64,000 nucleotides of DNA from NCBI RefSeq assembly GCF_030013595.1, contig NZ_CP122768.1; one strand, written 5' to 3'. A model generated the notes under the pieces. That model saw only the letters and a program-made list of their open reading frames with translations. It searched no databases and was not told the DNA's origin. Positions within the stretch are counted from its first letter, which is position 1. The number at the start of each line of letters is the position of its first letter. The DNA is from Escherichia coli. Its GTDB lineage: Bacteria; Pseudomonadota; Gammaproteobacteria; Enterobacterales; Enterobacteriaceae. Position numbers and translations under genes: made by a program. Below, piece after piece: positions 1 through 64,000 of the stretch.

Positions 1-958
1 TTCTCTGCGCATTAGTCGCGGGGAGATTTTCCTTGCTTTGCGCGATCTGAGCAGCAAACTGGTAGTGGAGGAGTTGCAGGAACTGGCGTTAAAAGATGAC
101 TCGCCATTGCTGGATCGTATCATTTCCCATATCGATCAGTTTTTTATCCGCCACCAGAAAAAACTTGAGCGTCTGACTTCGATTGCCATTACCTTGCCGG
201 GAATTATTGATACGGAAAATGGTATTGTACATCGCATGCCGTTCTACGAGGATGTAAAAGAGATGCCGCTCGGCGAGGCGCTGGAGCAGCATACCGGCGT
301 ACCGGTTTATATTCAGCATGATATCAGCGCATGGACGATGGCAGAGGCCTTGTTTGGTGCCTCACGCGGGGCGCGCGATGTGATTCAGGTGGTTATCGAT
401 CACAACGTGGGGGCGGGCGTCATTACCGATGGTCATCTGCTACACGCAGGCAGCAGTAGCCTCGTGGAAATAGGTCACACGCAGGTCGACCCGTATGGGA
501 AACGCTGTTATTGCGGGAATCACGGCTGCCTCGAAACCATCGCCAGTGTGGACAGTATTCTTGAGCTGGCACAGCTGCGTCTCAATCAATCCATGAGCTC
601 GATGTTACATGGACAGCCGTTAACCGTGGATTCATTGTGTCAGGCGGCATTGCGCGGCGATCTGCTGGCAAAAGACATCATTACCGGGGTGGGCGCGCAT
701 GTCGGGCGCATTCTTGCCATCATGGTGAATTTATTTAACCCACAAAAAATACTGATTGGCTCACCGTTAAGTAAAGCGGCAGATATCCTCTTCCCGGTCA
801 TCTCAGATAGCATCCGTCAGCAGGCCCTTCCTGCGTATAGTCAGCACATTAGCGTTGAGAGTACTCAGTTTTCTAACCAGGGCACGATGGCAGGCGCTGC
901 GCTGGTAAAAGACGCGATGTATAACGGTTCTTTGTTGATTCGTCTGTTGCAGGGTTAA
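1..958 (+). CDS. mlc: Mlc (DgsA) ROK-family repressor, 5' end outside window
   Basis: Reading frame open from window start (ORF track 38..958); ROK-type C-terminal sequence with CYCGNHGC zinc motif; synteny with ynfK/clcB. Confidence 0.85.
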   Translation, partial: SLRISRGEIFLALRDLSSKLVVEELQELALKDDSPLLDRIISHIDQFFIRHQKKLERLTSIAITLPGIIDTENGIVHRMPFYEDVKEMPLGEALEQHTGVPVYIQHDISAWTMAEALFGASRGARDVIQVVIDHNVGAGVITDGHLLHAGSSSLVEIGHTQVDPYGKRCYCGNHGCLETIASVDSILELAQLRLNQSMSSMLHGQPLTVDSLCQAALRGDLLAKDIITGVGAHVGRILAIMVNLFNPQKILIGSPLSKAADILFPVISDSIRQQALPAYSQHISVESTQFSNQGTMAGAALVKDAMYNGSLLIRLLQG

Positions 959-1082
959 CATTTTTTAACTGTTCTACCAAAATTTGCGCTATCTCAATTT
1001 GGGCCAGGAAAGCATAACTTAGACTTTCAAGGTTAATTATTTTCCTGGTTTATATTTGTGAAGCATAACGGTGGAGTTAGTG

Positions 1083-1778
1083 ATGCTGAAGCGTTTCTTT
1101 ATTACCGGTACAGACACTTCTGTAGGGAAAACGGTGGTTTCCCGCGCATTGCTACAAGCGTTAGCCTCCCAGGGAAAAACGGTTGCGGGATATAAACCCG
1201 TAGCAAAGGGGAGCAAAGAGACACCCGAAGGGCTGCGTAATAAAGATGCCCTGGTGTTGCAGAGTGTTTCAACCATCGAACTGCCTTATGAAGCAGTTAA
1301 TCCTATCGCGTTAAGCGAAGAAGAAAGTAGCGTGGCGCACAGTTGCCCAATCAATTACACCCTCATTTCAAACGGCCTGGCAAACCTGACCGATAAAGTC
1401 GATCATGTCGTGGTAGAAGGGACTGGCGGCTGGCGCAGTCTGATGAATGATTTACGTCCGCTCTCTGAATGGGTGGTGCAGGAACAACTGCCGGTGTTGA
1501 TGGTTGTCGGTATTCAGGAAGGTTGCATTAATCATGCACTACTAACAGCTCAGGCGATTGCCAACGACGGGCTGCCGCTCATTGGCTGGGTGGCTAACCG
1601 AATCAATCCAGGACTTGCGCATTATGCGGAAATCATTGATGTGCTGGGTAAAAAACTTCCGGCACCGCTCATTGGTGAACTGCCTTATCTGCCGCGCGCC
1701 GAACAGCGTGAACTGGGGCAATACATCCGCCTAGCTATGCTGCGCAGTGTGCTGGCGGTAGATAGAGTCACGGTGTAA
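1083..1778 (+). CDS. ynfK: dethiobiotin synthetase paralog (BioD-like)
   Basis: 231 aa from ATG 1083; N-terminal P-loop GTDTSVGKT; position between mlc and clcB. Confidence 0.85.
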
Positions 1779-2987
1779 CGTCCGCGAAATTACCGACGCA
1801 ATTACGCAGGCAATCAATAAACCGGGGAGTAGCTGATACTCCCCGGTCATTTCACATATCATCAACGTCGACATAATCGGCGCGTGCGTGGTCGCCGCCA
1901 ACAGTGTCGCCATTCCGGTTAATCCGAGTAAAAGCGTAATTTCTTCGCCATCAGGGAACCATAATCCCAGGCTACGACCATACAACATGCCAATGGCAAG
2001 ACCGATAAATAGCGTCGGTGTAAAGACACCACCGGGCGCGCCAGAACCACTACTCGCCAGCACGGCAAACAGTTTACAGAGGAAGATCCCGGCAATGATC
2101 ATTAACAGTGGCGGAGCGGTTAAAAAGGATTGTACGGTGCTATAGCCGTTGCCCCACACTGCAGGTGTGAACAGGGAAAGCAGACCCACGATCAACCCGC
2201 CCAGTGCCAGTTGCCAGGGCGGCGCAAGCTTGAGACTTACAAATTCACGATGACAGGCGTTCATCAACGTTAACAACAGTGGTCCGCACAGACCTGCCAG
2301 CACACCTGTACTGATAATCAGCGCATAGTCACGAGCCTGAACCGTCACTGAGAGTTGTACACTGTAGAGTAACGCGTCGCTATGATTAATCAGATTGCTA
2401 ACCAGCAACGCCACGACGGCGGAAATAATCACCGGGCCGAGAGAGGCCAACATCATAGTGCCAAACAGCACTTCGGCTATAAATAAACTGCCAGCAAGCG
2501 GGGCGCGATAGGCCGCAGCCATTCCCGCCGCAGCTCCACAGGCGATCCATAATTTCCACTCCTGGCGTGGCGTAAAACGTTGGGCAAAACAGGAGGCGGC
2601 AAGGGCAGCTAAAAGAATCATCGCACCTTCGCGACCAATTGCACTGCCGCTGGTTACTACCAGCAGAGAGGCAAGGGATTTAACCAGGCTTGCTGCGTAA
2701 TCAAACTGCCCATCGGTTTGCAACGCTTCCATGTAATCGGTCGGCGCATGAGGGCGTTGCTGGGTAAATTTCTGCCAGCCCATCAGCAACAAACCCGCCG
2801 CCAGTCCGCCGAGCGCCGGAGTTAGCAGCCGTCGCCAGGGGGAAAGATTTGTCGCTGCATTGACCAGACTGCCCGAGTCATTATTGAGGAACAACCACTC
2901 CAGTAGCAGCATCGCATGACGAAACCCGGCAACGGCAAAGGCCGCAAGAATACCGACGACTGTTGCGATAAGCAGACGGCGGAACAT
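1731..2987 (-). CDS. clcB: ClC-type voltage-gated chloride channel
   Basis: 418 aa from MFRRLL (ORF track 1731..3023 has an in-frame upstream extension); polytopic membrane protein with GREG and GVFTP ClC motifs; 3' end overlaps ynfK convergently. Confidence 0.85.
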
Positions 2988-3180
2988 AGTGCGCAGATCC
3001 GGATAGATGTGTAGATGATGCATGAGCAGAAATGGGCAATGAAATACGGGCGACTATTTTGCGGCAAAAGAAGCCAGACGCAAAAGCAGTGCGTGCTTTA
3101 AGAGATAAAAAACGTGACACTGTAACCTATTATTGCCGAATTGCGCCTAATCGACACCATCCGGCAATATTACGGTGATC

Positions 3181-3795
3181 CTATCGAAAGAGTGGTTTAA
3201 CCGCGACAGGAATTAACAGTTGTGATTGCCATTGCGCCAGCGTTAAGCGAGCCAGTTCACCCAGTGCACGGTAGAAAGGGTGTTCTGCTTTTTCGATAAA
3301 AACGTCAAGAAAACGTGTTGACCACGGAAAAAGGTGCCATGCCAGCAATTCTTCGCATTCTGTCTGGCGACCATTCTCCGCCAACCACGCAGCCATCAAC
3401 AGCAGTGAACCAAAATGATCTTCCGGTTCGTTTTGCTTCATTTCAAACTGAATGCCTTTCTCGCGCATCCACTGACGAAGTGCCAATGTTGAATCGCCAA
3501 ACAGCACAGATTCGCGATCCAGCCAGACCGACCCCCACGGCGGTGATGGCAGAGCCCACGGACCGACAAACAAACGCTGCCAGGCCTGGGCGCGAGTCTC
3601 TTCACTCTGTGCCTGAAAAGCCGTCACCAGCGGCGCTAATGACGCTTCTGGTAGAGGCCACTGAGTTTCCCAGCCGTCACGGGTGAGTACCGCAACCAGA
3701 GGTGCGGCTTCCGCACTCTCTGGAGCGTAATAAAACAGCGCGCCCAACACGCGCGCCGCGACAGAAAAATTATCTTGCTGTGAAAAATGGGTCAT
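3181..3795 (-). CDS. dmsD: Tat proofreading chaperone DmsD
   Basis: 204 aa from MTHFSQQDNF; matches recalled DmsD sequence; synteny downstream of ynfH. Confidence 0.85.
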   Translation of the reverse strand: MTHFSQQDNFSVAARVLGALFYYAPESAEAAPLVAVLTRDGWETQWPLPEASLAPLVTAFQAQSEETRAQAWQRLFVGPWALPSPPWGSVWLDRESVLFGDSTLALRQWMREKGIQFEMKQNEPEDHFGSLLLMAAWLAENGRQTECEELLAWHLFPWSTRFLDVFIEKAEHPFYRALGELARLTLAQWQSQLLIPVAVKPLFR

Positions 3796-3837
3796 TCCTA
3801 ACATCCTGAAATGTGCGGGTTGCCCCGCACCAATTTG

Positions 3838-4692
3838 TTAACCTGCAATAGCCATTCCTACCGTCATGTGCAGGCCATAAAAGAGCACACGCCCGATCAT
3901 CTCACCGCCAAGTATGAGGATTAGCCCCAGAACAAGTCCGGCAACGTGAGGTTCACGGCGACGAATGAGCGGACAAAGCCAGCATCCTAGACCTGCGCAT
4001 AACAATACCACACGCCAGACCTGTAAGGAGGCGTAATCTGGTACCAGTGCGCTGGCTTGTTGTACGGATGAGTGAATAGACGCCAGAGACAAACCTTGCA
4101 GCACAATCACCCCGGCACAAGCGATCAGCGCCAGAACGCTAATGATGGCAAAGGGTGTGGTATTAAATGTAATGCGGGCTGCCCGCAGAATTGCGGCAGC
4201 AAGTATTGGACCGCTCAACAATACTGTCAGGAAGAAAGCCAGCGTAGTGTAACCGTTATGCCAGGTTGGCACTGTGTCGATTTGATACACGCAGGTCATC
4301 ATCCAGACGAAAATGACGCCGAGCGCCATGCTGACAAGTAACCAGAGTTTCCCCAACGCTTGCGGCATTTTACCGATGATCGCCACCAGCCACCATAATC
4401 CGCCAACGGCAAAAAATATGGAACCGGCAGCAATCTCGTTACTCAGACCAGAAGCTCCGATTCGATTCAGCGAGTTAAACGCTCGCAGTGGCGATCCCAG
4501 GTGCATGACAGAGGCAATAAACCCGATGCCCATCAACAGCCAGAGGAAAAACATGCCACGGACAATACGCTGACGGTCTGCGTCATTATTGGCGGCGAAC
4601 CAGCCAATTCCGCTAACAATCAGCGCGCCTACTACGCATTGACCCAATACGGTAAAGATAACCAGTGGCCATTCATGCCATCCATTTCCCAT
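3838..4692 (-). CDS. ynfH: DMSO-reductase-type membrane anchor subunit
   Basis: 284 aa from MGNGWHEW (ORF track extends upstream to 4932); start overlaps ynfG stop (ATGA); multi-TM. Confidence 0.85.
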   Translation of the reverse strand: MGNGWHEWPLVIFTVLGQCVVGALIVSGIGWFAANNDADRQRIVRGMFFLWLLMGIGFIASVMHLGSPLRAFNSLNRIGASGLSNEIAAGSIFFAVGGLWWLVAIIGKMPQALGKLWLLVSMALGVIFVWMMTCVYQIDTVPTWHNGYTTLAFFLTVLLSGPILAAAILRAARITFNTTPFAIISVLALIACAGVIVLQGLSLASIHSSVQQASALVPDYASLQVWRVVLLCAGLGCWLCPLIRRREPHVAGLVLGLILILGGEMIGRVLFYGLHMTVGMAIAG

Positions 4693-4693
4693 T

Positions 4694-5290
4694 TTACACT
4701 TCCTCCGGATTAGCCAGATAACCAGTGGTATCGCCGGTCGGGCGGCTGTTGGCGTTAGGTTTGATAACGATATTGGGTTTTGTGAAATGCGCGCGCGGTA
4801 GTGGCGCGACGGCAGCCAGAGTGCCGTGCTTCTGGCGCAGCTCTTCAATTGGACCGAACTCAAGTGCACGCAGCGGGCAGGATTCGACACATATGGGTTG
4901 TTTCCCCTCGGCGACGCGCGAATAACAACCATCGCACTTCGTCATGTGTCCTTTTTCAGCATTGTACTGTGGCGCGCCGTACGGACAAGCCATGTGGCAG
5001 TAGCGGCAGCCGATACAAACATCTTCATCAACCACCACAAAGCCATCTTCACGCTTATGCATTGCGCCGCTGGGGCAGACTTTTGTACATGCGGGGTCAT
5101 CGCAATGGTTACAGGAGATGGAGAGATAATAAGCGAACACGTTCTGGTGCCAGACGCCGCCAGCATATTCATAAATACGGCGGAAACTGACTTCCGGGCC
5201 AAGATCTTTAAAATCTTTGCACGCCAGTTCGCAGGTTTTACAGCCAGTACAGCGGCTGGAATCGATAAAAAATCCATATTGTGTGGTCAT
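4694..5290 (-). CDS. ynfG: DMSO-reductase-type 4Fe-4S ferredoxin subunit
   Basis: 198 aa; four CxxCxxCxxxCP-type cysteine clusters; between ynfF and ynfH. Confidence 0.85.
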   Translation of the reverse strand: MTTQYGFFIDSSRCTGCKTCELACKDFKDLGPEVSFRRIYEYAGGVWHQNVFAYYLSISCNHCDDPACTKVCPSGAMHKREDGFVVVDEDVCIGCRYCHMACPYGAPQYNAEKGHMTKCDGCYSRVAEGKQPICVESCPLRALEFGPIEELRQKHGTLAAVAPLPRAHFTKPNIVIKPNANSRPTGDTTGYLANPEEV

Positions 5291-5300
5291 GGGCTACTCC

Positions 5301-7727
5301 TTAAACCTTTTCGATCTGGACAAGATTGCTGTGCGACGGGTTTCCCTTTGCCAGCGGTGAAGGGCGGTGAGAGGTCAGAATATTGATACTGCCGCCGTGA
5401 TCGACCCGGTCACCAAACATATCCGCTTTAAGCCACGCACCTTGCCCGATGGCGGTAACGCCAGGCAGAATACGCGGAGTCACTTTTGCGGCAATCAGCA
5501 TTTCTCCATTATTGTTAAATACCCGCACGGTATCGCCATGACGGATACCGCGTGCCTGAGCATCAATAGGGTTGATCCACACCTCTTGTGGGCAGGCCTG
5601 CTGTAACACATCAATATTGCCGTAGCTGGAGTGGGTACGCGCTTTGTAGTGGAAGCCCGTTAACTGCAGTGGATAGGTTTTCCGCAGGGGATCGTCCCAG
5701 CCATCAAAACCTGGGGTATACGCAGGAAGGGGATGAATAATTTCATCTTTTTTCAATTCCCAGGTATCCGCAATCGTCGCCAGTCGTTCAGAATAAATTT
5801 CGATTTTCCCCGAAGGTGTTTTCAACGGGTTTGCCTGTGGATCTTCACGGAATGCGCGGAAAGCGACGTAGTGTTCTTCCGGGCATTTTTTCTTAAAGAT
5901 CCCGGTCGTTTTCATCTCCTCGTAGTCGGGCATCTCAGGGTTACGTTCCTTCGTTTTCGCATGGAGATATTTGATCCATTCATGCTGACTGCGACCTTCA
6001 GTAAAGGTTTGATAAACGTCTGGTCCTAAGCGTTTGGCAACTTCACTCAGCATCCAGTAGATGGGTTTGCGTTCAAATTTTGCTGAGGTTGCGGGTTGGG
6101 CGAGGATCACATAGCCCATATTCCCGGCAGATTCGTGAGAGATAAGGTCTTCTTGCTCTGTTGGCATCAGGTCGGGCAACAGGATATCGCAATACTTAGC
6201 CGAGGCAGTCATGAAGTGGTCAATGCCAACAATCATCTCGCACTTGCTGTCATCCTGAAGCACCTCATGGGTGTGATTGATGTCGCCATGTTGATTGATC
6301 AATGTGTTACTGGCGTAGCACCATAAAAACTTGATGGGGACATCCAGTTTTTCTTTTCCACGAACACCATCACGGGTCGCGGTCATTTCCGTACCGTGGT
6401 CGATGGCATCTGTCCATGTAAAGACGGAAATCTGCGTTTTAACAGGATTCTCAAGCATCGGGAACCATTCTACCCCCAGATCCCAGCTACCTTCGCGTAC
6501 ACCTGAGTTGCCGCCGTTTATGCCGACGTTACCGGTGAGAACGGAAAGCATGGCAATAGCGCGGGACGTTTGTTCGCCGTTGGAGTGTCGTTGTGGCCCC
6601 CAACCCTGACAAATATAAGCAGGTTTTGCTGAACCGATCTCTCGTGCCAACTGGATAATTTTTTCTGCCGGGATGCTGGTGATTTTTGCTGCCCATTCCG
6701 GCGTTTTAGCTATGCCGTCAGGCCCTTCGCCCAGAATATAGGCTTTATAATGCGCGTTACGTGGTGCGTTGGCGGGCAGCGTTTTTTCATCGTAACCAAC
6801 ACAATATTTGTCGAGAAATGGCTGATCGACCATGTTTTCAGTAATCAGTACCCAGGCAATCGCACAGGCCAGTGCGCCATCGGTGCCTGGGCGAATTGGC
6901 AGCCATTCATCTTCACGCCCGGCAGCAGTGTCGTTATAACGTGGATCGATGACGATCATGCGTGCGTTTGAACGTTCTCGGGCTTGCTCGACGTAGTAAG
7001 TGACACCACCGCCGCTCATCCGGGTTTCTGCCGGGTTATTTCCGAACATAACGACCAGTTTCGTATTGGCTATATCATCCGGGCTGTTGCCATCATTGGC
7101 ACCGAACATATAACTCATTGCGGCACTGATTTGAGCGGTACTGTAGCTGCCATAGCGACTGAGAAAACCACCGCAAGAGTTCATCAGACGGTACGGGACG
7201 TTCGAGTTGGTGATGTTTCCGCCATCTACGCCTGTTCCGTACAGGACATGTACAGCCTCATTGCCGTAATCTTTAAGGATCCGCCGAAGATTATCACTGA
7301 TGGTATCCAGGGCTTCATCCCAACTTATCCGTTCAAATTTACCTTCACCGCGCTTGCCGACGCGCTTCATGGGATATTTCAACCTGTCAGGATGATTCAT
7401 CCGTCGGCGGATAGAGCGCCCGCGTAAACATGCCCGAACCTGATGATTACCGTAGACGTCGTCACCTGTCGTATCAGACTCCACCCAGTACACGGTGTCA
7501 TCTTTCACATGCAAACGTAACAGACAGCGGCTCCCGCAGTTAACGGTGCAGGAACTCCAGACCGCTTTCTCTTCTACCGGTGTCTCTGCCGCTCGGACCA
7601 TTTGGGAAAATGGCAGAGTGAAAGCACTGCTTGCCAGCGCAAGACTGCCAAGTGCGGAGGTTTTCATCAGACTTCTACGGCTGATTTCAGCCTTCATGAG
7701 CGCCTCTGTGGTATGGATTTTCATCAT
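5301..7727 (-). CDS. ynfF: molybdopterin oxidoreductase catalytic subunit (DmsA paralog) with Tat signal
   Basis: 808 aa; twin-arginine motif SRRSLMK; N-terminal CxxCxxxC cluster; intact paralog of the split ynfE. Confidence 0.9.
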   Translation of the reverse strand: MMKIHTTEALMKAEISRRSLMKTSALGSLALASSAFTLPFSQMVRAAETPVEEKAVWSSCTVNCGSRCLLRLHVKDDTVYWVESDTTGDDVYGNHQVRACLRGRSIRRRMNHPDRLKYPMKRVGKRGEGKFERISWDEALDTISDNLRRILKDYGNEAVHVLYGTGVDGGNITNSNVPYRLMNSCGGFLSRYGSYSTAQISAAMSYMFGANDGNSPDDIANTKLVVMFGNNPAETRMSGGGVTYYVEQARERSNARMIVIDPRYNDTAAGREDEWLPIRPGTDGALACAIAWVLITENMVDQPFLDKYCVGYDEKTLPANAPRNAHYKAYILGEGPDGIAKTPEWAAKITSIPAEKIIQLAREIGSAKPAYICQGWGPQRHSNGEQTSRAIAMLSVLTGNVGINGGNSGVREGSWDLGVEWFPMLENPVKTQISVFTWTDAIDHGTEMTATRDGVRGKEKLDVPIKFLWCYASNTLINQHGDINHTHEVLQDDSKCEMIVGIDHFMTASAKYCDILLPDLMPTEQEDLISHESAGNMGYVILAQPATSAKFERKPIYWMLSEVAKRLGPDVYQTFTEGRSQHEWIKYLHAKTKERNPEMPDYEEMKTTGIFKKKCPEEHYVAFRAFREDPQANPLKTPSGKIEIYSERLATIADTWELKKDEIIHPLPAYTPGFDGWDDPLRKTYPLQLTGFHYKARTHSSYGNIDVLQQACPQEVWINPIDAQARGIRHGDTVRVFNNNGEMLIAAKVTPRILPGVTAIGQGAWLKADMFGDRVDHGGSINILTSHRPSPLAKGNPSHSNLVQIEKV

Positions 7728-7784
7728 TACTCACTTATTGCTTTTCAAACAAAATGTCATGCCAGAATTTATGGTTGTAGTGGG

Positions 7785-8810
7785 TTATATTTTTTCGATC
7801 TCGACCAGATTAGTGTGCTGCGGGTTTCCCTTCGCCAGTGGTGAAGGGCGCAGAGTGGTTAGCGTATTCACACAGCCGCCATGGTCGATTTTATCGCCAG
7901 ACATATTGGCCTCGTGCCAGGCTCCCTGGCCCATAGCGCTAACCCCAGGGAGAATGCGTGGTGTTACTTTGGCTGGTAGCCGAACTTCGCCACGATGGTT
8001 AAACACCCGCACCATATCGCCGTTGGCAATCCCACGTTTCTGTGCATCTATAGGGTTGATCCACACCTCCTGACGGCAGGCTTCCTTCAGGACATCAATA
8101 TTGCCGTAGGTCGAGTGGGTACGGGATTTGTAATGGAAACCAAACAGTTGCAGTGGGAAGGTTCTACGTTCAGGGGAGTCCCAGCCTTCAAAGGTTGAGG
8201 CATAAACTGGCAGTGGGCTTATCACTTCATCTTTTTCCAGTTCCCAGGTACGGGCAATTTCCGCCAGCTTGCTGGAATAAATTTCAATCTTACCGGAAGG
8301 CGTTTTAAGTGGATTTGCCTCGGGGTCGTCACGAAATGCTTTGTAGGCGACAAAATGACCATTGGGATCTTTACGCTTATAGATACCCATTTTTTTCAGT
8401 TCGTCGTAAGACGGTAACGCCGGATCTTTGGCAAGCATTTTGGCGTACAGATGTTGTAACCATTGTTCCTGCGTGCGACCTTCTGTGAACTTTTGATAGA
8501 CGTCAGGTCCAAGACGTTTCGCGACTTCACTCAGGATCCAGTAAATCGGTTTGCGTTCGAATTTTTCGCTGGTGACTGGCTGAAGGAAAATGAGATATCC
8601 CATGTTACCTGCGTAGTCGTTAGGAATAATATCTTCCTGCTCAACGGTCATCAGGTCTGGCAGCAGAATGTCGGCATATTTTGCCGATGAGGTCATAAAG
8701 TTTTCGATGACCACAATCATTTCGCATTTCGATTCGTCCTGCAGAATTTCATGCGTTTTGTTGATGTCAGAATGCTGATTAACCAGGGTATTTCCCGCGT
8801 AGTTCCAGAT
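7785..8810 (-). pseudogene. ynfE: ynfE C-terminal fragment (gene split by insertion at 8811)
   Basis: In-frame ynfE sequence from codons I-W-N-Y (8799-8810) to stop at 7785; ORF track upstream extension 8811-8951 is element DNA read in the wrong context. Confidence 0.85.
8801..8810. repeat. left copy of 10-bp direct repeat AGTTCCAGAT flanking the ynfE insert (att core or target duplication)
   Basis: Identical 10-mer at 18242-18251; both copies encode ynfE residues IWN. Confidence 0.8.
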
Positions 8811-8876
8811 GGACTCCACTGTCAGACGGATGGACGGACTTGAAGTAGTTGACTCAACGCTACTTAAGGTCCTGAT

Positions 8877-10485
8877 ATGACTGACATTAACTATGATAAT
8901 ACTGTATATCCATCCAGCTCTTTCTCTGGGTCTCCCTATCTGTATGGGCAAGTCTACACCTCAAGTCCTGACACAAGGCTGACACAAATCAATCTACTCA
9001 GCGTAGCTAAGCCTCAGTTAGTCCGTAGAGCCAATGGTCGATATACTATCCGCTTCAGACTCAAGGGACAGACCACACCGTTTCTTTCAGTATCGACCCG
9101 AAGCACAGACAGGAGAGTAGCCACAATGCGTCAGAGAGAGCTTGCAGCCACAGCTAAGGCCTTCATGTTGGATAGGCCTGAAGTCTCACTACAGGAGCTT
9201 ACAGAGCATCTCCGGTCTATGGCTGAGCAGTTCCTGACAGACGCTAGTGACGATTACTGGAATGGACTTGAGGTCGCTACTTTGGTGGACGAGAAGTCCA
9301 ACCTGAAGGAGCTAGCCGCTACGCAAGCCTTGAGTCTGGACCAGCAGAAGGGCATAAGGTTAGCGCTTGAAGTCCTGACCGCAGCACAGCAGAGGGTAGA
9401 TACTGGTGATACGTCCAGTCTAATCAAGCTGATTGGTGGTGGCGTAAGCCAGCTTACTGATGGAGATGACAATAACCTTACTAATAACTCAACTATATGC
9501 GACTCTACGTTGATTCTGAGGAACGAGCAGGGGGTCAGCCCGCAAGTATTCACGAGAGAGCGCCAACCATCTGTAGTTTTTTCAAGCCTAGTGTCCTCAC
9601 TGCTGGCTGAGAAGGTCCAGACCCTGAAGTCCTCCAGCTACAAGGACCTGTCGTCCTCACTGAATACCGTCTCTCGGTTTCTGCCTGAAGATATGGACCT
9701 GATGTCCCGCTCTGAGTGGCTGGCAGTGAGGGACGCTATGCTGGCTGCTGAGGTGAGACCATCGACAATCAACAAGCTGCTGACCAAAGCGAAGATGTGT
9801 CTCGATTATGGCCTGATGAATGGGCAACTTGAGGGCCGCAACCCTATTGAACGGATGAAGCTGACCAAGGATACCGACTCCAAGCGCAGAGCGTTCACAG
9901 ACGAGGAGCTGGAGAGACTTCTGGTCCGTGTTGAGGCTGAGTATCAGTTCACACGACACACGGCTCACACGACCTCTGAGGCCCGTAGATGGGCGTCTCT
10001 GGTGTCTGTGGTCACTGGCGCGAGGTCTGCTGAGGTCTGCCACCTGACTAAACGTGACGTTGTAACCTTGGACAATGGACTGGTCTGTATCGACATCAAT
10101 GAAGATGGGGACGGGAAGTCTGTGAAGAACAAACATTCAGTCCGACTTGTGCCGTTAACCGATGGGGCCTGTGGTTTCAGCCTGAAGTCCTTCCTCAAAT
10201 GGGTAGACACTCAGCCTGCTGATGGTCCCCTCTTTGGTATGACTCCGAGTGCCTACTCTAGTTGGTTTAACTCTAGGGTCCTGACTGAGGCCCTAGGAGA
10301 CGCTGAGAACGTTTCTCCACAGTCTGAGACATTGGCTGGCGACCCGAATGAAAGAGCGTGGAGTCAATCTGGTGGACGCTCAAGGCATCTTAGGTCACAG
10401 CAGTCAGTCCATTACGTATGACCTGTACGGGAAAGGACACGCTGTTGGTAGGCTGGCTGAGGTGCTGAAGACAGCTTTACTTTAA
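8877..10485 (+). pseudogene. tyrosine recombinase/integrase, apparently frameshifted near 10297-10330
   Basis: N-terminal arm-binding-like segment (GRYTIRFRLKG...STRSTDRRVA); catalytic domain residues in frame A up to 10421; conserved HSLRHWLATRM...LGHSS...YDLYGKGH C-terminus is in the +1 frame ending at 10485. Confidence 0.65.
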
Positions 10486-10644
10486 GTAGGAAGACCCAAG
10501 GTGGAGACCATATACGGCTTGATGGTTGAGACCTTGGGTCACTGAAGTCTGACTGAAGTTAGGGAGGGTGATAATAATCATAATCCCTCCTGACTATAGG
10601 CCCACTGGTTCGCCTTCGGCTGTCCGACTCTAAGTCTGTCTGTG

Positions 10645-10776
10645 GTCTTATTTAAACTGGTTCCCTAACTCAGGTCCTCCAACTTGGTGTCTTATTTAAA
10701 CTGGTTCCCTAACTCAGGTCCTCCAACTTGGTGTCTTATTTAAACTGGTTCCCTAACTCAGGCCCCTCCAAATTTC
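10645..10776 (+). repeat. 44-bp tandem direct repeat, about 2.7 copies (candidate iterons/origin or regulator binding array)
   Basis: Unit GTCTTATTTAAACTGGTTCCCTAACTCAGGTCCTCCAACTTGGT at 10645-10688 and 10689-10732, third copy diverges after about 30 bp. Confidence 0.8.
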
Positions 10777-10792
10777 GTTGTCTGTCAGCGAC

Positions 10793-10818
10793 TTAAATAT
10801 CCCCTCACCTTAGAAGAG
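10793..10818 (+). promoter_or_regulatory. phage single-subunit-RNAP-type promoter P1 (class A, CCCCTCAC upstream)
   Basis: TTAAATATCCCCTCACCTTAGAAGAG; T7-supergroup -17..+6 architecture, predicted +1 G at 10813. Confidence 0.55.
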
Positions 10819-10833
10819 TTTAGGGTTCAGACC

Positions 10834-10857
10834 CTTAACTATCACCTTAGGAGAGAC
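10834..10857 (+). promoter_or_regulatory. phage single-subunit-RNAP-type promoter P2 (class B, AACTATCAC upstream)
   Basis: CTTAACTATCACCTTAGGAGAGA; predicted +1 G at 10850; 45 bp upstream of ORF 10902. Confidence 0.55.
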
Positions 10858-10901
10858 GGGCCGTCCTCCACCCAATCAAAACCTTAAGAGGAGGACCATA
10901 C

Positions 10902-11402
10902 ATGGCTATTAAAATTCAGTGCTACACCGAGTCCGACAATGCGGCTTTCTTCGGTGACGATTCCGACCTCCAGCACCAGCTACCAGCACCGACATATGAC
11001 GAACCTAAGGCCCGCACAGGTAAGCCTCCTGTGGTCATCGACAACCGGGCTGTCCGTGCGTGGCTGATTGAGACTGGGTGTCTCTCCTATACGCAGCTTG
11101 TTGAGGCGTACCCGTGGGCTGACGATGTGTTCACAGGACTCTCACGGGCTACCAGTGGCGCTGTCGGTGCTGGACTCCCGGTATCTAAGGCGTACCTGTT
11201 CTCTGCCTTATATGGCACCAACGACATCTTCTCCCGTAACACAGCCAAATCCTACGCTGACATCACTGGGCGTTCACCGTCTCCTCGCTACCTGCGCCAC
11301 GTCAATAGCGTGCTTCAGGCTACGGCTGTGAATCTGGCTAAGGTTCTGAAGGACCGAGGGGATTTCACATGGTGGGATTACAACGATCAGTGCCTGTCCT
11401 GA
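10902..11402 (+). CDS. hypothetical protein, first gene downstream of P1/P2
   Basis: 166-aa ORF with strong RBS AAGAGGAGG; no family recognised. Confidence 0.6.
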   Translation: MAIKIQCYTESDNAAFFGDDSDLQHQLPAPTYDEPKARTGKPPVVIDNRAVRAWLIETGCLSYTQLVEAYPWADDVFTGLSRATSGAVGAGLPVSKAYLFSALYGTNDIFSRNTAKSYADITGRSPSPRYLRHVNSVLQATAVNLAKVLKDRGDFTWWDYNDQCLS

Positions 11403-11424
11403 GAGCCGCGCCAGCTCTGGGCTG

Positions 11425-11448
11425 GAATACCCCCTCACTATAGGGACA
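11425..11448 (+). promoter_or_regulatory. phage single-subunit-RNAP-type promoter P3 (class A; T3-like CC at -11/-10)
   Basis: GAATACCCCCTCACTATAGGGACA; 13/13 match to T7 consensus from -9 to +4 (CTCACTATAGGGA). Confidence 0.7.
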
Positions 11449-11451
11449 CCC

Positions 11452-11477
11452 CCTAAACTATCACTATAGGGGGGACC
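11452..11477 (+). promoter_or_regulatory. phage single-subunit-RNAP-type promoter P4 (class B)
   Basis: CTAAACTATCACTATAGGGGGGACC; TCACTATAGGG core. Confidence 0.65.
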
Positions 11478-11712
11478 AACCTTGCCTCTGCTTCTGATGC
11501 GTCAGAACACGCGAGGTCCTCCCGACATTAAGTATTCTCCTAAGTAATCAAGGCCCGTGACCGCCTCTGACAGACCTCCTGTATCGACCTCCAGCTCGTT
11601 AGCGTTCTTTAGTCGTCTCGGTTAGTAGGTAACCGGCTCATTTAAACCGTCTGGTCTGTTTCCTCCGGCTCTACAAAAATAATGTCCATCATTTTTTAAT
11701 GGACACTATCGT

Positions 11713-12360
11713 ATGAAACACCGGACCTGGATCACTGAAGCTTTACGTCTTCACTTTGAAGAACATTTACCCCGGGTTGTGGCCGGGCGTCGCCTGGGTG
11801 TACCAAAATCAACAGTTTGTAGTATGTTCGTGCGCTTTCGGAGAGCTGGCCTTTCGTGGCCTTTGCCCGCAGGCATGTCGGAGCAGGAACTTGATGCCTG
11901 CCTTTACGGACAATTTTCCACGGTACCAGTCGTACGTCCTGAAAGCACCGTTATATCCGAAGCCCCCGTGGTAAAAAAACGTCCCCGGCGGCCCAACTTC
12001 CCTTATGAGTTTAAAATCGCCTTAGTGGAGCAGTCACTGCAGCCCGGAGCCTGTGTGGCGCAGATCGCCCGGGAAAACGGAATCAACGATAACCTGCTCT
12101 TCAACTGGCGCCATCAATACCGGAAAGGTGGCCTGCTGCCTTCCGGAAAAAATATGCCGGCACTGCTTCCCGTGACGTTAACGCCGGAGCCGGATAATAA
12201 AATCCCGGCCCCCGCACAGGAACCAGAGCAGATAAATACACCGTCCGACAGTCTGTGTTGTGAGCTGGTTCTGCCGGCCGGAACTCTCAGGCTTAAAGGT
12301 AAACTGACGCCGGCGTTATTACAGACACTTATCCGCGAAATAAAAGGGAGCAGCCACTGA
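11713..12360 (+). CDS. IS66 accessory protein (orf1/TnpA-like)
   Basis: 215 aa, first ORF of IS66 triad; identical to copy-2 ORF. Confidence 0.8.
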   Translation: MKHRTWITEALRLHFEEHLPRVVAGRRLGVPKSTVCSMFVRFRRAGLSWPLPAGMSEQELDACLYGQFSTVPVVRPESTVISEAPVVKKRPRRPNFPYEFKIALVEQSLQPGACVAQIARENGINDNLLFNWRHQYRKGGLLPSGKNMPALLPVTLTPEPDNKIPAPAQEPEQINTPSDSLCCELVLPAGTLRLKGKLTPALLQTLIREIKGSSH

Positions 12361-12707
12361 TGATATCTCTCCCTGCAGGTTCGCGTATCTGGCTGGTTGC
12401 AGGTATCACCGATATGCGAAATGGCTTTAACGGCCTGGCATCAAAAGTTCAGAACGTCCTGAAGGATGACCCGTTCTCCGGACACCTGTTCATCTTCCGC
12501 GGACGCCGGGGTGACCAGATAAAAGTGTTGTGGGCTGACAGTGACGGACTGTGCCTCTTCACCAAACGCCTGGAGCGGGGCCGCTTCGTCTGGCCAGTCA
12601 CCCGTGACGGCAAGGTGCACCTTACTCCGGCTCAGTTATCCATGCTTCTTGAAGGTATCAACTGGAAGCACCCGAAACGAACGGAACGCGCTGGAATCCG
12701 CATATAA
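12360..12707 (+). CDS. IS66 Orf2 (TnpB-like)
   Basis: 115 aa, overlapping start with preceding stop (ATGA); typical IS66 orf2. Confidence 0.8.
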   Translation: MISLPAGSRIWLVAGITDMRNGFNGLASKVQNVLKDDPFSGHLFIFRGRRGDQIKVLWADSDGLCLFTKRLERGRFVWPVTRDGKVHLTPAQLSMLLEGINWKHPKRTERAGIRI

Positions 12708-12726
12708 CCCGTTGTAAAGTGAGGAT

Positions 12727-14298
12727 ATGGACACCTCACTTGCTCATGAGAACGCCCGCCTGCGGGCACTGTTGCAGACGCAACAGGACACCATCCGCCA
12801 GATGGCTGAATACAACCGCCTGCTCTCACAGCGGGTGGCGGCTTATGCTTCCGAAATCAACCGGCTGAAGGCGCTGGTTGCGAAACTGCAACGTATGCAG
12901 TTCGGTAAAAGCTCAGAAAAACTTCGTGCAAAAACCGAACGGCAGATACAGGAAGCACAGGAGCGAATCAGCGCACTTCAGGAAGAAATGGCGGAAACGC
13001 TGGGTGAGCAATATGACCCGGTACTGCCATCCGCCCTGCGCCAGTCTTCAGCCCGTAAACCGTTACCGGCCTCACTTCCCCGTGAAACCCGGGTTATCCG
13101 GCCGGAAGAGGAATGCTGTCCTGCCTGTGGTGGTGAACTCAGTTCTCTGGGATGTGATGTGTCAGAGCAACTGGAGCTTATCAGCAGCGCCTTTAAGGTT
13201 ATCGAAACACAACGTCCGAAACAGGCCTGTTGCCGGTGCGACCATATCGTACAGGCACCAGTACCTTCAAAACCCATTGCACGCAGTTATGCCGGAGCGG
13301 GGCTTCTGGCCCATGTTGTCACCGGGAAATATGCAGACCATCTGCCGTTATACCGCCAGTCAGAAATATACCGTCGTCAGGGAGTGGAGCTGAGCCGTGC
13401 CACACTGGGGCGCTGGACAGGTGCTGTTGCTGAACTGCTGGAGCCGCTGTATGACGTCCTGCGCCAGTATGTGCTGATGCCCGGTAAAGTCCATGCTGAT
13501 GATATCCCCGTCCCGGTCCAGGAGCCGGGCAGCGGTAAAACCCGGACAGCCCGGCTGTGGGTCTACGTCCGTGATGACCGTAACGCCGGTTCACAGATGC
13601 CCCCGGCGGTCTGGTTCGCGTACAGTCCGGACCGGAAAGGTATCCATCCACAAAATCACCTGGCCGGTTACAGCGGTGTGCTTCAGGCCGATGCTTACGG
13701 TGGTTACCGGGCGTTATACGAATCCGGCAGAATAACGGAAGCCGCGTGTATGGCTCATGCCCGGAGAAAAATCCACGATGTGCATGCAAGAGCGCCCACC
13801 TACATCACCACGGAAGCCCTGCAGCGTATCGGTGAACTGTATGCCATCGAGGCAGAGGTCCGGGGCTGTTCAGCAGAACAGCGTCTGGCGGCAAGAAAAG
13901 CCAGAGCCGCGCCACTGATGCAGTCACTGTATGACTGGATACAGCAACAGATGAAAACACTGTCGCGTCACTCAGATACGGCAAAAGCGTTCGCATACCT
14001 GCTGAAACAGTGGGATGCACTGAACGTGTACTGCAGTAATGGCTGGGTGGAAATCGACAACAACATCGCAGAGAACGCCTTACGGGGAGTGGCCGTAGGC
14101 CGGAAAAACTGGATGTTCGCGGGTTCCGACAGCGGTGGTGAACATGCGGCGGTGTTGTACTCGCTGATCGGCACATGCCGTCTGAACAATGTGGAGCCAG
14201 AAAAGTGGCTGCGTTACGTCATTGAACATATCCAGGACTGGCCGGCAAACCGGGTACGCGATCTGTTGCCCTGGAAAGTTGATCTGAGCTCTCAGTAA
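12727..14298 (+). CDS. IS66-family DDE transposase (Orf3/TnpC)
   Basis: 523 aa with leucine-zipper-like N-terminus, CxxC...CxxC zinc motif and DDE region. Confidence 0.85.
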
Positions 14299-14582
14299 AT
14301 ATCAATACGGTTCTGACGAGTCGCTTACGTTAGTAGCTCGTCTACTCACTACATTGGCTTAAGTCTATCACCGCTCACCATCTGGAGTCCTTACAGCTCG
14401 TCCTGACATGCGGTCTCACCTTATATGCACATGGAGAACATGGCCACTCCAGACCAACACTAATCAACATTAACCCTATTCACTTTCGTTAAGCATTTTT
14501 TGGTGGGTCCGTTTGGATGCATTGAATAGGTGCGGACTCCACGTGGAGACAGAAAGTGCTTTACTAAAGGAGCATCCTTTAT

Positions 14583-14972
14583 ATGACTATTAAATCCATC
14601 GTTATCAACGGTAAGACCATCCTGTCTACACCTAACGCCATCAATGAGGGTGTCTGGTTCGACATGCTTGAGGTCCATCAAGCTGCTGGCTTGCCTGCTA
14701 ACAAGACGTTCTCACAGTGGCGCAGCCGACAGTCTCGTGCATTAGAAGAGGCTGGAGAGGTGTCGTTTGACAGTGTACAGAAGACCCTGTGTGGCAGCTT
14801 TGTGGCAGTGCTGGCCTACCTTATGTGGGCGGACCTTACTCTCTGGCTGGCGGTGGTTCGTTACGTTGCGTCTGAGACTATCGGCGTCCTGCCTGACCGC
14901 TTCAAGTCTATCGACGGTGATAACCCCGAGTTAGAAATGTCAGAGGATAACAGCGAGTGGGAGGACTTCTAA
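14583..14972 (+). CDS. KilA-N domain protein (short)
   Basis: 129 aa; N-terminal motif WFDMLEVHQAAGLPANK...WLAVVRYV resembling KilA-N; strong RBS AAGGAG. Confidence 0.55.
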   Translation: MTIKSIVINGKTILSTPNAINEGVWFDMLEVHQAAGLPANKTFSQWRSRQSRALEEAGEVSFDSVQKTLCGSFVAVLAYLMWADLTLWLAVVRYVASETIGVLPDRFKSIDGDNPELEMSEDNSEWEDF

Positions 14973-14973
14973 G

Positions 14974-15714
14974 ATGACCATGAGCCAGCTTGAAGCATTA
15001 CCTATCGTCATCGAGGGTCATTCATTCATCTGCAACGACCAGCGCATGTGGAACCTGAACGAGATTCACCGAGTGTTAGGTCTTCCAGCAAGCAAGATGC
15101 CGTCTGAGTGGAATAACAAGATTCGCACACAACTTGACCGCTCCGGAAATTTCCGGACCGTGAATGGTGACGGCGGTGGTACATGGGCGACCGAGGCTGG
15201 GACCGTGGCTTATGCTATGTGGGTCTCTACAGATTTCTACCTGATGGTCATCAATGCTTTCATCTTTATGCGTAACGACGCAATCGTCCGAGAGCGTGTA
15301 GCGGTCAAACAGGCTGACGAGGCTAACGCTAACCTCTCCATCGCAGCACCTAAGGCAGACATCTTTGACGGTCGTCTGACCAATGGTGGCTCTGTTCCGT
15401 GGAACTGGGCGTGTAAATCTTTGGGTCTTGCCCCGATGAAACTGAAAGAGGGCTTGAAGCGCTCCGGTAAGTTCGTCCAGAAGTGGAACCCTGACAGTTA
15501 CGCCGACGAGCTTCGACCTCAGGAGAAGGCGTTCAGTATTGGACTATTCGTCACTAAGTCAGTCATGGGTAAAGACACATGGCAGGTGACAGCTAAAGGC
15601 TACGCATGGATGCAGGGGAACGCCCAGAAGTGGAGAGAGCTAATAGCTGATGGTGACCGCTTAAAGGCTGCTGAGCGTCGAGCACAGAAGCGTCTTAACC
15701 GTGGAGGTAAGTAG
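14974..15714 (+). CDS. KilA-N domain protein with C-terminal extension
   Basis: 246 aa; MWNLNEIHRVLGLP...NGDGGGTWATEAGTVAYAMWVSTDFYLMVI typical of KilA-N; start 2 nt after preceding stop. Confidence 0.6.
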   Translation: MTMSQLEALPIVIEGHSFICNDQRMWNLNEIHRVLGLPASKMPSEWNNKIRTQLDRSGNFRTVNGDGGGTWATEAGTVAYAMWVSTDFYLMVINAFIFMRNDAIVRERVAVKQADEANANLSIAAPKADIFDGRLTNGGSVPWNWACKSLGLAPMKLKEGLKRSGKFVQKWNPDSYADELRPQEKAFSIGLFVTKSVMGKDTWQVTAKGYAWMQGNAQKWRELIADGDRLKAAERRAQKRLNRGGK

Positions 15715-15716
15715 TC

Positions 15717-15941
15717 ATGGCTATGATTGACCCTCGTACACCTATCGGCAAAGCGACCCTTCGTTACCGTGGTCTGCCTACACGTCATCTGCTGTCCCTG
15801 CTGAGACTTGGAGTCGAAGACCCCGAACGCCCGTACTACAGTCGAGACGAGCTAATAGCTATGTTGGTGGACCGTGATTTAGACAATCAGTTACGCCGAG
15901 CCTTTGCGAAGTCTAGCGCAGCTAGGGAACTGGAGTCCTGA
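15717..15941 (+). CDS. hypothetical protein
   Basis: 74-aa ORF, start 3 nt after preceding stop, same strand. Confidence 0.45.
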   Translation: MAMIDPRTPIGKATLRYRGLPTRHLLSLLRLGVEDPERPYYSRDELIAMLVDRDLDNQLRRAFAKSSAARELES

Positions 15942-16146
15942 ACCTTATGGGGCAGAAAAACCGCCGCATAAACCTATCGTCTGCTGACCGAAGTTTCGAC
16001 GCATTGAGCCAGACGGAAAAGTTTTCCTGCTGGTAAACCACCTTAATTTAAACACCTTTTGAGAATGACCGATGCGGGGAGACCCGTAGGCATAACTGTG
16101 TCTGCGATACCGATAGTTCTCACCTTCTCAATAGGAGTACTACCTT

Positions 16147-16638
16147 ATGTTATTCAACAACAACGACTGGAAACTATCAGTCACCGACATCAATCCCTAT
16201 GAAAATACTGTGAGTCTGGACGGTCAGTCCTATCCGCTGTCTCTGGCGATTAAGACCCTGATTCCGGGCTACCTGTCAGGCTTACCGTCCACCAGCCGCG
16301 AGGCGATGGAGTTACTGGAAGCTCTGGCTGAAGCTGGCGTGTCCATTGGCAACTTCTTCAGTAATGACCTGATGACCGCCTATGGTCGCCGCCAGCAGAA
16401 CAAGCGAGCCGAAGCTGAGCGTATTGCTAAAGAGCAGCGCATTCAGGCTGAGCGTATGCGTGAAGAGAACATGACTGATGCAGAGTGGCAGAAAGAGCTA
16501 CAGCGCCGTGAACAGGTCAAAGCTGAACGCCGGACCTATGGTGAGCACCTCCGCAGTGCTACCCATTCCGCTGGGCGCTCCCGTGCTTCTATGGTCGCTG
16601 ACATTGAGTCCACGGACAACTGGATGGACAGCCTCTAA
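16147..16638 (+). CDS. hypothetical charged coiled-coil protein (scaffold-like?)
   Basis: 163 aa; RBS AGGAG; C-terminal K/R/E-rich helical segment. Confidence 0.5.
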   Translation: MLFNNNDWKLSVTDINPYENTVSLDGQSYPLSLAIKTLIPGYLSGLPSTSREAMELLEALAEAGVSIGNFFSNDLMTAYGRRQQNKRAEAERIAKEQRIQAERMREENMTDAEWQKELQRREQVKAERRTYGEHLRSATHSAGRSRASMVADIESTDNWMDSL

Positions 16639-16704
16639 GACACAGACACACAAGTGGTCCTGACCTGATGTCGGGACCCACAGTATCCAAACTAATTTAG
16701 GAGA

Positions 16705-17700
16705 TTGATTATTATGACGATTAAAGACGCTTTCCAGTTCGGCATTGAGCCAGTACGTATCAGCGACACCGACAACATTCAGATTAACGAAGGTTTGCCA
16801 ACTAACGCAGACCCGCAGGTCTATGCCCTCCAGTTAGCTAAGACGGTTAAGGCTATGCTGAACGGTGTACTTAAAGACGCTCAAGAGAACATCCCGTTCC
16901 CTGTAGAAGTCCTGCCGACCCGCAATAGCCTGCCTACTCCAATCATTGCTCACACTCTGGCTGATCGCTCTGTGGTCGTTCCTGTCCGTGGTGGTAAGCG
17001 ACCTGAAGTCGTGACCGTTCCGTCTGGACAAGAAATCGTGGTCGAACCAATCGAGCAGGCTATTCTCATCTCTGAGCAGACCAAGCTCTGGGACGCCAAG
17101 TCATCCACCGGATTCACTCAGGGCACACTTCAGCAGGACGCTATGAACATCTGTGAGAATGTGGTCCGTACCATCAACGCTCGCATGGTCGACGTTCTGG
17201 AGTCCTCCAAACTGTTGAAGACCGTAGAGCTGCCAGTCCTGACTGGAAGCCTGACCACTAAGGCAGACGCTATCATGGACGCTCTGTTTGAGAACACCGA
17301 GTCCTCTTTCGGCTCTGAAGTGTCTGATTACGGCATCATCGCCCATGAGTCCCAACTGAAAGCGCTGTCCCGTCTGGCAGCTAAACAGGGCTTCTCTGGT
17401 GGAGACGCTATCGTGGATATGCTGGGTACCGACATCGCCTATTACAACGGTGAAGACAAGGGTGTATTCATGCTGGCTAAACGCTTCACGGCCCTGAGCT
17501 TCGGCTGCTTCCGTCACGACGGTGAGAATATTACGGTCGTCCTTTCACGTGATGGCGACTCTCAGTCCCACGACTTGGAAATCCTCGGTAAAGTGTTCGT
17601 TGTCGCTGAAGCTGCTACGACCATCAAGATGGGCACTGGCTCAGCTACTGCCGTCCTGCCTGTAGTCAAACGCCTGAAGTTCACCAAGACCGAAGCGTAA
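16705..17700 (+). CDS. hypothetical 331-aa protein (possible virion/structural protein; unverified)
   Basis: Long ORF with RBS AGGAG directly downstream of coiled-coil ORF; no motif recognised. Confidence 0.5.
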   Translation: MIIMTIKDAFQFGIEPVRISDTDNIQINEGLPTNADPQVYALQLAKTVKAMLNGVLKDAQENIPFPVEVLPTRNSLPTPIIAHTLADRSVVVPVRGGKRPEVVTVPSGQEIVVEPIEQAILISEQTKLWDAKSSTGFTQGTLQQDAMNICENVVRTINARMVDVLESSKLLKTVELPVLTGSLTTKADAIMDALFENTESSFGSEVSDYGIIAHESQLKALSRLAAKQGFSGGDAIVDMLGTDIAYYNGEDKGVFMLAKRFTALSFGCFRHDGENITVVLSRDGDSQSHDLEILGKVFVVAEAATTIKMGTGSATAVLPVVKRLKFTKTEA

Positions 17701-17844
17701 GACCAATGGGTAAGAGGTAAGTCTGGACTGAATATCAGCAGGACTTCAGGTGGTGGCCTGTCACTGTGATTAACTAACTACGGTCTGGACCAATGGTCTG
17801 GGCCTTATTACTGGTATGGTAGTATACAGGCGAAGGAGGACCCA

Positions 17845-18000
17845 ATGTCTATGACTTCCGCAGACCTAAGGTCCCTCCTGACTCTGGTCTATAAACTCGT
17901 GTTCCTCTCTGTGGGTCTCTACATGGTTCTCTCTGGTCGACTCGGTGTGGATGTGTTCGACACTCTGTCTAAGGCTGTGGGTGGACTTCTAGGTCCTTAG
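17845..18000 (+). CDS. small hydrophobic protein (51 aa, one predicted TM helix)
   Basis: ATG 17845 with RBS GAAGGAGG; LVFLSVGLYMVLSG hydrophobic core; below ORF-track length cutoff. Confidence 0.4.
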   Translation: MSMTSADLRSLLTLVYKLVFLSVGLYMVLSGRLGVDVFDTLSKAVGGLLGP

Positions 18001-18241
18001 GTTTGGACTCACAGTGGGACCGATGATTTCTGACAGAAAAATGTGAATGACCATCTAATACATTAAGCCAGCAGACTTCCCCCCATAGTCCCGCCTCAAG
18101 TCCAGACCGAGGCCACCGGGGGTCCTGACCAGCCGTCTAGACATCCCGTCTAATGACACAAGTCTGGCACAAAGCCTGACACAAAGTCCTTGACTCAATG
18201 CAGGACCTCAGGCCTACTAAGGGTCCGCTTCAAGTCCTTGA

Positions 18242-18251
18242 AGTTCCAGAT
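18242..18251. repeat. right copy of 10-bp direct repeat AGTTCCAGAT
   Basis: Identical to 8801-8810; ynfE sequence resumes here. Confidence 0.8.
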
Positions 18252-19652
18252 GAACTTAATGGGCACATCCAGTTTATCTTTGCCGCGGACGCCGTCGCGG
18301 ATTGCCGTCATTTGCGGGCCATGATCGATAGCATCCGTCCAGCTGAAGCAGGAGATTGACGTTTTGACCGGATTATCCAGCACCGGTAGGCGTTCTATGG
18401 TAATGGTATAGGTCGATTCACGCGCGCCACTATTCCCGCCGCTGATGCCGACATTGCCCGTCAAAATAGGCAACATAGCAATAGCGCGTGCGGTCAGCTC
18501 ACCGTTTGCCTGGCGTTGCGGCCCCCAGCCCTGGCAGATATAAGCGGGTTTTGCTGTGCCAATTTCACGCGCCAGTTTGATGATACGGTCCACCGGGATA
18601 CCGGTAATTTGCGAAGCCCACTGCGGCGTTTTCGCTGTTTTATCGTCACCTTCACCAAGAATATAGGCTTTATAGTGACCATTTTTTGGTGCATCTGCGG
18701 GTAAGGTTTTTTCGTCATAGCCGACGCAGTATTTATCAAGAAAAGGTTGATCAACGAGATTTTCGTTAATCAATACCCAGGCAATACCCGCAACCAGCGC
18801 GGCATCGGTGCCCGGGCGAATAGGAAGCCATTCGTCTTCACGACCGGCAGCCGTATCGGTATATCGCGGATCGATAACAATCATTTTTGCGTTCGATTTC
18901 TCGCGCGCTTTTTCAAGAAGATAAGTGATGCCACCACCGCTCATGCGGGTTTCTGCCGGGTTGTTACCAAACATCACGACCAGCTTGCTGTTTTCAATAT
19001 CCGTGGTGCTGTTGCCATCATTACTGCCGTAGGTGTAGGGCATGGCACAGGAAATTTGCGCGGTGCTGTAGGAGCCATACTGGTTGAGTGAGCCGCCGTA
19101 GCAGTTCATCAGGCGTTTGACCGCCGAGGCGGATGGCGAAGAGCGGGTCATATTGCCGCCAACAATCCCCGAAGAGTACTGAATATATACAGCCTCATTG
19201 TCATATTGTTCGACGGTTTTTTTCAGGCTACTGGCGATAGTATCCAGGGCTTCATCCCAGCTAATCCGTTCGAATTTGCCTTCGCCGCGTTTGCCCACGC
19301 GTTTCATTGGGTAATTCAAGCGGTCGGGATGATTAATACGCCGACGGATGGAGCGACCGCGCAAACAGGCGCGTACTTGATGATTGCCATACTCATCGCT
19401 GCCGGTGTTGTCAGTTTCCACCCAGGTCACTTCATTATCTTTAACATGCAGACGAAGTGCACAGCGGCTACCACAGTTGACGGAACAGGCACCCCAGACC
19501 ACTTTCTCGCTGGCCTGTTGTACTGCTGCCGCTGCACTGCGCAGGGTGAACGGTAAAGAAAAACCGCCTGCAGCCAGCGCCAGAGAACCTATCGCGGTAG
19601 ATTTAACGAGTGTTCTGCGGCTGATGCCCACCATTTGTTCATTTTTGGACAT
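18243..19652 (-). pseudogene. ynfE: ynfE N-terminal fragment (Tat signal, catalytic subunit) ending at insertion junction
   Basis: 470 ynfE codons from MSKNEQMVGISRRTLVKS to IWN at 18243; ORF then runs 16 codons into element DNA to a stop at 18195. Confidence 0.85.
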
Positions 19653-19850
19653 AACTCACTCCCTGTTCTTTATCGTTATATAAAAGTTTATATATTGAAT
19701 ATTTAGCGCGCTAACAATAGAGGGAGTCTACCTATTTTGGGTTAAGAATTATTAATCCATATCAATAGAAGGGTATGAGTAATAAAGTGGGATTATGTTG
19801 TATGTTCAAATCGCCGGATGTGTCGTATCCGGCGTGCTGTCGATAATGTG

Positions 19851-20156
19851 TTACTGCGGTTCGGCAGGCGCGCCATCCTGGGTAGACTGCGCGGGAGCAG
19901 AGACGTTACCGCTGGTGGTGCGGGTGTAGAGAATTTTATGCGTATCATTAGCGCAATGCCCGACGACCTGGGAATCAGGCTGATCAACCTGGTCATTGGG
20001 TACAATACTTAACGTGAAGCTGCTTTCGGGAACGCCATTATTGATAATGCGCTGTGATATATCGCTCTGTATGCGCTCACAGGATCCCGGCGCGGCGAGT
20101 ACCGCGGGTGAGGCGAGGGCGAGCAGAAGCGCGGCACAGCAGGTTGAGAGTTTCAT
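19851..20156 (-). CDS. ynfD: DUF1161 periplasmic protein
   Basis: 101 aa from MKLSTCC with signal peptide; synteny. Confidence 0.8.
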   Translation of the reverse strand: MKLSTCCAALLLALASPAVLAAPGSCERIQSDISQRIINNGVPESSFTLSIVPNDQVDQPDSQVVGHCANDTHKILYTRTTSGNVSAPAQSTQDGAPAEPQ

Positions 20157-20263
20157 CATAAGCTCCTTACGCGAAGATAACTTCTTTAAGCATAGCATTT
20201 AACGTGTAAAGTACTGTATTTGCTACTATGATTGAGAATCATCTCTACTCTCTGGTGACTGTT

Positions 20264-20974
20264 GTGAAATACAAATTACTGCCATGCTTACTCGCGATAT
20301 TCCTCACAGGATGTGACCGCACAGAGGTAACACTTTCATTTACCCCTGAGATGGCCAGTTTCTCTAATGAATTCGATTTTGATCCGCTGCGTGGTCCGGT
20401 AAAAGATTTCACTCAGACATTAATGGATGAGCAAGGTGAAGTGACGAAACGTGTTTCTGGGACTTTGTCGGAAGAAGGCTGTTTTGATTCACTCGAATTA
20501 CTGGATCTGGAAAATAATACCGTGGTCGCTCTGGTACTGGACGCCAATTATTACCGTGATGCCGAGACGCTGGAGAAGAGAGTACGTTTACAGGGAAAAT
20601 GCCAGCTAGCAGAATTACCTTCTGCCGGGGTGAGTTGGGAAACCGATGATAATGGCTTCGTGATTAAAGCCAGCAGCAAACAGATGCAGATGGAATATCG
20701 CTATGATGATCAGGGGTATCCGCTGGGTAAAACCACGAAAAGTAACGACAAAACATTATCTGTCAGCGCCACGCCATCAACGGATCCGATCAAAAAATTA
20801 GATTACACAGCGGTTACTTTACTGAATAATCAACGGGTTGGTAATGTAAAACAGAGCTGTGAATATGACAGTCACGCCAATCCGGTGGACTGTCAGCTAA
20901 TCATTGTTGATGAAGGAGTAAAACCCGCCGTCGAACGGATTTACACCATCAAAAATACTATCGATTATTATTAA
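20264..20974 (+). CDS. ynfC: UPF0257 lipoprotein
   Basis: 236 aa from probable GTG start; lipobox LTGC; synteny. Confidence 0.8.
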   Translation: MKYKLLPCLLAIFLTGCDRTEVTLSFTPEMASFSNEFDFDPLRGPVKDFTQTLMDEQGEVTKRVSGTLSEEGCFDSLELLDLENNTVVALVLDANYYRDAETLEKRVRLQGKCQLAELPSAGVSWETDDNGFVIKASSKQMQMEYRYDDQGYPLGKTTKSNDKTLSVSATPSTDPIKKLDYTAVTLLNNQRVGNVKQSCEYDSHANPVDCQLIIVDEGVKPAVERIYTIKNTIDYY

Positions 20975-20976
20975 TG

Positions 20977-21537
20977 CTATTGTGCGGTCGGCTTCAGGAG
21001 AGTCTGACCCGGTGTTTTGTGCTCTGCCAGATACTGATGCTGGAATATACACATGCGAATAGCATTACGATATTGACCATTAATAAAAAACTCATGCATC
21101 AATTCACCTTCAACCGTAAAGCCAAGCTTGCGGTAAATGTGAATCGCTTTTTCATTCTCTTTATCAACGATCAGATACAGCTTATAGAGATTGAGAACGG
21201 TGAAGCCATAGTCCATTGCTAATTTGGCGGCACGGGTTGCCAGACCTTTCCCTTGATACTCCGGGGAGATAATTATCTGAAATTCTGCGCGGCGATGAAC
21301 ATGGTTAATTTCCACCAGCTCCACCAGACCGGCTTTTTCGCCGTCACATTCCACCACAAAGCGCCGTTCGCTCTGATCGTGAATATGCTTATCGTACAGA
21401 TCAGAGAGTTCAACAAAGGCTTCGTAGGGTTCCTCAAACCAGTAACGCATCACACTGGCGTTATTGTCGAGTTGATGTACATAGCGTAAATCTTCACGCT
21501 CCAGCGGGCGTAGCTTAACACTGTGGGCGCTTGGCAT
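20977..21537 (-). CDS. speG: spermidine N1-acetyltransferase
   Basis: 186 aa GNAT-family sequence matching recalled SpeG. Confidence 0.9.
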
Positions 21538-21571
21538 AACGTGTCCTTACATTCCTTAAATCAATAACAGG

Positions 21572-21913
21572 TTAGGGGGTAATAACGCGGCCAGTTCGAC
21601 GGTCCAGGCAGCGCAAAGTATTTGGCTCCCAGTAGGCATTGATGTTGGCGCTTTGCTCACATTTATCGCGGTTATCAAAAGCGGCGTCGGCTTTATCCCA
21701 CTCTTTTTCAGTGCGTTTATTCACTTTCTGGCGCAGATTGCGCGTGTCATTCCATTGCTCTTTTTCCATAGCGGCGTGCTGGCGGCTTTGTGCACTGTCG
21801 CCAGACTCAATCACCAGTTTGTTAGTTTCGGCATGAACAGTTGTGCTCAATGCCAGTGCGCAAGGCAGCAGAAAAGCGAGCAGGCCAATTCGTTTGCTGA
21901 GAGTAATTTTCAT
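21572..21913 (-). CDS. ynfB: UPF0482 secreted protein
   Basis: 113 aa with signal peptide; synteny. Confidence 0.8.
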
Positions 21914-22047
21914 AATTCATTCCCTGTATGAATGATTAAAGGTGATTCTACACCATCCACTGCGAACGCAAAACGTACCAGGAGGATGTTTATATTGATG
22001 ATATTATGTCGTCCTATAACTATACATGATGTCAATAAGTGACAAAG

Positions 22048-22374
22048 ATGATTAAAACAACGTTACTATTTTTTGCTACTGCGCTGTGTGAAATTATTGG
22101 ATGCTTTCTGCCCTGGTTGTGGTTAAAACGAAACGCCAGTATCTGGCTGTTACTTCCGACGGGGATTTCTCTGGCACTGTTTGTCTGGTTGTTAACGTTG
22201 CATCCTGCGGCGAGTGGGCGTGTTTACGCGGCTTATGGTGGCGTTTATGTCTGCACGGCGTTGATGTGGCTGCGCGTTGTGGATGGCGTGAAACTGAGTC
22301 TTTATGACTGGACGGGGGCATTGATTGCGCTTTGCGGCATGTTGATCATTGTTGCGGGCTGGGGGCGCGCGTAA
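22048..22374 (+). CDS. ynfA: UPF0060 small membrane protein
   Basis: 108 aa from MIKTTLLFF; multi-TM. Confidence 0.8.
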
Positions 22375-22579
22375 GGACATAAATCCATTTTATCAATAAG
22401 ATACAAGGAAGTGTCAGCTGACAAAAGGTATTCTATTTCATCTTTTGTCAACCATTCACGGCGCAAATATACGCCTTTTTTTGTGATCACTCCGGCTTTT
22501 TTCGATCTTCATACTTGTATGGTAGTAGCTCAGTTGCGTAGATTTCATGCATCACGACAAGCGATGCAAGGAATCGAAC

Positions 22580-23794
22580 ATGAAGATCGTAAAGGCTGAA
22601 GTTTTTGTTACCTGTCCGGGGCGTAATTTCGTCACATTAAAAATCACCACTGAGGACGGTATTACGGGCCTTGGGGATGCCACCCTCAATGGACGTGAGC
22701 TTTCCGTGGCCTCTTATTTGCAGGATCACCTTTGTCCGCAGCTTATTGGTCGCGATGCGCACCGTATCGAAGATATCTGGCAGTTTTTCTATAAAGGTGC
22801 TTACTGGCGTCGCGGCCCGGTGACGATGTCGGCCATTTCAGCGGTTGATATGGCGCTGTGGGATATTAAAGCCAAAGCTGCCAACATGCCGCTTTACCAG
22901 TTACTAGGCGGCGCGTCTCGTGAAGGGGTGATGGTTTATTGCCATACCACCGGTCACAGTATTGATGAAGCTCTGGATGATTATGCTCGTCATCAGGAGC
23001 TGGGATTCAAAGCCATCCGCGTGCAGTGCGGAATCCCTGGTATGAAAACCACCTACGGCATGTCGAAAGGTAAAGGTCTGGCTTATGAACCCGCAACTAA
23101 AGGACAGTGGCCGGAAGAGCAGCTGTGGTCGACGGAGAAATACCTCGATTTCATGCCGAAATTGTTTGACGCGGTACGTAACAAGTTTGGTTTTAATGAA
23201 CATTTGCTGCATGACATGCACCATCGCTTAACGCCTATTGAAGCGGCGCGCTTTGGTAAAAGCATTGAAGATTATCGCATGTTCTGGATGGAAGACCCGA
23301 CGCCTGCGGAAAACCAGGAATGCTTCCGTCTCATTCGCCAACATACCGTCACACCCATCGCGGTGGGTGAAGTCTTCAACAGCATCTGGGACTGCAAGCA
23401 ACTGATTGAAGAGCAACTTATCGATTATATCCGCACTACGCTGACCCACGCGGGTGGTATTACCGGTATGCGCCGGATTGCCGATTTTGCTTCGCTGTAT
23501 CAGGTACGTACTGGCTCACACGGTCCTTCCGATTTGTCACCAGTCTGCATGGCTGCGGCGCTGCACTTTGATCTGTGGGTCCCCAATTTCGGTGTCCAGG
23601 AATACATGGGTTATTCCGAACAAATGCTCGAAGTCTTCCCGCACAACTGGACTTTCGATAACGGCTATATGCATCCGGGAGACAAACCGGGTCTTGGCAT
23701 CGAATTCGATGAAAAGCTGGCGGCGAAATATCCCTATGAACCTGCTTATCTGCCAGTCGCACGTCTGGAAGATGGCACGCTGTGGAACTGGTAA
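22580..23794 (+). CDS. rspA: starvation-sensing protein RspA (enolase-superfamily mannonate dehydratase-like)
   Basis: 404 aa from [14 protein letters not shown]. Confidence 0.9.
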
Positions 23795-23805
23795 GGAGTA
23801 AGATA

Positions 23806-24825
23806 ATGAAAAGCATTTTAATTGAAAAACCGAATCAACTGGCAATTATCGAACGCGAAATACCCATCCCGTCAGCGGGTGAAGTACGAGTAAAAGTGAA
23901 ACTTGCCGGAATTTGTGGTTCAGATAGCCATATTTATCGTGGGCATAATCCTTTTGCGAAATATCCGCGCGTCATTGGTCATGAATTCTTTGGCGTCATT
24001 GATGCAGTGGGTGAAGGCGTGGAAAGCGCCAGAGTCGGTGAACGCGTTGCTGTCGATCCGGTGGTCAGCTGTGGGCATTGCTATCCGTGCTCTATAGGTA
24101 AGCCGAACGTTTGTACGACACTGGCTGTATTAGGTGTGCACGCTGACGGTGGTTTCAGTGAATATGCCGTGGTGCCGGCAAAAAATGCGTGGAAAATTCC
24201 TGAAGCAGTGGCCGATCAATATGCGGTGATGATCGAACCTTTTACCATTGCGGCTAACGTTTCCGGTCATGGTCAACCGACTGAAAATGATACCGTTCTG
24301 GTTTACGGTGCCGGTCCAATCGGCCTGACGATCGTTCAGGTATTAAAAGGCGTCTATAACGTTAAAAATGTGATTGTTGCCGATCGCATTGATGAACGAC
24401 TGGAAAAAGCGAAAGAGAGCGGGGCAGACTGGGCGATTAATAACAGCCAGACACCGCTTGGCGAGATTTTCGCTGAAAAAGGCATAAAGCCGACATTAAT
24501 TATCGATGCGGCTTGTCATCCTTCTATCCTGAAAGAGGCTGTAACGCTGGCTTCTCCGGCGGCACGTATTGTATTGATGGGGTTCTCCAGTGAACCGTCT
24601 GAAGTGATTCAGCAAGGAATTACCGGAAAAGAACTCTCTATTTTTTCTTCACGCTTAAATGCAAATAAATTCCCGGTCGTTATCGACTGGTTAAGTAAAG
24701 GGTTAATTAAACCAGAAAAATTAATTACCCATATGTTTGATTTCCAGCATGTTGCTGATGCCATTAGTTTATTTGAACAGGATCAAAAACATTGCTGCAA
24801 AGTCTTACTCACTTTTTCTGAATAA
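23806..24825 (+). CDS. rspB: starvation-sensing protein RspB (zinc-dependent alcohol dehydrogenase family)
   Basis: 339 aa; GHEFFG zinc-ADH motif; overlaps rspA end. Confidence 0.9.
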   Translation: MKSILIEKPNQLAIIEREIPIPSAGEVRVKVKLAGICGSDSHIYRGHNPFAKYPRVIGHEFFGVIDAVGEGVESARVGERVAVDPVVSCGHCYPCSIGKPNVCTTLAVLGVHADGGFSEYAVVPAKNAWKIPEAVADQYAVMIEPFTIAANVSGHGQPTENDTVLVYGAGPIGLTIVQVLKGVYNVKNVIVADRIDERLEKAKESGADWAINNSQTPLGEIFAEKGIKPTLIIDAACHPSILKEAVTLASPAARIVLMGFSSEPSEVIQQGITGKELSIFSSRLNANKFPVVIDWLSKGLIKPEKLITHMFDFQHVADAISLFEQDQKHCCKVLLTFSE

Positions 24826-24882
24826 TACCAATAACGGCGAGTAAGTAGTACGCATCTTACCTCTTTTTTAGAGATAACCATT

Positions 24883-24975
24883 ATGACAATAGAAAAACAC
24901 GAAAGAAGCACTAAGGATTTGGTGAAAGCAGCAGTATCGGGATGGCTGGGCACAGCGCTTGAATTTATGGATTTC
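24883..24975 (+). pseudogene. ydfJ: 5' fragment of MFS transporter gene ydfJ truncated by prophage integration
   Basis: MTIEKHERSTKDLVKAAVSGWLGTALEFMDF then divergence; in E. coli K-12 the Qin prophage occupies this locus. Confidence 0.55.
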
Positions 24976-25012
24976 AAGAGTCATACGTGTCAACTATTTG
25001 ATAAATATTAAA

Positions 25013-25801
25013 TTAATTTTTCATTGCTTCGTTATGGGGCATGGTTGGGGCAAACTCGCTTAACTGTGTATTTAACAAAGCTACCTGTGCATTATTGTTT
25101 TCAGACATCCATTTTCCGTATACCTGAAATACCATTTGCGCATCTGCATGGCCCATCTGGTTTGCTATAAATGCCGGGTTAGCACCAGCTGTCAGCGACC
25201 AGCAGGCATAAGTATGTCTCGACTGATATGATTTTCGATGGCGGAGTCCGGCACGTTTTATCGCTGCGTCCCACATCTGCCTTATTGAGTCAACGGTAAA
25301 ATGGTCACCATAATTTTTTACTCTCGCTGACACTTCAGGTTGAAAAACAAAGGTGCATTTATGTTTTTCTGTTCTGCCATACTCTCTGAGGTGAACATCA
25401 ATGATATGCTCTTTGCTCAGTCTCGTTAATGTCATCTGACTCCGGAGAGCGTCGATTGCTGGCTTAATAAGATGAATGACCCGATTGGTTCCCGCCTGTG
25501 TTTTTGGTACCGTGAAACGGTCTTTTGCTAAATTTCTCCTGATCATCATTGTTCCATTTTTCAGATCTATGTCCTCCCATCCAAGTGCACACAGCTCACC
25601 AGGGCGAACGCCAGTATAAACAGAAACACACCATAAATTTTTGGCTTGCTGATTTCTGCACGCATCGATAAGACGGATGAATTCCTCCCGCGAAAGAGGA
25701 TCCGGAATGGTTCTTGATTCCTTTAATGGCGAGATCCCCTTAAACGGGTTATCTGCCAGGTAACCGTTATCAACACCAAACTGGAACACGGCGTTAAGAT
25801 T
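25013..25801 (-). pseudogene. prophage tyrosine integrase, C-terminal catalytic part (gene split by IS66)
   Basis: R...HxxR...Y catalytic domain (LRHRKSYQSRHTYA, MGHADAQM..VYGKW); reading frame continues to the IS junction at 25801. Confidence 0.85.
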
Positions 25802-25831
25802 GTAAGCGACTCGTCAGAACCGTATTGATAT

Positions 25832-27403
25832 TTACTGAGAGCTCAGATCAACTTTCCAGGGCAACAGATCGCGTACCCGGTTTGCCGGCCAGTCCTGGAT
25901 ATGTTCAATGACGTAACGCAGCCACTTTTCTGGCTCCACATTGTTCAGACGGCATGTGCCGATCAGCGAGTACAACACCGCCGCATGTTCACCACCGCTG
26001 TCGGAACCCGCGAACATCCAGTTTTTCCGGCCTACGGCCACTCCCCGTAAGGCGTTCTCTGCGATGTTGTTGTCGATTTCCACCCAGCCATTACTGCAGT
26101 ACACGTTCAGTGCATCCCACTGTTTCAGCAGGTATGCGAACGCTTTTGCCGTATCTGAGTGACGCGACAGTGTTTTCATCTGTTGCTGTATCCAGTCATA
26201 CAGTGACTGCATCAGTGGCGCGGCTCTGGCTTTTCTTGCCGCCAGACGCTGTTCTGCTGAACAGCCCCGGACCTCTGCCTCGATGGCATACAGTTCACCG
26301 ATACGCTGCAGGGCTTCCGTGGTGATGTAGGTGGGCGCTCTTGCATGCACATCGTGGATTTTTCTCCGGGCATGAGCCATACACGCGGCTTCCGTTATTC
26401 TGCCGGATTCGTATAACGCCCGGTAACCACCGTAAGCATCGGCCTGAAGCACACCGCTGTAACCGGCCAGGTGATTTTGTGGATGGATACCTTTCCGGTC
26501 CGGACTGTACGCGAACCAGACCGCCGGGGGCATCTGTGAACCGGCGTTACGGTCATCACGGACGTAGACCCACAGCCGGGCTGTCCGGGTTTTACCGCTG
26601 CCCGGCTCCTGGACCGGGACGGGGATATCATCAGCATGGACTTTACCGGGCATCAGCACATACTGGCGCAGGACGTCATACAGCGGCTCCAGCAGTTCAG
26701 CAACAGCACCTGTCCAGCGCCCCAGTGTGGCACGGCTCAGCTCCACTCCCTGACGACGGTATATTTCTGACTGGCGGTATAACGGCAGATGGTCTGCATA
26801 TTTCCCGGTGACAACATGGGCCAGAAGCCCCGCTCCGGCATAACTGCGTGCAATGGGTTTTGAAGGTACTGGTGCCTGTACGATATGGTCGCACCGGCAA
26901 CAGGCCTGTTTCGGACGTTGTGTTTCGATAACCTTAAAGGCGCTGCTGATAAGCTCCAGTTGCTCTGACACATCACATCCCAGAGAACTGAGTTCACCAC
27001 CACAGGCAGGACAGCATTCCTCTTCCGGCCGGATAACCCGGGTTTCACGGGGAAGTGAGGCCGGTAACGGTTTACGGGCTGAAGACTGGCGCAGGGCGGA
27101 TGGCAGTACCGGGTCATATTGCTCACCCAGCGTTTCCGCCATTTCTTCCTGAAGTGCGCTGATTCGCTCCTGTGCTTCCTGTATCTGCCGTTCGGTTTTT
27201 GCACGAAGTTTTTCTGAGCTTTTACCGAACTGCATACGTTGCAGTTTCGCAACCAGCGCCTTCAGCCGGTTGATTTCGGAAGCATAAGCCGCCACCCGCT
27301 GTGAGAGCAGGCGGTTGTATTCAGCCATCTGGCGGATGGTGTCCTGTTGCGTCTGCAACAGTGCCCGCAGGCGGGCGTTCTCATGAGCAAGTGAGGTGTC
27401 CAT
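25832..27403 (-). CDS. IS66-family DDE transposase (Orf3/TnpC)
   Basis: 523 aa identical to 12727..14298 product. Confidence 0.85.
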
Positions 27404-27422
27404 ATCCTCACTTTACAACGGG

Positions 27423-27770
27423 TTATATGCGGATTCCAGCGCGTTCCGTTCGTTTCGGGTGCTTCCAGTTGATACCTTCAAGAAGCATGGATAACTGAGC
27501 CGGAGTAAGGTGCACCTTGCCGTCACGGGTGACTGGCCAGACGAAGCGGCCCCGCTCCAGGCGTTTGGTGAAGAGGCACAGTCCGTCACTGTCAGCCCAC
27601 AACACTTTTATCTGGTCACCCCGGCGTCCGCGGAAGATGAACAGGTGTCCGGAGAACGGGTCATCCTTCAGGACGTTCTGAACTTTTGATGCCAGGCCGT
27701 TAAAGCCATTTCGCATATCGGTGATACCTGCAACCAGCCAGATACGCGAACCTGCAGGGAGAGATATCAT
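27423..27770 (-). CDS. IS66 Orf2 (TnpB-like)
   Basis: 115 aa identical to copy 1. Confidence 0.8.
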   Translation of the reverse strand: MISLPAGSRIWLVAGITDMRNGFNGLASKVQNVLKDDPFSGHLFIFRGRRGDQIKVLWADSDGLCLFTKRLERGRFVWPVTRDGKVHLTPAQLSMLLEGINWKHPKRTERAGIRI

Positions 27771-28417
27771 CAGTGGCTGCTCCCTTTTATTTCGCGGATA
27801 AGTGTCTGTAATAACGCCGGCGTCAGTTTACCTTTAAGCCTGAGAGTTCCGGCCGGCAGAACCAGCTCACAACACAGACTGTCGGACGGTGTATTTATCT
27901 GCTCTGGTTCCTGTGCGGGGGCCGGGATTTTATTATCCGGCTCCGGCGTTAACGTCACGGGAAGCAGTGCCGGCATATTTTTTCCGGAAGGCAGCAGGCC
28001 ACCTTTCCGGTATTGATGGCGCCAGTTGAAGAGCAGGTTATCGTTGATTCCGTTTTCCCGGGCGATCTGCGCCACACAGGCTCCGGGCTGCAGTGACTGC
28101 TCCACTAAGGCGATTTTAAACTCATAAGGGAAGTTGGGCCGCCGGGGACGTTTTTTTACCACGGGGGCTTCGGATATAACGGTGCTTTCAGGACGTACGA
28201 CTGGTACCGTGGAAAATTGTCCGTAAAGGCAGGCATCAAGTTCCTGCTCCGACATGCCTGCGGGCAAAGGCCACGAAAGGCCAGCTCTCCGAAAGCGCAC
28301 GAACATACTACAAACTGTTGATTTTGGTACACCCAGGCGACGCCCGGCCACAACCCGGGGTAAATGTTCTTCAAAGTGAAGACGTAAAGCTTCAGTGATC
28401 CAGGTCCGGTGTTTCAT
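27770..28417 (-). CDS. IS66 accessory protein (orf1/TnpA-like)
   Basis: 215 aa identical to copy 1. Confidence 0.8.
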   Translation of the reverse strand: MKHRTWITEALRLHFEEHLPRVVAGRRLGVPKSTVCSMFVRFRRAGLSWPLPAGMSEQELDACLYGQFSTVPVVRPESTVISEAPVVKKRPRRPNFPYEFKIALVEQSLQPGACVAQIARENGINDNLLFNWRHQYRKGGLLPSGKNMPALLPVTLTPEPDNKIPAPAQEPEQINTPSDSLCCELVLPAGTLRLKGKLTPALLQTLIREIKGSSH

Positions 28418-28501
28418 ACGATAGTGTCCATTAAAAAATGATGGACATTATTTTTGTAGAGCCGGAGGAAACAGACCAGACGGTTTAAATGAGCCGGTTA
28501 C

Positions 28502-29016
28502 TTAAGATTTGTCATGTAATTATTTACAGTTACAGCCGATCTACCTGGTTGTGTAACAATATAGTTACTTTTGGGGCTCTGGTATCCAGTCAGTAGCTCT
28601 TTACGAACCTCCAGTAATTTTTCTTTATTAATCGATGAGGCAAGATTTTTTTCACCGATTATGCTCAGGATATTTTTGATGACGGCACGGTATGTGTTGA
28701 GTGATGTTTTTGCGACTTCAGTTTCTTTCAGTGCCAGAAATTTTTCAGCCAGTTCTTTTATGGTTAAATCTTGTCGGGTCTCACCAAATTTTTCCAGATT
28801 GCGTGAGGAGGGAAACTGTTTTGCATAGTCGAAAACACCAGTTTTTATTGCGTAACAAACAGAGGCGCGTAGCTCACCTGCAACGCGCCTGTTTTTTGCT
28901 GTGTCAGGAACCCCCAGGTTTTCCCTGACTCTTACGCCTTTATAAACAAACCAGATACGTAATTTCCCTCCATGGTTTTCCACGCCTGTCGGATATTTCA
29001 TTTCAACTTCTCTCAT
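28502..29016 (-). pseudogene. prophage tyrosine integrase, N-terminal part
   Basis: 172-aa N-terminal arm/core-binding region ending at IS66 junction. Confidence 0.8.
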
Positions 29017-29035
29017 TAGTTAGTGTGGCTTTTAG

Positions 29036-29287
29036 TCAAGTAAGATGACGTCTTGGTCTTGCTGATGCCTGGCGCTCAATCCAGCGATCAATTTCTTCCA
29101 GGTTGTAAAAGCATGGACTGTTATCCCATGGCATACCGTCATGAGCGACATGCTTATATTCCCTTCCTTCCATAAACGATTTTTCCCGGGCCTTTTTTAA
29201 CGTACCTTTTTTTATTCCTTTCAGCGCAATTAACTGCTCTTCGGATACCCATTTGCCGGGAGAGACAATCATGATTACTTCGCTCAT
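29036..29287 (-). CDS. excisionase-like protein
   Basis: 83-aa ORF immediately upstream of integrase, same strand. Confidence 0.55.
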   Translation of the reverse strand: MSEVIMIVSPGKWVSEEQLIALKGIKKGTLKKAREKSFMEGREYKHVAHDGMPWDNSPCFYNLEEIDRWIERQASARPRRHLT

Positions 29288-29359
29288 CGATTTCTTTATC
29301 TCTTACATCAGACGAGCGCCGGTTGCAGAATACCAGTCACAACCGGCGACAGTTGAACA

Positions 29360-31831
29360 TTAAGAATCAGCCTGACTCGGGATCAGTTTTTGCCAGATAA
29401 CTGAAACGTATTTTGCTTGGTAACGGGCGTCATCAAGTGCATTATGGCGCTCACCTTCGAATGGAATAGCCGTTCTGGCATCGAAATCTATGGCTTTCCC
29501 CAGCTCAACGATTGTGCGTACATCGCGATCGTTGTAGTAACGCCACGGGCAGGGGATCCCCTGCCGTTCGTATGAACGGCGCAAAATCGTGTTGTCGAAG
29601 TTGGCTCCATTTCCCCAAACCTGAACAAAAAATTCACCGGAGTTTTCGTCGATAAATTCCCGCAATTGTAACAGTGCATCATCTAACGGGATTTCATCGG
29701 TCATAATGGCAGATTGTGCTTCGCGTGATTGCTTAAGCCACCATTTAATGGTGTCCCGATCAATGACTCCGCCAGCAGTTTCCAGATCGATAGTCTTACT
29801 AAATTCCGGTCCTATATCTCCGGTTTGCGGATCGAAAAATATTGCACCTATTGAGATGATCGGTGCATCAGGATTTTTTCCCATGGTTTCAAGGTCGATC
29901 ATTAGATGGTCACACGTCCTGCTGGTGGATGTGATTTTGTGATGACCGTTCACCTTAATTGAGTGATCTGCCGTCTCGCCAGTTTCATTATCGCTATTGT
30001 GATGCTGATTGCCGCCAGTGTTCTCCTTGTGTGGATGTTCAGCGCCTTCCATTTCCTCCGGATCATCTTCCTGAACTTCAACCTGATACTCTTCATCGAA
30101 TGTTTCTTGGTATGTTGCGTCGCCCATCACCGCGCCACAATCAGGGCAGTTGCCGCCGCCGGTCTGACCGCAGGCGGTGCAGACTTTTTCCACTTCCTGT
30201 TGCGCCACTGGTTCAGGCTGTTTCGTTTCTGGCTCGTTTTGTAACGCATTTGGGCTGTTTTGTTCCGCTTTTTGGTAGTTCCGTTCCGATTCATGCTGGT
30301 TCTGGTTCACAGAATCGCGGGTCTGGATCCCCTTAACCCATTTCGGATCATTCGGGTCACTAATCCCTTCAACAAATTCACCATGTGATGCAGCAAGCAA
30401 CTTATCGGCGTCAGGCTGGCTGATATTGGCTGCCTGCATAATTTTGTTTACTTCGTCAGCGGTAACTTTTATCGGCTCTGGTTGTTCTGAATCTTCAGCG
30501 GTATCTACATTTTGCGGTAAGCCCGTGTATGTGCCATTTTTTCGGGCAAAATATTCTTCTTTTGTGATTTCAGTGGCGCCAGCAGCCAGTGCCTTATCTA
30601 GACCAGAAAGTTTGTTTGCGCGACCGTATTTTTCTCCGTCCTTATCTGCGAAGAGGAAATAGAACGGCCCCTCACGCTCTACAGATGGTTCAGCTTCCGG
30701 CGCGGTTTCATTTTTTGGGATATCAGATACCTCAGTTTCCACTGCATCAGTTTGTGTTTCTGATGACTGGAGAACATCAACAGTGCCCAGGTCTGTTTCT
30801 TCATTCTCAAACACGCCCTTTGTCGTCAGGTATTCGCAGATATATTTGTTCAGTGCTACGGGATCTTTGTGAATGTCGATCGGACGCTCACGGACAAGGC
30901 CAAAAATAGTTTGGCGGTCGTAGCGAAGGGCATCAGGCTGTTTGCGCATTGATGCCGAGATACGCTTCCAGTCTTCGCGGTCGTTGTCGATAACTTCTTT
31001 TTTTGCCCAGCGATGGATGCTGCCGTCAATGTTTCCGGCATCCACATCACCAGGCCAGAGAGCGTAGGCCAGTTCGTCATCCAGTGTTTTCCATGTCTGC
31101 TTGTATTCGCGATGAATGGCAGCAATGACCGGGCTGATTTTTCCTGTTGAATTTTCAGTGTACTGTTGATTGGCTCTGGCGCGGGCGAGATCAACAACAG
31201 ACGTGTATTTTCCGGTTTCCTTGCGTTCACCTTCGCGACGTTTTTTCCAGATGCGCATCTCTGCCTGAATTTCGGGCCATTTAGCACCAGGAATACATTT
31301 ATGCTTAACCCACCCAATGGCGTGCAACTTAAGCTCCGGATACATGGCGTTAACTTCTGGCATTTTCATCAACGCTTCAACGATATGTCCGTCGAATGTT
31401 GCCATGTCTTCCTGCAACAATTCCTGTGCGCTAATAACCATATCAACGGTGATGTTTTCACATGTGTCGAACTTAACCATGACAGCGTTCTGTACTTCAG
31501 GGGCCAGCTTGTCAAAAGTGACGTTCATCGGATCGGATTCAGTCTCAACCGGGACAAAAGAAGCAGACTCCTCATCCCAGCGGTTTTCCTGCATATATTC
31601 AGCATCCCATGAATCGAGGGCAGGGCGGGGTATGCCAGGTTTATCCTCGCAGACAATAAATTTATAAGCGCAGTCCTGAGCAGCCGGATAATGTTCCAGG
31701 AACTGCCAGTGAAATTTTGCTCGAGCACGGCGTTCGTCGCCAGCTTCAATGGCTGTGGCTACAGCCACAGCGCCTTCTTCCCTTGTTGCCAGTTCGTCAG
31801 GAATAGCGGCGCAAATAAAGACTTTACTCAT
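29360..31831 (-). CDS. prophage exonuclease-family protein (C-terminal DEDD-type 3'-5' exonuclease fold)
   Basis: 823 aa; C-terminus has DLET...GxNxxFD...H..LDDA exonuclease motifs; acidic central region. Confidence 0.65.
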   Translation of the reverse strand: MSKVFICAAIPDELATREEGAVAVATAIEAGDERRARAKFHWQFLEHYPAAQDCAYKFIVCEDKPGIPRPALDSWDAEYMQENRWDEESASFVPVETESDPMNVTFDKLAPEVQNAVMVKFDTCENITVDMVISAQELLQEDMATFDGHIVEALMKMPEVNAMYPELKLHAIGWVKHKCIPGAKWPEIQAEMRIWKKRREGERKETGKYTSVVDLARARANQQYTENSTGKISPVIAAIHREYKQTWKTLDDELAYALWPGDVDAGNIDGSIHRWAKKEVIDNDREDWKRISASMRKQPDALRYDRQTIFGLVRERPIDIHKDPVALNKYICEYLTTKGVFENEETDLGTVDVLQSSETQTDAVETEVSDIPKNETAPEAEPSVEREGPFYFLFADKDGEKYGRANKLSGLDKALAAGATEITKEEYFARKNGTYTGLPQNVDTAEDSEQPEPIKVTADEVNKIMQAANISQPDADKLLAASHGEFVEGISDPNDPKWVKGIQTRDSVNQNQHESERNYQKAEQNSPNALQNEPETKQPEPVAQQEVEKVCTACGQTGGGNCPDCGAVMGDATYQETFDEEYQVEVQEDDPEEMEGAEHPHKENTGGNQHHNSDNETGETADHSIKVNGHHKITSTSRTCDHLMIDLETMGKNPDAPIISIGAIFFDPQTGDIGPEFSKTIDLETAGGVIDRDTIKWWLKQSREAQSAIMTDEIPLDDALLQLREFIDENSGEFFVQVWGNGANFDNTILRRSYERQGIPCPWRYYNDRDVRTIVELGKAIDFDARTAIPFEGERHNALDDARYQAKYVSVIWQKLIPSQADS

Positions 31832-31924
31832 TTTGTTTTAACCTCATGACAGATTTAAGGATGAACAAATCCCTGCCATTGCTGGCATATAAGAATGAAA
31901 CCGGATATTTATTACGGAACTGTT

Positions 31925-32116
31925 TTAAAGACCTGCCGGGATTTCGATATTATCCTGGTGAATAACTTTATCGACCGGGTAACAGTTACCGGGAATTTTC
32001 TGTTCGGTTGCTGCAGTCATACACTCCTGCATTGTCCTGTGAACACTGTCTGCAATATCAACTGGCTCTCCGGAAACAAGAAAAACTGTCAGAACAAGCG
32101 CAAATGCTGAATTCAT
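31925..32116 (-). CDS. ydfD: YdfD small lysis/toxic peptide
   Basis: 63 aa from MNSAFALVLTVFLVSG matching recalled YdfD; overlaps dicB stop. Confidence 0.7.
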   Translation of the reverse strand: MNSAFALVLTVFLVSGEPVDIADSVHRTMQECMTAATEQKIPGNCYPVDKVIHQDNIEIPAGL

Positions 32117-32301
32117 TGTGTACATCCTTTTGGCATCAGACGTAAACGAGCCAGCATTGAAACAATGCATATTTTATTTAATAGCTCCCGTTCTTGTTTT
32201 CTCTTGTTAATGGCATCTTCAGTAAATACAGGGTTACTGATAGTGACACCAATTTCAAAACAACCTTCAGACGTATTAACGTTTGGTAATAACGTTTTCA
32301 T
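32113..32301 (-). CDS. dicB: cell-division inhibitor DicB
   Basis: 62 aa MKTLLPNVNTSEGCFEIGV... matching recalled DicB. Confidence 0.85.
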   Translation of the reverse strand: MKTLLPNVNTSEGCFEIGVTISNPVFTEDAINKRKQERELLNKICIVSMLARLRLMPKGCTQ

Positions 32302-32470
32302 TATCGCGTCCTCAACAATGAATTTTGTGATGCAGTGCCTGGTGCCTCCAGGTGACGTTAACCAGTTAACAATTAACGCCGGATACAGAGAATCCACCCA
32401 TAACACTGTTTTTGGTTTTAACTGTTCCGCGTGCGCTTAGCCGCATTCACCGCATCACAAAATTCACTTT

Positions 32471-32528
32471 AAAAACGGCGGCAGAGCAGTCACGGAGTAA
32501 AACTGATACCGCCAAACGTCACCAGAAA
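32471..32528 (-). ncRNA. dicF: DicF small regulatory RNA (ftsZ antisense)
   Basis: Minus-strand sequence TTTCTGGTGACGTTTGGCGGTATCAGTTTTACTCCGTGACTGCTCTGCCGCCGTTTTT matches recalled DicF; located upstream of dicB. Confidence 0.8.
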
Positions 32529-32803
32529 ATTGATAACAGAGGGCGTTGCAGCGGGGTTGTCACTTAAGCGTATGGTCAACCTGACAACTCGGTGTCCTCA
32601 ACGGGGAAGGAATAACCCCGCCATACTTACCGCCGCGCCATTTCGCGGGTTGCCACAACCGGAAGCGCACGGTCGAATTAAATTTAACGACACCGTACAG
32701 TGAGACGAACTTCGCCGTGCGCTTTCGTGTTGTGTGCCTGCTTTTAACCACGTCAGGCGAGGTGGTATCCTTCTTATCCCGAATAACCAAGAAGGAAATC
32801 TAT

Positions 32804-33004
32804 ATGACTAAAGAAGAATTTGTCTCTTATATTTTTGATAAAAAGGTTGAAATGTATGCCGCTACTTACGGGTCCTGTAATCCTCTGAATAAACCAGAGG
32901 GGAAAGATGATTTCGACAAAATTTACCGCTTCTTGGAGGACCGCTATATCAAAAGGTTAGAGGACGCAGGGATCAAATCCCCAGTGAAGTCACCATTGTC
33001 CTGA
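32804..33004 (+). CDS. hypothetical 66-aa protein, opposite strand to dicB operon
   Basis: ATG with RBS AAGGA in an AT-rich patch; no family recognised. Confidence 0.4.
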   Translation: MTKEEFVSYIFDKKVEMYAATYGSCNPLNKPEGKDDFDKIYRFLEDRYIKRLEDAGIKSPVKSPLS

Positions 33005-33350
33005 GAACTTGCAGGACGTCATGATCGTAACTTCCATCCAAACCGCGACGGCAAATTGCTTCTCGTATTACCGGAAGCAGTTCGCTGGAAATCTCGGTGC
33101 ATATTTCACCTGATAATACGCCTGGCTCAAGTGAGAATATTGGTGAACTTACGGTCTTGGTCTCGACAGTTTCAGAGTCAGTGCCAACATTATAAAGCTC
33201 AACGAAAGCGGTCTTGATTTTCCGGGCCAGATCTTTTGCTGGCTCGCTTGCAATATCTTTCCCGATTTCTCGCAGCACAGAATGCAATGTATGAGCTGCT
33301 GTTTTCTGTACATCAGACGGTAAATCTTTAAATTCCATCGTCAGCCTCAT
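32973..33350 (-). CDS. hypothetical prophage protein (dicB operon)
   Basis: 125-aa ORF between ydfA-like and dicF. Confidence 0.5.
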   Translation of the reverse strand: MRLTMEFKDLPSDVQKTAAHTLHSVLREIGKDIASEPAKDLARKIKTAFVELYNVGTDSETVETKTVSSPIFSLEPGVLSGEICTEISSELLPVIREAICRRGLDGSYDHDVLQVLRTMVTSLGI

Positions 33351-33502
33351 CAGTCAGTGTTTCTGGCTAACCAGCAACGCGCGCCAGATTCGGTTTTAAA
33401 CGTTTTGCTTTTGGTATACGTCATCGCGGTGAACGTGCCGTCCTGGTTGGGGAACACGCCACATACCAGAGATTCGCTGTTGCCAAGATCGATAGTATCC
33501 AT
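33350..33502 (-). CDS. ydfA: YdfA-like small protein
   Basis: 50 aa from MDTIDLGN..., first gene of dicB operon. Confidence 0.6.
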   Translation of the reverse strand: MDTIDLGNSESLVCGVFPNQDGTFTAMTYTKSKTFKTESGARCWLARNTD

Positions 33503-33615
33503 GCTGACCTCATTTCCCCTTAACGCCGGGGTAGCGGAACTGTTTGCTGAGAACACCGTGCGGTGTCTTGATGGAAAGTAATTTAGAATAACCTAACATA
33601 AGAGGCAAGTGTTTT

Positions 33616-33635
33616 TTGTTAGATTAGTCTAACAA
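33616..33635. promoter_or_regulatory. palindromic operator TTGTTAGA-N4-TCTAACAA (dicB-operon promoter side)
   Basis: Perfect 8-bp inverted halves with 4-bp spacer; second copy at 34128-34146. Confidence 0.6.
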
Positions 33636-33670
33636 AAAGAGTGGGCGCAACTAATCACTTGAAAAGAATG

Positions 33671-34078
33671 TTATTTTATTGATTTATTTTTACGCGCTTT
33701 AAGCATTTCTTCGAAGAGTTTGTTGAAGTTTTCTACTCTTGCGCGCATTTCAGACAGCAAGGCTTCCTGCTCGGAAGATGGAAGAGCATCGAATAATTCG
33801 ATCAATTCTTTGTGGTTGGGAGTTAGCTCTGTTTCCACATGAAGTTCTTGTGCCGGCACTGGTGCCTTGTCTTCGTCACCAAACATTAGCCATGTAGGTG
33901 AGCACTTCAGAGCATCCGCTAAAGCAAACAATCGTTTTCCGACTGGCTGGGTTTCGTCTCTTTCCCATTGTGAAATTGTGACGTGAGCAACCCCAGCGAG
34001 GCGCGCAGCTTCTCGTTGTGTTAAGCGTAATTCTTTTCGTCGCGCCAGAACTCGCTGGCCTAGGGTTCTTGTATCCAT
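33671..34078 (-). CDS. dicA: DicA-like HTH (XRE-family) repressor
   Basis: 135 aa; N-terminal HTH LTQREAARLAGVAHVTISQWERDET; C-terminal part close to recalled DicA. Confidence 0.75.
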   Translation of the reverse strand: MDTRTLGQRVLARRKELRLTQREAARLAGVAHVTISQWERDETQPVGKRLFALADALKCSPTWLMFGDEDKAPVPAQELHVETELTPNHKELIELFDALPSSEQEALLSEMRARVENFNKLFEEMLKARKNKSIK

Positions 34079-34127
34079 AGTTAGGTAATTCTAATTTTTC
34101 TTGACTTAGGTATCCCGCGCACAATAA

Positions 34128-34146
34128 TGTTAGAAAAGTCTAACAA
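34128..34146. promoter_or_regulatory. palindromic operator TGTTAGA-N4-TCTAACA in dicA/dicC divergent promoter region
   Basis: Same half-sites as 33616-33635; lies between divergent regulator genes. Confidence 0.6.
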
Positions 34147-34155
34147 TAGGAGGCT

Positions 34156-34386
34156 TTGATGCTTAAAGCTGACGCAATTACTTTTTTTGGCAGCAAAACA
34201 AAGCTTGCCAATGCCGCAGGAGTGAGACTGGCAAGTGTTGCTGCTTGGGGGATACTGGTTCCTGAAGGTCGCGCGATGCGTCTACAGGAGGCATCTGGCG
34301 GGGAGCTTCAGTATGATCCCAAAGTTTATGACGAATATCGTAAGACGAAGCGGGCGGGGCGGTTGAACAATGAAAATCACTCCTGA
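34156..34386 (+). CDS. dicC: DicC-like Cro-type regulator
   Basis: 76 aa; C-terminal half EGRAMRLQEASGGELQYDPKVYDEYRKTKRAGRLNNENHS matches recalled DicC. Confidence 0.75.
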   Translation: MMLKADAITFFGSKTKLANAAGVRLASVAAWGILVPEGRAMRLQEASGGELQYDPKVYDEYRKTKRAGRLNNENHS

Positions 34387-34891
34387 ACAGGCTCGTGAGG
34401 CTCTGGATGCCTGGATATGTCGACCAGGAATGACACAGGAGCAGGCGACGATATTAATCACTGAAGCATTCTGGGCTTTGAAAGAGCGCCCGAACATCGA
34501 TGTTCAGCGTGTCACAGATGAAGGTGGCGCGGTTGATCAGCGAGCGCTTGGCGTTAATCGAGTGAAGATATTCGAACGCTGGAAGGCTATCGACACTAGG
34601 GATAAGCGTGAAAAGTTCACGGCGCTAGTGCCTGCAATTATGGAGGCTATCCGGATTAATGATTTCAGGTTGTATCGTGAAATTAGTGACGGAAAAAGCA
34701 TCACGTACATGATCGCCGGGTTAAACAAAGAATATGGCGATGTGGTGGAGTCCGGACTGCTTTTTGCTGATCCTGCCGTAGTGGATCGTGAAACTGACGA
34801 ACTTATAGAAAAAGCAATTGCTTTCAAACTTGCGTATCGACTGCAATACCAACAAAAAGCTGGATGGAATTATGAGCCTTCTTTTTGCTGA
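34370..34891 (+). CDS. hypothetical early-region protein (CII/YdaT-position)
   Basis: 173-aa ORF overlapping dicC-like stop. Confidence 0.45.
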   Translation: MKITPEQAREALDAWICRPGMTQEQATILITEAFWALKERPNIDVQRVTDEGGAVDQRALGVNRVKIFERWKAIDTRDKREKFTALVPAIMEAIRINDFRLYREISDGKSITYMIAGLNKEYGDVVESGLLFADPAVVDRETDELIEKAIAFKLAYRLQYQQKAGWNYEPSFC

Positions 34892-35837
34892 ACGCCCACT
34901 GGTTATAAACACACAGCTTGCGATGAAGATTGGCTTAAATGAAGCCATTGTGTTGCAGCAGTTGCATTACTGGTTGAGAGATACCAATTCCGGCATGGAA
35001 TGTGATGGTGTTCGCTGGATTTACAACACAACGGAACAATGGCTGGAACAGTTCCCATTCTGGCCAGAGTCAACGTTAAAGCGCGCGTTTGCAAGTCTGA
35101 AAACGCTGGGGCTTTTGCGTTGTGAAAAGCTCAATAAATCAAAGCGCGATATGACCAATTTCTACACGATCAACTATGGGAGCGAGCTTTTAGATGGTGG
35201 CAAATTGAACGAATCCATCGGTTCAAAATGCGCCGCTCCATCAGGTCAAAATGACACGATGGAAGAGGTCAAAATGAAACGCTCCATTGGTTCAAAACGA
35301 CCCAATGTCATCGGGTCAAAATGGCCTGATGATCTTACAGAGAATACAACAGAGATTACTACAGAGAATAAAAACACTTTTCGTCCGGAAGCTTCGCAAC
35401 CGGACCCGCAGACCGCTGAACAGGATTTTTTAACCCGGAACCCCGACGCGGTTGTGTTTAGTGCGAAAAAACGCCAGTGGGGTAGCAGGGAGGATTTGGC
35501 GTGTGCGCAGTGGATTTGGGGGCGGATCGTGAACCTTTACGAACAGGCTGCCAGCGACGATGGAGAGATCATGCGACCAAAAGAGCCTAACTGGACAGCC
35601 TGGGCCAATGACGTGCGCACAATGCGGATGCTGGATGGCAGAAGCCACAGACAAATTTGCGAAATGTTTGGTCGGGTACAGCGAGATCCATTCTGGGTAA
35701 AAAACATCATGAGCCCGTCAAAACTCCGCGAAAAATGGGACGAACTGGTCATCCGCTTGGGACGTTCACCTGTACAGCGTTGTGTGAATCATATTTCTGA
35801 ACCGGATACAGAAATTCCGCCTGGTTTCAGGGGATAA
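34872..35837 (+). CDS. replication initiation protein (lambda O-like) with internal iterons
   Basis: 321 aa; repeated SIGSK/VIGSK peptide motifs encoded by direct DNA repeats around 35210-35330. Confidence 0.65.
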   Translation: MSLLFAERPLVINTQLAMKIGLNEAIVLQQLHYWLRDTNSGMECDGVRWIYNTTEQWLEQFPFWPESTLKRAFASLKTLGLLRCEKLNKSKRDMTNFYTINYGSELLDGGKLNESIGSKCAAPSGQNDTMEEVKMKRSIGSKRPNVIGSKWPDDLTENTTEITTENKNTFRPEASQPDPQTAEQDFLTRNPDAVVFSAKKRQWGSREDLACAQWIWGRIVNLYEQAASDDGEIMRPKEPNWTAWANDVRTMRMLDGRSHRQICEMFGRVQRDPFWVKNIMSPSKLREKWDELVIRLGRSPVQRCVNHISEPDTEIPPGFRG

Positions 35838-35877
35838 GTGTTGATTTCAGGTCATGAGGTAATTTTAAGGAGGACTT

Positions 35878-36273
35878 GTGGCAAAAGTTTTTACACAGGA
35901 AGAGCGGGAAAAAATTAAAGAGCAGGTGGTCGAACTTGTGCGCCAGAGCGGTCGCGAGACATTACGACAGTTGGAAGCTAAAACAGGTGCGACAAGATAT
36001 CTGATGAGCATTCTTGCCAGAGAGCTGGTTGCCAGTGGTTATGTATACAACTCCGGCTACGGGTTATTCCCGTCTGAACAGGCACGAAAGGACTGGCAAA
36101 ATGCCCGCAAAAAACTCTCTAGGGCGAAGGTGAAGAAACCCGCTGTGGTTGATCCGGACCTTATCTGGTCACTACCTGATGGAGAAATACGTCGCTACGA
36201 CAGTCGTCTAAACATAATCTGTCGCGAGTGCCGGAAGAGCGAAGTTATGCAGCGCATATTGTCGTTTTATTAG
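35878..36273 (+). CDS. hypothetical protein
   Basis: 131-aa ORF with RBS AAGGAGG. Confidence 0.5.
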   Translation: MAKVFTQEEREKIKEQVVELVRQSGRETLRQLEAKTGATRYLMSILARELVASGYVYNSGYGLFPSEQARKDWQNARKKLSRAKVKKPAVVDPDLIWSLPDGEIRRYDSRLNIICRECRKSEVMQRILSFY

Positions 36274-36615
36274 GGAAATGTTCGGTATCTATTTAAGTGA
36301 CGAGATTAAAGTGCATTAGTTAAGATGTAAATTGACATTTTCATGGCATAGGGTAGAGGTAGCGTGGTTGTCTGCTTTGTGCCATGAACTGATGTCGCTT
36401 GTGTGCGTGGCAATTAGTGTATAACGGATATCATCAGACTCCAGCAGTAGCATTGCTTGAGCATACTAACATATGAAATCTTTAGTTAACGTAAGATAAA
36501 TTAGATTTAGTTTTTTTGAGTATGAGCTCATAAATAATCAAAAAAACTTGATACGCCATATGACTTTGATTTATTTTGGGAAAATATAAAGGTAATGTAA
36601 TGTAAAGAGGAAAAT

Positions 36616-38103
36616 GTGGACATTAGAGACTGGCTACCAGAATTTCAAGTTTCAGCAGAAACAGATCGGGACTTACAGACCTATTTTTTTAAGCTACCGG
36701 CGATAAAGGATATTATTGAAAGTAGGGCTTGGTTGGTTCTTGGAAGAAAAGGTACTGGTAAAACAGCCATTTATGAACACCTTAGAAGAGGAAAACCAGC
36801 CAATCTCAACGGGTTTTACTCAGTATGTCTAAATTTTAGTGACTATCCATGGCCAGCCCATCAACTTTACAAGGATGCAATGGCTGGAGAACTTTCCGCT
36901 TATCAAAAAAGTTGGATGTATCTTTTTTATATTAAGGCATTATCTAAACTTATTGAAATAAAAAATGATGCTGGAGAGACTTTAAACAAAGATCTAACGT
37001 GGGCACATAATTATATCAAAACTATCTTTGGTAGTCCCGACCCAACTCTTAGGGAGGTTTTGTTTTCAAAAATAACCAGATTAAAAACCATAAAAGGGCC
37101 CAGTGCTGGTCTTAATGAAGTATCATTGGACGCAGGTGAAATTTCGTTAGAGGAAGTTGCTGAGAATGCTCAGCTAAAGCAAAAGCTAAGAGCTAATGCT
37201 TTCACATTGCTTACGTATTTTGAAAAAATTTTTAAAGATAACATTGGTAATGAAAAAATAATTATCGCCCTTGACCAATTAGACGAAAACTGGCTAGAGG
37301 GGCAAATTGAAGAATATAGTAAGGTTTTAATAAATCTGCTAAATGTCTGTAGAAACATAGCATCTGATGAACGCCTCAATGATAAATTAAAAGTCATTCC
37401 CTTCCTACGAACGGATATTTATCATTCTTTGAAATTCAATGATAAAAACAAATTATTGCAAGATAGTGCTATCATAATCTCATGGAATGAAAATAATCTA
37501 AACGATATGTATTATGAGAGGATAAAGAAATACAAACCTAATGATCTCATATTAGATGACGAAAAGGACAGATCTGGGAAAGTATTTGAGGTTTCATTCG
37601 TTAGGCAGGGGACTCCTCCATTTAAATATATATGTCGCCGTTCTTTCTTTAGGCCTAGGGATATTATTGTCTACTTCAACAAAATTAGGGCATGTCATAA
37701 AAATAATGTCTCAGGTCTTTACACTTCCAATGAGCTTTATGAAGCTGACCGTGAAGCATCTATAAGTGTGTACAATGAGGTGATTGATGAATGGTCCAAC
37801 CAATTCCCTGAAATTGAGAACTTACTAACTGTTCTTCAAACTATCCAAGTAGAAACATTCGATTTTAATGATTTCTCCGAGAAGTGCCGTAATGAATTTG
37901 CAGGTATTTCTGATGGGGTGATACGTCAATATATCAACTTCCTGTTTGATAACTCACTTATCGGACAAAAAAAACAAGGTAGATGGGAATACGTAAGTAG
38001 TTTGCCTAACTTAAAAATTAATCTACAAAATGAGTTTAGGACACATCATGCTTTAAAATACAGGTTGCATTTAATAGAAAGCAGACCGAGCCAAAATATT
38101 TAG
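36616..38103 (+). CDS. uncharacterised P-loop NTPase (candidate defence/abortive-infection moron)
   Basis: 495 aa from GTG with RBS AAGAGG; Walker A GRKGTGKT, Walker B-like IIIALDQLDE; gene and upstream region markedly AT-rich. Confidence 0.6.
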   Translation: MDIRDWLPEFQVSAETDRDLQTYFFKLPAIKDIIESRAWLVLGRKGTGKTAIYEHLRRGKPANLNGFYSVCLNFSDYPWPAHQLYKDAMAGELSAYQKSWMYLFYIKALSKLIEIKNDAGETLNKDLTWAHNYIKTIFGSPDPTLREVLFSKITRLKTIKGPSAGLNEVSLDAGEISLEEVAENAQLKQKLRANAFTLLTYFEKIFKDNIGNEKIIIALDQLDENWLEGQIEEYSKVLINLLNVCRNIASDERLNDKLKVIPFLRTDIYHSLKFNDKNKLLQDSAIIISWNENNLNDMYYERIKKYKPNDLILDDEKDRSGKVFEVSFVRQGTPPFKYICRRSFFRPRDIIVYFNKIRACHKNNVSGLYTSNELYEADREASISVYNEVIDEWSNQFPEIENLLTVLQTIQVETFDFNDFSEKCRNEFAGISDGVIRQYINFLFDNSLIGQKKQGRWEYVSSLPNLKINLQNEFRTHHALKYRLHLIESRPSQNI

Positions 38104-38451
38104 CTTACATCCATCTCCATTAAGAAATCTTGCTATTGTTCTTATGGATCGTCTTTCTGACTGATTTCATATTGGCGAGGTAAAGGTAGTTAAGTAGAAT
38201 GGCTGCGGGTGCTTGAGGCTATCTGCCTCGGGCATGAACACCAAAGGCAGATAGAGAAAAGCCCCAGTTAACATTACGCGTCCTGCAAGACGCTTAACAT
38301 TAATCTGAGGCCAATTTCATGCTAGACACATGTAGGTTAGCCTCTTACGTGCCGAAAGGCAAGGAGAAGCAGGCTAGTGTTAACACCAAGCTGTAATGTC
38401 CCCTTTGAACCATTCTAAAATGTCCCCAGACAATTCTCTGGGGGATTTTTC

Positions 38452-39792
38452 ATGATCAAAGAGACTGTTACGATGAGTCATAAGGAACTCCACCGACTTC
38501 AGATTATTCAGGAGTCAATTAATCGACATATTACTCAGGAACAAGCTGCGGCACGCATTGGCATTTCTATTCGGCAGGTTAAACGTCTGGTGCAACGGTA
38601 TAGAAATGAAGGGCCTTCTGGTCTGGTTTCCCACCGACGTGGAAAGCGTCCTAATAATTCCTTTTCTACTGAATTCAGAGCAACAGTAATTTCACTCCTC
38701 AAAGGCCGTTACGCTGATTTTGGACCTACGTTTGCGTGCGAAAAATTGCGCGAGATACACGGTTTATCTTTATCCGTTGAAACTCTCAGAAAGTGGATGA
38801 TAGAAGAGGGGTTATGGCGTGAACGCCGTCGTAAAATTGCCCGTATATATCAACGCCGCATGCGACGACCATCTTACGGTGAACTGATCCAGATTGATGG
38901 CTCACCTCATGACTGGTTTGAAAATCGAGGCCCCAGATGTACACTGATCGTTTTCATTGATGATGCCACCAGTGCGTTGATGGCGTTGCGTTTTGTGCCT
39001 GCTGAAACAACCCGGGCTTACATGGAAACCCTCCGGGGTTACCTTAATGATCATGGCGTACCGCTCGCTCTCTACTCTGATAGACACAGTATATTCAGGG
39101 TAAATAACCCAGAGCGGGAAGGTGAGCTGACCCAGTTCACTCGTGCGATAAAGACACTGGGCATCGAGCCAATCCATGCCAACAGCCCGCAGGCAAAAGG
39201 GCGGGTAGAGCGCGCCAATCAGACACTACAGGACAGGCTGGTCAAAGAAATGCGGCTTCAGAATATCAGTGATATTGAAACAGCAAATGCATGGTTGCCG
39301 ACCTTTATTGAAGCCTATAACAACCGGTTCGCTACGTCGCCTCGTACTACTGATAATGCTCATCTTGATGAGCACCATTCTGAAGAGGAACTGGGTTATA
39401 TCTTCAGCCTACAGGCGAAGCGCGTTCTGTCTAAAAATCTCACTTTCCAGTACAAAAGCAGTGCGTTTCAGGTACGCAGTGAGGGCCGGGGATATCGACT
39501 TAGGCATTCGGTTGTTACTGTATGCGAGAACTTTGACGGTGAAATTAACGTTCTGTATGACGGGAAAGCGCTGGGCTGGGAAAAGTATGTTGATGGCCCG
39601 GAGCCTATACCACTGGATGATGAAAAGAGTGTCCATGAACGAGTGGATAATGCCCGTATTGATTTACGCTCAAAATACTATGTTAAACCTAAAGCTGACC
39701 ATCCCTGGCTTACGCGCCGAACGCAAAGTCATCAGCAAGTTAAGCCCCCGAAGTTACCTAAAAAGAAGCCTGATCCCGATAAAAAAGATTGA
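38452..39792 (+). CDS. DDE transposase, ISNCY/IS1202-group-like
   Basis: 446 aa; N-terminal HTH and integrase-core (DDE) region; basic C-terminus; element ends not resolved. Confidence 0.65.
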   Translation: MIKETVTMSHKELHRLQIIQESINRHITQEQAAARIGISIRQVKRLVQRYRNEGPSGLVSHRRGKRPNNSFSTEFRATVISLLKGRYADFGPTFACEKLREIHGLSLSVETLRKWMIEEGLWRERRRKIARIYQRRMRRPSYGELIQIDGSPHDWFENRGPRCTLIVFIDDATSALMALRFVPAETTRAYMETLRGYLNDHGVPLALYSDRHSIFRVNNPEREGELTQFTRAIKTLGIEPIHANSPQAKGRVERANQTLQDRLVKEMRLQNISDIETANAWLPTFIEAYNNRFATSPRTTDNAHLDEHHSEEELGYIFSLQAKRVLSKNLTFQYKSSAFQVRSEGRGYRLRHSVVTVCENFDGEINVLYDGKALGWEKYVDGPEPIPLDDEKSVHERVDNARIDLRSKYYVKPKADHPWLTRRTQSHQQVKPPKLPKKKPDPDKKD

Positions 39793-40185
39793 AACCAAGA
39801 TCGATTCGGTTGAGTGCATATCCATTCATAGGGTAGATTCTTAAGTCGCGTTTCTGGTGTTCATTTTCGGGTGGTTTGTTACTTGTTTTACCGGGGATAT
39901 GCCAGAAACGCGCTGAGTCAGTCTGGGCGGTGCGCGTAATGAGGCGTTATGGTAAATAGCCTATGCTAATGTCCGCTAAGAGCAAGAAGCGGAAGTTGGC
40001 AGTTTTGTGGACTGTCCCCACAAAAGTGACTACAGAAATAGTTGCAATTCATAATTGATCATGGGTTGTCAGTTAAACTCGTGGCGATTTAAATAGACTA
40101 ATTGGGAGTGCGTCCATTACTTATATCTTGTAATGTTAACTATCAGAAATGATACAAAGATAATATGTCTTTAAAGAAAAGGCTG

Positions 40186-40214
40186 ATGGCGAAAAGTGGC
40201 CCGATGAGGGCCAC
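40186..40214 (-). terminator. Rho-independent terminator downstream of flxA
   Basis: Minus-strand hairpin GTGGCCCUCAUCGGGCCAC followed by UUUUC. Confidence 0.5.
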
Positions 40215-40228
40215 AATACGGCTGTCAC

Positions 40229-40561
40229 TTAGACGTAAATATCAATGGTGCCAGCGGTATTTGTATCGTCTTTTTTCTCTTCTTTTTTATCAGGCTGAAC
40301 TGTCGCGTCTTCATTCTTTTTCTCTGCCTGCTGCCTTAACAACTGCTCCAGTTGAGCCCAGAGGCTTTCAATTTGCTTCTGTACCAATGCAGCCATTTCT
40401 TTTTTCTGCTGTGTCGTCATCCCCTCTTCCGATGAGATTTTCCCAAGCTTTTCAGTCAGCACCTGAATTTGTCTTGTGATTTTGGCTATTTCTGATGTTC
40501 CTTCCGGGGCGGAGTTGTTTGAAATAACGGTTGAGGTATTTCCCTGAATTGTGACAGACAT
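40229..40561 (-). CDS. flxA: FlxA (FliA-regulated prophage protein)
   Basis: 110 aa MSVTIQGNTSTVISNNSAPEG... matching recalled FlxA. Confidence 0.8.
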   Translation of the reverse strand: MSVTIQGNTSTVISNNSAPEGTSEIAKITRQIQVLTEKLGKISSEEGMTTQQKKEMAALVQKQIESLWAQLEQLLRQQAEKKNEDATVQPDKKEEKKDDTNTAGTIDIYV

Positions 40562-40584
40562 AGATTTCTCCTTTTAAAAAAGCA

Positions 40585-40611
40585 CTATCGGCATGCACAA
40601 AAAAATCTTTA
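40585..40611 (-). promoter_or_regulatory. sigma-28 (FliA) class promoter for flxA
   Basis: Minus strand TAAAGATT-N11-GCCGATAG versus consensus TAAAGTTT-N11-GCCGATAA, 24 nt upstream of flxA start. Confidence 0.7.
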
Positions 40612-41093
40612 ATCGTATTTCTTGTGTCATTAATTGTTTGATGTTCAGATTGTTTTCCTCGCGGGCTGGCGCGCCTCAGAAAGTAAAGCTTGTTGACAGG
40701 GGTAAACGTTCGGCAATAATTTTCTGCCGCATGCGGGTGTTGCATAAAACGTGTTACGTTCCTTTATCGACAGGTCAGGTCACCGCTCACCCGCCGACGA
40801 GAAAGCAACACTGACATGCTAAAGCAAAAAATAGATGAATAAGTTGAGTTGTGCATATGTAGCCTGACCGTCACAAAGTATATGGTGTCTGTACCAGTAA
40901 GATGATGGCCGGACTCTTTAAAAACGAGCTGACCTGCACAATACAGGATGGACTTAGCAATGGCTGCTCCTGGCAGAAAGCGGACAGTGATCACCGTTCT
41001 TACGACTACTTTCTGACTTCCTTCGTGACTTGCCCTAAGCATGTTGTAGTGCGATACTTGTAATGACATTTGTAATTACAAGAGGTGTAAGAC

Positions 41094-41333
41094 ATGGGTA
41101 GCATTAACCTGCGTATTGACGATGAACTTAAAGCGCGTTCTTACGCCGCGCTTGAAAAAATGGGTGTAACTCCTTCTGAAGCGCTTCGTCTCATGCTCGA
41201 GTATATCGCTGACAATGAACGCTTGCCGTTCAAACAGACACTCCTGAGTGATGAAGATGCTGAACTTGTGGAGATAGTGAAAGAACGGCTTCGTAATCCT
41301 AAGCCAGTACGTGTGACGCTGGATGAACTCTGA
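41094..41333 (+). CDS. relB: RelB antitoxin
   Basis: 79 aa MGSINLRIDDELKARSYAALEKMGVTPSEALR... Confidence 0.9.
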   Translation: MGSINLRIDDELKARSYAALEKMGVTPSEALRLMLEYIADNERLPFKQTLLSDEDAELVEIVKERLRNPKPVRVTLDEL

Positions 41334-41620
41334 TGGCGTATTTTCTGGATTTTGACGAGCGGGCACTAAAGGAATGGCGAAAGCTGGGCTCGACGGTACG
41401 TGAACAGTTGAAAAAGAAGCTGGTTGAAGTAATTGAGTCACCCCGGATTGAAGCAAACAAGCTCCGTGGTATGCCTGATTGTTACAAGATTAAGCTCCGG
41501 TCTTCAGGCTATCGCCTTGTATACCAGGTTATAGACGAGAAAGTTGTCGTTTTCGTGATTTCTGTTGGGAAAAGAGAACGCTCGGAAGTATATAGCGAGG
41601 CGGTCAAACGCATTCTCTGA
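41333..41620 (+). CDS. relE: RelE mRNA-interferase toxin
   Basis: 95 aa MAYFLDFDERALKEWRKLG...; start overlaps relB stop. Confidence 0.9.
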   Translation: MAYFLDFDERALKEWRKLGSTVREQLKKKLVEVIESPRIEANKLRGMPDCYKIKLRSSGYRLVYQVIDEKVVVFVISVGKRERSEVYSEAVKRIL

Positions 41621-41691
41621 ACCAAAGCATGACATCTCTGTTTCGCACCGAAGGTGACACTTCTGCTTTGCGTTGACAGGAGAAGCAGGCT

Positions 41692-41847
41692 ATGAAGCAG
41701 CAAAAGGCGATGTTAATCGCCCTGATCGTCATCTGTTTAACCGTCATAGTGACGGCACTGGTAACGAGGAAAGACCTCTGCGAGGTACGAATCCGAACCG
41801 GCCAGACGGAGGTCGCTGTCTTCACAGCTTACGAACCTGAGGAGTAA
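41692..41847 (+). CDS. hokD: Hok-family membrane toxin HokD (RelF)
   Basis: 51 aa MKQQKAMLIALIVICLTVIVTALVTRKDLCEVRIRTGQTEVAVFTAYEPEE; below ORF-track cutoff. Confidence 0.85.
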   Translation: MKQQKAMLIALIVICLTVIVTALVTRKDLCEVRIRTGQTEVAVFTAYEPEE

Positions 41848-42063
41848 GAGACCCGGCGAGGGAGAAATCCCTCGCCACCTCTGATGTGTCAGGCATCCTC
41901 AACGCACCCGCACTTAACCCGCTTCGGCGGGTTTTTGTTTTTATTTTCAACGCGTTTGAAGTTCTGGACGGTGCCGGAATAGAATCAAAAATACTTAAGT
42001 AGCGCGCAGGGATAAGAGGGATGGTCCCTTAAAGGGGAGAGCTAATTATCCGGAAGGATTCTG

Positions 42064-42315
42064 ATGATGAACATCGAAGAACTGCGTAAAATTTTTTGTG
42101 AAGATGGCCTCTATGCTGTGTGCGTTGAAAATGGAAATCTTGTTAGTCATTACCGCATTATGTGTTTGCGAAAGAATGGGGCTGCGTTAATTAATTTTGT
42201 GGATGGTCGAGTGACAGACAGATTTATCTTGCGCGAAGGTGAGTTTGTCACTTCATTACAGGCACTGAAAGAGATCGGAATAAAAGCAGGCTTTTCAGCT
42301 TTTGCAGAAGAATAA
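42064..42315 (+). CDS. rem: Rem protein
   Basis: 83 aa MMNIEELRKIFCEDGLYAVCVENG... matching recalled Rem. Confidence 0.8.
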   Translation: MMNIEELRKIFCEDGLYAVCVENGNLVSHYRIMCLRKNGAALINFVDGRVTDRFILREGEFVTSLQALKEIGIKAGFSAFAEE

Positions 42316-42622
42316 ACTCATCTACAATCTTGCGCGGGGCTGAACTCCCGCTGAGTAACACCGTGCCACCGGAGAAAACCGATGGCACGCAACGTAAAAT
42401 ATTACAATTCTGATAATTCGCCCGTTCTTGCCTGCACGCACGAGCGGTATTCTCACGCATTCAAGTCTGAATGGTTCCAACACCCTCCATGCACTGAAGA
42501 GCAGGCTGAATGGATAATTCAGTGTTACCGCAGGCGCGGATACGAGGTTAAGAAAGCCCTTAGTCTCGACTACCGTCACTGGATAATCTCAGTCAGATTG
42601 CCTTACTCCGAACGCCCACCAC

Positions 42623-43711
42623 GTGCGTCCCGCACTTTCCAGCAACGGATCTGGAGGTAACGTGCGGGTATTACTTAGACCTGTTCTGGTGCCTGAGCTT
42701 GGGCTGGTGGTCCTTAAGCCGGGCCGTGAATCCATACAGATATTTCATAATCCTCGAGTGCTGGTGGAACCGGAACCAAAAAGCATGCGTAATCTGCCAT
42801 CCGGAGTCGTTCCTGCCGTTGGCCAGCCGCTGGCGGAAGACAAAACATTGCTGCCGTTTTTTAGTAACGAACGGGTGATTCGTGCTGCTGGCGGCGTTGG
42901 CTCATTGTCTGACTGGCTATTACGTCATGTTACATCCTGCCAGTGGCCTAATGGCGATTACCATCACACTGAAACAGTCATTCACCGTTATGGTACCGGC
43001 GCAATGGTGTTGTGTTGGCACTGCGACAACCAACTGCGTGACCAGACATCGGAATCACTGGAGCTGCTTGCTCAACAAAATCTGACAGCATGGGTGATTG
43101 ACGTCATCCGTCACGCAATAAGCGGTACGCAGGAGCGGGAATTATCTTTGGCTGAATTATCCTGGTGGGCGGTCTGCAATCAGGTGGTGGATGCACTACC
43201 TGAGGCTGTATCGCGTCGTTCGCTGGGATTACCAGCGGAAAAAATCTGCTCGGTGTACCGCGAAAGCGACATCGTACCGGGAGAGCAGACCGCCACCAGC
43301 ATATTGAAACAACGCACAAAAAATCTTGCACCGTTGCCTTACGCCCACCAGCAACAAAAACTACCACAGGAAAAGACGGTGGTAAGCATCACCGTTGATC
43401 CAGAGTCTCCGGAATCTTTCATGAAGCTGCCTAAACGTCGCCGCTGGGTTAAGGAGAAATACACACGTTGGGTTAAGACACAGCCGTGTGCTTGCTGCGG
43501 TATGCCAGCCGACGATCCGCATCATCTGATTGGTCACGGGCAGGGCGGAATGGGAACAAAAGCACATGATCTCTTTGTGTTGCCTTTGTGCAGAAAGCAT
43601 CACAACGAGCTGCATACGGATACAGTGGCATTTGAAGAGAAGTATGGCTCCCAACTGGAGCTGATATTTCGTTTTATCGATCGCGCGCTGGCAATTGGCG
43701 TACTGGCGTAA
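42623..43711 (+). CDS. ydfU: YdfU-like DUF968 protein (HNH-like C-terminus)
   Basis: 362-aa ORF; C-terminal CACCG...HHLIGHG...CRKHHNELH cysteine/histidine motif; true start uncertain (overlapping ORF 42382..42660). Confidence 0.65.
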   Translation: MRPALSSNGSGGNVRVLLRPVLVPELGLVVLKPGRESIQIFHNPRVLVEPEPKSMRNLPSGVVPAVGQPLAEDKTLLPFFSNERVIRAAGGVGSLSDWLLRHVTSCQWPNGDYHHTETVIHRYGTGAMVLCWHCDNQLRDQTSESLELLAQQNLTAWVIDVIRHAISGTQERELSLAELSWWAVCNQVVDALPEAVSRRSLGLPAEKICSVYRESDIVPGEQTATSILKQRTKNLAPLPYAHQQQKLPQEKTVVSITVDPESPESFMKLPKRRRWVKEKYTRWVKTQPCACCGMPADDPHHLIGHGQGGMGTKAHDLFVLPLCRKHHNELHTDTVAFEEKYGSQLELIFRFIDRALAIGVLA

Positions 43712-43724
43712 GTGGAGAACGAGC

Positions 43725-44477
43725 ATGAACCTTGAAGCCTTACCAAAATATTACTCCCCAAAATCTCCAAAATTGAGCGATGACGCTCCAGCGACAGGCA
43801 CCGGTTGTTTAACAATTACGGATGTAATGGCAGCGCAGGGGATGGTGCAGTCGAAAGCACCACTTGGGTTGGCCTTATTTCTGGCAAAAGTTGGTGTTCA
43901 GGACCCTCAGTTTGCGATTGAAGGCCTGCTAAATTACGCGATGGCACTGGATAACCCGACATTGAACAAATTGAGTGAAGAAATCCGGTTACAGATTATT
44001 CCTTACCTCGTGAGTTTTGCCTTTGCTGATTACTCCAGGTCTGCGGCAAGTAAGGCTCGCTGTGAGCATTGTTCAGGTACGGGATTTTATAATGTATTGC
44101 GCGAAGTGGTGAAACACTACAGACGCGGGGAATCTGTAATCAAGGAAGAATGGGTGAAGGAACTATGTCAGCATTGCCATGGTAAGGGCGAAGCCAGCAC
44201 AGCGTGCAGAGGGTGTAAGGGTAAAGGGATTGTTCTGGATGAAAAAAGAACCCGGTTTCATGGCGTACCGGTATATAAGATTTGTGGGCGTTGTAATGGA
44301 AACCGGTTTAGTCGTTTACCGACCACGCTGGCACGACGTCATGTCCAGAAGCTGGTACCAGACCTGACCGATTATCAGTGGTATAAGGGGTATGCGGACG
44401 TCATTGGTAAACTGGTAACAAAGTGCTGGCAGGAAGAAGCATACGCGGAAGCGCAATTGAGGAAGGTGACGAGATAA
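43725..44477 (+). CDS. quuQ: late-gene antiterminator Q (QuuQ-like)
   Basis: 250 aa from MNLEALPKYY; cysteine-rich zinc-binding region CEHCSGTG...CQHCHGKG...CRGCKGKG. Confidence 0.8.
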   Translation: MNLEALPKYYSPKSPKLSDDAPATGTGCLTITDVMAAQGMVQSKAPLGLALFLAKVGVQDPQFAIEGLLNYAMALDNPTLNKLSEEIRLQIIPYLVSFAFADYSRSAASKARCEHCSGTGFYNVLREVVKHYRRGESVIKEEWVKELCQHCHGKGEASTACRGCKGKGIVLDEKRTRFHGVPVYKICGRCNGNRFSRLPTTLARRHVQKLVPDLTDYQWYKGYADVIGKLVTKCWQEEAYAEAQLRKVTR

Positions 44478-44583
44478 ATGATTTTTGCTGAAGATGGCGA
44501 CATGATGTTTGCATTTTTCAAAAAATATGGATAAAATTTTTTCAACGATGGGCTTTGTATACCCGACGTTAAGAAAAAGTAGA

Positions 44584-44610
44584 AAACCCGCTGATGAGCG
44601 GGTTTTGTGC
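44584..44610 (+). terminator. Rho-independent terminator in late-promoter region downstream of Q
   Basis: CCCGCTGATGAGCGGG hairpin followed by TTTTGTGC. Confidence 0.6.
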
Positions 44611-44898
44611 TTTAAATGGGGCAATGGTAATGTTGAATCTCATCCCGGGACTCATGTCTGTTAACTTATTATTTAGCTGGTGACTTGGTTATTTGCCTGA
44701 TGTTTAAAATGTTTTCTTCCAGTACAATGTCCCTAAACACAATGAGTCTGCTTATTATATTATTAGCAGAGCTATTACGGCCAAAGTACAGCATAAGCTT
44801 TTAAAGCCAATCAACCAGTCATCAAGACAGACGGGGTTATTCATAAAAACTCTCCATGTGTGATCCGATGGGGCCTGAAATTAAAGCTTTAATATAGC

Positions 44899-45111
44899 TC
44901 ATGAAAGGTAAACATTGGCAGCTGAAGGGCCACGCAGACCATTTATCCGGCAAAATTCCACGCGTAATCCGGTGGTAATTTCTTCTGCATCGCGGAGATT
45001 GAGCGCTGAAACATGAAGCTGGACATCGATACGACCATCGGATGGGGTGATAAGACCCTTGCCGCTTTTGCCGTCAAAGGTTTTGACAATTCCTGTCATT
45101 TTACGGGACAA
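44899..45111 (-). CDS. cspF: cold-shock-domain protein (CspF/CspH-like)
   Basis: 70 aa [13 protein letters not shown]... CSD fold. Confidence 0.75.
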
Positions 45112-45411
45112 AAAAATTCCTTAATACTGATAACTTGGCGCACTATACACACGTTCCTGAAGAAAGCTATAGTTTTTTGATGGGGTTGAAGATGGCTGGA
45201 TGTCTAAAATAAACATTGCTTCATATGTTCAACTATGCGTTAATGATTGCGTCGGTTTGAAGAACAGACGATATACGAAGTAGTTTACTAAAGCAGTTCT
45301 CATTTCAGGTGTTATTCACTTATTCCTTCTTTGAGTCTCTCCAATTAAGTACGAAGTCGTTTCTGTTATGCAAACCATTTATGCCGAAAGGCTCAAGTTA
45401 AGGAATGTAGA

Positions 45412-45627
45412 ATGTCAAATAAAATGACTGGTTTAGTAAAATGGTTTAACGCTGATAAAGGTTTCGGCTTTATTTCTCCTGTTGATGGTAGTAAAGATGT
45501 GTTTGTGCATTTTTCTGCGATTCAGAATGATAATTATCGAACCTTATTTGAAGGTCAAAAGGTTACCTTCTCTATAGAGAGTGGTGCTAAAGGTCCTGCA
45601 GCAGCAAATGTCATCATTACTGATTAA
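45412..45627 (+). CDS. cspB: cold-shock protein CspB
   Basis: 71 aa [23 protein letters not shown]... Confidence 0.85.
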
Positions 45628-45990
45628 AATTCATCGCTCGTCTGTATACGATAACGAAGAAGGCTGATGCCTGAGTAGAGATACGGACAGAGTAGTGAAT
45701 ATTGGATTTCTTTAATAAAAATTAAGGAGGTCCAATACATGAAACAATGGTCAGCATATTTGGCAAAATCTTAATCAGGAAAAGTATGCTAACCATTGTG
45801 GTGAAGTGCAGGTTTGCTGCATGAATAGTTTTACAGCAGAAGCTAACTGCTGGCATGGCAAAACAAAGTGCGTAAGTGGATGACTCCCACAAAAAGCACC
45901 ACAATCTCAAACCCGCTCAGGCGGGTTTTTTATTATCTGCTTTAAATATATTATTAAAATATAAAAAATACTTGTTACTAATAAAATCAA

Positions 45991-46212
45991 TCAGGCTACA
46001 GCTTTAAGATTTGTCTGGAATACTTTGTTGCAATGAGGGCAGATCAAAAGGGCACCTTTTTGTACTCTTGAAAAACTGTGTTCTGACTCTTGGGTGCAGT
46101 TTGGGCAGGAACATTTAACGAGATAATTACGGCGTGATTTTGAGTCTTTACGTTCTGACATAGGCTTTTCCTGTATAAATGGCCGTATACAGTACACTAA
46201 ATATGAAAACAT
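45991..46212 (-). CDS. hypothetical zinc-ribbon protein
   Basis: 73-aa ORF with CxxC...CxxC (CSCPNC...CPHC). Confidence 0.45.
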   Translation of the reverse strand: MFSYLVYCIRPFIQEKPMSERKDSKSRRNYLVKCSCPNCTQESEHSFSRVQKGALLICPHCNKVFQTNLKAVA

Positions 46213-46380
46213 TTCTCGTATTATTATTTTATATATGACTTTCTTTCAAAATAATTACTCACATTTTTAATGTGTATGTTTCTTTAGCGCCGTTGAGAAC
46301 AGCGTGTGCTGTCAAAACTACCCCGTAGACTCCGATCTTTTCAAACATATTGCACCATCCGTGTACATCGGGGTGAGGAT

Positions 46381-46596
46381 ATGAAATCAATGGATAAGTT
46401 AACAACAGGTGTTGCCTATGGCACATCGGCGGGTAATGCTGGTTTCTGGGCATTGCAGTTACTCGATAAAGTAACTCCGTCACAGTGGGCTGCAATCGGT
46501 GTGCTGGGTAGCCTGGTTTTTGGCCTGCTGACGTATCTGACAAATCTTTATTTCAAGATTAAAGAAGACAGGCGTAAGGCTGCGAGAGGAGAATAA
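46381..46596 (+). CDS. phage holin (EssQ/EssD-like)
   Basis: 71 aa [26 protein letters not shown]... with TM segments and charged C-terminus; precedes lysozyme. Confidence 0.8.
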
Positions 46597-46600
46597 TCCA

Positions 46601-46907
46601 ATGACTCAAGGCTATGAACTGGTTGTGAAAGGAGTCCGTAATTTTGAGAATAAAGTTACGGTAACTGTAGCCTTACAGGACAAAGAACGCTTTGACGGTG
46701 AAATTTTTGGCCTGGATGTCGCCATGGACCGTGTTGAAGGAGCTACGCTGGAGTTTTATGAGGCAGCAGCCAGAATGAGCGTCCGGCAAGTCTTCCTGGA
46801 AGTAGCAGAAAAATTGTCAGAAAAGTTGAGTCTTATCTGCAGCATCAGTACTCCTTTAAGATTGAAAATCCTGCCAATAAGCACGAGCGTCCTCATCATA
46901 AATATCT

Positions 46908-46911
<4 letters not shown>
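46601..46911 (+). pseudogene. ydfR: YdfR-like (DUF1327) gene with apparent frameshift near 46815-46820
   Basis: N-terminal 80 aa in one frame; conserved C-terminus ...SYLQHQYSFKIENPANKHERPHHKYL is in +1 frame ending at TGA overlapping lysozyme ATG; shift lies in an A-run. Confidence 0.6.
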
Positions 46912-47935
<1,024 letters not shown>

Positions 47936-48296
47936 GGTAATATTAAATCGGAACATTTACATCGCGGAATGTAAAATTTAAATAAAAAGGACTCTTCCAT
48001 GAGCCAAAATTCCTGAAATCTTAAGGGTAAGATAAAAGGTCTTAATCAGAATGACACGTTTTATTAATAAATAAAGCTATTCTTTCATTGCTGTGTTTTT
48101 CTTTACAAAAGTAATCCTTGCTATGGGTGGTTAATCATGCGTTAATGGTGTTCTGGTTTGTTACAAATTTATCTGAAGCAGTCATTGTTATAATTTTATT
48201 ATTTGTACCTCTTGAGATTTCCTTGTTGGTTTTTCTCTCTGATATTTTTTTCGGACCATTCTGCCCAAGGGCTAATTTCTTCAAAAGGTAATAATT

Positions 48297-48509
48297 ATGT
48301 CTAACAAAATGACTGGTTTAGTAAAATGGTTTAACCCTGAAAAAGGTTTTGGTTTCATCACGCCGAAAGATGGCAGCAAAGATGTGTTTGTCCATTTCTC
48401 AGCAATTCAGAGCAACGATTTCAAAACATTAACTGAGAATCAGGAAGTTGAATTTGGTATTGAGAACGGACCTAAAGGTCCTGCCGCTGTTCATGTAGTG
48501 GCGCTTTGA
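48297..48509 (+). CDS. cspI: cold-shock protein CspI-like
   Basis: 70 aa [23 protein letters not shown]... Confidence 0.85.
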
Positions 48510-49179
48510 GGTAGACAATATTACAAACCATATTCACTTTAGATGCCCGTGTTGTCATGGTTCCCAGTATAGAACATCATCTTTTGATGTTTCTGACATG
48601 AATCCTTTCGGGGCAAAATGTATCTTTTGTAAATCAATGATGATTACATTTGATAATATTTCACAATACTTAAATGCCAGCCGTCTGTCGTTGGATTTAA
48701 AAAAGTGAAAATGAAGGCTCCTTCGGGAGCTTTTTGGCTTGGTGTCTATTCGATGGATACTCACATACTACGGTAACATCATGAAAAAAATCATAGTTTT
48801 TTTTAACTCTGAACCAGCAGTGGTAGTGCCAGCGATGACTGGAGTTAACACCATCATGCGTGAATATCCAAATGGCGAAAAAACACACCTTACTGTAATG
48901 GCCGCAGGGTTTCCATCTCTGACCGGAGATCATAAAGTCATTTATGTAGCCGCGGATCGACATGTTACTTCAGAAGAAATTCTGGAAGCAGCAATAAGGC
49001 TCTTGAGTTGATTTGATGCTATTGCATTGATAATTCAGGAAAATTCTCTTTGTCTGTTTGTGTAAAATTTAGACTATCGTATGTTGATTATTGCGATGTT
49101 TCATCTTATCTTTTACACGTTTGCACCATATAATCGACTTACTGTGTAACTGGAAAGTCATAACAGACTAAAAGAGGAA

Positions 49180-49356
49180 ATGATGAATATTGAAAACTTA
49201 AAAACAAAAGCAGAAGCAGATATTTCTGAATATATAACAAAAAAAATTATTGAACTTAAGAAAAAGACCGGGAAAGAAGTTACCAGTATTCAGTTTACCG
49301 CACGGGAAAAAATGACGGGTCTTGAAAGCTATGATGTCAAGATTAATTTAATCTGA
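49180..49356 (+). CDS. gnsB: GnsA/GnsB-family small protein
   Basis: 58 aa MMNIENLKTKAEADISEYITKKI...TGLESYDVKINLI; below ORF-track cutoff. Confidence 0.7.
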   Translation: MMNIENLKTKAEADISEYITKKIIELKKKTGKEVTSIQFTAREKMTGLESYDVKINLI

Positions 49357-49507
49357 TGTATTCAATAATAAAATTTATCCATAAACCTCGTTTTTACGGG
49401 GTTTTGTTATATTTGAATGGTTCCGAATATCTAAATCACAATTGTTGATGGTTTTTATTAAACCAATGCAGTCCGGCTCAGGAGTGAGAGAAGCCGGACG
49501 TTATGGT

Positions 49508-49918
49508 TTAGCGTGGTAAGATCTGTGTAGTTTTCTGGATGCTTTCAGTAAATAGTAATGAATTATCAAAGGTATAGTAATATCTTTTTTGTTCGTGGAT
49601 ATTTGTAACCCACCGAAAAACTCCTGCTTTAGCAAGGTTTCTTCTGTATTCCTGAAATGTGATCTCTCTGGATTTCAGCTTATTAGAGGTCGTTTCTATA
49701 AGATGCCTATCCTTTGAAAATTTGACAGACACAATGTTTTTTAGGCCCTTTAATAACACTGTATTATCATTTTTTAATACAATATGAACATTCTCTGTGG
49801 CTAAATAGTAAATGTAATGTGAGACATTGTGACGTTTTAGCTCAGAATAAAACCATTGATAGTTTAAATCGTTTCGAACTTTATCAAATATTTGTTTAAA
49901 AATGACTACCTGATCCAT
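49508..49918 (-). CDS. ydfO: YdfO (DUF1398) protein
   Basis: 136 aa from [23 protein letters not shown]... Confidence 0.8.
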
Positions 49919-49975
49919 AGATAAACCTTCCATGTGATATGAGGGGGCGTAGTCTGCACGATTATCTAAATTGCT

Positions 49976-50209
49976 TCAATCTGGTCTGACCTGTTTTCTG
50001 AGCAATTCAGTAATGTCACTCTTTTCTTTGTTTGCTTCAGAAGAAACTCTTTTTTCTGAGCACAGTCTCCGGCGGCAGGCTTCAATGACCCAGGCTGAGA
50101 AATTCCCGGACCCTTTTTGCTCAAGAGCGATGTTAATTTGTTCAATCATTTGGTTAGGAAAGCGGATGTTGCGGGTTGTTGTTCTGCGGGTTCTGTTCTT
50201 CGTTGACAT
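49976..50209 (-). CDS. hypothetical small basic protein (possible ribbon-helix-helix)
   Basis: 77-aa ORF just left of cos; RNIRFPNQMIEQINIALE resembles RHH beta-strand/helix. Confidence 0.4.
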   Translation of the reverse strand: MSTKNRTRRTTTRNIRFPNQMIEQINIALEQKGSGNFSAWVIEACRRRLCSEKRVSSEANKEKSDITELLRKQVRPD

Positions 50210-50408
50210 GAGGTTGTCCCGTATTCAGTGTCGCTGATTTGTATTGTCTGAAGTTGTTTTTACGTTAAGTTGATGCAGATCAATTAATACGATATCTGCG
50301 TCATAATTGATTATTTGACGTGGTTTGATGGCGTAGATGCACGTTGTGACATGCAGATGATAATTATTATCATTTTGCGGGTCCTTTCCGGCGATCCGAC
50401 AGGTTACG

Positions 50409-50420
50409 GGGCGGCGACCT
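50409..50420 (+). other. lambda-type cohesive end site cosN (12-nt GGGCGGCGACCT)
   Basis: Surrounding sequence matches recalled lambda left end/cosB (GGGCGGCGACCTCGCGGGTTTTCGCTATTTATGAAAATTTTCCGGTTTAAGGCG...). Confidence 0.85.
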
Positions 50421-50597
50421 CGCGGGTTTTCGCTATTTATGAAAATTTTCCGGTTTAAGGCGTTTCCGTTCTTCTTCGTTGTAACTTAATGTTTTTATTT
50501 AAAATACCCCCTGAAAAGAAAGGAAACGACAGGTGCTGAAAACGAGCTTTTGGGCCTCTGTCGTTTCCTTTCTCTGTTTTTGGCCGTGGAATGAACA

Positions 50598-51117
50598 ATG
50601 GAAGTCAACAAAAAGCAGCTGGCTGACATTTTCGGTGCGAGTATCCGTACCATTCAGAACTGGCAGGAACAGGGAATGCCCGTTCTGCGAGGCGGTGGCA
50701 AGGGTAATGAGGTGCTTTATGACTCTGCCGCCGTCATAAAATGGTATGCCGAAAGGGATGCTGAAATTGAGAACGAAAAGCTGCGCCGGGAAGTTGAAGA
50801 ACTGCGGCTGGCCAGCGAGACAGATCTCCAGCCAGGGACTATTGAGTACGAACGCCATCGACTTACGCGTGCGCAGGCCGACGCACAGGAGCTGAAAAAT
50901 GCCAGAGACTCCGCTGAAGTGGTGGAAACCGCATTCTGTACTTTCGTGCTGTCGCGGATCGCAGGTGAAATTGCCAGTATTCTCGACGGGATCCCCCTGT
51001 CGGTGCAGCGGCGTTTTCCGGAACTGGAAAACCGACATGTTGATTTCCTGAAACGGGATATCATCAAAGCCATGAACAAAGCAGCCGCGCTGGATGAACT
51101 GATACCGGGGTTGCTGA

Positions 51118-51143
<26 letters not shown>
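50598..51143 (+). CDS. nu1: terminase small subunit
   Basis: 181 aa, near-identical to recalled lambda Nu1. Confidence 0.9.
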
Positions 51144-54824
<3,681 letters not shown>

Positions 54825-54844
<20 letters not shown>

Positions 54845-56144
54845 TCTCCCGCATATTGCCAGCATGGCCTTTAATGAGCCGCTGATGCTTGAACCCGCCT
54901 ATGCGCGGGTTTTCTTTTGTGCGCTTGCAGGCCAGCTTGGGATCAGCCGCCTGACGGATGCGGTGTCCGGCGACAGCCTGACTGCCCAGGAGGCACCCGC
55001 GACGCTGGCATTATCCGGTGATGATGACGGACCACGACAGGCCCGCAGTTATCAGGTCATGAACGGCATCGCCGTGCTGCCGGTGTCCGGCACGCTGGTC
55101 AGCCGGACGCGGGCGCTGCAGCCGTACTCGGGGATGACCGGTTACAACGGCATTATCGCCCGTCTGCAACAGGCTGCCAGCGACCCGATGGTGGACGGCA
55201 TTCTGCTCGATATGGACACACCGGGCGGAATGGTGGCGGGAGCATTTGACTGCGCTGACATCATCGCCCGTGTGCGTGACATAAAGCCGGTATGGGCGCT
55301 GGCCAACGACATGAACTGCAGTGCAGGTCAGCTGCTTGCCAGTGCCGCCTCCCGGCGTCTGGTCACGCAGACCGCACGGACAGGCTCCATCGGCGTCATG
55401 ATGGCTCACAGTAATTACGGCGCTGCGCTGGAGAAACAGGGCGTGGAAATCACGCTGATTTACAGCGGCAGCCATAAGGTGGATGGCAACCCCTACAGCC
55501 ATCTTCCGGATGACGTCCGGGAGACACTGCAGTCCCGGATGGATGCAACCCGCCGGATGTTTGCGCAGAAGGTGTCGGCATATACCGGCCTGTCCGTGCA
55601 GGCTGTGCTGGATACCGAGGCTGCAGTGTACAGCGGTCAGGAGGCCATTGATGCCGGACTGGCTGATGAACTTGTCAACAGCACCGATGCGATCACCGTT
55701 ATGCGTGATGCACTGGATGCACGTAAATCCCGTCTCTCAGGAGGGCGAATGACCAAAGAGACTCAATCAACAACTGTTTCAGCCACTGCTTCGCAGGCTG
55801 ACGTTACTGACGTGGTGCCAGCGACGGAGGGCGAAAACGCCAGCGCGGCGCAGCCGGACGTGAACGCGCAGATCACCGCTGCGGTTGCGGCAGAAAACAG
55901 CCGCATTATGGGGATCCTCAACTGTGTGGAGGCTCACGGACGCGAAGAACAGGCCCGCGTGCTGGCAGAAACCCCCGGTATGACCGTGGAAACGGCCCGC
56001 CGCATTCTGGCCGCAGCACCACAGAGTGCACAGGCGCGCAGTGACACTGCGCTGGATCGTCTGATGCAGGGGGCACCGGCACCGCTGGCTGCAGGTAACC
56101 CGGCATCTGATGCCGTTAACGATTTGCTGAACACACCAGTGTAA
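54825..56144 (+). CDS. C: head protease/scaffold C (Nu3 nested in same frame)
   Basis: About 439 aa from probable GTG at 54825 (ORF track 54690..56144 has upstream extension); lambda gpC-like. Confidence 0.8.
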
Positions 56145-56153
56145 GGGATGTTT

Positions 56154-56486
56154 ATGACGAGCAAAGAAACCTTTACCCATTACCAGCCGCTGGGCAACAG
56201 TGACCCGGCTCATACCGCAACCGCGCCCGGCGGATTGAGTGCGAAAGCGCCTGCAATGACCCCGCTGATGCTGGACACCTCCACCCGTAAGCTGGTTGCG
56301 TGGGATGGCACCACCGACGGTGCTGCCGTTGGCATTCTGGCGGTTGCTGCTGACCAGACCAGCACCACACTGATGTTCTACAAGTCCGGCACGTTCCGTT
56401 ATGAGGATGTGCTCTGGCCGGAGGCTGCCAGCGACGAGACGAAAAAACGGACCGCGTTTGCCGGAACGGCAATCAGCATCGTTTAA
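56154..56486 (+). CDS. D: head decoration protein D
   Basis: 110 aa from [14 protein letters not shown]. Confidence 0.9.
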
Positions 56487-56541
56487 CCTTACCCTTCATC
56501 ACTAAAGGCCGCCTGTGCGGCTTTTTTTATGGGATTTTTTT

Positions 56542-57567
56542 ATGTCGATGTACACAACCGCCCAGCTGCTGGCGGCAAATGAGAAGAAATTTAAGTTTGA
56601 TCCGCTGTTTCTGCGTCTCTTTTTCCGTGAGAGCTATCCCTTCACCACGGAGAAAGTCTATCTCTCACAAATTCCGGGACTGGTAAACATGGCGCTGTAC
56701 GTTTCGCCGATTGTTTCCGGTGAGGTTATCCGCTCCCGTGGCGGCTCCACCTCTGAATTTACACCGGGATATGTCAAGCCGAAGCATGAGGTGAATCCGC
56801 AGATGACCCTGCGTCGCCTGCCGGATGAAGATCCGCAGAATCTGGCGGACCCGGCTTACCGCCGCCGTCGCATCATCATGCAGAACATGCGAGACGAAGA
56901 GCTGGCCATTGCTCAGGTCGAAGAGATGCAGGCAGTTTCTGCTGTGCTTAAGGGCAAATACACCATGACCGGTGAAGCCTTCGATCCGGTTGAGGTGGAT
57001 ATGGGCCGCAGTGCGGCGAACAACATCACACAGTCCGGTGGTACGGAGTGGAGCAAGCGTGACAAGTCCACGTATGACCCGACCGACGATATCGAAGCCT
57101 ATGCGCTGAACGCCAGCGGAGTGGTGAATATCATCGTGTTTGATCCGAAAGGCTGGGCGCTGTTCCGTTCCTTCAAAGCCGTCAGGGAGAAGCTGGATAC
57201 CCGTCGCGGCTCTCATTCCGAGCTGGAGACAGCGGTAAAAGACCTGGGCGAAGCGGTGTCCTATAAGGGGATGTATGGCGATACGGCGATCGTCGTGTAT
57301 TCCGGACAGTACGTGGAAAACGACGTCAAAAAGAACTTCCTTCCGGACAACACGATGGTGCTGGGGAACACTCAGGCACGCGGTCTGCGCACCTATGGCT
57401 GCATTCAGGATGCGGACGCACAGCGCGAAGGTATTAACGCCTCTGCCCGCTACCCGAAAAACTGGGTGACCACCGGCGATCCGGCGCGTGAGTTCACCAT
57501 GATTCAGTCAGCACCGCTGATGCTGCTGGCTGACCCTGATGCGTTCGTGTCCGTACAACTGGCGTAA
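56542..57567 (+). CDS. E: major capsid protein E
   Basis: 341 aa from MSMYTTAQLLAANE. Confidence 0.9.
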   Translation: MSMYTTAQLLAANEKKFKFDPLFLRLFFRESYPFTTEKVYLSQIPGLVNMALYVSPIVSGEVIRSRGGSTSEFTPGYVKPKHEVNPQMTLRRLPDEDPQNLADPAYRRRRIIMQNMRDEELAIAQVEEMQAVSAVLKGKYTMTGEAFDPVEVDMGRSAANNITQSGGTEWSKRDKSTYDPTDDIEAYALNASGVVNIIVFDPKGWALFRSFKAVREKLDTRRGSHSELETAVKDLGEAVSYKGMYGDTAIVVYSGQYVENDVKKNFLPDNTMVLGNTQARGLRTYGCIQDADAQREGINASARYPKNWVTTGDPAREFTMIQSAPLMLLADPDAFVSVQLA

Positions 57568-57608
57568 TCATGGCCCTTCGGGGCCATTTTCTCTCTGTGG
57601 AGGAGTCC

Positions 57609-58004
57609 ATGACGAAAGATGAACTGATTGCCCGTCTTCAGGTGCTGGGTGAGCAACTGAACCGTGATGTCAGCCTGACGGGGACGAAAGAAGAACTGGT
57701 GCTCCGTGTGGCAGAGCTGGAAGAGGAGCTTGATGACACGGATGACGCTGCCGGTCAGGACACATCTGTCAGCCCGGAAAATGCGCTGACCGGACATGAA
57801 AATGAGGTGGTATCAGCGCAGCCGGATACCGTGACTGATACGGCTGATCTGGTCACGGTTGTGGCACTGGTGACGCTGCATACTGATGCACTTCACGCCA
57901 CGCGGGATGAGGCTGTGGCATTTGTGCTGCCGGGAACGGCGTTCCGTGTCTCTGCCGGTGTGTCAGCTGAAATGACAGAGCGCGGCCTGGCCAGAATGCA
58001 ATAA
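57609..58004 (+). CDS. FI: DNA-packaging protein FI
   Basis: 131 aa from MTKDELIARLQ. Confidence 0.85.
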   Translation: MTKDELIARLQVLGEQLNRDVSLTGTKEELVLRVAELEEELDDTDDAAGQDTSVSPENALTGHENEVVSAQPDTVTDTADLVTVVALVTLHTDALHATRDEAVAFVLPGTAFRVSAGVSAEMTERGLARMQ

Positions 58005-58015
58005 CGGGAGGCGCT

Positions 58016-58369
58016 GTGGCTGATTTCGATAACCTGTTCGATGCTGCCATTGCCCGCGCCGATGAAACGATACGCGGGTACATGGGAACGTCAGCCACCA
58101 TGACATCCGGTGAGCAGTCCGGTGCTGTGATACGTGGTGTTTTTGATGACCCTGAAAATATCAGCTATGCCGGACAGGGCGTGCGCGTTGAAGGCTCCAG
58201 CCCGTCCCTGTTTGTCCGGACTGATGATGTGCGGCAGCTGCGGCGCGGCGACACGCTGACCATCGGTGAGGAAAACTTCTGGATAGACCGGATTTCGCCG
58301 GATGATGGCGGAAGCTGTCATCTCTGGCTTGGGCGGGGCGTACCGCCTGCCGTTAACCGTCGCCGCTGA
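58016..58369 (+). CDS. FII: head completion protein FII
   Basis: 117 aa MADFDNLFDAAIARADETIRGYMG. Confidence 0.9.
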   Translation: MADFDNLFDAAIARADETIRGYMGTSATMTSGEQSGAVIRGVFDDPENISYAGQGVRVEGSSPSLFVRTDDVRQLRRGDTLTIGEENFWIDRISPDDGGSCHLWLGRGVPPAVNRRR

Positions 58370-58380
58370 AAGGGGGATGT

Positions 58381-58959
58381 ATGGCCATAAAAGGTCTTGA
58401 GCAGGCCGTTGAAAACCTCAGCCGTATCAGCAGAACGGCGGTGCCCGGTGCCGCCGCAATGGCCATTAACCGCGTTGCTTCATCCGCGATATCGCAGTCG
58501 GCGTCACAGGTTGCCCGTGAGACAAAGGTACGCCGGAAACTGGTAAAGGAAAGGGCCAGGCTGAAAAGGGCCACGGTCAAAAATCCGCAGGCCAGAATCA
58601 GGGTTAACCGGGGGGATTTGCCCGTAATAAAGCTGGGTAACGCGCGGATTGTCCTGTCCCGACGCAGGCGTCGTAAAAAGGGGCAGCGTTCAGCCCTGAA
58701 AGGTGGCGGCAGCGTGCTTGTGGTGGGAAACCGTCGTATTCCCGGCGCGTTTATTCAGCAACTGAAAAATGGCCGCTGGCATGTCATGCAGCGTGTGGCC
58801 GGGAAAAATCGTTACCCCATTGATGTGGTGAAAATCCCGATGGCGGTGCCGCTGACCACGGCGTTTAAACAGAATATTGAGCGGATACGGCGTGAGCGTC
58901 TTCCGAAAGAGCTGGGCTATGCGCTGCAGCATCAACTGAGGATGGTAATAAAGCGATGA
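58381..58959 (+). CDS. Z: tail completion protein Z
   Basis: 192 aa lambda gpZ-like. Confidence 0.85.
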   Translation: MAIKGLEQAVENLSRISRTAVPGAAAMAINRVASSAISQSASQVARETKVRRKLVKERARLKRATVKNPQARIRVNRGDLPVIKLGNARIVLSRRRRRKKGQRSALKGGGSVLVVGNRRIPGAFIQQLKNGRWHVMQRVAGKNRYPIDVVKIPMAVPLTTAFKQNIERIRRERLPKELGYALQHQLRMVIKR

Positions 58960-59351
58960 AACATACTGAACTCCGAGCAGCCGTACTGGATGCACTGGAG
59001 AAGCATGACACCGGGGCGACGCTTTTTGATGGTCGCCCCGCTGTTTTTGATGAGGAAGATTTTCCGGCAATTGCCGTTTATCTCACCGGCGCTGAATACA
59101 CGGGCGAAGAGCTGGACAGCGATACCTGGCAGGCGGAGCTGCATATTGAAGTTTTCCTGCCTGCTCAGGTGCCGGATTCAGAGCTGGATGCGTGGATGGA
59201 GTCCCGGATTTATCCGGTGATGAGTGATATCCCGGCACTGTCAGATTTGATCACCAGTATGGTGACCAGCGGCTATGACTATCGGCGCGACGATGATGCG
59301 GGCCTGTGGAGTTCAGCCGATCTGACTTATGTCATTACCTATGAAATGTGA
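58956..59351 (+). CDS. U: tail terminator protein U
   Basis: 131 aa lambda gpU-like. Confidence 0.85.
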
Positions 59352-59358
59352 GGACGCT

Positions 59359-60099
59359 ATGCCTGTACCAAATCCTGTAATGCCGGTGAAAGGGGCCGGG
59401 ACCACCCTGTGGGTTTATAAGGGGAGTGGTGACCCTTATGCGAATCCGCTTTCAGACGTTGACTGGTCGCGTCTGGCAAAAGTTAAAGACCTGACGCCCG
59501 GCGAACTGACCGCTGAGTCTTATGACGACAGCTATCTCGATGATGAAGATGCAGACTGGACTGCGACCGGGCAGGGGCAGAAATCTGCCGGAGATACCAG
59601 CTTCACGCTGGCGTGGATGCCCGGAGAGCAGGGGCAGCAGGCGCTGCTGGCGTGGTTTAATGAAGGCGATACCCGTGCCTATAAAATCCGCTTCCCGAAC
59701 GGCACGGTCGATGTGTTCCGTGGCTGGGTCAGCAGTATCGGTAAGGCGGTGACGGCGAAGGAAGTGATTACCCGCACGGTGAAGGTCACCAATGTGGGAC
59801 GTCCGTCGATGGCAGAAGATCGCAGCACGGTGACGGCGACAACCGGCATGACGGTGACACCCGCCAGTGCTTCCGTAGTGAAAGGGCAGAGCACCACGCT
59901 GACCGTGGCATTCCAGCCGGATGGCGCAACCGACAAGAGCTTCCGTGCGGTGTCTGCGGATAAAACAAAAGCCACCGTGTCGGTCAGTGGTATGACCATC
60001 ACCGTGAAAGGTGTTGCTGCAGGCAAGGTCAACATTCCGGTCGTATCCGGTAATGGTGAGTTTGCTGCGGTTGCAGAAATCAACGTCACCGCCAGTTAA
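59359..60099 (+). CDS. V: major tail tube protein V
   Basis: 246 aa from [14 protein letters not shown]. Confidence 0.9.
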
Positions 60100-60114
60100 T
60101 CCGGAGAGTCAGCG

Positions 60115-60537
60115 ATGTTCCTGAAAACCGAATCATTTGAACATAACGGTGTGACCGTCACGCTTTCTGAACTGTCAGCCCTGCAGCGTATTGAGCATCT
60201 CGCCCTGATGAAACGGCAGGCAGAACAGGCGGAGTCAGACAGCAACCGGAAGTTTACTGTGGAAGACGCCATCAGAACCGGTGCTTTTGTGGTGGCGATG
60301 TCCCTGTGGCATAACCATCCGCAGAAGACAAAGCTGCCTTCCATGAATGAAGCCGTTAAACAGATTGAGCAGGAAGTGCTTACCACCTGGCCCACAGAGG
60401 CAATTTCTCATGCTGAAAACGTGGTGTACCGGCTGTCCGGTATGTATGAGTTTGTGGTGAATGATGCTCCTGAACAGGCAGAGGACGCCGGGCCTGCAGA
60501 GCCTGTTTCTGCGGGAAAGTGTTCGACGGTGAGCTGA
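60115..60537 (+). CDS. G: tail assembly chaperone G
   Basis: 140 aa lambda gpG-like. Confidence 0.85.
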   Translation: MFLKTESFEHNGVTVTLSELSALQRIEHLALMKRQAEQAESDSNRKFTVEDAIRTGAFVVAMSLWHNHPQKTKLPSMNEAVKQIEQEVLTTWPTEAISHAENVVYRLSGMYEFVVNDAPEQAEDAGPAEPVSAGKCSTVS

Positions 60538-60953
60538 GTTTTGCCCTGAAACTGGCGCGTGAGATGGGGCGACCCGACTGGCGCGCCATGCTTGCCGGGA
60601 TGTCATCCACGGAGTATGCCGACTGGCACCGCTTTTACAGTACCCATTATTTTCATGATGTTCTGCTGGATATGCACTTTTCCGGGCTGACGTACACCGT
60701 GCTCAGCCTGTTTTTCAGCGATCCGGAGATGCATCCGCTGGATTTCAGTCTGCTGAACCGGCGCGAGGCTGACGAAGAGCCTGAAGATGATGTGCTGATG
60801 CAGAAAGCGGCAGGGCTTGCCGGAGGCGTTCGTTTTGGCCCGGACGGGAATGAAGTTATCCCCGCTTCCCCGGATGTGGCGGACATGACGGAGGATGACG
60901 TAATGCTGATGACAGTATCAGAAGGGATCGCAGGAGGAGTCCGGTATGGCTGA
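60115..60953 (+). CDS. T: tail assembly chaperone G-T fusion via -1 programmed frameshift at GGGAAAG (60513-60519)
   Basis: Slippery heptamer at end of G; -1 frame continues VFDGELSFALKLARE... to 60953 as in lambda. Confidence 0.75.
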
Positions 60954-63525
60954 ACCGGTAGGCGATCTGGTCGTTGATTTAAGTCTGGATGCGGCCAGAT
61001 TTGACGAGCAGATGGCCAGAGTCAGGCGTCATTTTTCCGGTACGGAAATTGATGCGAAAAAAACAGCGGCAGTCGTTGAACAGTCGCTGAGCCGACAGGC
61101 GCTGGCTGCACAGAAAGCGGGGATTTCCGTCGGGCAGTATAAAGCCGCCATGCGTATGCTGCCTGCACAGTTCACCGACGTGGCCACGCAGCTTGCAGGC
61201 GGGCAAAGCCCGTGGCTGATCCTGCTGCAACAGGGTGGTCAGGTTAAGGACTCCTTCGGCGGGATGATCCCCATGTTCAGGGGGCTTGCCGGTGCGATCA
61301 CCCTGCCGATGGTGGGGGCCACCTCGCTGGCGGTGGCGACCGGTGCGCTGGCGTATGCCTGGTATCAGGGCAACTCAACCCTGTCCGATTTCAACAAAAC
61401 GCTGGTCCTTTCCGGCAATCAGGCGGGACTGACGGCAGATCGTATGCTGGTCCTGTCCAGAGCCGGGCAGGCGGCAGGGCTGACGTTTAACCAGACCAGC
61501 GAGTCACTGACGGCGCTGGTGAATGCCGGTGTGCGTGGTGGTGAGCAGTTTGAGGCGATCAGCCAGAGTGTGGCGCGTTTCTCCTCTGCATCCGGCGTGG
61601 AGGTGGACAAGGTCGCTGAAGCCTTCGGGAAGCTGACCACAGACCCGACGTCGGGACTGACAGCGATGGCACGTCAGTTCCATAACGTGACGGCGGAGCA
61701 GATTGCGTATGTTGCTCAGTTGCAGCGTTCCGGAGATGAAGCCGGGGCATTGCAGGCGGCGAACGAGGCCGCAACGAAAGGGTTTGATGACCAGACCCGC
61801 CGCCTGAAAGAGAACATGGGCACGCTGGAGACCTGGGCAGACAGGACAGCACGGGCATTCAAATCCATGTGGGATTCGGTGCTGGATATTGGTCGCCCGG
61901 ACACTGCCCAGGGAATGCTGGAGAAAGCAGAAAAGGCTTTTGATGAGGCGGACAAAAAATGGCAGTGGTATCAGAGCCGGAGCCACCGGCGCGGTAAAAC
62001 CTCAGCATTTCTTGCCAATCTCCGGGGAGCATGGGAGGACAGAGCGAATGCGCAACTTGGGCTTTCAGCCGCCACGTTGCAGGCCGATCTTGAAAAGGCC
62101 AGAGAGATGGCAGCAAAGGACTGGGCCGAGTCTGAGGCATCACGGCTGAAATATACCGAAGAGGCGCAGAAGGCTTACGAACGCCTGCAGACGCCGCTGG
62201 AGAAATATACCGCCCGTCAGGAAGAACTGAACAAGGCACTGAAGGACGGGAAAATTCTGCAGGCAGATTACAACACGCTGATGGCGGCGGCGAAAAAGGA
62301 CTATGAAGCGACGCTGAAAAAGCCGAAACAGTCCGGCGTGAAGGTGTCTGCGGGCGATCGTCAGGAAGACAGTGCTCATGCTGCCCTGCTGACGCTTCAG
62401 GCAGAACTCCGGACGCTGGAGAAGCATGCCGGAGCAAATGAGAAAATCAGCCAGCAGCGCCGGGATTTGTGGAAGGCGGAGAGTCAGTTCGCGGTACTGG
62501 AGGAGGCGGCGCAACGTCGCCAGCTGTCTGCACAGGAGAAATCCCTGCTGGCGCATAAAGATGAGACGCTGGAGTACAAACGCCAGCTGGCTGCACTTGG
62601 CGACAAGGTTACGTATCAGGAGCGCCTGAACGCGCTGGCGCAGCAGGCGGATAAATTCGCACAGCAGCAACGGGCAAAACGGGCCGCTATTGATGCGAAA
62701 AGCCGGGGGCTGACTGACCGGCAGGCAGAACGGGAAGCCACGGAACAGCGCCTGAAGGAACAGTATGGCGATAATCCTCTGGCGCTGAATAACGTCATGT
62801 CAGAGCAGAAAAAGACCTGGGCGGCTGAAGACCTGCTTCGCGGGAACTGGATGGCAGGCCTCAGGTCCGGCTGGAGCGAGTGGAAAGAGAGTGCCACGGA
62901 CAGTATGTCGCAGGTTAAAAGTGCAGCCACGCAGACCTTTGATGGTATTGCGCAGAATATGGCGGCGATGCTGACCGGCAGTGAACAGAACTGGCGCAGC
63001 TTCACCCGCTCCGTGCTGTCCATGATGACAGAAATTCTGCTTAAGCAGGCAATGGTGGGGATTGTCGGGAGTATCGGCAGCGCTATTGGCGGGGCTGTTG
63101 GTGGCGGCGCATCCGCGTCAGGCGGTACAGCCATTCAGGCCGCTGCGGCGAAATTCCATTTTGCAACCGGAGGATTTACGGGAACCGGCGGCAAATATGA
63201 GCCAGCGGGGATTGTTCACCGTGGTGAATTTGTCTTCACAAAGGAGGCAACCAGCCGGATTGGCGTGGGGAATCTCTACCGGCTGATGCGCGGCTATGCC
63301 ACCGGTGGTTATGTCGGTACACCGGGCAGTCTGGCTGACAGCCGGTCGCAGGCGTCCGGGACGTTTGAGCAGAATAACCATGTGGTGATTAACAACGACG
63401 GCACGAACGGGCAGATAGGTCCGGCTGCTCTGAAGGCGGTGTATGACATGGCCCGCAAGGGTGCCCGTGATGAAATTCAGACACAGATGCGTGATGGTGG
63501 ACTGTTCTCCGGAGGTGGACGATGA
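60946..63525 (+). CDS. H: tail tape-measure protein H
   Basis: 859 aa lambda gpH-like. Confidence 0.9.
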   Translation: MAEPVGDLVVDLSLDAARFDEQMARVRRHFSGTEIDAKKTAAVVEQSLSRQALAAQKAGISVGQYKAAMRMLPAQFTDVATQLAGGQSPWLILLQQGGQVKDSFGGMIPMFRGLAGAITLPMVGATSLAVATGALAYAWYQGNSTLSDFNKTLVLSGNQAGLTADRMLVLSRAGQAAGLTFNQTSESLTALVNAGVRGGEQFEAISQSVARFSSASGVEVDKVAEAFGKLTTDPTSGLTAMARQFHNVTAEQIAYVAQLQRSGDEAGALQAANEAATKGFDDQTRRLKENMGTLETWADRTARAFKSMWDSVLDIGRPDTAQGMLEKAEKAFDEADKKWQWYQSRSHRRGKTSAFLANLRGAWEDRANAQLGLSAATLQADLEKAREMAAKDWAESEASRLKYTEEAQKAYERLQTPLEKYTARQEELNKALKDGKILQADYNTLMAAAKKDYEATLKKPKQSGVKVSAGDRQEDSAHAALLTLQAELRTLEKHAGANEKISQQRRDLWKAESQFAVLEEAAQRRQLSAQEKSLLAHKDETLEYKRQLAALGDKVTYQERLNALAQQADKFAQQQRAKRAAIDAKSRGLTDRQAEREATEQRLKEQYGDNPLALNNVMSEQKKTWAAEDLLRGNWMAGLRSGWSEWKESATDSMSQVKSAATQTFDGIAQNMAAMLTGSEQNWRSFTRSVLSMMTEILLKQAMVGIVGSIGSAIGGAVGGGASASGGTAIQAAAAKFHFATGGFTGTGGKYEPAGIVHRGEFVFTKEATSRIGVGNLYRLMRGYATGGYVGTPGSLADSRSQASGTFEQNNHVVINNDGTNGQIGPAALKAVYDMARKGARDEIQTQMRDGGLFSGGGR

Positions 63526-63851
63526 AAACCTTCCGCTGGAAAGTGAAACCCGGTATGGATGTGGCTTCGGCCCCTTCTGTAAGAAAGGTGCGCTTTGGTG
63601 ATGGCTATTCCCAGCGAGCGCCTGCCGGGCTGAATGCCAACCTGAAAACGTACAGCGTGACGCTTTCTGTCCCCCGTGAGGAGGCCACGGTACTGGAGTC
63701 GTTTCTGGAAGAGCACGGGGGCTGGAAAGCCTTTCTGTGGACGCCGCCTTATGAGTGGCGGCAGATAAAGGTGACCTGCGCAAAATGGTCGTCGCGGGTC
63801 AGTATGCTGCGTGTTGAGTTCAGCGCAGAGTTTGAACAGGTGGTGAACTGA
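63522..63851 (+). CDS. M: tail tip protein M
   Basis: 109 aa lambda gpM-like. Confidence 0.85.
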   Translation: MKTFRWKVKPGMDVASAPSVRKVRFGDGYSQRAPAGLNANLKTYSVTLSVPREEATVLESFLEEHGGWKAFLWTPPYEWRQIKVTCAKWSSRVSMLRVEFSAEFEQVVN

Positions 63852-64000
63852 TGCAGGATATCCGGCAGGAAACACTGAATGAATGCACCCGTGCGGAGCA
63901 GTCGGCCAGCGTGGTGCTCTGGGAAATCGACCTGACAGAGGTCGGTGGAGAACGTTATTTTTTCTGTAATGAGCAGAACGAAAAAGGTGAGCCGGTCACC
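63852..64000 (+). CDS. L: tail tip protein L, 3' end outside window
   Basis: MQDIRQETLNECTRAEQSASVVLWEIDLTEVGGERYFFCNEQNEKGEPVT matches recalled lambda gpL N-terminus. Confidence 0.85.

Follow-up and report, generated by a model that had tools for sequence, protein, structure and literature searches.

The window analysed here, a stretch of 64 kb of E. coli DNA, raises the question of why a bacterial chromosome carries two tandem pairs of sites resembling phage promoters, and which RNA polymerase would read them. A preliminary description, made from the sequence alone, had placed four sites in two tandem pairs, with a T3-like C at both -11 and -10 of P1 and P3, and with two recognition classes in each pair. 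All three claims held: positions and sequences are as it described, and both classes correspond to real phages (class B to the K1F type, class A to Ro103C3lw/GW1). We find that the sites lie on a small integrative island, and consider it likely that they serve the polymerases of infecting T7-like phages.

Four promoter-like sites of the T7 group

The four sites are as follows.

10796-10818, + strand: P1, AATATCCCCTCACCTTAGAAGAG, inferred +1 at 10813; weak class A-like site with CCCCT at -12..-8, CTTA at -4..-1 and the start GAAGAG
10833-10855, + strand: P2, CCTTAACTATCACCTTAGGAGAG, inferred +1 at 10850; class B (K1F-type), phi4-like CTTA variant
11426-11448, + strand: P3, AATACCCCCTCACTATAGGGACA, inferred +1 at 11443; class A, GW1/Ro103C3lw type with a T3-like -12..-8 block
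11452-11474, + strand: P4, CCTAAACTATCACTATAGGGGGG, inferred +1 at 11469; class B (K1F-type) consensus

The start-to-start distance is 37 nt from P1 to P2 and 26 nt from P3 to P4. The -12..-8 block is CCCCT in class A and ACTAT in class B, and the classes differ at -10 (C/T) and -9 (C/A). P3 and P4 carry CACTATAGGG, and P1 and P2 carry CACCTTAG, a variant found at phage phi4.

The pattern TCACYWTAGRRR has four matches in the window, which are exclusively P1-P4 and all on the + strand, compared with 0.16 expected from shuffles; none of 100 shuffles reached four. The pattern AACTATCACNNTAG has two matches in the window (0.17 expected). The class A string alone is weaker evidence, with two matches for 0.65 expected and 16 of 100 shuffles reaching two. 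For scoring, we used matrices built from real phage promoters, the class A matrix being derived from those of vB_EcoP-Ro103C3lw. P2, P3 and P4 scored 24.6, 25.7 and 30.2 bits, and the highest background scores, from the 54.5 kb outside the island, were 11.5 bits with the class A matrix and 8.9 bits with the class B matrix.

P1, which the preliminary description had counted as a promoter, needs correction: it is a weak match in this window (9.9 bits with the class A matrix), within the background range. It is credible only because related islands (L003-L005) hold a better copy, AATAATCCCTCACCTTAGGAAGT, at the same position (19.0 bits). The P1 block is conserved in the alignment of related islands, and its equivalent in L015, L016 and L018 has C at -1. 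It is possible that this first class A-like site is decaying or inactive.

All four sites lie between ORFs, and every ORF of the island is also on the + strand. P1/P2 are 50-100 nt 5' of the ORF at 10902-11402, and P3/P4 are directly 3' of its stop codon. The alternative that the motifs are sigma-70 elements or coding sequence had also been raised; the sites are intergenic, and a sigma-70 scan of 8700-11700 showed no enrichment (three found, 2.4 expected), terminators likewise being unenriched. Rfam had no match in 10400-11700. Distant-mode blastn of 10400-11720 against phages returned only a 32-bp hairpin and the end of an IS element, and the link to phage promoters comes from the motif scans.

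The sites fit what defines promoters of the T7 group. They have the 23-bp consensus from -17 to +6, with the core CACTATAG at -7..+1 and a G start; their -12..-8 blocks match phages with a cognate polymerase (ACTAT in EcoDS1, phiYIO1-1 and K1F; CCCT in Ro103C3lw and GW1); and they are intergenic, co-oriented and repeated within one element, as is likewise the case in at least 15 related islands. We conclude that P1-P4 are T7-group promoter-like sites, P1 being a weak match. Initiation by a phage polymerase is inferred, as there are no transcription data.

Matching phages and their polymerases

K1F-type Kayfunavirus phages, among them EcoDS1 and phiYIO1-1, have class B (AACTATCAC) as their curated promoter consensus. 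This motif has 10 occurrences in phiYIO1-1 and was annotated as phage promoters phi1 to phiOR by the depositors of EcoDS1. A class B 30-mer had 100% identity in all 40 phage records listed, including K1F, EcoDS1, CR44b and PE3-1, and was matched over at least 80% of its length in 216 records. P4 is identical at 19 of 19 positions to several phiYIO1-1 promoters, and EcoDS1 phi4 reads CCTAAACTATCACCTTAGGGATG, the CTTA variant as in P2. Class A (CCCTCAC) matches 10 promoters of the Kayfunavirus vB_EcoP-Ro103C3lw and is also found in the Cronobacter GW1 group. P3 is close to Ro103C3lw phi10, a comparable phage site being AATATACCCTCACTATAGGGAGA. The 31-mer of Ro103C3lw phi10 is identical in nine listed records of the same group (Cronobacter GW1, Shigella SFP20 and SFP21B, and Enterobacter phages), with T3 as the next best match at 92.6%.

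Comparison with sequenced phage promoter sets, which the preliminary description had proposed, thus matched both classes to Kayfunavirus phages. Its label "T3-like" held in part, the better name being GW1/Ro103C3lw-type Kayfunavirus with T3-like -12..-8 determinants. Its suggestion that one pair was duplicated and then diverged is not required, as the difference between CTTA and TATA mirrors that between phage phi4 and the phage consensus promoters.

Structural and genetic work has established that residue 748 of T7 RNA polymerase reads -11/-10 and residue 756 reads -9. At the positions of T7 N748 and R756, D and R are present in the class A phage and in T3, and N and N in both class B phages. 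The specificity loops are RLNLMFLGQFRLQ in T7, RLDMIFLGQFRLQ in T3, RLDLMFLGTFRLQ in the class A phage and RLNLMFLGSFNLQ in the class B phages. Given the residue roles in T7, the polymerase loops of class A and class B phages differ as their promoter differences predict. The genome termini of class A and class B phages are nearly identical; therefore, the doubling of promoters may be the main change needed to use both.

The island in ynfE and its relatives

The sites lie on an integrative island of ~6.7 kb inside E. coli ynfE (8801-18252), which is interrupted by an IS66-family element. The ynfE gene is split into 7785-8951 and 18195-19652. The features of the island are:

8801..8811, no strand: left attachment-site core, AGTTCCAGATG, at the ynfE/island junction; 11-bp direct repeat with 18242-18252
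8877..10421, + strand: tyrosine integrase, 514 aa (PHROG 1 integrase, E = 6e-24)
10562..10591, + strand: GC-stemmed hairpin shared with Kayfunavirus phages, located in these between phiOR and gene 19.5
10645..10776, + strand: three tandem 44-bp direct repeats upstream of P1 (100%, 100% and 80% identity)
10902..11402, + strand: ORF166, first gene 3' of P1/P2, with a strong Shine-Dalgarno sequence (AAGAGGAGG); no assigned function
11484..11513, + strand: conserved stem-loop in the leader 3' of P4 (RNAalifold consensus of 12 islands)
11629..14328, + strand: IS66-family insertion, ~150 bp 3' of P4, between P3/P4 and the downstream genes
14583..15941, + strand: variable three-ORF module (products of 129, 246 and 74 aa), with a KilA-N/antirepressor-like 246-aa product
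16147..16638, + strand: 163-aa coiled-coil protein, candidate scaffolding protein, always directly 5' of the capsid gene
16705..17700, + strand: HK97-fold major capsid protein, 331 aa (AlphaFold2 pLDDT 85.7, pTM 0.79)
17845..18000, + strand: hydrophobic ORF of 51 aa, read from the sequence, with comparable small ORFs in L010
18055..18125, + strand: terminal-repeat-like sequence, similar to the left end of the terminal repeat in Kayfunavirus
18242..18252, no strand: right attachment-site core, direct repeat of 8801-8811

The counterparts of the integrase in relatives are annotated as site-specific integrases. The hairpin has a 32/32 match to phiYIO1-1 40046-40077, its copy in EcoDS1 is oriented as in the island, and it is conserved in related islands. 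By position, the 44-bp repeats may correspond to the short-repeat region right of the phage concatemer junction. The terminal-repeat-like sequence aligns with the starts of phage terminal repeats (TCTCACAG...CCCCATAGGCCC...AGTCCAGACCAAAGG) and is conserved in L010 and L012 despite their other integrases and att sites; its blastn match to L007 24-54 is weak (E = 0.053).

ORF166, whose Shine-Dalgarno sequence and ATG are 50 nt 3' of P2, has no PHROG, NCBIfam, PADLOC or Pfam match and has homologues only in closely related islands, and its AlphaFold2 model is unusable (pLDDT 53). Support for the leader stem-loop is weak, with two of its 10 predicted pairs showing compensatory changes. The IS66-family element is flanked by an 8-bp target duplication (GTTAGTAG; 11621-11628 and 14329-14336), is absent from L001, L004 and L005, and has a second, 99.96% identical copy at 25802-28504. 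The variable module has PHROG 129 and PHROG 63 matches (E ~1e-11); its position is taken in relatives by AP2, Rha, KilA-N or unknown genes.

The capsid protein had no match by sequence in PHROGs, NCBIfam, PADLOC, Pfam or PDB sequences, and no sequence similarity to helper-type gp10 or gp9. Its fold was identified only by structure prediction and Foldseek: the model had 217 PDB matches at E <= 1e-3, and all 50 of those listed are phage capsid or encapsulin shell proteins. The 163-aa protein is inferred to be a scaffold from its position and composition, with only faint T7_gp14 and DUF6971 matches. The 51-aa ORF has no family match (PHROG, NCBIfam, PADLOC). No RNA polymerase, replication, portal, terminase, tail or other packaging genes were recognised in the island in PHROG, NCBIfam, Pfam and PADLOC searches.

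Of 5,426 complete E. coli genomes, 309 (5.7%) carry the module of scaffold-like and capsid genes, and relatives are also found in Citrobacter, Shigella, Rouxiella and others. Other members adjoin tRNA genes. A size of ~6.6 kb and the gene order are kept among members down to 35% capsid identity; L006 has extra genes, including one for an 863-aa transglycosylase-domain protein. The ynfE site is occupied in different strains by diverse members (80-100% identity), which indicates repeated acquisition. Free or packaged island DNA was not found: the Logan and ENA contigs of 6.4-7.3 kb are integrated copies with host flanks, and the capsid-gene matches in IMG/VR come from prophage regions called in isolate genomes, with no virion-derived contig found.

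Pairs of class A and class B sites are present in L001, L003 and L004. Class B is paired with GCACT in L005, L015, L016 and L018, with CACCT in L006 and L092, and with ACCCA in L091; single sites are present in L010, L012, L017, L082 and L093. In the scanned islands related to that of the window, class B is thus kept while the partner class is swapped or dropped. The P2 core is invariant in nine islands and the P4 core in 13 aligned island sequences, while the flanks vary. The more distant L084 has two sites in tandem, the second of which is identical at 31 of 31 positions to promoters annotated in Citrobacter phage CR8. Three further T7-group-like sites are present in L086, whose capsid is only 35% identical to that of this island. 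No phage with GCACT, ATTAT or GACCCA as its promoter set was found by phage database BLAST and IMG/VR scans; GCACT and ATTAT gave single scattered matches only (BLAST and exact-pattern scans of IMG/VR), and GACCCA gave none by BLAST. Thus, some partner sites have no known cognate polymerase.

Helper-polymerase reading, its rivals and known systems

We propose as the likely explanation that P1-P4 are promoters for the RNA polymerase of infecting K1F-group (Kayfunavirus) T7-like phages on a satellite-like island. The data show the sequence match with phage promoters, the residues at which the polymerases differ, conservation and class-swapping among islands, and the gene content; transcription, helper dependence, promoter strength and mobilisation are inferred. 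A helper phage would infect the cell and make its single-subunit RNA polymerase, from which the island genes would be transcribed at P1-P4. The class A sites (CCCCT at -12..-8) would be recognised by polymerases whose residues at the T7 N748/R756 positions are D and R, and the class B sites (ACTAT) by those with N and N. Because both specificities are stacked at each position, either kind of Kayfunavirus could activate the island. P1/P2, in the non-consensus CTTA form as at phage phi4 (a DNA-metabolism promoter), would drive ORF166, and P3/P4, in the consensus TATAGGG form of strong phage promoters, would head the operon ending in the scaffold-like and capsid genes.

A broader helper range is probably the best reading of the stacking, in the absence of experimental data. 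Use by more than one helper phage, as the preliminary description had suggested, is supported by the retention of class B and the swap or loss of its partner among related islands, an inference from sequence; the early/late control that it had offered as an alternative is plausible, without transcription data.

As far as sequence can show, the island has what is asked of a satellite. It has an integrase, its att cores flank a discrete insertion in ynfE that other strains lack, it has no recognised genes for autonomous virion production, and it carries helper-type promoters, the hairpin and the terminal-repeat-like end. The lack of a polymerase gene together with a capsid protein, a phage hairpin and such an end fits an inferred dependence on such a phage.

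The integrase gene lies 5' of all four promoters, which is a point against the proposal, and its expression on infection is unexplained. In this copy, the IS element separates P3/P4 from the downstream genes, which is also a point against.

The rival that survives best, and which we regard as possible, is that the tandem promoters are mainly a replication origin of the T7 type, where the helper DNA polymerase would start from primers transcribed by the helper RNA polymerase; this reading leaves room for a role in gene expression. The primary origin of T7 has the tandem promoters phi1.1A and phi1.1B, and phiOL and phiOR are secondary origins. In favour of an origin, no replication gene is recognisable in the island, the primary origin in the T7 and T3 records is annotated with tandem or single phage promoters, and the tandem arrangement is the rule among these islands. 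However, there is no AT-rich segment 3' of either pair (GC 0.52 for 10001-12000), which a T7 primary origin would have; an origin does not require the systematic class difference within pairs; and the sites are placed as gene promoters, with the translation signals of ORF166 just 3' of P2. The sites could still act as a secondary origin in the manner of phiOL or phiOR.

It is unlikely that the island is an anti-phage device, in which the promoters would sense infection and switch on interfering proteins (ORF166, the KilA-N/antirepressor-like protein, a decoy capsid) without transfer. In its favour, the genes that follow P3/P4 differ from island to island (AP2, Rha, KilA-N, unknown), as in defence hotspots, and there is a weak PADLOC match to PDC-S22 (E = 2e-4). 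Against it, the scaffold-like and capsid genes, the integrase with its att sites, the terminal-repeat-like end and the hairpin are conserved across differing integrases and sites, which points to packaging and transfer, and the diverse members at the same site imply repeated acquisition. The satellite and anti-phage readings overlap, since interference with the helper is also known from satellites.

We consider it very unlikely that the island derives by decay from an integrated T7-like prophage and that its promoters are functionless relics. Some T7-like phages, such as LUZ100, carry integrases, and the extra genes of L006, among them that of the transglycosylase-domain protein, would suit a remnant. 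However, a phage has a single polymerase specificity, so that a relic would not be expected to contain two-class pairs; the capsid shows no sequence relationship to gp10 of the T7 group; size and gene order are kept to 35% capsid identity; and the promoter cores are invariant while the flanks vary. Chance matches or host sigma-70 promoters are all but excluded, since, although P1 alone is within background and the class A string count is reached in 16 of 100 shuffles, this reading is refuted for P2-P4 by statistics and conservation (four matches for 0.16 expected, reached in no shuffle; 24-30 bits for a background maximum of 11.5; P4 identical to phage promoters at all 19 positions; no sigma-70 enrichment). 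The prophage remnant, chance matches and sigma-70 promoters were all rejected as readings.

A bolder form of the satellite proposal, to which we lean by a narrow margin only, is that these islands are an unrecognised family of minimal (~6.6 kb) capsid-encoding satellites of virulent T7-like phages, which would plug in by mimicry of promoters and genome ends, with a helper range set and widened by stacking. If so, an arms race with phage polymerase specificity would be readable from the swapping of partner promoters. T7-like phages, in wide use for therapy and biotechnology, are the textbook case of a strictly lytic phage that is self-sufficient. If the satellite proposal is true, direct capture of the helper RNA polymerase, without a regulator of its own, would be a new route for a parasite to sense and exploit a virus. 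Helper range would be predictable from sequence, because promoter class corresponds to polymerase class, and the islands may explain the polymerase/promoter divergence among close Kayfunavirus phages as escape from parasites. Strains bearing the islands may interfere with therapeutic K1F-type phages, and natural stacked dual-specificity promoters would be ready parts for orthogonal phage-polymerase expression systems. In the literature searched, the coverage of which is incomplete, neither a satellite of T7-like phages nor an island of this kind with phage-polymerase promoters is described; a prior description is not excluded.

Compared with Studiervirinae promoters (K1F/EcoDS1 and GW1/Ro103C3lw types), the island sites have the same 23-bp layout, with an A/T-rich -17..-13, the -12..-8 block, the core CACTATAG and a G start. 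Unlike them, the island sites lie in a bacterial chromosome with no polymerase gene on the island, and two specificities are stacked 26-37 nt apart, an arrangement not seen in the three Kayfunavirus genomes scanned. P3 has C instead of A at -12, and P1 deviates at -4/-3 and +2/+3. Class A shares with the T3 promoter (AATTAACCCTCACTAAAGGGAGA) the C at -11/-10 and CCCT at -11..-8, and the class A phage enzyme, like T3 RNA polymerase, has D at the T7 N748 position. However, class A has TATA instead of TAAA at -4..-1 and differs from T3 at -14..-12, and its best matches are Kayfunavirus phages, not Teetrevirus. Tandem, closely spaced phage promoters are common to the island and the T7 primary origin, but the latter has a single specificity, a spacing of 75 bp and an AT-rich segment 3', whereas the island pairs have two specificities, a spacing of 26-37 bp and no such segment. 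By TIGER mapping, ynfE has been listed among the genes whose integrity an integrative element controls (Mageeney et al. 2020, PMC7192596). The site is the same, but it was only mapped there, and promoters, the capsid gene and a helper phage are not mentioned in the relevant passages.

With cf-PICIs, P4, SaPI/PICI, PLE and PICMI, the island shares an integrase with att sites, too few genes for a phage, and mimicry of helper signals. PLE and PICMI are satellites of virulent phages according to published abstracts. Like cf-PICIs, the island has its own HK97-fold capsid protein; however, it does not qualify as a cf-PICI, having only the capsid and a candidate scaffold and no portal, protease, connector or terminase match in PHROGs, NCBIfam and Pfam. 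Activation by promoter mimicry with stacked specificities was not described in the satellite literature searched. The island is much smaller than other satellites (~6.7 kb), without portal, protease, terminase-small, head-tail connector, primase/replicase or repressor genes, and it would differ from them in its proposed activation, which we infer to be the direct use of the helper RNA polymerase through promoters that mimic those of the helper, with two specificities stacked at each position.

Promoter sites and gene content of the island

The window is E. coli chromosome, and the four T7-group promoter-like sites, P1 to P4, sit in a discrete insertion that splits ynfE into 7785-8951 and 18195-19652 and has an 11-bp repeat, AGTTCCAGATG, at its two ends (8801 and 18242). 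The preliminary description had proposed two tandem promoter pairs here, each joining a T3-like class to a second class, and all four sites were confirmed where it had placed them, P1 being weak. P1 and P3 carry a CCCT-type block at -12 to -8 (class A), and P2 and P4 the K1F-like ACTAT type (class B).

Promoter sites (sequence from -17 to +6)
10796-10818, + strand, P1, AATATCCCCTCACCTTAGAAGAG, inferred +1 at 10813
10833-10855, + strand, P2, CCTTAACTATCACCTTAGGAGAG, inferred +1 at 10850
11426-11448, + strand, P3, AATACCCCCTCACTATAGGGACA, inferred +1 at 11443
11452-11474, + strand, P4, CCTAAACTATCACTATAGGGGGG, inferred +1 at 11469

The degenerate core TCACYWTAGRRR matched four times in the 64-kb window (0.16 expected), the matches being P1 to P4, all on the + strand, and none of 100 shuffles reached this count. 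The class B string occurred twice against 0.17 expected, which is non-random; the class A string alone occurred twice against 0.65 expected, which is not compelling. Position weight matrices derived from actual promoters of phages gave 24.6 bits for P2, 25.7 for P3 and 30.2 for P4, and the top score across the 54.5 kb beyond the island was 11.5 bits. P1, at 9.9 bits, is not above background on its own, and is credible only because the homologous position in related islands is AATAATCCCTCACCTTAGGAAGT, at 19.0 bits. All four sites are intergenic: P1/P2 lie 5' of a 166-aa ORF (ORF166, 10902-11402) that has a strong Shine-Dalgarno sequence, and P3/P4 lie 3' of its stop codon. A sigma-70 scan showed no enrichment of sigma-70 promoters around the sites, and Rfam gave no match at the promoter region. 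From sequence and comparison, without bench data, we infer that P1 to P4 are likely promoters for a helper phage polymerase.

Island features (all genes on the + strand)
8877-10421, +, tyrosine integrase
3' of the integrase, 480-bp non-coding region ending in P1/P2
10902-11402, +, ORF166, between P1/P2 and P3/P4
11629-14328, IS66-family insertion with an 8-bp target duplication, missing in relatives
3' of the IS, +, three small ORFs, one KilA-N/antirepressor-like
5' of the 331-aa protein gene, +, 163-aa coiled-coil protein (scaffold-like)
3' of the coiled-coil protein gene, +, 331-aa protein
last island gene, +, 51-aa ORF

With the IS subtracted, the island measures about 6.7 kb, and no genes for an RNA polymerase, for replication, or for portal, terminase or tail proteins were found in it. 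The 331-aa protein had zero sequence-level matches in any search and no sequence relation to the T7-group capsid protein. AlphaFold2, given 39 homologues, produced a model (pLDDT 85.7) that matched HK97-fold capsid/encapsulin shells in a structure search: 217 PDB chains passed E <= 1e-3, and all 50 matches listed among them were of this type. ORF166 is confined to these islands. In relatives with an ATTAT-type first promoter it is replaced by an unrelated 122-aa ORF, thus the promoter and first gene seem to be swapped as a cassette. Predicted helices at ORF166 residues 49-82 resemble a helix-turn-helix, at a model confidence too low to rely on.

The 2.7-kb IS66-family element (tnpA, tnpB, tnpC) is present as 99.96% identical copies at 11629-14328 and 25802-28504. 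The island copy, with target duplication GTTAGTAG, starts about 150 bp downstream of P4 and lies between P3/P4 and the genes those promoters would drive. IS66 or IS21 insertions are also present in the related islands L015, L018, L084 and L091. Elsewhere in the window, co-oriented large ORFs at 51118-63525 (641, 533, 484, 350, 859 aa and others; GC 0.56-0.60) resemble a lambdoid prophage morphogenesis region, unrelated to the promoter finding.

Phages and polymerases matching the two classes

The one phage with DNA in common with the region is the K1F-like phiYIO1-1, which has an endosialidase tail spike. A genome scan showed that class B is its promoter consensus, C/A-C-T-A/T-A-ACTATCACTATAGG, at 10 sites. 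In the record of EcoDS1 (genus Kayfunavirus) the class B sequence is annotated as phage promoters, phi1 to phiOR, of which phi4, CCTAAACTATCACCTTAGGGATG, is the CTTA variant seen in P2. A 30-mer containing class B was 100% identical in 40 of 40 listed phage records (K1F, EcoDS1, CR44b, PE3-1, ST31 and Vec13 included), with 216 records in total matching over at least 80%. Class A matches the ten promoters of another Kayfunavirus, vB_EcoP-Ro103C3lw (TTAAACCCTCACTATAGGRA). Its phi10, AATATACCCTCACTATAGGGAGA, is identical as a 31-mer in nine listed records (Cronobacter GW1, Shigella SFP20 and SFP21B, and Enterobacter phages), and T3 is the next-best match at 92.6%.

Polymerase specificity loops
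T7, promoter class T7: RLNLMFLGQFRLQ
T3, promoter class T3: RLDMIFLGQFRLQ
vB_EcoP-Ro103C3lw, promoter class A: RLDLMFLGTFRLQ
phiYIO1-1 and EcoDS1, promoter class B: RLNLMFLGSFNLQ

Structural and genetic studies of T7 RNA polymerase have established that N748 reads -11/-10, that the N748D change confers T3 specificity, and that R756 reads -9. Class A has C at both -10 and -9, where class B has T and A respectively, and, taking the contacts from T7 RNA polymerase, the polymerases of the two phage groups differ at residues contacting -10/-9. The earlier claim that C at -11/-10 distinguishes T3-type sites is thus correct and meaningful, since the differing loop residues contact positions where the classes differ. 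The label 'T3-like' held only in part: the cognate phages are Kayfunavirus with T3-like determinants, not T3.

Three further island features resemble a phage concatemer-junction region, a role that is inferred only.

Junction-like features
10562-10591, GC-stemmed hairpin, 32/32 identical to phiYIO1-1, oriented as in EcoDS1
10645-10776, three tandem 44-bp direct repeats, 3' of the hairpin and upstream of P1
18055-18125, terminal-repeat-like segment near the right end, aligning with the left end of the terminal repeat in Kayfunavirus

K1F-type Kayfunavirus phages carry the hairpin's counterpart in the interval from phiOR to gene 19.5. EcoDS1 and the island agree in the orientation of the loop and phiYIO1-1 has the opposite one, which suggests that the element flips from phage to phage. 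In some relatives (L017 7087-7585; L010 1700-2100) the 44-bp repeats are replaced by two or three repeated TTGACA-containing units, which look like the early promoters that the host polymerase uses at the left end of T7-like genomes. The segment at 18055-18125 aligns as TCTCACAG...CCCCATAGGCCC...AGTCCAGACCAAAGG and is kept in L010 and L012 despite other integrases and att sites; it is a candidate for helper-driven end formation or packaging. A stem-loop at 11484-11513 (TTCTGA-TGCG-TCAGAA plus outer pairs), lies roughly 15 nt past the P4 start; 12 islands conserve it, with two compensatory pairs, and it may be a leader or processing hairpin.

Promoter pairs in related islands

Across related islands the layout is kept: the site closer to the downstream gene is nearly always class B and its partner changes. 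Aligned with one another, the islands vary in the promoter flanks and are invariant in the blocks that form the promoter cores.

Promoter combinations by island locus
L001, L003, L004: class A (CCCCT, ACCCT or TCCCT) with B
L005, L015, L016, L018: GCACT with B
L006 (three pairs), L092: CACCT with B
L091: ACCCA with B
L010, L017, L093: single sites, one ATTAT-type in each
L012, L082: two single class B sites

The more distant L084 (capsid protein 44% identical) has tandem pairs of GACCCA-CACTATAG and AGGTA-CACTATAGGGAGA at 3373-3428 and 6444-6574. The AGGTA member agrees at 31/31 positions with promoters annotated in Citrobacter phage CR8 (11 places in CR8); GACCCA-CACTATAG had no match among sequenced phages. 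L086 (35% capsid identity) has three TAAACCC(C/T)GACT(A/T)TAG sites, two of them tandem. For some partner classes, phage database and IMG/VR searches returned no known phage. L006 of E. coli Jnd12 (6400-14330) is a larger variant in which the ORF166-type gene is present twice and additional genes follow the capsid gene, including one for an 863-aa transglycosylase-domain protein.

A single phage has one polymerase specificity, and adjacent two-class promoters were absent from all three Kayfunavirus genomes scanned; therefore stacking belongs to the islands. The most economical reading, inferred from sequence alone, is that polymerases of different helpers would be able to transcribe the same genes, and the earlier multi-helper interpretation is supported by this comparative evidence. 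The genome termini of class A and class B phages are almost identical, which is consistent with promoters being the main thing the island must duplicate for both.

Proposed activation and relation to known satellites

We propose that upon helper infection the helper polymerase would transcribe ORF166 from the non-consensus P1/P2 (phi4-like CTTA type) and would start at the consensus P3/P4 to read the downstream operon, which closes with the scaffold-like and capsid genes. The CTTA form may be weaker or earlier, by analogy to T7 class II versus class III promoters and without measurement. It is possible that the promoter transcripts additionally prime replication, as at T7 origins, but the island lacks the AT-rich element that belongs to the T7 primary origin. 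The helper-polymerase model itself has weak points: P1 is marginal, the IS in this copy sits between P3/P4 and the operon, and integrase expression is not accounted for. Logan/ENA contigs and IMG/VR matches gave no evidence of packaging.

Of 5,426 complete E. coli genomes, 309 have the scaffold-like and capsid module (16147-17700), with identities of 80-100%. Its copies number one or two per genome, are without exception chromosomal, and occupy several integration sites, including ynfE and a position adjoining tRNA-Gly by the ETT2 type III secretion locus. The P3/P4 tandem block was found in 32 genomes. Mageeney et al. 2020 (PMC7192596) list ynfE among the targets of integrative elements. The literature searched, with incomplete coverage, held no description of a T7-like phage satellite or of phage-polymerase promoter stacking. 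On balance we lean towards the island being a bona fide, unrecognised satellite family that sets its helper range by promoter stacking. Because it is without portal, protease, connector and terminase genes, it does not meet the cf-PICI definition, and it is smaller than the phage satellites in the retrieved literature (7-20 kb). The promoters themselves are of a well-known kind; pending bench data, we regard the island as a phage satellite whose activation logic is new.

Follow-up and report, generated by a model that had tools for sequence, protein, structure and literature searches.

ISCro1, a member of the IS66 family, is a common mobile element of E. coli (near full-length copies in 1492 of 5426 complete genomes), and an insertion of it is in itself an ordinary event. 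The described case closest to the one reported here comes from the afa/dr region of ST131, in which an ISCro1 of 2,824 bp sits in regulatory, non-coding DNA ahead of an operon and has a measurable effect, a decrease of 2.5 log2, on downstream transcription by the host RNA polymerase, that is, the sigma-70 enzyme (PMC8764528). On a broader scale, IS erosion of E. coli prophages and genomic islands is a familiar process, with strain-specific IS, pseudogenised integrases and immobilised elements as its marks. In the 64,000-nucleotide stretch of E. coli DNA analysed here (the window), an ISCro1 of 2,700 bp likewise lies in regulatory non-coding sequence, with an operon downstream. However, the polymerase at issue would in this case be a phage enzyme with a single subunit, on which intervening DNA has much less effect. 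The island that received the insertion has parallels of its own among phage satellites (PICI, cf-PICI, the satellite P4, PLE and PICMI), which are also small integrase-bearing islands with genes apparently switched on by an infecting phage; cf-PICIs share with it the possession of an own HK97-fold capsid gene, and PICMIs the minimal gene set.

The IS (copy 1) is complete and occupies 11629-14328 on the + strand. Its terminal inverted repeats are imperfect and start with GTAA, with IRL at 11629-11649 (GTAACCGGCTCATTTAAACCG) and IRR at 14308-14328 (GTAAGCGACTCGTCAGAACCG) matching at 14 of 21 positions, and it is flanked by an exact 8-bp target site duplication (TSD), GTTAGTAG, whose left copy (11621-11628) is present once in IS-free relatives and is exactly repeated on the right (14329-14336). 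The chance of an 8-bp repeat exactly abutting both ends is about 1.5e-5, and all six other ISCro1/IS66 insertions examined have TSDs of 8 bp. The three genes have the same orientation (+ strand): tnpA (11713-12360; IS66 accessory protein with HTH, NCBIfam NF038385 at 296 bits against a cut-off of 150, Pfam HTH_Tnp_1), joined through an ATGA overlap to tnpB (12360-12707; IS66 Orf2-like accessory protein, Pfam PF05717 with E = 4.7e-40, NCBIfam NF033819 above cut-off), and tnpC (12727-14298), which encodes the 523-aa DDE transposase (DDE_Tnp_IS66 PF03050, E = 2.5e-103; NF033517 at 478 bits against a cut-off of 180) with additional zf-IS66, LZ_Tnp_IS66 and IS66_C domains in Pfam. The family calls are based on curated Pfam and NCBIfam cut-offs, which all three ORFs pass. 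Copy 1 therefore shares with the ISCro1/IS66 family a size of 2.7 kb, the order tnpA-tnpB-tnpC with a DDE transposase, the GTAA ends and the 8-bp TSD, and the reading of this segment as an IS66 copy with its TSD, made earlier by a model from the letters only (the sequence-only reading), is correct in its exact boundaries. The name ISCro1 is taken from RefSeq/PGAP labels and not from the ISfinder reference sequence, the DNA being 99.9-100% identical to elements labelled 'IS66-like element ISCro1 family'. Apart from the insertion site, two features set it apart from the common ISCro1: an extra T in the run 11687-11692, close to where tnpA is annotated to start, and a substitution (A at 13251) within tnpC. 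The second copy in the window has both. The extra T is located in a short repeat and could be a sequencing error.

The host island, of about 6.7 kb, is integrated in ynfE, and its 11-bp att core (AGTTCCAGATG) is conserved at both ends (attL 8801-8811, attR 18242-18252). In the literature found, only the targeting of ynfE by an integrative element is on record (PMC7192596). The insertion would have enlarged the island, 6733 bp without it, to 9441 bp. The site is within a conserved, untranslated leader, of which the 5' part (11469-11628, + strand; alignment of eight relatives) remains next to the phage-type promoters P3 and P4 and the 3' part (14337-14582, + strand; alignment of relatives) is now 2.7 kb away from them. 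The IS starts 160 bp downstream of the P4 +1 and ends 255 bp before the start codon at 14583, in agreement with the distances first noted (150 bp after P4, 255 bp before the KilA-N gene). No ORF of at least 25 aa spans the insertion site, so none is broken. An alignment of eight islands places the target within a segment of about 25 bp that some relatives lack (found in the window, L002, L009 and L010; missing from L001, L005, L007 and L011).

A comparison with related islands marks the insertion as lineage-specific. Among about 150 of them that were examined, not one has this IS at the site; the sequence is contiguous across it in 130 of 130 related E. coli genomes, the IS is absent in all 10 further loci and in 4 IMG/VR loci, and the junction between IS and leader was found in no complete genome of the E. 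coli set searched. The exact empty site with one GTTAGTAG, represented by the 28-mer GTCGTCTCGGTTAGTAGCTCGTCTACTC, is present in 6 of 10 loci. One could take the IS for an integral part of the element, or an ancestral one, as it lies inside it and as IS66-family elements occur in several family members. The probability of this is practically nil, as the exact empty sites rule it out, no relative examined has it here, and the other insertions in the family lie elsewhere and have different TSDs. The sequence-only reading had called the insertion a secondary event, had proposed a search for IS-free copies and had named a position shared by all relatives as the finding that would speak for an integral part; IS-free copies exist, several with the unduplicated site, and the view of a secondary event stands. 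We consider it most probable, judging from these comparisons, that ISCro1 moved recently, within this lineage, by simple transposition into a non-coding, indel-tolerant spot of the leader.

A second copy of ISCro1, identical to the first and inverted, is found at 25802-28501 on the - strand, where it interrupts the neighbouring prophage's integrase gene and has its own TSD, TTAAGATT. The identity of the two copies and their two shared private variants argue for a recent insertion. Two identical inverted copies 11.5 kb apart could also form a composite transposon, or could bound an inverted 11.5-kb segment in which the order of promoters and genes was rearranged. Each copy, however, keeps its own matching 8-bp duplication (GTTAGTAG and TTAAGATT, respectively), which an inversion by recombination would have swapped, and a composite transposition would leave one common outer duplication; moreover, both sides of the IS are colinear in gene order with IS-free relatives. 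The copy-specific TSDs rule out either arrangement, which we regard as extremely improbable.

The operon downstream of copy 1 (14583-18000) has genes for KilA-N proteins, for a scaffold-like protein and for an HK97-fold capsid protein. The KilA-N-type genes (14583-15714, + strand; Pfam and alignment) code for a 129-aa KilA-N-like product followed by a 246-aa protein with KilA-N and ANT/KilAC domains. The latter passes the Pfam KilA-N threshold, while the former has no Pfam match and aligns to the KilA-N region of its neighbour (28% over 90 aa, E = 5e-9), which makes the earlier label of 'first KilA-N gene' acceptable. They are followed by a gene for a 163-aa charged, helical protein (16147-16638, + strand), putatively scaffold-like by its position, and by the gene for an HK97-fold major-capsid/encapsulin-like protein (16705-17700, + strand; probable ATG at 16714). 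The AlphaFold2 model of the capsid-like protein (pLDDT 86.4, pTM 0.80) gave 231 PDB and 203 BFVD matches in Foldseek at E<1e-3, essentially all of them to capsid or encapsulin shell proteins. These last two genes are the conserved core module, and many genomes match these two only. No RNA polymerase gene is present in the island, and PADLOC on the island proteins returned nothing meaningful.

The tyrosine integrase gene of the island (8877-10478, + strand) has lost 2 bp at about 10313 (TCTC in place of TCTCTC), by which the ORF ends at 10421 with the catalytic LHSLRH...GH...Y segment out of frame. The frameshift precedes catalytic box II and the tyrosine and is private to the window, the gene being intact in 16 of 16 relatives; the frameshifted integrase is not on record by exact look-up. 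It is predicted to disable this copy of the island as well, and the loss of the catalytic C-terminus by a private mutation lends independent support to the proposal, made from the IS, that the element is decaying in this host. The deletion falls in a short repeat and could also be a sequencing error.

Such damage is frequent in the island family. Annotated IS are present in 23 of 60 spread-sampled members, at positions other than that in the window, ISCro1 has inserted independently at least five times, at separate positions and each time with a TSD of its own, and a different IS66-family element is found in the island of another genus. In a large STEC lineage, a co-oriented ISCro1 is located between Kayfunavirus-type promoters (L027, 4174 and 4732) and the scaffold-like and capsid genes. 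The recurrence of IS between promoters and capsid genes in this family would be explained if the IS had been selected, either by uncoupling the capsid/KilA-N operon from its promoters or by making the island too big to package, with benefit to the host or neutralisation of a costly element. We find this improbable. The insertions are scattered over the integrase, the 44-bp repeats, small ORFs, the leader and the region downstream of the capsid gene; they occur in both orientations, four of five in + orientation not being significant (binomial p about 0.19), and no target motif for ISCro1 was common to the seven insertions compared. Accumulation of IS is the neutral expectation for dispensable, horizontally acquired DNA. 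The ISCro1 in the leader is thus one case of the frequent IS erosion of this island family and not a functional part of the element; it shows no essential difference from ordinary IS erosion in E. coli, and copy 2 in the prophage integrase fits the same pattern.

A position weight matrix from 10 promoters of the Kayfunavirus phiYIO1-1 (shuffle maximum 14) identified only two sites in the whole 64-kb window, P4 (score 30.5) and P2 (24.4), and none downstream of the IS. P4 (CCTAAACTATCACTATAGGGGG, 11452-11473, + strand) has its predicted +1 at about 11469 and a core, TCACTATAGG (11461-11470), that is invariant in eight relatives. It shows 19/19 identity to several phiYIO1-1 promoters, and K1F-like phages have four to six matching promoter sites in each genome, some of them annotated 'promoter'. 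The putative promoters P4 and P2 are matches to the K1F-like phage (Kayfunavirus) consensus far above chance. P3 (AATACCCCCTCACTATAGGGAC, 11426-11447, + strand) is a phage-type promoter-like site with a score of only 10.1 in this matrix. For promoters of the P1/P3 type (CCCCTCACTATAGGGA) no cognate phage was found; 11 viral contigs matched, and the best of them (L013, three matches) was rejected, as it resembles neither T7-like phages nor the island and has its genes on the opposite strand. In DNA or protein, the island resembles phages only in the promoters and one 32-bp stretch, and tblastx against phiYIO1-1 was negative.

Since the IS separates the phage-type promoters from the gene block, any P4 transcript must cross it, and this much of the sequence-only reading, which spoke of P3/P4 transcripts crossing 2.7 kb of IS, holds for P4. 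Its further claim that the insertion probably silences the operon finds no sequence support. The IS is co-oriented with the operon, and the downstream genes retain their own Shine-Dalgarno sites. On the + strand between the P4 +1 and the first ATG there are three T-runs of at least 4, none after a stable hairpin, and no terminator-like hairpin with T-run was detected over the 3.1 kb across the IS. T7-type polymerases have high processivity, normally covering more than 10 kb, and most host terminators have little effect on them. From this processivity and the lack of a recognisable + strand terminator, read-through of the IS by the phage RNA polymerase appears plausible: a T7-like enzyme starting at P4 would most likely cross the 2.7 kb, the operon, instead of being shut down, would be expressed later and from a longer mRNA, and tnpABC would become phage-induced. 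The opposite reading is that the IS acts as a polar block, with P3/P4 transcripts ending or decaying inside it and the KilA-N/capsid operon silenced. The operon has no other Kayfunavirus-type promoter, the + strand shows no sigma-70-like promoter from the end of the IS to the first gene, a single class II T7 pause core, ATCTGTT, is present at 14261, and the ST131 insertion is a precedent for reduced transcription by the host polymerase. We nevertheless judge a polar block unlikely, because of the co-orientation and terminator-free + strand described above, the insensitivity of T7-type polymerases, and the absence after ATCTGTT of the T-run that class II termination by T7 RNA polymerase requires. 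To our knowledge, it is not well established what constitutes a class I/II signal for K1F-like polymerases, and the ATCTGTT at 14261 might at least cause a pause.

The whole leader (409 nt, ~410) is as conserved as the coding regions and folds with z = -2.6, that is, it is moderately structured, so it may have a cis function (as origin, processing site or packaging signal) that would be destroyed by splitting its halves. No Rfam match was obtained on the leader or the island.

Islands of this family measure ~6.5 kb; 312 of the 5426 complete E. coli genomes contain them, other Enterobacterales have them too, and they may form an undescribed satellite-like family. A more specific proposal, which we put forward tentatively and at less than even probability, is that these islands have their genes directly under promoters of virulent T7-like phages (K1F-type in E. 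coli, SP6/K11-like in another genus), carry their own HK97-fold capsid, and would be minimal Autographiviridae satellites with a capsid gene or, alternatively, decoy-capsid defence islands. From known satellites, the island, known here from sequence alone, would differ by induction through promoters for a virulent T7-like phage polymerase instead of anti-repression, and it differs by having no portal, terminase, primase or replication gene. In the searchable literature, nothing matching was found on satellites of Autographiviridae with T7 promoters or a capsid gene. The predicted attP junction was absent from the viral and metagenome contigs searched; a 6.4-kb Logan contig considered as an excised or packaged form turned out to be a chromosomal fragment, and each of the four IMG/VR loci appears to be a proviral call in a chromosome.

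As genome erosion, the IS insertion is routine and of little consequence, whereas its context of K1F-type promoters and an HK97-fold capsid gene in 312 E. coli genomes may represent a new element aimed at T7-like phages. If so, the IS would be a natural marker of such an island family, and a co-oriented IS66 element behind phage promoters, as in the window and the STEC lineage, would be expressed by the helper polymerase and could hitch-hike on the island. The window copy, with its 2.7-kb foreign insert in the leader and its broken integrase, is unfit as a reference for the element. Pairs of IS-bearing and IS-free copies would serve as natural constructs and controls for the coupling of P4 to the capsid operon and for a cis function of the leader. 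IS-free island copies with an intact integrase are found, for example, in strains CD45 and EC2 and in GCA_051413655.1.

A complete 2700-bp insertion sequence occupies 11629-14328 and has three genes on the + strand, tnpA (11713-12360; NF038385 match, IS66 accessory protein), tnpB (12360-12707; PF05717 and NF033819 matches), and tnpC (12727-14298; DDE_Tnp_IS66, E = 2.5e-103; NF033517, 478 bits), all three products of which far exceed the curated cut-offs for IS66-family proteins. Its termini are imperfect inverted repeats that start with GTAA, and a perfect 8-bp direct repeat, GTTAGTAG, flanks it at 11621-11628 and 14329-14336. RefSeq-labelled ISCro1 elements are 99.9-100% identical to it at the DNA level, and near full-length ISCro1 occurs in 1492 of 5426 complete E. 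coli genomes. This copy (copy 1) is a known IS with known behaviour, and its novelty is limited to the insertion site. The coordinates, the TSD, and the distances given by the sequence-only reading are accurate, with ~160 bp between the transcription start of the phage-type promoter-like site P4 and the IS, and 255 bp from the IS to the next ATG.

That reading had also called the insertion a secondary event, and this is confirmed. When 1 kb of the window, with the IS plus one TSD copy taken out, was used as query, all 130 matching complete E. coli genomes gave one unbroken match across the junction. In a search with a query spanning the real left junction, no complete genome covered it. The exact empty site, ...GTCGTCTCGGTTAGTAGCTCGTCTAC... 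with a single GTTAGTAG, is found in strain CD45. The IS is likewise absent from 10 of 10 further loci encoding an identical 166-aa upstream protein, six of which carry the exact 28-mer empty site, and from four IMG/VR loci.

A second ISCro1 (copy 2, 25802-28501), inverted with respect to copy 1, identical to it, and flanked by its own duplication, TTAAGATT, splits the lambdoid-prophage integrase of a neighbouring prophage into an Arm-DNA-binding N-terminal part (28498-29016, - strand) and a catalytic part (25013-25789, - strand). Compared with the ISCro1 copies of ES5, RM10410, and STEC, both copies in the window have T6 instead of T5 at 11687-11692, near the annotated tnpA start, which costs tnpA its first 10 annotated codons, and, at 13251 within tnpC, A instead of G (coordinates of copy 1; copy 2 agrees at the equivalent positions). 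Because the copies are identical and have these two private differences in common, one was probably derived from the other within this lineage. Inversion or composite transposition via the two copies is ruled out, since each has kept its own matching TSD.

The host island is 9441 bp long, or 6733 bp once the IS and a single TSD copy are subtracted. An 11-bp direct repeat, AGTTCCAGATG, marks its two ends (8801-8811 and 18242-18252), and it splits ynfE, a gene previously listed as interrupted by an integrative element (PMC7192596). The first gene of the island, from 8877 onward, encodes a tyrosine integrase, and between this and P1/P2 lie three non-coding 44-bp tandem repeats (10645-10776; two identical, one 80% identical). 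These may be iteron-like or packaging-related; an ISCro1 of strain RM10410 is inserted at the start of the same repeat region. Then follow P1 and P2, a 166-aa ORF, P3 and P4, a ~410-nt leader, and an operon of two KilA-N-type genes, a 74-aa ORF, genes for a 163-aa charged helical protein and a 331-aa protein, and a 51-aa ORF. The 331-aa protein is unrecognised by sequence-based libraries. Its structure is predicted with confidence (pLDDT 86.4, pTM 0.80), and essentially all structural matches of the model (231 in PDB and 203 in BFVD at E<1e-3) are HK97-fold capsid or encapsulin shell proteins. A terminator-like hairpin at 17782-17804, immediately 3' of this capsid gene, is placed relative to it as T-phi is after gene 10 in T7.

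The promoter-like sites P1 to P4 (cores at 10805-10814, 10842-10851, 11435-11444, and 11461-11470) stand as one pair before each transcription unit. Several promoters of phiYIO1-1, a K1F-like phage, agree with P4 (CCTAAACTATCACTATAGGGGG) at 19 of 19 bases, and many Kayfunavirus genomes contain 4-6 sites each that match it, some of these annotated as promoters. A weight matrix from ten phiYIO1-1 promoters, scanned over the 64-kb window and shuffled windows, gives 30.5 for P4 and 24.4 for P2, with no more than 11 in the rest of the window and a shuffle maximum of 14. P2 is a CACCTTAGG variant that phiYIO1-1 uses once, at 10207. The paired sites differ in their upstream half (CCCCTCAC... in P1 and P3 vs AACTATCAC...), which makes the island look set up for polymerases of two specificities. 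Of the two types, AACTATCAC alone is assignable, to Kayfunavirus; a cognate phage for CCCCTCAC was not found among viral contigs. The P4 core is unchanged in eight relatives, and a diverged island of another genus has SP6/K11-like ACACTATAG promoters instead. We also noticed that 10567-10598 is a 32-bp exact match, inverted, to the right end of phiYIO1-1 (40046-40077), just 3' of its last promoter and 5' of a gene 19.5-like ORF, which suggests island-phage DNA exchange or cis-signal mimicry.

The IS target lies within a ~25-bp leader segment that is present in the window, CD45, and the relatives' loci L009 and L010, and absent from L001, L005, L007, and L011. Since some relatives dispense with this segment and no ORF of at least 25 aa spans the site, the insertion occupies a tolerant spot of an otherwise well conserved leader (92-100% identity among variants differing in both flanking modules). 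The leader has a predicted fold with z = -2.6 and no Rfam family match, and splitting it in two could destroy some cis function. At 14369-14385 its sequence, TATCACCGC, is the same as that of a lambda operator half-site, probably by coincidence.

Phage-polymerase transcripts must indeed cross the IS to reach the operon, as had been claimed, because the weight-matrix scan of the 64-kb window gives no promoter of Kayfunavirus type 3' of the IS, and no sigma-70-like promoter was found in front of the operon. That the IS silences the operon is unproven; for host polymerase, an ISCro1 in the afa regulatory region lowers downstream transcription (PMC8764528). Here the IS and operon have the same orientation, the + strand between the P4 start and the first ATG has only three T-runs of at least 4, none preceded by a stable hairpin, and a single ATCTGTT at 14261 is without the T-run required for class II termination. 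T7-type polymerases are fast, highly processive, and indifferent to most host terminators. We infer that transcription most likely reads through: a phage polymerase starting at P4 would cross the IS into the operon at the cost of ~10-15 s more and an mRNA longer by a 2.7-kb translated insert.

The conserved 163-aa plus capsid module is found in 312 of 5426 complete E. coli genomes, and an annotated IS lies beneath the match in 23 of 60 evenly sampled family members. At least five ISCro1 insertions are independent, each with its own TSD: those of the window, ES5 (within the 166-aa ORF, reversed), RM10410 (two), and a large STEC lineage (L027, E. coli 2003-3014, 4143-10387), where a co-oriented copy sits between K1F-type promoters and scaffold-like/capsid genes. 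In another genus, L024 (CP142904.1, 2382-9065) carries a different IS66-family element of 2437 bp, which has TACTGTGG as its TSD and lies between duplicated SP6/K11-like promoters. Because the positions are scattered and have no target motif in common, we regard the insertions as the usual decay of DNA that the host can do without; selection for island inactivation is a minor alternative.

The sequence-only reading, in which "secondary" stands and "silencing" does not yet, is also right on "decaying", and this independently of the IS. The integrase (8877-10478) has a 2-bp deletion at ~10313 (TCTCTC to TCTC) that shifts the frame just 5' of the LHSLRH...GH...Y catalytic segment; it is private to the window, the gene being intact in 16 of 16 relatives checked. 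As judged from sequence, the island is immobilised here, unless the deletion, which is located in a short repeat, is a sequencing error.

The island (8812-18252, minus 11629-14336) looks like a member of an undescribed family, with a tyrosine integrase in ynfE, K1F-type promoters, KilA-N/ANT genes, and the 163-aa plus HK97-fold capsid module as its traits. Members occupy several E. coli chromosomal sites and occur in Citrobacter, Rouxiella, and another genus, with modules mosaic among them. No literature description of an integrase-bearing island that combines K1F-type promoters with an HK97-fold capsid gene of its own was found, nor were excised or packaged forms among viral and metagenome contigs, nor any known defence-system match for its proteins (PADLOC). 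It may be a satellite, a decoy-capsid defence, or a remnant, and is of more interest than the IS insertion. The IS adds 41% to its size, which, speculatively, would matter if a small capsid must hold the island.

Follow-up and report, generated by a model that had tools for sequence, protein, structure and literature searches.

Two identical ISCro1 copies in inverted orientation in Escherichia coli are best explained as separate insertions around an interval that could in principle be inverted

The window analysed here, a 64 kb stretch of an Escherichia coli genome, harbors two copies of one insertion sequence that face in opposite directions. This raises the question of how the pair arose, and of whether the segment between the copies has been, or could be, inverted. 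The best explanation, to which we assign a probability of about 0.9, is that they are sister copies of ISCro1 of recent origin that entered by separate simple insertions, and that the interval between them is uninverted, with a flip possible in principle.

Copy 1 is located at 11629-14328 on the plus strand and copy 2 at 25802-28501 on the minus strand. A direct comparison of copy 1 with the reverse complement of copy 2, 2700 nt against 2700 nt, gave 0 mismatches, which bears out the first-pass annotation of identical copies in inverted orientation approximately 11.5 kb apart. In a repeat search the two copies form one inverted pair with arms at 11626-14328 and 25802-28504, each 2703 nt long, 100% complementary and 11473 nt apart. 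The 3 extra bases of each arm are bases of the target duplications, which match in part by chance. A perfect inverted repeat of 2.7 kb is far beyond chance. The repeat search did not reveal any ISCro1 copies beyond these two in the 64 kb window.

The element has the anatomy of the IS66 family. In brief, copy 1 encodes tnpA (11713-12360, 215 aa from the ATG at 11713), tnpB (12360-12707, 115 aa) and the DDE transposase gene tnpC (12727-14298, 523 aa), all on the plus strand and all intact. In copy 2, the corresponding intact genes are found on the minus strand at 27770-28417 (tnpA), 27423-27770 (tnpB) and 25832-27403 (tnpC). TnpA matches HTH_Tnp_1 and, over profile positions 1-189, the NCBIfam model IS66_access_TnpA (296 bits, cutoff 150), and TnpB matches Pfam TnpB_IS66 (IS66 Orf2). 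Both Pfam and NCBIfam identify TnpC as an IS66 family DDE transposase, by DDE_Tnp_IS66 (E=2.5e-103) with the zinc finger, leucine zipper and C-terminal modules zf-IS66, LZ_Tnp_IS66 and DDE_Tnp_IS66_C, and by transpos_IS66 (477.9 bits, cutoff 180), respectively. The gene order tnpA-tnpB-tnpC with overlapping tnpA and tnpB, as given by the open reading frames and the profiles, is that of the IS66 family, for which Han et al. in 2001 and Gourbeyre et al. in 2010 reportedly described two accessory genes before the transposase and the same overlap. Terminal repeats in this family are imperfect, about 20-30 bp long and start with GTAA. Those of copy 1 are of this kind, with a left repeat GTAACCGGCTCATTTAAACCGTCT (11629-11652) and a right repeat (14305-14328, reverse complement GTAAGCGACTCGTCAGAACCGTAT) that match at 18 of 24 positions. 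The 8 bp target duplication of the family is found at both window copies and at four more ISCro1 copies in the comparison genomes L002-L004, and mapping of both flanks gave 8 bp duplicated targets at five other ISCro1 insertions, in the int-xis region. It should be noted that the way in which IS66 family elements transpose has been characterised only poorly (PMC12898284).

The first-pass annotation had labelled the element IS66. This is correct at the level of the family, but the element is not IS66 itself; judged by its sequence it is most probably ISCro1, a catalogued member of that family. Insertion sequences are usually given the name of an ISfinder reference to which they have >95% DNA identity. 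The assignment made here is an indirect one, by comparison with E. coli copies annotated in RefSeq/PGAP as 'IS66-like element ISCro1 family transposase', to which the window copies are 99.9-100% identical. Base by base, the window copies differ from ISCro1 of four E. coli genomes at 2-3 of 2700 positions, and from the best E. coli database matches by one gap only, which corresponds to an extra T. At >=80% coverage, ISCro1 is present in 1,492 of the 5,426 complete genomes of E. coli that were searched. It was first catalogued in Citrobacter rodentium ICC168, where it is the most expanded insertion sequence with 24 copies (PMC3072379), and the window copies share its three genes, its ends and its 8 bp duplication. 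Elsewhere the element is 2699 bp long, whereas the window copies are 2700 bp.

Each copy is flanked by a target duplication of its own, GTTAGTAG at 11621-11628 and 14329-14336 for copy 1, and TTAAGATT at 25794-25801 and 28502-28509 for copy 2. Different and intact 8 bp duplications were thus found as previously noted, and the independence of the insertions, which had been read from them, is further supported by empty target sites in other E. coli genomes. Such empty sites are carried by five genomes, L001-L005, and the 8 bp target is present once at each well-aligned site. For copy 1 the single overlap is seen in RM10410 (L002 20177-20184), and for copy 2 the single 8 bp overlaps are located at L001 30445-30452, L002 34303-34310, L004 24080-24087 and L005 10185-10192. 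Uninterrupted targets are found in strains LT2-3, RM10410, ApSLC23 and HCP5S3_I2, with a single 8 bp overlap in all cases except the copy 1 site of LT2-3, which is poorly aligned (7 bp overlap at 87% identity). Across both sites, all five genomes align collinearly with the window, plus strand to plus strand. One of these strains, HCP5S3_I2 from pig, is near-identical to the window (99.95% identity over 18242-25801) and lacks both insertions. Based on the empty sites and the collinearity, we conclude that both copies are simple, independent insertions. Since each duplication is paired and the five genomes are collinear with the window, the interval is in its ancestral orientation, and the present molecule represents the parental, uninverted state. 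We suggest that each copy arrived by ordinary ISCro1 transposition with duplication of 8 bp of target, copy 1 between genes of the ynfE island and copy 2 within a prophage integrase gene, and that the sequenced molecule has since undergone either zero or an even number of inversions of the 11.5 kb interval.

We did not find an insertion at either site in any other complete E. coli genome, using 4.3 kb queries of flank, IS and flank as well as 160 bp junction queries. Neither site is occupied by ISCro1 in these genomes, none of them holds either junction as one piece, and no other carries the two insertions as a pair. Matches to copy 2 at 100% coverage were all multi-piece joins, with the IS either in the same gene at a distance of 123-549 bp or in rspB. 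A 73% match to copy 1, in RM10410, is an empty site beside two other ISCro1 copies. The best match of 97.7% might also suggest that the interval belongs to a divergent lineage, a candidate reading that was rejected because ranking by coverage had hidden HCP5S3_I2, which lacks the island.

The interval between the copies (14329-25801) is 11,473 bp long. The right part of the ynfE island, which it includes, encodes a 129-aa ORF, a KilA-N/ANT protein and ORFs of 163 aa and 331 aa. The rest comprises the 5' fragment of ynfE, the genes ynfD, ynfC, speG, ynfB, ynfA, rspA and rspB, a prophage attachment end and the C-terminal fragment of the integrase. This gene content agrees with the earlier description of the interval as the right half of the ynfE element, ynfD-rspB and the prophage attachment end. 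Of these, ynfD-rspB belong to the E. coli core genome and keep their usual position and order. The island integrated in ynfE (8812-18241) is about 9.4 kb with copy 1 and about 6.7 kb without it, and an 11 bp direct repeat, AGTTCCAGATG, bounds it on both sides (8801-8811 and 18242-18252). The 3' fragment of ynfE (about 7785-8811) and its 5' fragment (18242-19652), both on the minus strand, lie on either side. In L003, L004 and L005 the island is absent and ynfE is intact. Copy 1 is intergenic within this island.

Copy 2 splits the integrase gene of a lambdoid, Qin-like prophage adjoining rspB. The catalytic C-terminal fragment with the Phage_integrase domain is located at 25013-25801 and the N-terminal fragment with the Arm-DNA-bind_2 and SAM-like domains at 28502-29016, both on the minus strand; the gene is intact in L001, L002, L004 and L005. 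Because copy 2 breaks the integrase, the prophage is probably unable to excise on its own and would be locked in place.

A run of six T (T6) at 11692-11697 on the plus strand of copy 1, in the loop of a 7 bp hairpin (TGTCCAT...ATGGACA), accounts for the extra T; in every other ISCro1 copy examined the run is T5. The same variant is found in copy 2, read as a run of A at 28433-28438, minus strand. Of >13,000 ISCro1 matches in 5,426 genomes, the best are 2699 bp long rather than 2700 bp, and none of these genomes has the extra T. Among the copies examined, T6 is therefore private to this genome and common to both copies, indicating that the two are recent sister copies. The additional T removes the TnpA start codon annotated by RefSeq and leaves the conserved TnpA profile intact. 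The shared private variant points to at least one recent transposition, from which we infer that the element may be competent. Other ISCro1 copies may exist outside the window, in which case the two could both descend from a third copy and not one from the other. It is also conceivable that T6 in both copies is a sequencing error applied to each.

The same geometry, inverted identical copies around a segment, would be produced if copy 2 had arisen from copy 1 by intramolecular replicative transposition, a process in which one event both yields an inverted second copy of the IS and flips the interval, and the shared private T6 would fit one copy as the direct parent of the other. Such an event predicts that each copy is bordered by half of the old target together with half of the new one, whereas a matched pair is seen at each, and it predicts an inverted interval, whereas five genomes free of the insertions align collinearly with the window. 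Paired duplications and collinearity together refute this origin, and we consider its probability negligible. Inverted identical IS arms that bracket a gene-bearing segment are likewise the layout of composite transposons such as Tn5 and Tn10, which insert as a unit. In that layout the outer flanks share one duplication common to the unit, whereas here they differ (GTTAGTAG versus TTAAGATT) and each IS has a duplication of its own. Furthermore, the island halves and the integrase halves continue across each IS, and the enclosed ynfD-rspB genes stand where they usually do in E. coli. The enclosed DNA is resident core genome rather than foreign cargo, which means that the pair and its interval were not brought in as a transposon, and we regard a composite origin as equally negligible.

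Two further alternatives are also very improbable, if somewhat less so than the former two. Perfect identity between repeats is the usual product of consensus polishing, and a homopolymer difference such as T6 is a typical class of sequencing error, so one real copy, or two non-identical ones, might have been placed or polished into two perfect copies. The comparison is one of assembled sequences, in which the consensus may have erased slight differences between the two copies. Against an assembly artefact stand four unique junctions, whose clean 8 bp duplications correspond to targets present in single copy in other genomes. Matched duplications at two loci are not what misassembly would produce, and ISCro1 is multicopy in the closest relative, with several copies on the chromosome and on plasmids. 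The other alternative is an actively flipping segment, with coexisting orientations and a phenotype, e.g. in speG or rspAB expression or in island or prophage mobility. It fits the geometry, and mixed populations of inversion isomers have been reported for C. rodentium repeats (PMC3072379). However, both breakpoints would lie inside the IS and no promoter-gene junction would be altered, and the insertions are private to this genome, leaving no time for selection on a switch. In E. coli K-12, recombination between all IS pairs taken together gives rise to only 4.5e-5 deletions per genome and generation (PMC5009759). A phenotypic switch is also less likely than the reading that copy 2 is one case of a genuine ISCro1 hotspot, due to a regional target preference (e.g. 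for AT-rich or structured DNA) or to repeated selection on hosts for IS insertions that disable prophage excision (prophage locking). We put the hotspot forward tentatively, as a possibility that is more doubtful than not; if true, the recurrence at int-xis would be a small, testable case of IS target preference or of selection for prophage immobilisation.

Separate insertion of two sister copies, the reading preferred here, would leave the interval open to a later flip, given the length (2.7 kb), identity and inverted orientation of the copies. They form two long, highly similar inverted repeats on one replicon (2700 bp, 0 mismatches, 11,473 bp apart), and it is textbook-plausible that RecA could use the pair to invert the interval. 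When two inverted IS copies recombine, the segment between them is flipped without a new junction being formed (PMC5009759), and one copy stays at either end. IS-mediated inversions are on record for E. coli (PMC4173774) and for C. rodentium (PMC3072379), and those of the E. coli long-term evolution experiment and of ISCro4 in C. rodentium involve an identical inverted IS pair on one chromosome, as here (PMC5009759, PMC4173774, PMC3072379). In these cases the inverted product was observed, whereas the window holds only the substrate, in the parental orientation; its interval is also small in comparison (11.5 kb), and no gene would be disrupted by the flip. We speculate that host homologous recombination could flip the interval at a probably low rate per generation and at little predicted cost. 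The interval has no KOPS motif and carries 1 Chi site on the plus and 2 on the minus strand; as predictors of inversion cost, the KOPS, Chi and GC-skew counts gave nothing notable. If a close relative with both insertions were found to have swapped duplication halves, with GTTAGTAG on one side and AATCTTAA on the other, the present order would have to be a re-inverted one.

The arrangement is an ordinary one, of an already known kind, and matters little beyond strain-level bookkeeping. It does indicate that ISCro1 has recently been active in this E. coli lineage, as a 99.9%-identical relative lacks the two insertions and the entire ynfE island. It also defines a 17 kb region in which assemblies or short-read structural-variant callers cannot tell the two orientations apart.

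A minor observation concerns the rspB-adjacent lambdoid prophage, in which 13 independent ISCro1 sites, that of the window and 12 others, fall within 575 bp. These insertions come from 68 genomes and face in either direction. A query of the same design did not return any ISCro1 insertions in a single control zone, the neighbouring exo gene. An orientation bias in the integrase gene was considered and discarded, as 8 of the other sites have the same orientation as the window copy and 4 the opposite, which is not significant. An apparent avoidance of the catalytic half of int was discarded as well, since the query sees IS ends only within about 580 bp on one flank side. The sites cover the N-terminus of int, the int-xis spacer and the xis region.

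We found one inverted repeat pair in a repeat search of the 64-kb window, with arms at 11626-14328 and 25802-28504 that are 100% complementary and lie 11,473 nt apart. The same search gave no third ISCro1 copy in the 64-kb window. The element itself occupies 11629-14328 (copy 1, plus strand) and 25802-28501 (copy 2, minus strand), the 3 additional bases of the arms being target-duplication bases. Direct comparison of copy 1 with the reverse complement of copy 2 (2700 vs 2700 nt) gave 0 mismatches, which bears out the two identical, inverted copies about 11.5 kb apart noted in the first-pass annotation.

Each copy contains three co-directional ORFs. The 215-aa product matches HTH_Tnp_1 and NCBIfam IS66_access_TnpA, the 115-aa product TnpB_IS66, and the 523-aa product LZ_Tnp_IS66, zf-IS66, DDE_Tnp_IS66 (E=2.5e-103), DDE_Tnp_IS66_C and NCBIfam transpos_IS66. 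The element ends are imperfect inverted repeats starting with GTAA, matching at 18/24 positions. In a megablast search of 5,426 complete E. coli genomes, the element matched 13,889 places in 2,911 genomes, and in 1,492 of these a match covered at least 80% of the query. The top matches show 100% identity broken by a single gap, and their annotation reads 'IS66-like element ISCro1 family transposase', accompanied by TnpA and TnpB. Based on these matches, the domain and profile hits and the ends, the element is ISCro1, a catalogued member of the IS66 family. It is the most expanded IS of Citrobacter rodentium ICC168, with 24 copies (PMC3072379), and is also described in E. coli ST131 (PMC8764528).

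Reading all four junctions confirmed a different, intact 8-bp duplication for each copy, GTTAGTAG at 11621-11628 and 14329-14336 for copy 1 and TTAAGATT at 25794-25801 and 28502-28509 for copy 2. We aligned the window to the chromosomes of E. coli LT2-3, RM10410, 025542-1, ApSLC23 and HCP5S3_I2. The copy-1 target is single in RM10410 (L002 20177-20184), and the copy-2 target is single in LT2-3 (L001 30445-30452), RM10410 (L002 34303-34310), ApSLC23 (L004 24080-24087) and HCP5S3_I2 (L005 10185-10192). The separate duplications and these empty sites support the earlier claim of independent insertions. All five chromosomes are collinear plus-to-plus with the window left of copy 1 (where the island that carries it is present), in the interval between the copies and right of copy 2.

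Had the copies recombined with each other, the halves of the two duplications would be exchanged and the interval reversed. Neither is seen, so the sequenced pair is uninverted. Intramolecular replicative transposition as the source of the pair would have left the same two marks, and is ruled out by the same matched duplications and collinearity. Arrival as a composite transposon is excluded: no duplication is common to the outer flanks, and the cargo belongs to the resident core genome. No complete E. coli genome searched contains either insertion junction in one piece. The observation is real and was correctly described, but it is ordinary and of a kind already known: a known IS, with two recent independent insertions in mobile DNA.

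Over window 6169-8815, 18242-25801 and 28502-48982, the closest relative, pig strain HCP5S3_I2, shows 99.85-99.95% identity. The whole ynfE island is missing from it and its integrase is intact, which dates both insertions, on this comparison, as recent events in the lineage of the window. HCP5S3_I2 has several ISCro1 copies of 2699 bp, on chromosome and plasmids alike. The exo gene of its prophage holds an IS3-family element (L005 13496-14826) that is absent from the window (31808-31812), just as the island and copy 2 are absent from HCP5S3_I2; this indicates fast IS and island turnover between genomes 99.9% identical.

A T6 run at 11692-11697 in copy 1 (A6 at 28433-28438 in copy 2) is T5 in every other ISCro1 copy examined (four copies compared), and the top database matches all span 2699 bp, vs 2700 in the window. 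The variant is thus private to this genome and common to both copies. The two are accordingly recent sisters, unless consensus polishing spread a homopolymer error to both. Close to the left end, a 7-bp hairpin (TGTCCAT/ATGGACA) has this run in its loop. With one more T, translation from the RefSeq-annotated TnpA start meets a stop after codon 5, so that start is destroyed. Predicted TnpA function is probably unaffected, since the NCBIfam TnpA profile begins at residue 3 of the product from the next ATG, at 11713.

When inverted IS copies recombine, the interval is inverted, one copy is kept per end and no new junction is created, so a flip is invisible to short reads (PMC5009759). ISCro4-mediated inversion with mixed populations is documented in C. 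rodentium (PMC3072379), and the E. coli long-term evolution lines had 19 inversions, with IS elements in most rearrangements of all kinds (PMC4173774), whereas the window pair is a structural substrate only. It has the structure required for homologous inversion, a textbook potential; the flip itself is putative and, as judged from the sequenced window, unrealised. It is predicted to cost little, because a motif count gave no KOPS in the interval, there are only three Chi sites and no gene would be broken. The inverted isomer would be rare, since the total IS-IS recombination deletion rate in K-12 is only 4.5e-5 per genome per generation (PMC5009759). We infer that a flip would leave the two attachment ends of the ynfE island inverted relative to each other. 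It would also carry the int-proximal attachment end of the prophage some 11.5 kb away from that prophage, to the far end of the flipped interval, and both elements would be further immobilised.

Copy 1 is intergenic. The ynfE island around it, about 9.4 kb long (8812-18241), interrupts that gene and has the 11-bp repeat AGTTCCAGATG at its borders. Direct repeats of 71-77% identity (5301-5600/7785-8084, 6508-6807/18433-18732 and 7299-7571/19236-19508) are simply the ynfF and ynfE paralogues, the latter in two pieces through the island. The left part encodes a 514-aa integrase-like protein (8877-10421), annotated by RefSeq as 'site-specific integrase' in related islands. It gave no Pfam match at E<=0.001, and in NCBIfam only archaeal XerA matched, marginally (E=0.0014, 18 bits). 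A divergent tyrosine recombinase targeting ynfE is a possible identity. The right part encodes a 129-aa ORF, a KilA-N/ANT protein and two ORFs without family matches. Island ORFs 10902-11402, 14583-14972, 16147-16638 and 16705-17700 gave no convincing family match, only one marginal sub-threshold NCBIfam match. Directly downstream of the integrase-like gene are three tandem copies (two perfect, one 80%) of a 44-nt unit at 10645-10776, possibly recombinase-binding or iteron-like. No copy of the unit turned up when the related LT2-3 and RM10410 islands were searched with up to 9 mismatches allowed. RM10410 has an ISCro1 copy at the equivalent spot, and its duplication, ATTTAAAC, is a motif within the unit. 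The RM10410 island holds two ISCro1 copies in direct orientation (L002 16597-19295 and 21038-23736), a deletion substrate. As these occupy two further sites, the comparison shows repeated ISCro1 insertion into this island.

In the lambdoid prophage adjoining rspB, copy 2 divides the tyrosine integrase into an N-terminal fragment with Arm-DNA-bind_2 (28502-29016) and a catalytic fragment with Phage_integrase (25013-25801); the prophage would probably no longer be able to excise by itself. A further 67 complete genomes have ISCro1 in the same prophage region (window 28502-29300), at 12 independent sites other than that of copy 2, 8 oriented as in the window and 4 opposite. The sites span 575 bp, from the N-terminal part of int through the int-xis spacer into xis. 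In GPEC1258 the ISCro1 target abuts that of the window, and that integrase carries ISEc8 as well as an IS3-family element. A control query of the same design, anchored in the exo gene next to this region, gave 0 genomes; GC is 41% in the hot zone vs 48% in this control zone. As the site search was one-sided and exo the single control, we regard the apparent recurrence as a lead, not a result; possible causes are a target preference of ISCro1 and selection that favours locking of the prophage. Further into the prophage, 36616-39792 encodes a 495-aa ORF, without a Pfam match, followed by a 446-aa HTH+rve_3 transposase; the HCP5S3_I2 annotation gives these as 'P-loop ATPase, Sll1717 family' and ISEsa1/IS1202-like, respectively.

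What the first reader, a model, noticed from the sequence alone, without database searches (positions are those of the whole stretch)
14583..15714. Tandem KilA-N domain paralogs as the first genes after the promoter block
ORFs 14583-14972 and 14974-15714 both open with a KilA-N-like segment (FDMLEVHQAAGLPANK / WNLNEIHRVLGLPASK followed by a hydrophobic AYAMWVS-type helix). The second adds a 130-aa C-terminal extension ending in a basic tail. KilA-N proteins act as DNA-binding regulators or antirepressors in phages, so these are candidate regulators of the helper-element interaction.
Basis: partly seen in the sequence, partly recalled or inferred. Interest (0 to 1): 0.45.

Follow-up and report, generated by a model that had tools for sequence, protein, structure and literature searches.

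The report
Paired KilA-N proteins on phage-dependent island
Two adjacent genes for KilA-N-type DNA-binding proteins sit in a small E. coli island whose promoters copy those of T7-like (K1F-type) phages, so they are probably switched on only when such a phage infects; one is an ordinary P1 KilA-like protein and the other a previously unrecognised truncated relative.

Summary
Both ORFs exist as described. ORF2 (14974-15714) passes Pfam KilA-N (25.1 bits; cut-off 23.8). Its "C-terminal extension" is the known KilAC/ANT domain, and it aligns over 83% of its length with phage P1 KilA. ORF1 (14583-14972) hits no library, but it is a true, old paralog of ORF2's N-domain: hhalign 97.5%, and 34 bits against the family HMM versus at most 6.3 for 2000 shuffles. 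It is under purifying selection (dN/dS 0.07-0.20). It carries a disordered acidic tail ending in WEDF.

The genes lie in a ~6.7-kb island inserted in ynfE. The island carries promoters matching K1F-type phage promoters. It belongs to a family found in E. coli, Pectobacterium, Serratia and Pseudomonas, each with promoters of T7-like type. ORF2 is a core gene of that family. ORF1 occupies a modular slot that elsewhere holds Rha-, Bro-N- or other KilA-N-type genes. A conserved ~95-nt hairpin that sequesters the ribosome-binding site precedes the first KilA-N gene in all nine lineages examined.

Best reading: DNA-binding factors induced by the helper phage. The antirepressor reading is not supported. 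This copy is decaying: an IS66 insertion and a frameshifted integrase.

The parts
14583..14972 (+). ORF1, 129 aa: a stand-alone, divergent KilA-N-fold domain (aa 1-100) plus a disordered acidic tail (aa 101-129) ending in W-E-D-F.
14974..15714 (+). ORF2, 246 aa: P1 KilA-like two-domain protein. KilA-N about nt 15037-15267 (aa 22-98), KilAC/ANT about nt 15331-15615 (aa 120-214), basic helical tail aa 217-246.
   Evidence: Pfam KilA-N 25.1 bits (cut-off 23.8) and ANT 22.0 bits (cut-off 25.3). PHROG 129 and 63 at E about 1e-11. tblastn to P1 kilA, 27.5% identity over 83% of the protein, E 3e-7. 232 homologs. 36 of 50 hit KilA-N and 14 of 50 hit ANT. Model.
14479..14572 (+). Leader hairpin (~95 nt) whose base pairs an upstream CUUU-type motif with the Shine-Dalgarno sequence (AAAGGAG, 14566-14572) of ORF1.
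   Evidence: RNA folds of six then nine lineages give the same architecture, z -2.2 to -4.2. 23 of 35 pairs show double compensatory changes in a structure-guided alignment. A covariance model built from non-E. coli copies finds the element at the same position in L006, L011-13, L019 and L009, but not in K1F. No Rfam match in the island region 8800-18300.
11427..11476 (+). Two tandem T7-group (K1F-type) phage RNA polymerase promoter copies, ..CCCTCACTATAGGGACA and CTAAACTATCACTATAGGGGGGA. They lie upstream of ORF1 and are now separated from it by the IS.
   Evidence: Sequence. Pattern hits at 11435 and 11461. The corresponding L002 promoter is a 24-nt exact copy of the K1F promoter in front of capsid gene 10, and K1F-like phages carry about 8 such sites per genome.
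11629..14328 (+). IS66-family insertion (three ORFs of 215, 115 and 523 aa) flanked by the 8-bp duplication GTTAGTAG (11621-11628 and 14329-14336). It splits the leader between the promoters and the hairpin.
   Evidence: ORFs. Sequence. Intact islands without it: L001 and L002.
15717..15941 (+). 74-aa gene that starts 2 nt after the ORF2 stop. It is conserved (63-88 aa) and overlaps or abuts the KilA gene in the other lineages.
   Evidence: Homologs L003_63 and L005_67. Gene tables.
8801..18255 (+). The whole island between direct repeats AGTTCCAGATG(G/A)AC in ynfE. Gene order: integrase (frameshifted), orf166, promoters, [IS], hairpin, ORF1, ORF2, orf74, orf163 (DUF6971-like), orf331, orf51.
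   Evidence: ynfE fragments annotated on both sides in L001 and L002. Integrase 2-nt deletion at about 10318.

Best explanation
ORF1 and ORF2 are two KilA-N-fold DNA-binding proteins of a ~6.7-kb integrative island that depends on a T7-like (K1F-type, Kayfunavirus) phage.

Shown here:
- They have no host-type promoter of their own.
- They lie downstream of copies of the helper phage's RNA polymerase promoters.
- They follow a conserved long hairpin that sequesters the ribosome-binding site of the first KilA-N gene.

Inferred: they are made only after the helper's RNA polymerase appears, and their translation is gated by the leader.

ORF2 (KilA-N plus KilAC, like P1 KilA) is the conserved core factor. 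I infer that it binds specific DNA, most likely the island's own DNA, and launches the island's infection-time programme. That programme would be excision, replication or packaging by helper enzymes, since the island has no recognisable Rep, primase, Xis/AlpA or terminase gene.

ORF1 is an accessory, truncated paralog. It keeps the fold but has changed two thirds of the family's conserved residues, and it has an acidic disordered tail in place of KilAC. I infer that it modulates the system in one of two ways. It may occupy DNA or partner sites without the KilAC effector part. Alternatively, and more speculatively, its SSB-like acidic tail ending in Phe may contact the helper's replication proteins.
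For: KilA-N membership of ORF2 and full-length homology to P1 KilA.

ORF1 is homologous to the ORF2 N-domain and is under purifying selection (dS up to 0.24, dN/dS 0.07-0.20). Its model has a confident alpha/beta core. The nearest solved folds are DNA-binding domains, including Dachshund/Ski and the APSES domain of Mbp1.

Context. The island promoter is a 24-nt exact copy of the K1F promoter in front of capsid gene 10. Relatives in Pectobacterium, in an unnamed enterobacterial metagenome and in Pseudomonas carry T3/T7-like or gh-1-like promoter sequences at the same place. No sigma-70-like promoter or terminator lies between 14250 and 16200.

ORF2 orthologs sit at the same position in every island examined: int, variable gene, leader, KilA, small gene, DUF6971-like gene, 331-381-aa gene. 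Every variant has at least one KilA-N domain gene directly after the hairpin.

No replication, excisionase or packaging domains were found in the island genes.

Tail. ORF1 ends ..SEDNSEWEDF and K1F gp2.5 SSB ends ..GGDYDF. A second short KilA-N protein (L019) ends ..SYDF. The acidic tail of T7 gp2.5 and its terminal Phe mediate contact with T7 DNA polymerase (PMC12339929 and the references it cites).
Against: No DNA target, partner or phenotype is known; the function rests on domain class and context.

The ORF2 model is mediocre (pLDDT 71, pTM 0.43) and has no significant match among solved structures.

KilA-N and KilAC proteins have not, to my knowledge, been shown to act in excision or replication, and P1 KilA is dispensable for P1 lytic replication (annotation).

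The tail-mimicry idea is weak. The last codons of ORF1 (GAG TGG GAG GAC TTC) contain the Shine-Dalgarno sequence of ORF2. The YDF end in L019 overlaps the next gene's ATG. The conserved terminal residues may therefore reflect translational coupling. No other lineage has such a tail.

In this window the IS66 insertion and the broken integrase mean the module may no longer be expressed or useful.
Confidence: 0.4

Rival explanations
1. Interference factors. ORF2, with ORF1 or without it, binds the helper phage's DNA (for example its promoters or late-gene region) and reduces helper gene expression or replication. This would resemble what the PLE satellite's DNA-binding protein CapR does to ICP1 capsid genes.
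For: The DNA-binding class and helper-promoter control are the same as above. The slot holding ORF1 is highly modular, with KilA-N, Rha-like and Bro-N genes swapped between closely related islands. That pattern is typical of genes in an arms race with a phage. CapR is a precedent for a satellite DNA-binding protein tuning helper expression (PMC8096241).
Against: ORF2 itself is slow-evolving and a core gene: it is identical in the window, L001 and L002, and 44-70% identical across genera. This fits a housekeeping role for the island better than an arms-race role. No helper binding site has been identified.
Confidence: 0.2
2. Abortive-infection toxin. Like P1 KilA, ORF2 is lethal to the cell. 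Placing it behind a phage-polymerase promoter and a translational lock would make the island a suicide defence against T7-like phages rather than a satellite.
For: ORF2 is homologous to P1 KilA over 83% of its length; one P1-like record (phage SJ46) annotates kilA as a putative host-killing protein, and that P1 KilA expression kills E. coli is my recollection of the literature, not checked here. There is tight double control, by promoter and by SD-sequestering hairpin. ORF1 and ORF2 remain intact in this window although the integrase is broken.
Against: The island family keeps integrases, att sites and four further conserved genes. Whole islands turn up as separate 6.8-kb contigs, which points to a mobile, helper-exploiting element. 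Toxicity of this protein is untested. There is only a weak sub-threshold PADLOC hit.
Confidence: 0.15
3. Classical antirepressors. The KilAC/ANT protein binds and inactivates a repressor, either of the island or of a resident prophage such as the lambdoid prophage at 25-64 kb.
For: The Pfam ANT family name. PHROG 63 'anti-repressor Ant' at E 8.7e-11. A lambdoid prophage lies in the same window.
Against: No repressor-like gene was recognised in the island. The promoters point to a virulent T7-like helper, which has no repressor. Relatives in other genera keep the gene without any linked prophage.
Confidence: 0.07
4. ORF1 is a decaying remnant of a duplication and has no function of its own.
For: It has no profile hit and a tiny family: 13 word-indexed hits and 14 hits in the exhaustive search, mostly fragments or chimeras. 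It lacks two thirds of the conserved residues. It is absent from most islands.
Against: dN/dS is 0.07-0.20 at dS up to 0.24, with the frame intact in all 40 full-length copies. The fold is predicted with confidence. Stand-alone short KilA-N genes occupy the same position in two other lineages.
Confidence: 0.05

Closest known systems
Phage P1 KilA (founding member of the KilA-N and KilAC domains)
   Same: ORF2 has the same two-domain architecture and aligns over aa 9-213 (27.5% identity, E 3e-7). It matches the Pfam KilA-N and ANT profiles.
   Different: ORF2 is encoded on a 6.7-kb island, not on a phage. It is driven by T7-group promoters and followed by a coupled 74-aa gene rather than repL. 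Toxicity is untested. ORF1 has only the N-domain.
Shuffled regulators of DNA viruses built from KilA-N, Bro-N, Rha and KilAC domains (Iyer, Koonin and Aravind 2002, recalled from memory; also summarised in PMC8096241)
   Same: The slot after the leader holds interchangeable genes of exactly these domain classes: KilA-N, a weakly Rha-like gene, Rha and Bro-N.
   Different: Here the domains are often split into separate, translationally coupled genes: short KilA-N plus Rha in L011, and short KilA-N plus divergent KilA-N in L019 and in the window.
PICMI and other minimal satellites of virulent phages (PMC10803314); PLE of Vibrio cholerae
   Same: A small integrative island that is apparently activated by a virulent phage and lacks capsid and packaging genes. 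About six island copies equal the helper genome length (6.7 kb x 6 is roughly the 39.7 kb of K1F).
   Different: There is no alpA, fis, primase or terS. Induction would be direct, through copies of the helper's own RNA polymerase promoters. The core genes (KilA-N/KilAC, DUF6971-like, 331-381 aa) are unrelated to PICMI, PICI, P4 or PLE genes. Transfer has not been shown.
PLE CapR (satellite DNA-binding protein that represses helper capsid genes; PMC8096241)
   Same: A satellite-encoded DNA-binding protein from the same broad world of phage-regulator and homing-endonuclease domains, made on infection.
   Different: No sequence relationship was tested or found, and no target is known for ORF1 or ORF2.
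Acidic C-terminal tails of T7-group gp2.5 SSB and of E. coli SSB
   Same: The ORF1 tail is disordered and acidic and ends in Asp-Phe preceded by an aromatic residue. K1F gp2.5 ends DYDF.
   Different: ORF1 is not an OB-fold protein. The terminal codons double as ORF2's ribosome-binding site. The resemblance is short and could be coincidental.
T7 early-mRNA leader and RNase III processing hairpins (from memory)
   Same: A long irregular hairpin in a phage-polymerase transcript, immediately 5' of a gene start.
   Different: Here the base of the hairpin pairs with the SD. RNase III cleavage is not tested. There is no Rfam family.

Membership tests
KilA-N domain (Pfam PF04383) | Profile match at or above the curated gathering score | tested here: met
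   ORF2 scores 25.1 bits against a cut-off of 23.8, E 1.7e-5, aa 22-98. 36 of 50 family members match at E <= 1e-3. ORF1 has no hit at E <= 1, so this row is met for ORF2 only.
KilA-N domain (Pfam PF04383) | ORF1: demonstrable homology to bona fide KilA-N domains | tested here: met
   hhalign against the ORF2 family gives 97.5%, E 5e-12. The family HMM scores ORF1 at 34 bits, versus at most 6.3 for 2000 shuffles. In the exhaustive phmmer search ORF1 reaches P0142 (E 5.5e-4 library-wide), which itself scores 22.7 bits on KilA-N. The database hits P0012 and P0013 are ORF1-ORF2 chimeras and were not counted.
KilA-N domain (Pfam PF04383) | Alpha/beta DNA-binding fold related to fungal APSES domains | tested here: inconclusive
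KilA-N domain (Pfam PF04383) | Sequence-specific DNA binding | not testable with these tools
   Needs EMSA, DAP-seq or ChIP-seq.
KilAC / ANT domain (Pfam PF03374) | Profile match at or above the gathering score in the C-terminal half | tested here: inconclusive
   ORF2 scores 22.0 bits against a cut-off of 25.3 (E 2.1e-4, aa 120-214). 14 of 50 orthologs match at E <= 1e-3, best 4.1e-8. The alignment with P1 KilA runs through this region. ORF1 lacks the domain.
Phage antirepressors (functional class) | A cognate repressor encoded by the element or its helper | tested here: not met
   No repressor-type domain was found in any island gene. The helper implied by the promoters is a virulent Kayfunavirus with no repressor annotated.
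Phage satellites (PICI, PICMI, P4, PLE) | Integrase plus att sites; small size | tested here: met
   Tyrosine integrase. 14-nt direct repeats at 8801 and 18242 inside ynfE. 6.7 kb without the IS. In this window the integrase is frameshifted.
Phage satellites (PICI, PICMI, P4, PLE) | Hallmark genes of the described families (alpA/Stl-type regulators, primase or Rep, terS, capsid-size genes) | tested here: not met
   None was detected in Pfam, PHROGs or NCBIfam for any island gene. The 331-aa protein has no match in phage genomes or the PDB.
Phage satellites (PICI, PICMI, P4, PLE) | Induction by a helper and transfer in helper particles | not testable with these tools
   There is only indirect sequence evidence: promoter identity with K1F-like phages, and whole-island contigs of 6.8 kb.

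The most novel reading that the evidence does not exclude
The KilA-N genes are the helper-sensing and helper-hijacking module of an undescribed family of satellites of T7-like phages. They would be transcribed from stolen helper promoters and unlocked from an SD-sequestering leader. ORF2 would mark the island DNA. ORF1 would use an SSB-like acidic tail ending in Phe to draw the helper's DNA polymerase or primase-helicase onto island DNA, or away from the helper's.
Probability: 0.12. Interest if true: 0.8.

Novelty: new variant of a known kind. Interest (0 to 1): 0.5.

Why it matters
KilA-N and KilAC proteins are very common in phages and mobile elements, yet almost none has a defined molecular job. 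Here one of them is a fixed core gene of a very small island whose only apparent input is the RNA polymerase of a virulent T7-like phage. That makes a simple, tractable system (K1F-type phage plus E. coli strains carrying the intact ynfE island) in which the role of a KilA-type protein could be pinned down. If the island is a satellite, it would extend satellite biology to the T7 group, whose replication and packaging are understood in detail. The pair of full-length and truncated KilA-N proteins, together with the conserved leader hairpin, would then be its control module. I found no paper describing such islands in the searchable library. That is absence of evidence only.

Tried and rejected
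- Pfam, PHROGs, NCBIfam and PADLOC gave nothing for ORF1.
- tblastn of ORF1 against 50,697 phage records found no match.
- The word-indexed search and the exhaustive HMMER search with ORF1 returned almost only near-identical E. coli and Citrobacter sequences, fragments and three ORF1-ORF2 chimeras (P0002, P0012, P0013). I rejected the Pfam hit of P0012 as independent evidence, because it comes from the ORF2 part.
- Long repetitive proteins in the exhaustive search (P0137, P0139, P0140) were treated as spurious matches to the acidic tail.
- A profile search of the ORF2 family against the PDB gave only a chance-level homeodomain hit.
- hhalign found no relation between the ORF2 family and either the Rha-type protein of L011 or the 165-aa protein of L008.
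- The 331-aa island protein had no match in phages or the PDB, so the idea that the island encodes its own capsid protein could not be tested.
- Rfam found nothing in the island.
- MAFFT and RNAalifold on the leader failed because the stems differ in sequence. Single-sequence folds and a structure-guided alignment were used instead.
- Terminal overlaps that would show circular contigs were not found.
- Seven literature searches found no description of the island or of T7-group satellites.

Full report
**The observation**

One base separates the stop of ORF1 from the ATG of ORF2.

ORF2 passes the Pfam gathering score for KilA-N: 25.1 bits against a cut-off of 23.8, over aa 22-98. Its C-terminal half matches the ANT/KilAC profile just below threshold (22.0 bits against 25.3). 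PHROGs places it with 'transcriptional regulator' and 'anti-repressor Ant' families at E about 1e-11. It aligns with phage P1 KilA over 83% of its length, at 27.5% identity and E 3e-7. Among 50 orthologs, 36 hit KilA-N and 14 hit ANT at E <= 1e-3. The '130-aa extension ending in a basic tail' is therefore the known KilAC domain plus a basic helix. ORF2 has the classical P1 KilA architecture, and RefSeq already names it 'KilA-N domain-containing protein'.

**ORF1 is a real, old paralog**

ORF1 has no hit in Pfam, PHROGs, NCBIfam or PADLOC and none in phage genomes. It is nevertheless homologous to the N-domain of ORF2:
- BLASTP gives E 5e-9.
- hhalign gives probability 97.5%, E 5e-12.
- An HMM of the ORF2 family built without the window ORF2 and its two closest homologs scores ORF1 at 34 bits. 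The best of 2000 shuffles scores 6.3.

ORF1's own family is tiny. Three database 'homologs' are ORF1-ORF2 chimeras, so their Pfam hit was discounted.

ORF1 is not a dead duplicate. Between E. coli variants dS reaches 0.24, while dN/dS is 0.07-0.20.

It is also not a recent duplicate. It keeps only 13 of the 37 N-domain positions that are at least 90% conserved in the ORF2 family; the GTWATE and RN motifs are lost. It is closer to a stand-alone 118-aa protein of a distant island (56 bits) than to ORF2 (39 bits).

**The island**

The genes belong to an island inserted in ynfE between direct repeats AGTTCCAGATG(G/A)AC at 8801 and 18242 (annotation of intact copies). Its gene order is:
- integrase;
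- a variable gene (orf166 here);
- phage-type promoters;
- a ~400-nt leader;
- ORF1, ORF2 and a coupled 74-aa gene;
- a 163-aa DUF6971-like gene, a 331-aa gene and a 51-aa ORF.

In this window the island is decaying. An IS66-family element (11629-14328, 8-bp duplication GTTAGTAG) splits the leader. The integrase also has a 2-nt deletion that frameshifts it before the catalytic HxLRH..Y region.

**The promoters**

The window carries ..TCACTATAGGG.. twice, at 11435 and 11461. In the intact island L002 one promoter is a 24-nt exact copy of the promoter in front of capsid gene 10 of coliphage K1F. K1F-like phages (Kayfunavirus) carry about eight or nine such sites per genome. No sigma-70-like promoter or intrinsic terminator is found between 14250 and 16200.

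Orthologs of ORF2 occur in 232 protein clusters from Pectobacterium, Pantoea, Serratia, Pseudomonas and metagenomes. Where I looked, they sit in islands with the same gene order. Those islands carry T7-group promoter sequences at the same place:
- ATTAACCCTCACTATAGGGAGA in Pectobacterium;
- GCGACTCACTAAAGGGAGA in an unnamed metagenome contig;
- AAAAACCCCCACAAGAACC, which I recall as gh-1-like, in Pseudomonas.

Two whole islands appear as separate 6.8-kb contigs. I therefore read the island as a satellite-like or defence-like element that responds to T7-like phages. Seven searches of the paper library found no description of it.

**Core and accessory genes**

The ORF2-type gene is a core gene of the family. 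ORF1 is not. Full-length ORF1 is in 40 of 5426 complete E. coli genomes, and ORF2 of this type is in 43. Parts of the island backbone are in 314.

The position directly after the leader is modular:
- L008 has a 165-aa, weakly Rha-like gene there, followed by a 45-nt remnant of the ORF1 3' end and then ORF2.
- L019, another E. coli ynfE island, has a 122-aa KilA-N protein (Pfam 28.8 bits) followed by a 165-aa divergent KilA-N protein (20 bits against the family HMM). This is a second, different tandem KilA-N pair.
- L011 has a 118-aa KilA-N protein followed by a Rha protein.
- Pectobacterium adds a Bro-N protein upstream.

Every variant has at least one KilA-N domain gene right after the leader.

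**The leader hairpin**

In all nine lineages examined, the ~100 nt before the first KilA-N gene fold into the same long irregular hairpin. Its base pairs a conserved CAGUCUUU-type motif with the Shine-Dalgarno sequence. In the window the hairpin spans 14479-14572 and the SD is at 14566-14572.

The stems differ in sequence between lineages. In an alignment guided by each sequence's own fold, and therefore biased towards structure, 23 of 35 pairs show double compensatory changes. A covariance model built from non-E. coli copies finds the element at the same position in Pseudomonas, L011-13, L019 and an E. coli island, but not in K1F. It did not reach the window's own copy with default filters. 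Rfam has no match. I infer a translational lock on the first KilA-N gene. Whether RNase III or another factor opens it is untested.

**How it most likely works**

Shown: the domain identities, the paralogy, the purifying selection, the promoter identity with K1F-type phages, the conserved gene order, and the hairpin.

Inferred: the two proteins are made only after the helper's RNA polymerase appears. ORF2 binds DNA and starts the island's infection-time programme. The island has no recognisable Rep, primase, excisionase or terminase, so a DNA-binding adaptor that lets helper enzymes act on island DNA is my preferred reading (confidence 0.4).

ORF1 probably modulates this. It keeps the fold but has altered surface residues and an acidic tail in place of KilAC. 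It ends ..SEWEDF. K1F gp2.5 SSB ends ..DYDF, and the short KilA-N protein of L019 ends ..SYDF. In T7, the acidic tail of gp2.5 and its terminal Phe contact the DNA polymerase (PMC12339929 and the references it cites).

This mimicry is only a lead. The last codons of ORF1 contain ORF2's Shine-Dalgarno sequence, and the YDF end in L019 overlaps the next ATG. No other lineage has such a tail.

**Rivals**
- Interference with the helper by binding its DNA, as PLE CapR does (PMC8096241): confidence 0.2.
- A P1 KilA-like toxin used for abortive infection: 0.15.
- A classical antirepressor: 0.07. No repressor gene is present, and the lambdoid prophage at 25-64 kb is not the helper that the promoters imply.
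- ORF1 as a non-functional remnant: 0.05, contradicted by dN/dS.

**Verdict**

ORF2 on its own is an ordinary member of a known family. The new elements are the truncated acidic-tailed paralog, the modular slot, the conserved leader, and control by T7-group promoters. Together these make it a new variant of a known kind, with moderate interest (0.5).

Noticed in passing
window 14479-14572 (also L003 ~738-825, L004 ~7905-7992, L006 ~7900-7992, L011 ~5722-5812, L019 ~4686-4782): A conserved ~95-nt irregular hairpin lies immediately 5' of the first KilA-N gene. Its base sequesters the Shine-Dalgarno sequence. The stems co-vary between nine lineages, and there is no Rfam family. It may be a translational lock or an RNase III-type processing site.
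   Followed up: partly
window 11427-11476 and 10834-10856; L002 14411-14433 and 14839-14862; L004 ~7245-7270, 7643-7665, 7815-7840; L003 424-446; L006 ~6876-6895, 7810-7830: T7-group phage RNA polymerase promoter copies occur in chromosomal islands. The E. coli one is a 24-nt exact copy of the K1F promoter in front of capsid gene 10. Islands from other genera carry T3/T7-like or (from memory) gh-1-like versions. This implies a family of ~6-7-kb islands keyed to T7-like phages, and no paper on them was found.
   Followed up: partly
window 11629-14328 (second copy about 25832-28417 on the - strand): An IS66-family element with the 8-bp target duplication GTTAGTAG is inserted in the island's leader, between the phage-type promoters and ORF1. 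A second copy with the same ORF sizes lies next to the prophage integrase.
   Followed up: partly
window 8877-10486, deletion at ~10318: The island integrase has a 2-nt deletion relative to L002. The deletion frameshifts it before the HxLRH..Y catalytic region, so this copy of the island is probably immobile.
   Followed up: yes
window 8801-8814 and 18242-18255; ynfE fragments 7785-8951(-) and 18195-19652(-): [quoted passage not shown]
   Followed up: partly
window 10645-10776; L002 14181-14381: There are three tandem repeats upstream of the first island gene: 44-nt units in the window, and different 83-nt units in L002, each containing CTTGACAT. They could be host-type promoters, iterons or packaging signals.
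   Followed up: no
window 15717-15941, 16147-16638, 16705-17700, 17845-18000: Four further genes, three with homologs in other lineages, have unknown function. They are a 74-aa gene coupled to ORF2, a 163-aa DUF6971-like coiled-coil protein, a 331-aa protein with no match in 50,697 phage records or in the PDB, and a 51-aa hydrophobic ORF.
   Followed up: partly
L008 4505-5046; L019 4789-5644; L011 5821-6749: The slot occupied by ORF1 is modular. L008 has a weakly Rha-like gene plus a 45-nt remnant of ORF1. L019 has a different tandem KilA-N pair whose first member ends in YDF. L011 has a short KilA-N gene plus a Rha gene.
   Followed up: partly
proteins P0002, P0012, P0013: Database proteins that are chimeras of ORF1 and ORF2, joined within the homologous N-domains. 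They are either real recombination between the paralogs or assembly artefacts.
   Followed up: no
L017 (6838 bp) and L018 (6761 bp): Two contigs from different sequencing runs begin just before the integrase gene and end just after the 358-aa gene, so each spans the island from integrase to the 358-aa gene. This is compatible with free, excised or packaged copies, but also with assembly breaks at att sites. The only contigs tested for terminal overlap (L003, L012, L013, L014) showed none; L017 and L018 were not tested.
   Followed up: partly
window ~25000-64000: A lambdoid prophage lies downstream of the rsp genes: tyrosine integrase, lambda-type terminase gpA, portal, capsid E and tape measure. 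It is unrelated to the promoters of the ynfE island.
   Followed up: partly

Follow-up and report, generated by a model that had tools for sequence, protein, structure and literature searches.

A putative satellite of T7-like phages in ynfE of Escherichia coli and its predicted two-gene capsid module

Two adjacent genes on an island integrated in ynfE of Escherichia coli, one coding for a 163-aa protein of the DUF6971 family and the other for a protein with a predicted HK97 fold, probably serve as the capsid module for a minimal integrative satellite that exploits T7-like (Autographiviridae) phages; the copy described here would be tuned to K1F-like Kayfunavirus phages. We give this reading a probability of about 0.65. 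An earlier note had proposed a scaffold-then-capsid module in a satellite-like element, and the predicted fold, the conservation of the gene pair and the phage signals found on the island support that proposal, although we infer the functions. Positions refer to the window, that is, the whole stretch of 64,000 nucleotides of contig NZ_CP122768.1 that was analysed.

The island interrupts ynfE over 9.4 kb and comes to 6.7 kb when an IS66-family insertion is subtracted. Joining its outer flanks restores the ynfE reading frame, and the 10-bp att repeat at its borders is kept in relatives of the island. The region is found in 314 of 5,426 complete E. coli genomes (~6%); many Shigella copies are truncated. 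A 4.5-7-kb gene set consisting of integrase, KilA-N-like, DUF6971-like and major capsid protein (MCP) genes recurs in Enterobacteriaceae, Vibrio and Pseudomonas-like genomes, and the same island design with T7-group promoters is present in relatives from Klebsiella, Vibrio cholerae, Pseudomonas-like and Serratia-like genomes. The ORF list and PHROG, NCBIfam and Pfam scans revealed no portal, terminase, protease, tail or replication genes on the island. No RNA genes were detected on the island by Rfam or tRNA scans, and no σ70-type promoter was predicted upstream of the late genes.

Table 1. Positions in the window of the genes, repeats and candidate signals of the ynfE island
Feature	Position	Strand	Remarks
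attL core GTTCCAGATG	8802..8811	+	left boundary of the island, in ynfE codons I-W-N
Tyrosine integrase, 514 aa	8877..10421	+	PHROG 1 integrase, E 6e-24; site-specific integrase in the RefSeq annotation of relatives
Concatemer-junction-like motif TCTTTCTCTGGGTCTCCCTATCTGTAT	8919..8945	+	similar to the K1F terminal repeat at its right boundary, plus TATCTGTAT
Repeat (C)TGACACAAGGCTGACACAAA	8962..8988	+	left arm; direct-repeat family D3, copies near both island ends
Strong hairpin	10493..10540	+	just 3' of the integrase gene; inverted repeat I11; fold of 10485-10610, z -3.15
Hairpin GGAGGGTGATAATAATCATAATCCCTCC	10563..10590	+	common to Kayfunavirus-group phages
44-nt unit, three tandem copies	10645..10776	+	variable region; repeat family D1
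T7-group promoter-like pair, CACCTTAG(G/A) type: AAATATCCCCTCACCTTAGAAGAG and CCTTAACTATCACCTTAGGAGAG	10796..10855	+	second at 10833-10855
Variable accessory ORF, 166 aa	10902..11402	+	family scans without a match
Predicted tandem phage-RNAP promoters AATACCCCCTCACTATAGGGACA and CCTAAACTATCACTATAGGGGGG	11426..11474	+	second at 11452-11474
IS66-family insertion, secondary	11629..14328	+	three IS66-type ORFs; 8-bp target duplication GTTAGTAG
129-aa protein, KilA-N-like N-terminus	14583..14972	+	weakly resembles the 246-aa KilA-N protein next to it and the KilA-N-like genes found on other islands
KilA-N / anti-repressor-like DNA-binding protein, 246 aa	14974..15714	+	PHROG 129/63, E ~1e-11
74-aa ORF	15717..15941	+	conserved in E. 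coli-type islands
DUF6971-family protein, 163 aa	16147..16638	+	profile comparison; always immediately upstream of the MCP gene
Major-capsid-like protein, predicted HK97 fold, 328 aa	16714..17700	+	ORF opens at TTG 16705 (331 aa)
Hairpin 3' of the capsid gene	17782..17804	+	terminator-like scan; fold z only -1.85
51-aa ORF, one hydrophobic segment	17845..18000	+	last gene before the right end; strong RBS
Terminal-repeat-like segment TCCCCCCATAGTCCCGCCTCAAGTCCAGACCGAGGCC	18078..18114	+	resembles K1F terminal repeat nt 24-61
Repeats TGACACAAGTCTGGCACAAAGCCTGACACAAA	18147..18185	+	right arm; repeat family D3
attR core GTTCCAGATG	18243..18252	+	right boundary of the island; second copy of the 10-bp repeat

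The three open reading frames described in the earlier note (163 aa at 16147-16638, 331 aa at 16705-17700 and 51 aa at 17845-18000, all on the + strand) are indeed there; each is preceded by a Shine-Dalgarno-like sequence, and they are more than chance ORFs. For the second, the ATG at 16714, which follows AGGAGA, appears a likelier start than the TTG at 16705 and would yield a product of 328 aa. The note took this ORF for a possible capsid protein and pointed to structure prediction as the check. The predicted structure is an HK97 fold: the model contains the N-arm, the E-loop hairpin, the long spine helix, the P-domain sheet and the A-domain. A first AlphaFold model with 13 close homologues as input reached a pLDDT of 42.5, and the successful model needed distant homologues from an exhaustive HMM search. 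By sequence the protein falls outside the curated capsid families (Pfam phage-coat clan, PHROG head, NCBIfam). It had no significant match in Pfam, PHROG, NCBIfam or PADLOC, and Phage_cap_P2 was reached at only E 0.068, by one member of the capsid alignment. Tblastn against 50,697 phage records, hhalign against gp10 of the helper and a comparison of the capsid-alignment profile with PDB sequences likewise retrieved no relative. Some homologues carry C-terminal Big_2 or Ig domains, which are frequent on virion surface proteins. The MCP gene is under purifying selection (dN/dS 0.12-0.18 among relatives with dS up to 1.3).

The gene for the 163-aa protein and the MCP gene form an adjacent pair that is conserved in distant genera. 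Direct Pfam, PHROG, NCBIfam and PADLOC scans of the 163-aa protein gave nothing significant, and a direct phmmer comparison with PDB 5EUR was weak (E 0.059). When the E. coli-type family was aligned by hhalign with the family encoded upstream of the MCP gene in Klebsiella-, Vibrio- and Pseudomonas-type islands, the probability was 98.8% (E 8e-17, 134 columns), and a Klebsiella member of the latter family matched 5EUR at E 4.6e-46 and Pfam DUF6971 at 2e-33. These profile comparisons place the 163-aa protein in the DUF6971/5EUR family. Its gene is also under purifying selection (dN/dS 0.08-0.40 among relatives with dS up to 1.3). The description of the protein as charged and helical fits its sequence, residues ~83-136 in the C-terminal half being rich in R, K and E, and the upstream-neighbour family has a short conserved hydrophobic C-terminal tail (FGL, YGF, GLF, DSL). 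From synteny, composition and the absence of a delta domain in the 328-aa MCP, the protein is presumed to be a dedicated assembly partner of the capsid protein, probably a scaffold. This role does not draw on structural or sequence matches to known scaffolds, and BLASTP detected no similarity to gp9 of the helper. The name "Peptidase M16", which RefSeq gives to a homologue in some genomes, had no profile support and was rejected.

The KilA-N gene is a core gene of the island family: homologues of the 246-aa protein are present in L008 (54%), L007, L005, L018 (Bro-N) and L020 (KilA-N). The 74-aa ORF has tblastn matches of 58-100% identity in L001, L002 and L012-L016. The 51-aa ORF, in which we observed the single hydrophobic stretch expected of the single-TM protein of the earlier note, is conserved in close E. 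coli relatives only and gave nothing significant in Pfam, PHROG, NCBIfam or PADLOC; we considered it as a homologue of gp19.5, which it resembles in position and size, and rejected this, as BLASTP found nothing. At the positions of the 44-nt repeats and the 166-aa ORF, the relative L001 carries different ~60-nt repeats and an unrelated 122-aa ORF. The IS66-family insertion is missing from L001 and L002, and an identical copy lies at 25802-28501. Since it has inserted between the late genes and the main promoter pair and adds 2.7 kb to the island, the island copy in the window may be impaired. Intact copies free of the IS are present in strains such as MB20 (CP073976) and EC100 (CP182308).

Promoters of the T7 group have a 23-nt consensus with a core (C/T)CAC(T/C)(A/T)TAGG and initiate with GGG or GGA. 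The sites in Table 1 have these features and are predicted promoters for a T7-group RNAP; AATACCCCCTCACTATAGGGACA has the T7 core CTCACTATAGGGA. We scored them with a weight matrix built from ten promoters of the Kayfunavirus phiYIO1-1, using 50 shuffles as a control. CCTAAACTATCACTATAGGGGGG scored 29.5 bits and CCTTAACTATCACCTTAGGAGAG 23.8 bits, against 29.7-35.5 bits for the phage's own sites and a shuffle maximum of 18.9. CCTAAACTATCACTATAGGGGGG is identical to phiYIO1-1 promoters across 18-19 nt, and sites like it are annotated "promoter" in the EcoDS1, CR44b and PE3-1 records; phiYIO1-1 also carries a CACCTTAGG variant upstream of its own primase/helicase gene. Upon infection only, transcription would be expected to start at the G's of CACTATAGGG (~11469) and CACCTTAGG (~10850).

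Each related island has predicted T7-group promoters of its own; they lie on the gene strand and in most cases form a tandem pair 3' of the integrase gene. In L001 the match is 24 of 24 nt to the promoter located just upstream of the Kayfunavirus capsid gene (the phi10 equivalent). The V. cholerae island promoter matches promoters of VP3/VP4 at 24 of 24 nt, the matched sites being annotated "promoter", and Klebsiella island promoters match those of T7 and of Klebsiella T7-like phages; for the Pseudomonas-type island the match to T7-like phages of the host is weaker. Where compared, then, the predicted island promoters match T7-like phages of the same host. An exact 17-mer of a second promoter type, CCCCCTCACTATAGGGA, was retrieved from two IMG/VR contigs only, neither of which resembles the island by BLAST (L024 is unrelated).

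Both island ends contain sequences resembling the ends of T7-group genomes. The heptamer TATCTGT is unique in T7 and in K1F, each time exactly at the terminal-repeat boundary, and its concatemer-junction context, ATCTGT(T/A) preceded by TCTCTG.GTC..C, lies at nt 146-166 of T7 and nt 163-187 of K1F. Local alignment of the island motif at 8919-8945 with K1F nt 163-187 scored above all 100 shuffles, and the motif qualifies as a candidate T7-group concatemer-junction or class II pause signal. A motif of this kind is present on the gene strand in eight of nine independent islands, in which either the reading frames differ or the motif lies outside the integrase gene. Its variant follows the promoter type: TATCTGTAT accompanies K1F-type promoters and TATCTGTTA the T7-type ones (L007). 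At the right end, the segment at 18078..18114 aligned locally with K1F at a score of 39 (shuffle maximum 30-31, z 7.5-8.5), and CCCCATAG-type motifs are found near the right ends of L005, L008 and L015 and also in the attP region of L021. The GGAGGGTGATAATAATCATAATCCCTCC hairpin behind the integrase gene is shared, with 28-32 identical nt, by ~240 T7-like phage records, in which it follows or precedes no other genes than those for the large terminase and 19.5, close to the right end of the genome. The hairpin 3' of the capsid gene is a weak candidate for a terminator or processing site.

The D3 repeats on both arms are probably arm-type binding sites of the recombinase. One relative, L021 (from run SRR22560133), was assembled as a 6.5-kb contig that is circularly permuted and has no host flanks; in it, TGACACAAGG repeats bracket the putative attP, and the same TGACACAAGG repeats are present in the left-arm repeat of the E. 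coli island. The predicted E. coli-type attP junction, GCTTCAAGTCCTTGAAGTTCCAGATGGACTCCACTGTCAG, was absent from JGI metagenome contigs (searched with two patterns) and from IMG/VR. IMG/VR also has loci that carry the capsid gene. Logan contigs of 6-7 kb with the capsid gene were considered as excised circles and rejected as ordinary chromosomal fragments.

These data can be combined into the following scheme. The island would reside silently in ynfE until infection by a T7-like phage, whose single-subunit RNA polymerase would use the phage-type promoters of the island to transcribe the co-oriented KilA-N, orf74, orf163, MCP and orf51 genes. The integrase would excise the element, and circularisation would fuse the terminal-repeat-like right end to the concatemer-junction-like left end, so that the fused ends would mimic a helper concatemer junction downstream of the late operon. 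Since the island encodes no replication, terminase, portal/core or tail proteins, those of the helper would have to be hijacked. The island's own shell protein and scaffold would build a capsid sized for ~6.7 kb (perhaps T=3), in which the helper genome of 40 kb would not fit; interference with the helper would be a probable consequence. Because there is no similarity to gp10 or gp9 and no relative among the phage records searched, a foreign shell on a T7-type portal/core stays a proposal. Some of the data count against the satellite reading: the terminal-repeat similarity amounts to 27 + 37 nt only, and the two K1F-like segments would be ~245 nt apart after circularisation, compared with ~140 nt in K1F. 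The phage promoters, by themselves, would suit a defence gene just as well.

One can indeed imagine a phage-triggered defence island, in which phage RNAP turns on a decoy capsid and its partner, which poison or sequester the assembly machinery of the phage; the island itself would not be packaged. Phage-specific promoters would be an ideal infection sensor, packaging genes are absent, the shell protein has no sequence relation to that of the helper, a variable accessory slot lies downstream of phage promoters of its own, and the KilA-N protein is a weak PADLOC candidate match (PDC-S22, E 2e-4). A pure defence gene, however, would need neither the concatemer-junction and terminal-repeat mimics at the island ends nor the right-end hairpin of the phages. 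The family also possesses an integrase and conserved arm repeats, and a free form of it is circularly permuted. Transfer and interference are, moreover, compatible, and known satellites combine both; we consider defence alone unlikely. The absence of a portal means that the island must engage helper head parts anyway, which would also suit a 328-aa protein that co-assembles with or caps helper gp10 and redirects capsid size as Ccm of SaPIbov5 does, the 163-aa protein being an internal size-determining scaffold like CpmB. Ccm, however, is recognisably homologous to the capsid protein of its helper, whereas no relationship to gp10 is detectable here, and a full shell protein with a dedicated partner, conserved across genera with different helpers, is more simply explained by a self-sufficient shell. 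Redirection of gp10 thus seems to us a decidedly poor prospect.

T7-type promoters, terminal-repeat-like sequence and an integrase would also be left behind by a decayed, now functionless T7-like temperate phage, and the truncated Shigella copies would agree with decay. Yet the same 4.5-7-kb gene set recurs across genera, its genes are intact and under purifying selection, and the capsid protein lies outside the gp10 sequence family of T7, all of which makes a remnant very improbable. Finally, the pair could be an encapsulin-like nanocompartment with a 328-aa shell, a 163-aa cargo and a cellular function unrelated to phages, the hydrophobic tail of the upstream-neighbour family serving as a targeting peptide. 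Encapsulin systems are recognised by an HK97 shell that belongs to the encapsulin family by sequence, by a neighbouring cargo protein, enzymatic or ferritin-like, that bears a targeting peptide, and by a context that is neither mobile nor viral. Here, the Pfam encapsulin domain was not found in the shell protein, nor an enzymatic or ferritin-like domain in its partner; the genes lie in an integrase island with phage promoters and phage-end mimics, some homologues bear Ig-like surface domains, and AlphaFold models of capsid proteins often take a procapsid/encapsulin-like conformation, which could by itself account for an encapsulin-like ranking of the model. We regard a nanocompartment as hardly credible.

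The putative satellite of T7-like phages also differs from the satellites described so far. The cfPICIs (e.g., EcCI2; PDB 9gyi) are 10-15 kb long, encode a portal, prohead protease, head-tail connectors and small terminase of their own, and rely on temperate siphophages for nothing but tails. The island, at 6.7 kb once the IS is discounted, has eight ORFs, and not one of them matches portal, protease, connector or terminase families; it has a shell protein and a partner only, with no detectable sequence relationship to cfPICIs; its phage-RNAP promoters and presumed virulent T7-like helper set it further apart. SaPIbov5 Ccm (PDB 7rwz) is a homologue of the helper capsid protein, and its gene lies in an element that has a cos site and the backbone of a classical PICI; the island protein has no such similarity to gp10, and the architecture of the element differs. 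P4 places the external scaffold Sid on the P2 capsid protein and has its own primase/helicase, a cos site and a temperate myovirus helper. Like P4, the island would be small and integrative, parasitise an E. coli phage, obtain small capsids and depend on the helper for structural machinery (in P4, for all but the size determinant). Markers of P4 (alpha primase, Sid, Psu, delta), of PICIs (alpA, primase-rep, terS or ppi) and of PICMIs (primase) were not found on the island by PHROG, NCBIfam and Pfam scans.

A T7 promoter or origin and a concatemer junction in cis suffice for replication and packaging by T7 functions, and plasmids with a T7 origin and a concatemer junction were reportedly packaged by T7 in the work of Chung and Hinkle in 1990. 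The island appears to copy the same cis-logic, but those plasmids are laboratory constructs packaged in normal T7 heads, whereas the island is natural and integrative and would supply its own shell. PICMIs (phage-inducible chromosomal minimalist islands) of Vibrionaceae are described as carrying no capsid-remodelling genes, integrating beside fis and having three core excision/replication proteins (PMC10803314). Like the island, they are integrative satellites of virulent phages, very small in size (~5-6 kb) and minimal in gene content, properties that for the island are partly presumed; the island family, by contrast, has capsid and partner genes and T7-group cis-signals and no recognisable replication gene. 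The island, integrated in ynfE and not next to fis, fits the definition of neither P4-like elements, classical PICIs, PICMIs nor PLEs. Tailless "mini" HK97 entities of gut metagenomes are ~9-kb temperate elements with encapsulin-like MCPs; they share with the island an integrase, an MCP and a scaffold (presumed in the island) and the lack of portal, terminase and tail genes (Aguilar et al., bioRxiv 10.1101/2025.06.18.659913). Their MCPs have encapsulin Pfam domains, they encode RepA or a helicase and sigma factors, and they have been interpreted as intermediates of a procapsid-like or encapsulin kind rather than T7 satellites (10.1101/2025.06.18.659913). The capsid and partner proteins of the island, in contrast, have no Pfam match, and junction mimics and predicted T7-group promoters are present on the island.

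The open literature, searched for DUF6971, for 5EUR and for satellites that depend on T7-like phages or Autographiviridae, contained nothing relevant. No virulent phages are better studied than the T7-like ones, which are also common therapy candidates. To our knowledge, no satellite exploiting them has been described. The odds seem to us evenly balanced that the island belongs to a widespread and so far unrecognised family of 4.5-7-kb satellites of virulent T7-like phages in Enterobacteriaceae, Vibrio and Pseudomonas. Such satellites would be induced by the helper RNAP, would set a private two-gene capsid on the portal/core of the helper, and would carry a packaging signal, mimicking the concatemer junction of the helper, that is split by integration and rejoined only on excision; the tandem promoters, which resemble the T7 primary origin, would possibly act as a replication primer.

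If the satellite reading is true, an integrase, one DNA-binding protein, a scaffold-like protein and a shell protein would be the smallest capsid-forming satellite gene set known, and the island would be a clean natural case of induction through the RNA polymerase of the helper itself. It would also offer a two-gene HK97 shell system in which capsid size setting and the docking of a foreign shell to a portal could be approached, and both DUF6971 and 5EUR, so far an orphan crystal structure, would acquire a function. For the hosts, it would predict that a factor of resistance to, or interference with, K1F-, T7-, VP4- and gh-1-like phages lies hidden in about 6% of complete E. coli genomes and in Klebsiella, Vibrio cholerae and Pseudomonas.

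The three ORFs (163, 331 and 51 codons) that the earlier note had proposed, as a hypothesis, to form a scaffold-then-capsid virion module were all found as described, each preceded by a ribosome-binding site. An ATG with AGGAGA ahead of it is the likelier start of the long ORF and yields a 328-aa product. Scans against Pfam, PHROG, NCBIfam and PADLOC gave no significant match for the long-ORF or the 163-aa protein, and a first AlphaFold model of the 328-aa protein, built with 13 close homologues, was unusable (pLDDT 42.5). An exhaustive profile search covering 1.8 billion representatives retrieved 64 relatives, some of them 300-530 aa long with 20-40% identity. With 43 of these aligned, AlphaFold returned a model (pLDDT 82.7, pTM 0.76) that has an HK97 fold and lacks the delta domain. 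Foldseek searches of AFDB and BFVD, the comparison suggested in the earlier note, concurred on this fold and placed the protein near no known viral lineage beyond its own small family. The proposal that the long ORF encodes a capsid protein is supported. The 50,697 phage records searched encode no relative. C-terminal Big_2 or Ig domains, typical of virion-exposed proteins, are present in some members of the family.

For each distant capsid homologue, the gene directly upstream encodes a homologue of the 163-aa protein (hhalign probability 98.8%, E 8e-17). The family, which takes in 5EUR (an uncharacterised crystal structure) and Pfam DUF6971, has in common a domain at the N terminus, a C-terminal half that is charged and helical, and a short hydrophobic tail at the C terminus. 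Because of these features, the capsid without a delta domain and the fixed gene order, our best guess is a scaffolding or assembly role. The RefSeq name "peptidase M16 family protein", given to the homologue in some genomes (WP_000898379.1, at 10804-11295 of the related E. coli-type locus L001), is backed by no profile search. In comparisons with relatives at dS up to 1.3, the long ORF had a dN/dS of 0.12-0.18 and the 163-aa ORF one of 0.08-0.40; judged from these ratios, both are under purifying selection. The region was found in 314 of 5,426 complete E. coli genomes.

The module lies in an island of 9.4 kb, bounded by a direct repeat, at ynfF-ynfE-ynfD of the E. coli chromosome (coordinates are collected in the table). 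The island breaks ynfE within codons I-W-N, and TGACACAA-type repeats lie close to both of its ends. The inactivated gene encodes a selenate/DMSO-reductase-type catalytic subunit; its adjoining paralogue ynfF is intact. An IS66-family element of 2.7 kb, flanked by an 8-bp target duplication, separates the late genes from the main promoters. It is a secondary insertion, missing in relatives, so that the element proper measures ~6.7 kb. The genes of the latter all lie on one strand: first a tyrosine integrase and a variable accessory ORF, then two KilA-N-like DNA-binding proteins and a 74-aa ORF, and finally the 163-aa protein, the capsid protein and the 51-aa ORF. ORF and family scans detected no gene for a portal, terminase, protease, tail or replication protein.

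Features of the window (positions in nucleotides)
Feature	Position	Remark
ynfE, split parts	7785-8951; 18195-19652
Direct repeat GTTCCAGATG	8802-8811; 18243-18252	island bounds
Left-end segment	8919-8945	similar to K1F nt 163-187
Three tandem 44-nt repeats	10645-10776	after integrase
Tandem promoter positions	10796-10855; 11426-11474	upstream types CCCCTCAC... and AACTATCAC...
IS66-family copy in island	11629-14328	target duplication GTTAGTAG
Likelier start of long ORF	16714	ATG
51-aa ORF	17845-18000	hydrophobic product
Inverted, weaker terminal-repeat-like copy	17989-18025	overlaps end of 51-aa ORF
CTCACAGTG	18008-18016	within inverted copy
Right-end segment	18078-18114	similar to K1F terminal repeat nt 24-61
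Second IS66-family copy	25802-28501	inverted, 11.5 kb from first
Low-GC stretches	36000-38000; 45000-50000	GC 0.33-0.39
relBE/hokD Qin-like region	near 41 kb	by comparison with L001
High-GC stretch	51000-64000	last 13 kb, GC 0.55-0.61

Several further features of the window were recorded. The two IS66-family copies (2,700 bp) are 100% identical, and recombination between them could invert the segment with the island late genes and ynfE-ynfA. At 8130-8400, L001 has, instead of the 44-nt repeats, about three ~60-nt repeats with TTGACA in each, which recall the three early promoters of T7. The strong shifts in GC content suggest further horizontally acquired segments.

T7-promoter-type sequences are present in the intergenic DNA after the integrase gene. 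With a weight matrix trained on ten phiYIO1-1 promoters (a K1F-like phage), island sites 11452 and 10833 scored 29.5 and 23.8 bits, as compared to 29.7-35.5 bits for the phage's own sites and 18.9 bits for the best of 50 window shuffles. The L001 site matches the promoter just upstream of the phage's capsid gene (the phi10 equivalent) over 24/24 nt, and a CACCTTAGG variant upstream of the accessory ORF has a counterpart in phiYIO1-1, before the primase/helicase gene. The matches coincide with annotated "promoter" features in EcoDS1, CR44b and PE3-1. At both island positions there is a tandem second promoter-like site, its upstream specificity region being CCCCT instead of AACTA; of the two types, only the AACTA one (AACTATCAC...) was matched to a phage group, Kayfunavirus. 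By these sequences, the island looks wired for two different phage RNA polymerases. No σ70-type promoter was predicted upstream of the late genes.

The distant capsid homologues are found in like-built islands of 4.5-7 kb (integrase, KilA-N/Bro-N-like, DUF6971-like, capsid) in Klebsiella-, Serratia-, Vibrio- and Pseudomonas-type contexts and in metagenomes. Every related island has T7-group promoters of its own in several copies on the gene strand; most often a tandem pair follows the integrase and promoters recur ahead of the capsid module. In the islands compared, the promoters fit phages of the host in question: the V. cholerae promoters are those of VP3/VP4 over 24/24 nt, the Klebsiella promoters match T7 and Klebsiella T7-like phages and are at most one base from the T7 consensus, and the Pseudomonas-type match is weak (21/23 nt to a Pseudomonas T7-like phage promoter). 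A 6.5-kb relative, contig L021, starts with the end of the DUF6971 gene, stops with the start of the same gene and has no host flanks; TGACACAAGG repeats lie on both sides of the non-coding stretch between its capsid module and integrase. This layout is characteristic of a free form, either circular or concatemeric. A search of public metagenome and virome contigs did not find the attP junction predicted for the E. coli-type element. A larger relative, the 12-kb contig L004 (Logan ERR5982074), has four T7-type promoters, all identical, and encodes a 527-aa capsid homologue, an HNH endonuclease, a ParE-like product and a protein matching Pfam Phage_T7_GP04; it also has, at 7342-7361, an 18/20 match to the K1F extreme left terminus (TCACAGTTCAAGA..CTCAA).

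The island ends resemble phage DNA ends. The sole plus-strand TATCTGT of T7, and of K1F, coincides exactly with the inner edge of the terminal repeat. This site is the concatemer junction, at which T7 RNA polymerase is known to pause and concatemers are processed. A junction-like motif is present in one gene-strand copy in 8 of 9 independent islands; its reading frame varies, or it lies outside the integrase gene, so that the constraint is on the DNA and not on the protein. Its variant tracks the promoter type, TATCTGTAT accompanying K1F-type and TATCTGTTA T7-type promoters (Klebsiella island). Alignment of the left end with K1F beat all 100 shuffles, and that of the right end with the K1F terminal repeat had a z of about 8, the terminal-repeat similarity being confined to short stretches. 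In the excised element, the attP core would have one of these segments on either side, ~245 nt from each other and downstream of the late operon, which is how promoter, terminal repeat and junction are arranged in a T7 concatemer. A 28-32-nt hairpin is common to the island and about 240 T7-like phage records, located between the large terminase gene and gene 19.5 where annotation was read and near a genome end in many others.

Other observations concern the same region. The stem-loop of the conserved right-end hairpin is inverted in phiYIO1-1 (40046-40077) relative to phage IMM-002 (1501-1528) and K1F (~38981-39010), and the adjacent ATACAGATAGTCAC keeps its orientation in all three; in T7 the corresponding site, which lies between phiOR and gene 19.5, is occupied by another hairpin (GGTGAT...ATCACC). 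CTCACAGTG resembles the T7 genome terminus TCTCACAGTG and could mark a cutting site, an 8-9-mer alone not being significant. The 51-aa ORF is the last gene ahead of the terminal-repeat-like segment, the same relative position as that of T7-group gene 19.5 (49-52 aa, also hydrophobic); BLASTP found no similarity between the two, and forced alignment gave 22-31% identity.

The following model has a computed basis: the capsid fold, the conserved gene pair, the limits of the island, its similarities to phage promoters, junction, terminal repeat and hairpin, a design shared across the family, and one free circular form (L021). The island would be turned on by the RNA polymerase of a helper, presumably a K1F-like phage, and integrase-driven excision would rebuild a packaging signal. 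The tandem promoters may double as replication primers, as at the T7 primary origin, where tandem promoters prime replication. The helper would supply replication, terminase, portal/core and tail, and the island shell and scaffold would form a small head that holds ~6.7 kb and shuts out the 40-kb helper genome; simple volume scaling leads us to speculate that this head is T=3. No similarity was detected between the 163-aa protein and helper gp9 (BLASTP) or between the capsid protein and gp10 (hhalign).

Functionally, the closest known systems are the capsid-forming PICIs and SaPIbov5 Ccm, with satellite-encoded HK97 proteins; PICMIs are closest in size. The island lacks the defining gene sets of cfPICI, PICI, P4, PICMI and PLE. 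Tailless "mini" HK97 entities from gut metagenomes (bioRxiv 10.1101/2025.06.18.659913) are similar in gene economy but have encapsulin-type capsid proteins and replication genes, and no link to T7 was made for them. No satellite of T7-like phages was found in the open literature searched; a prior description elsewhere is possible. The observation in the earlier note is confirmed and its virion-module interpretation supported. Beyond the one ORF pair, the finding takes in an apparently new family of satellites.
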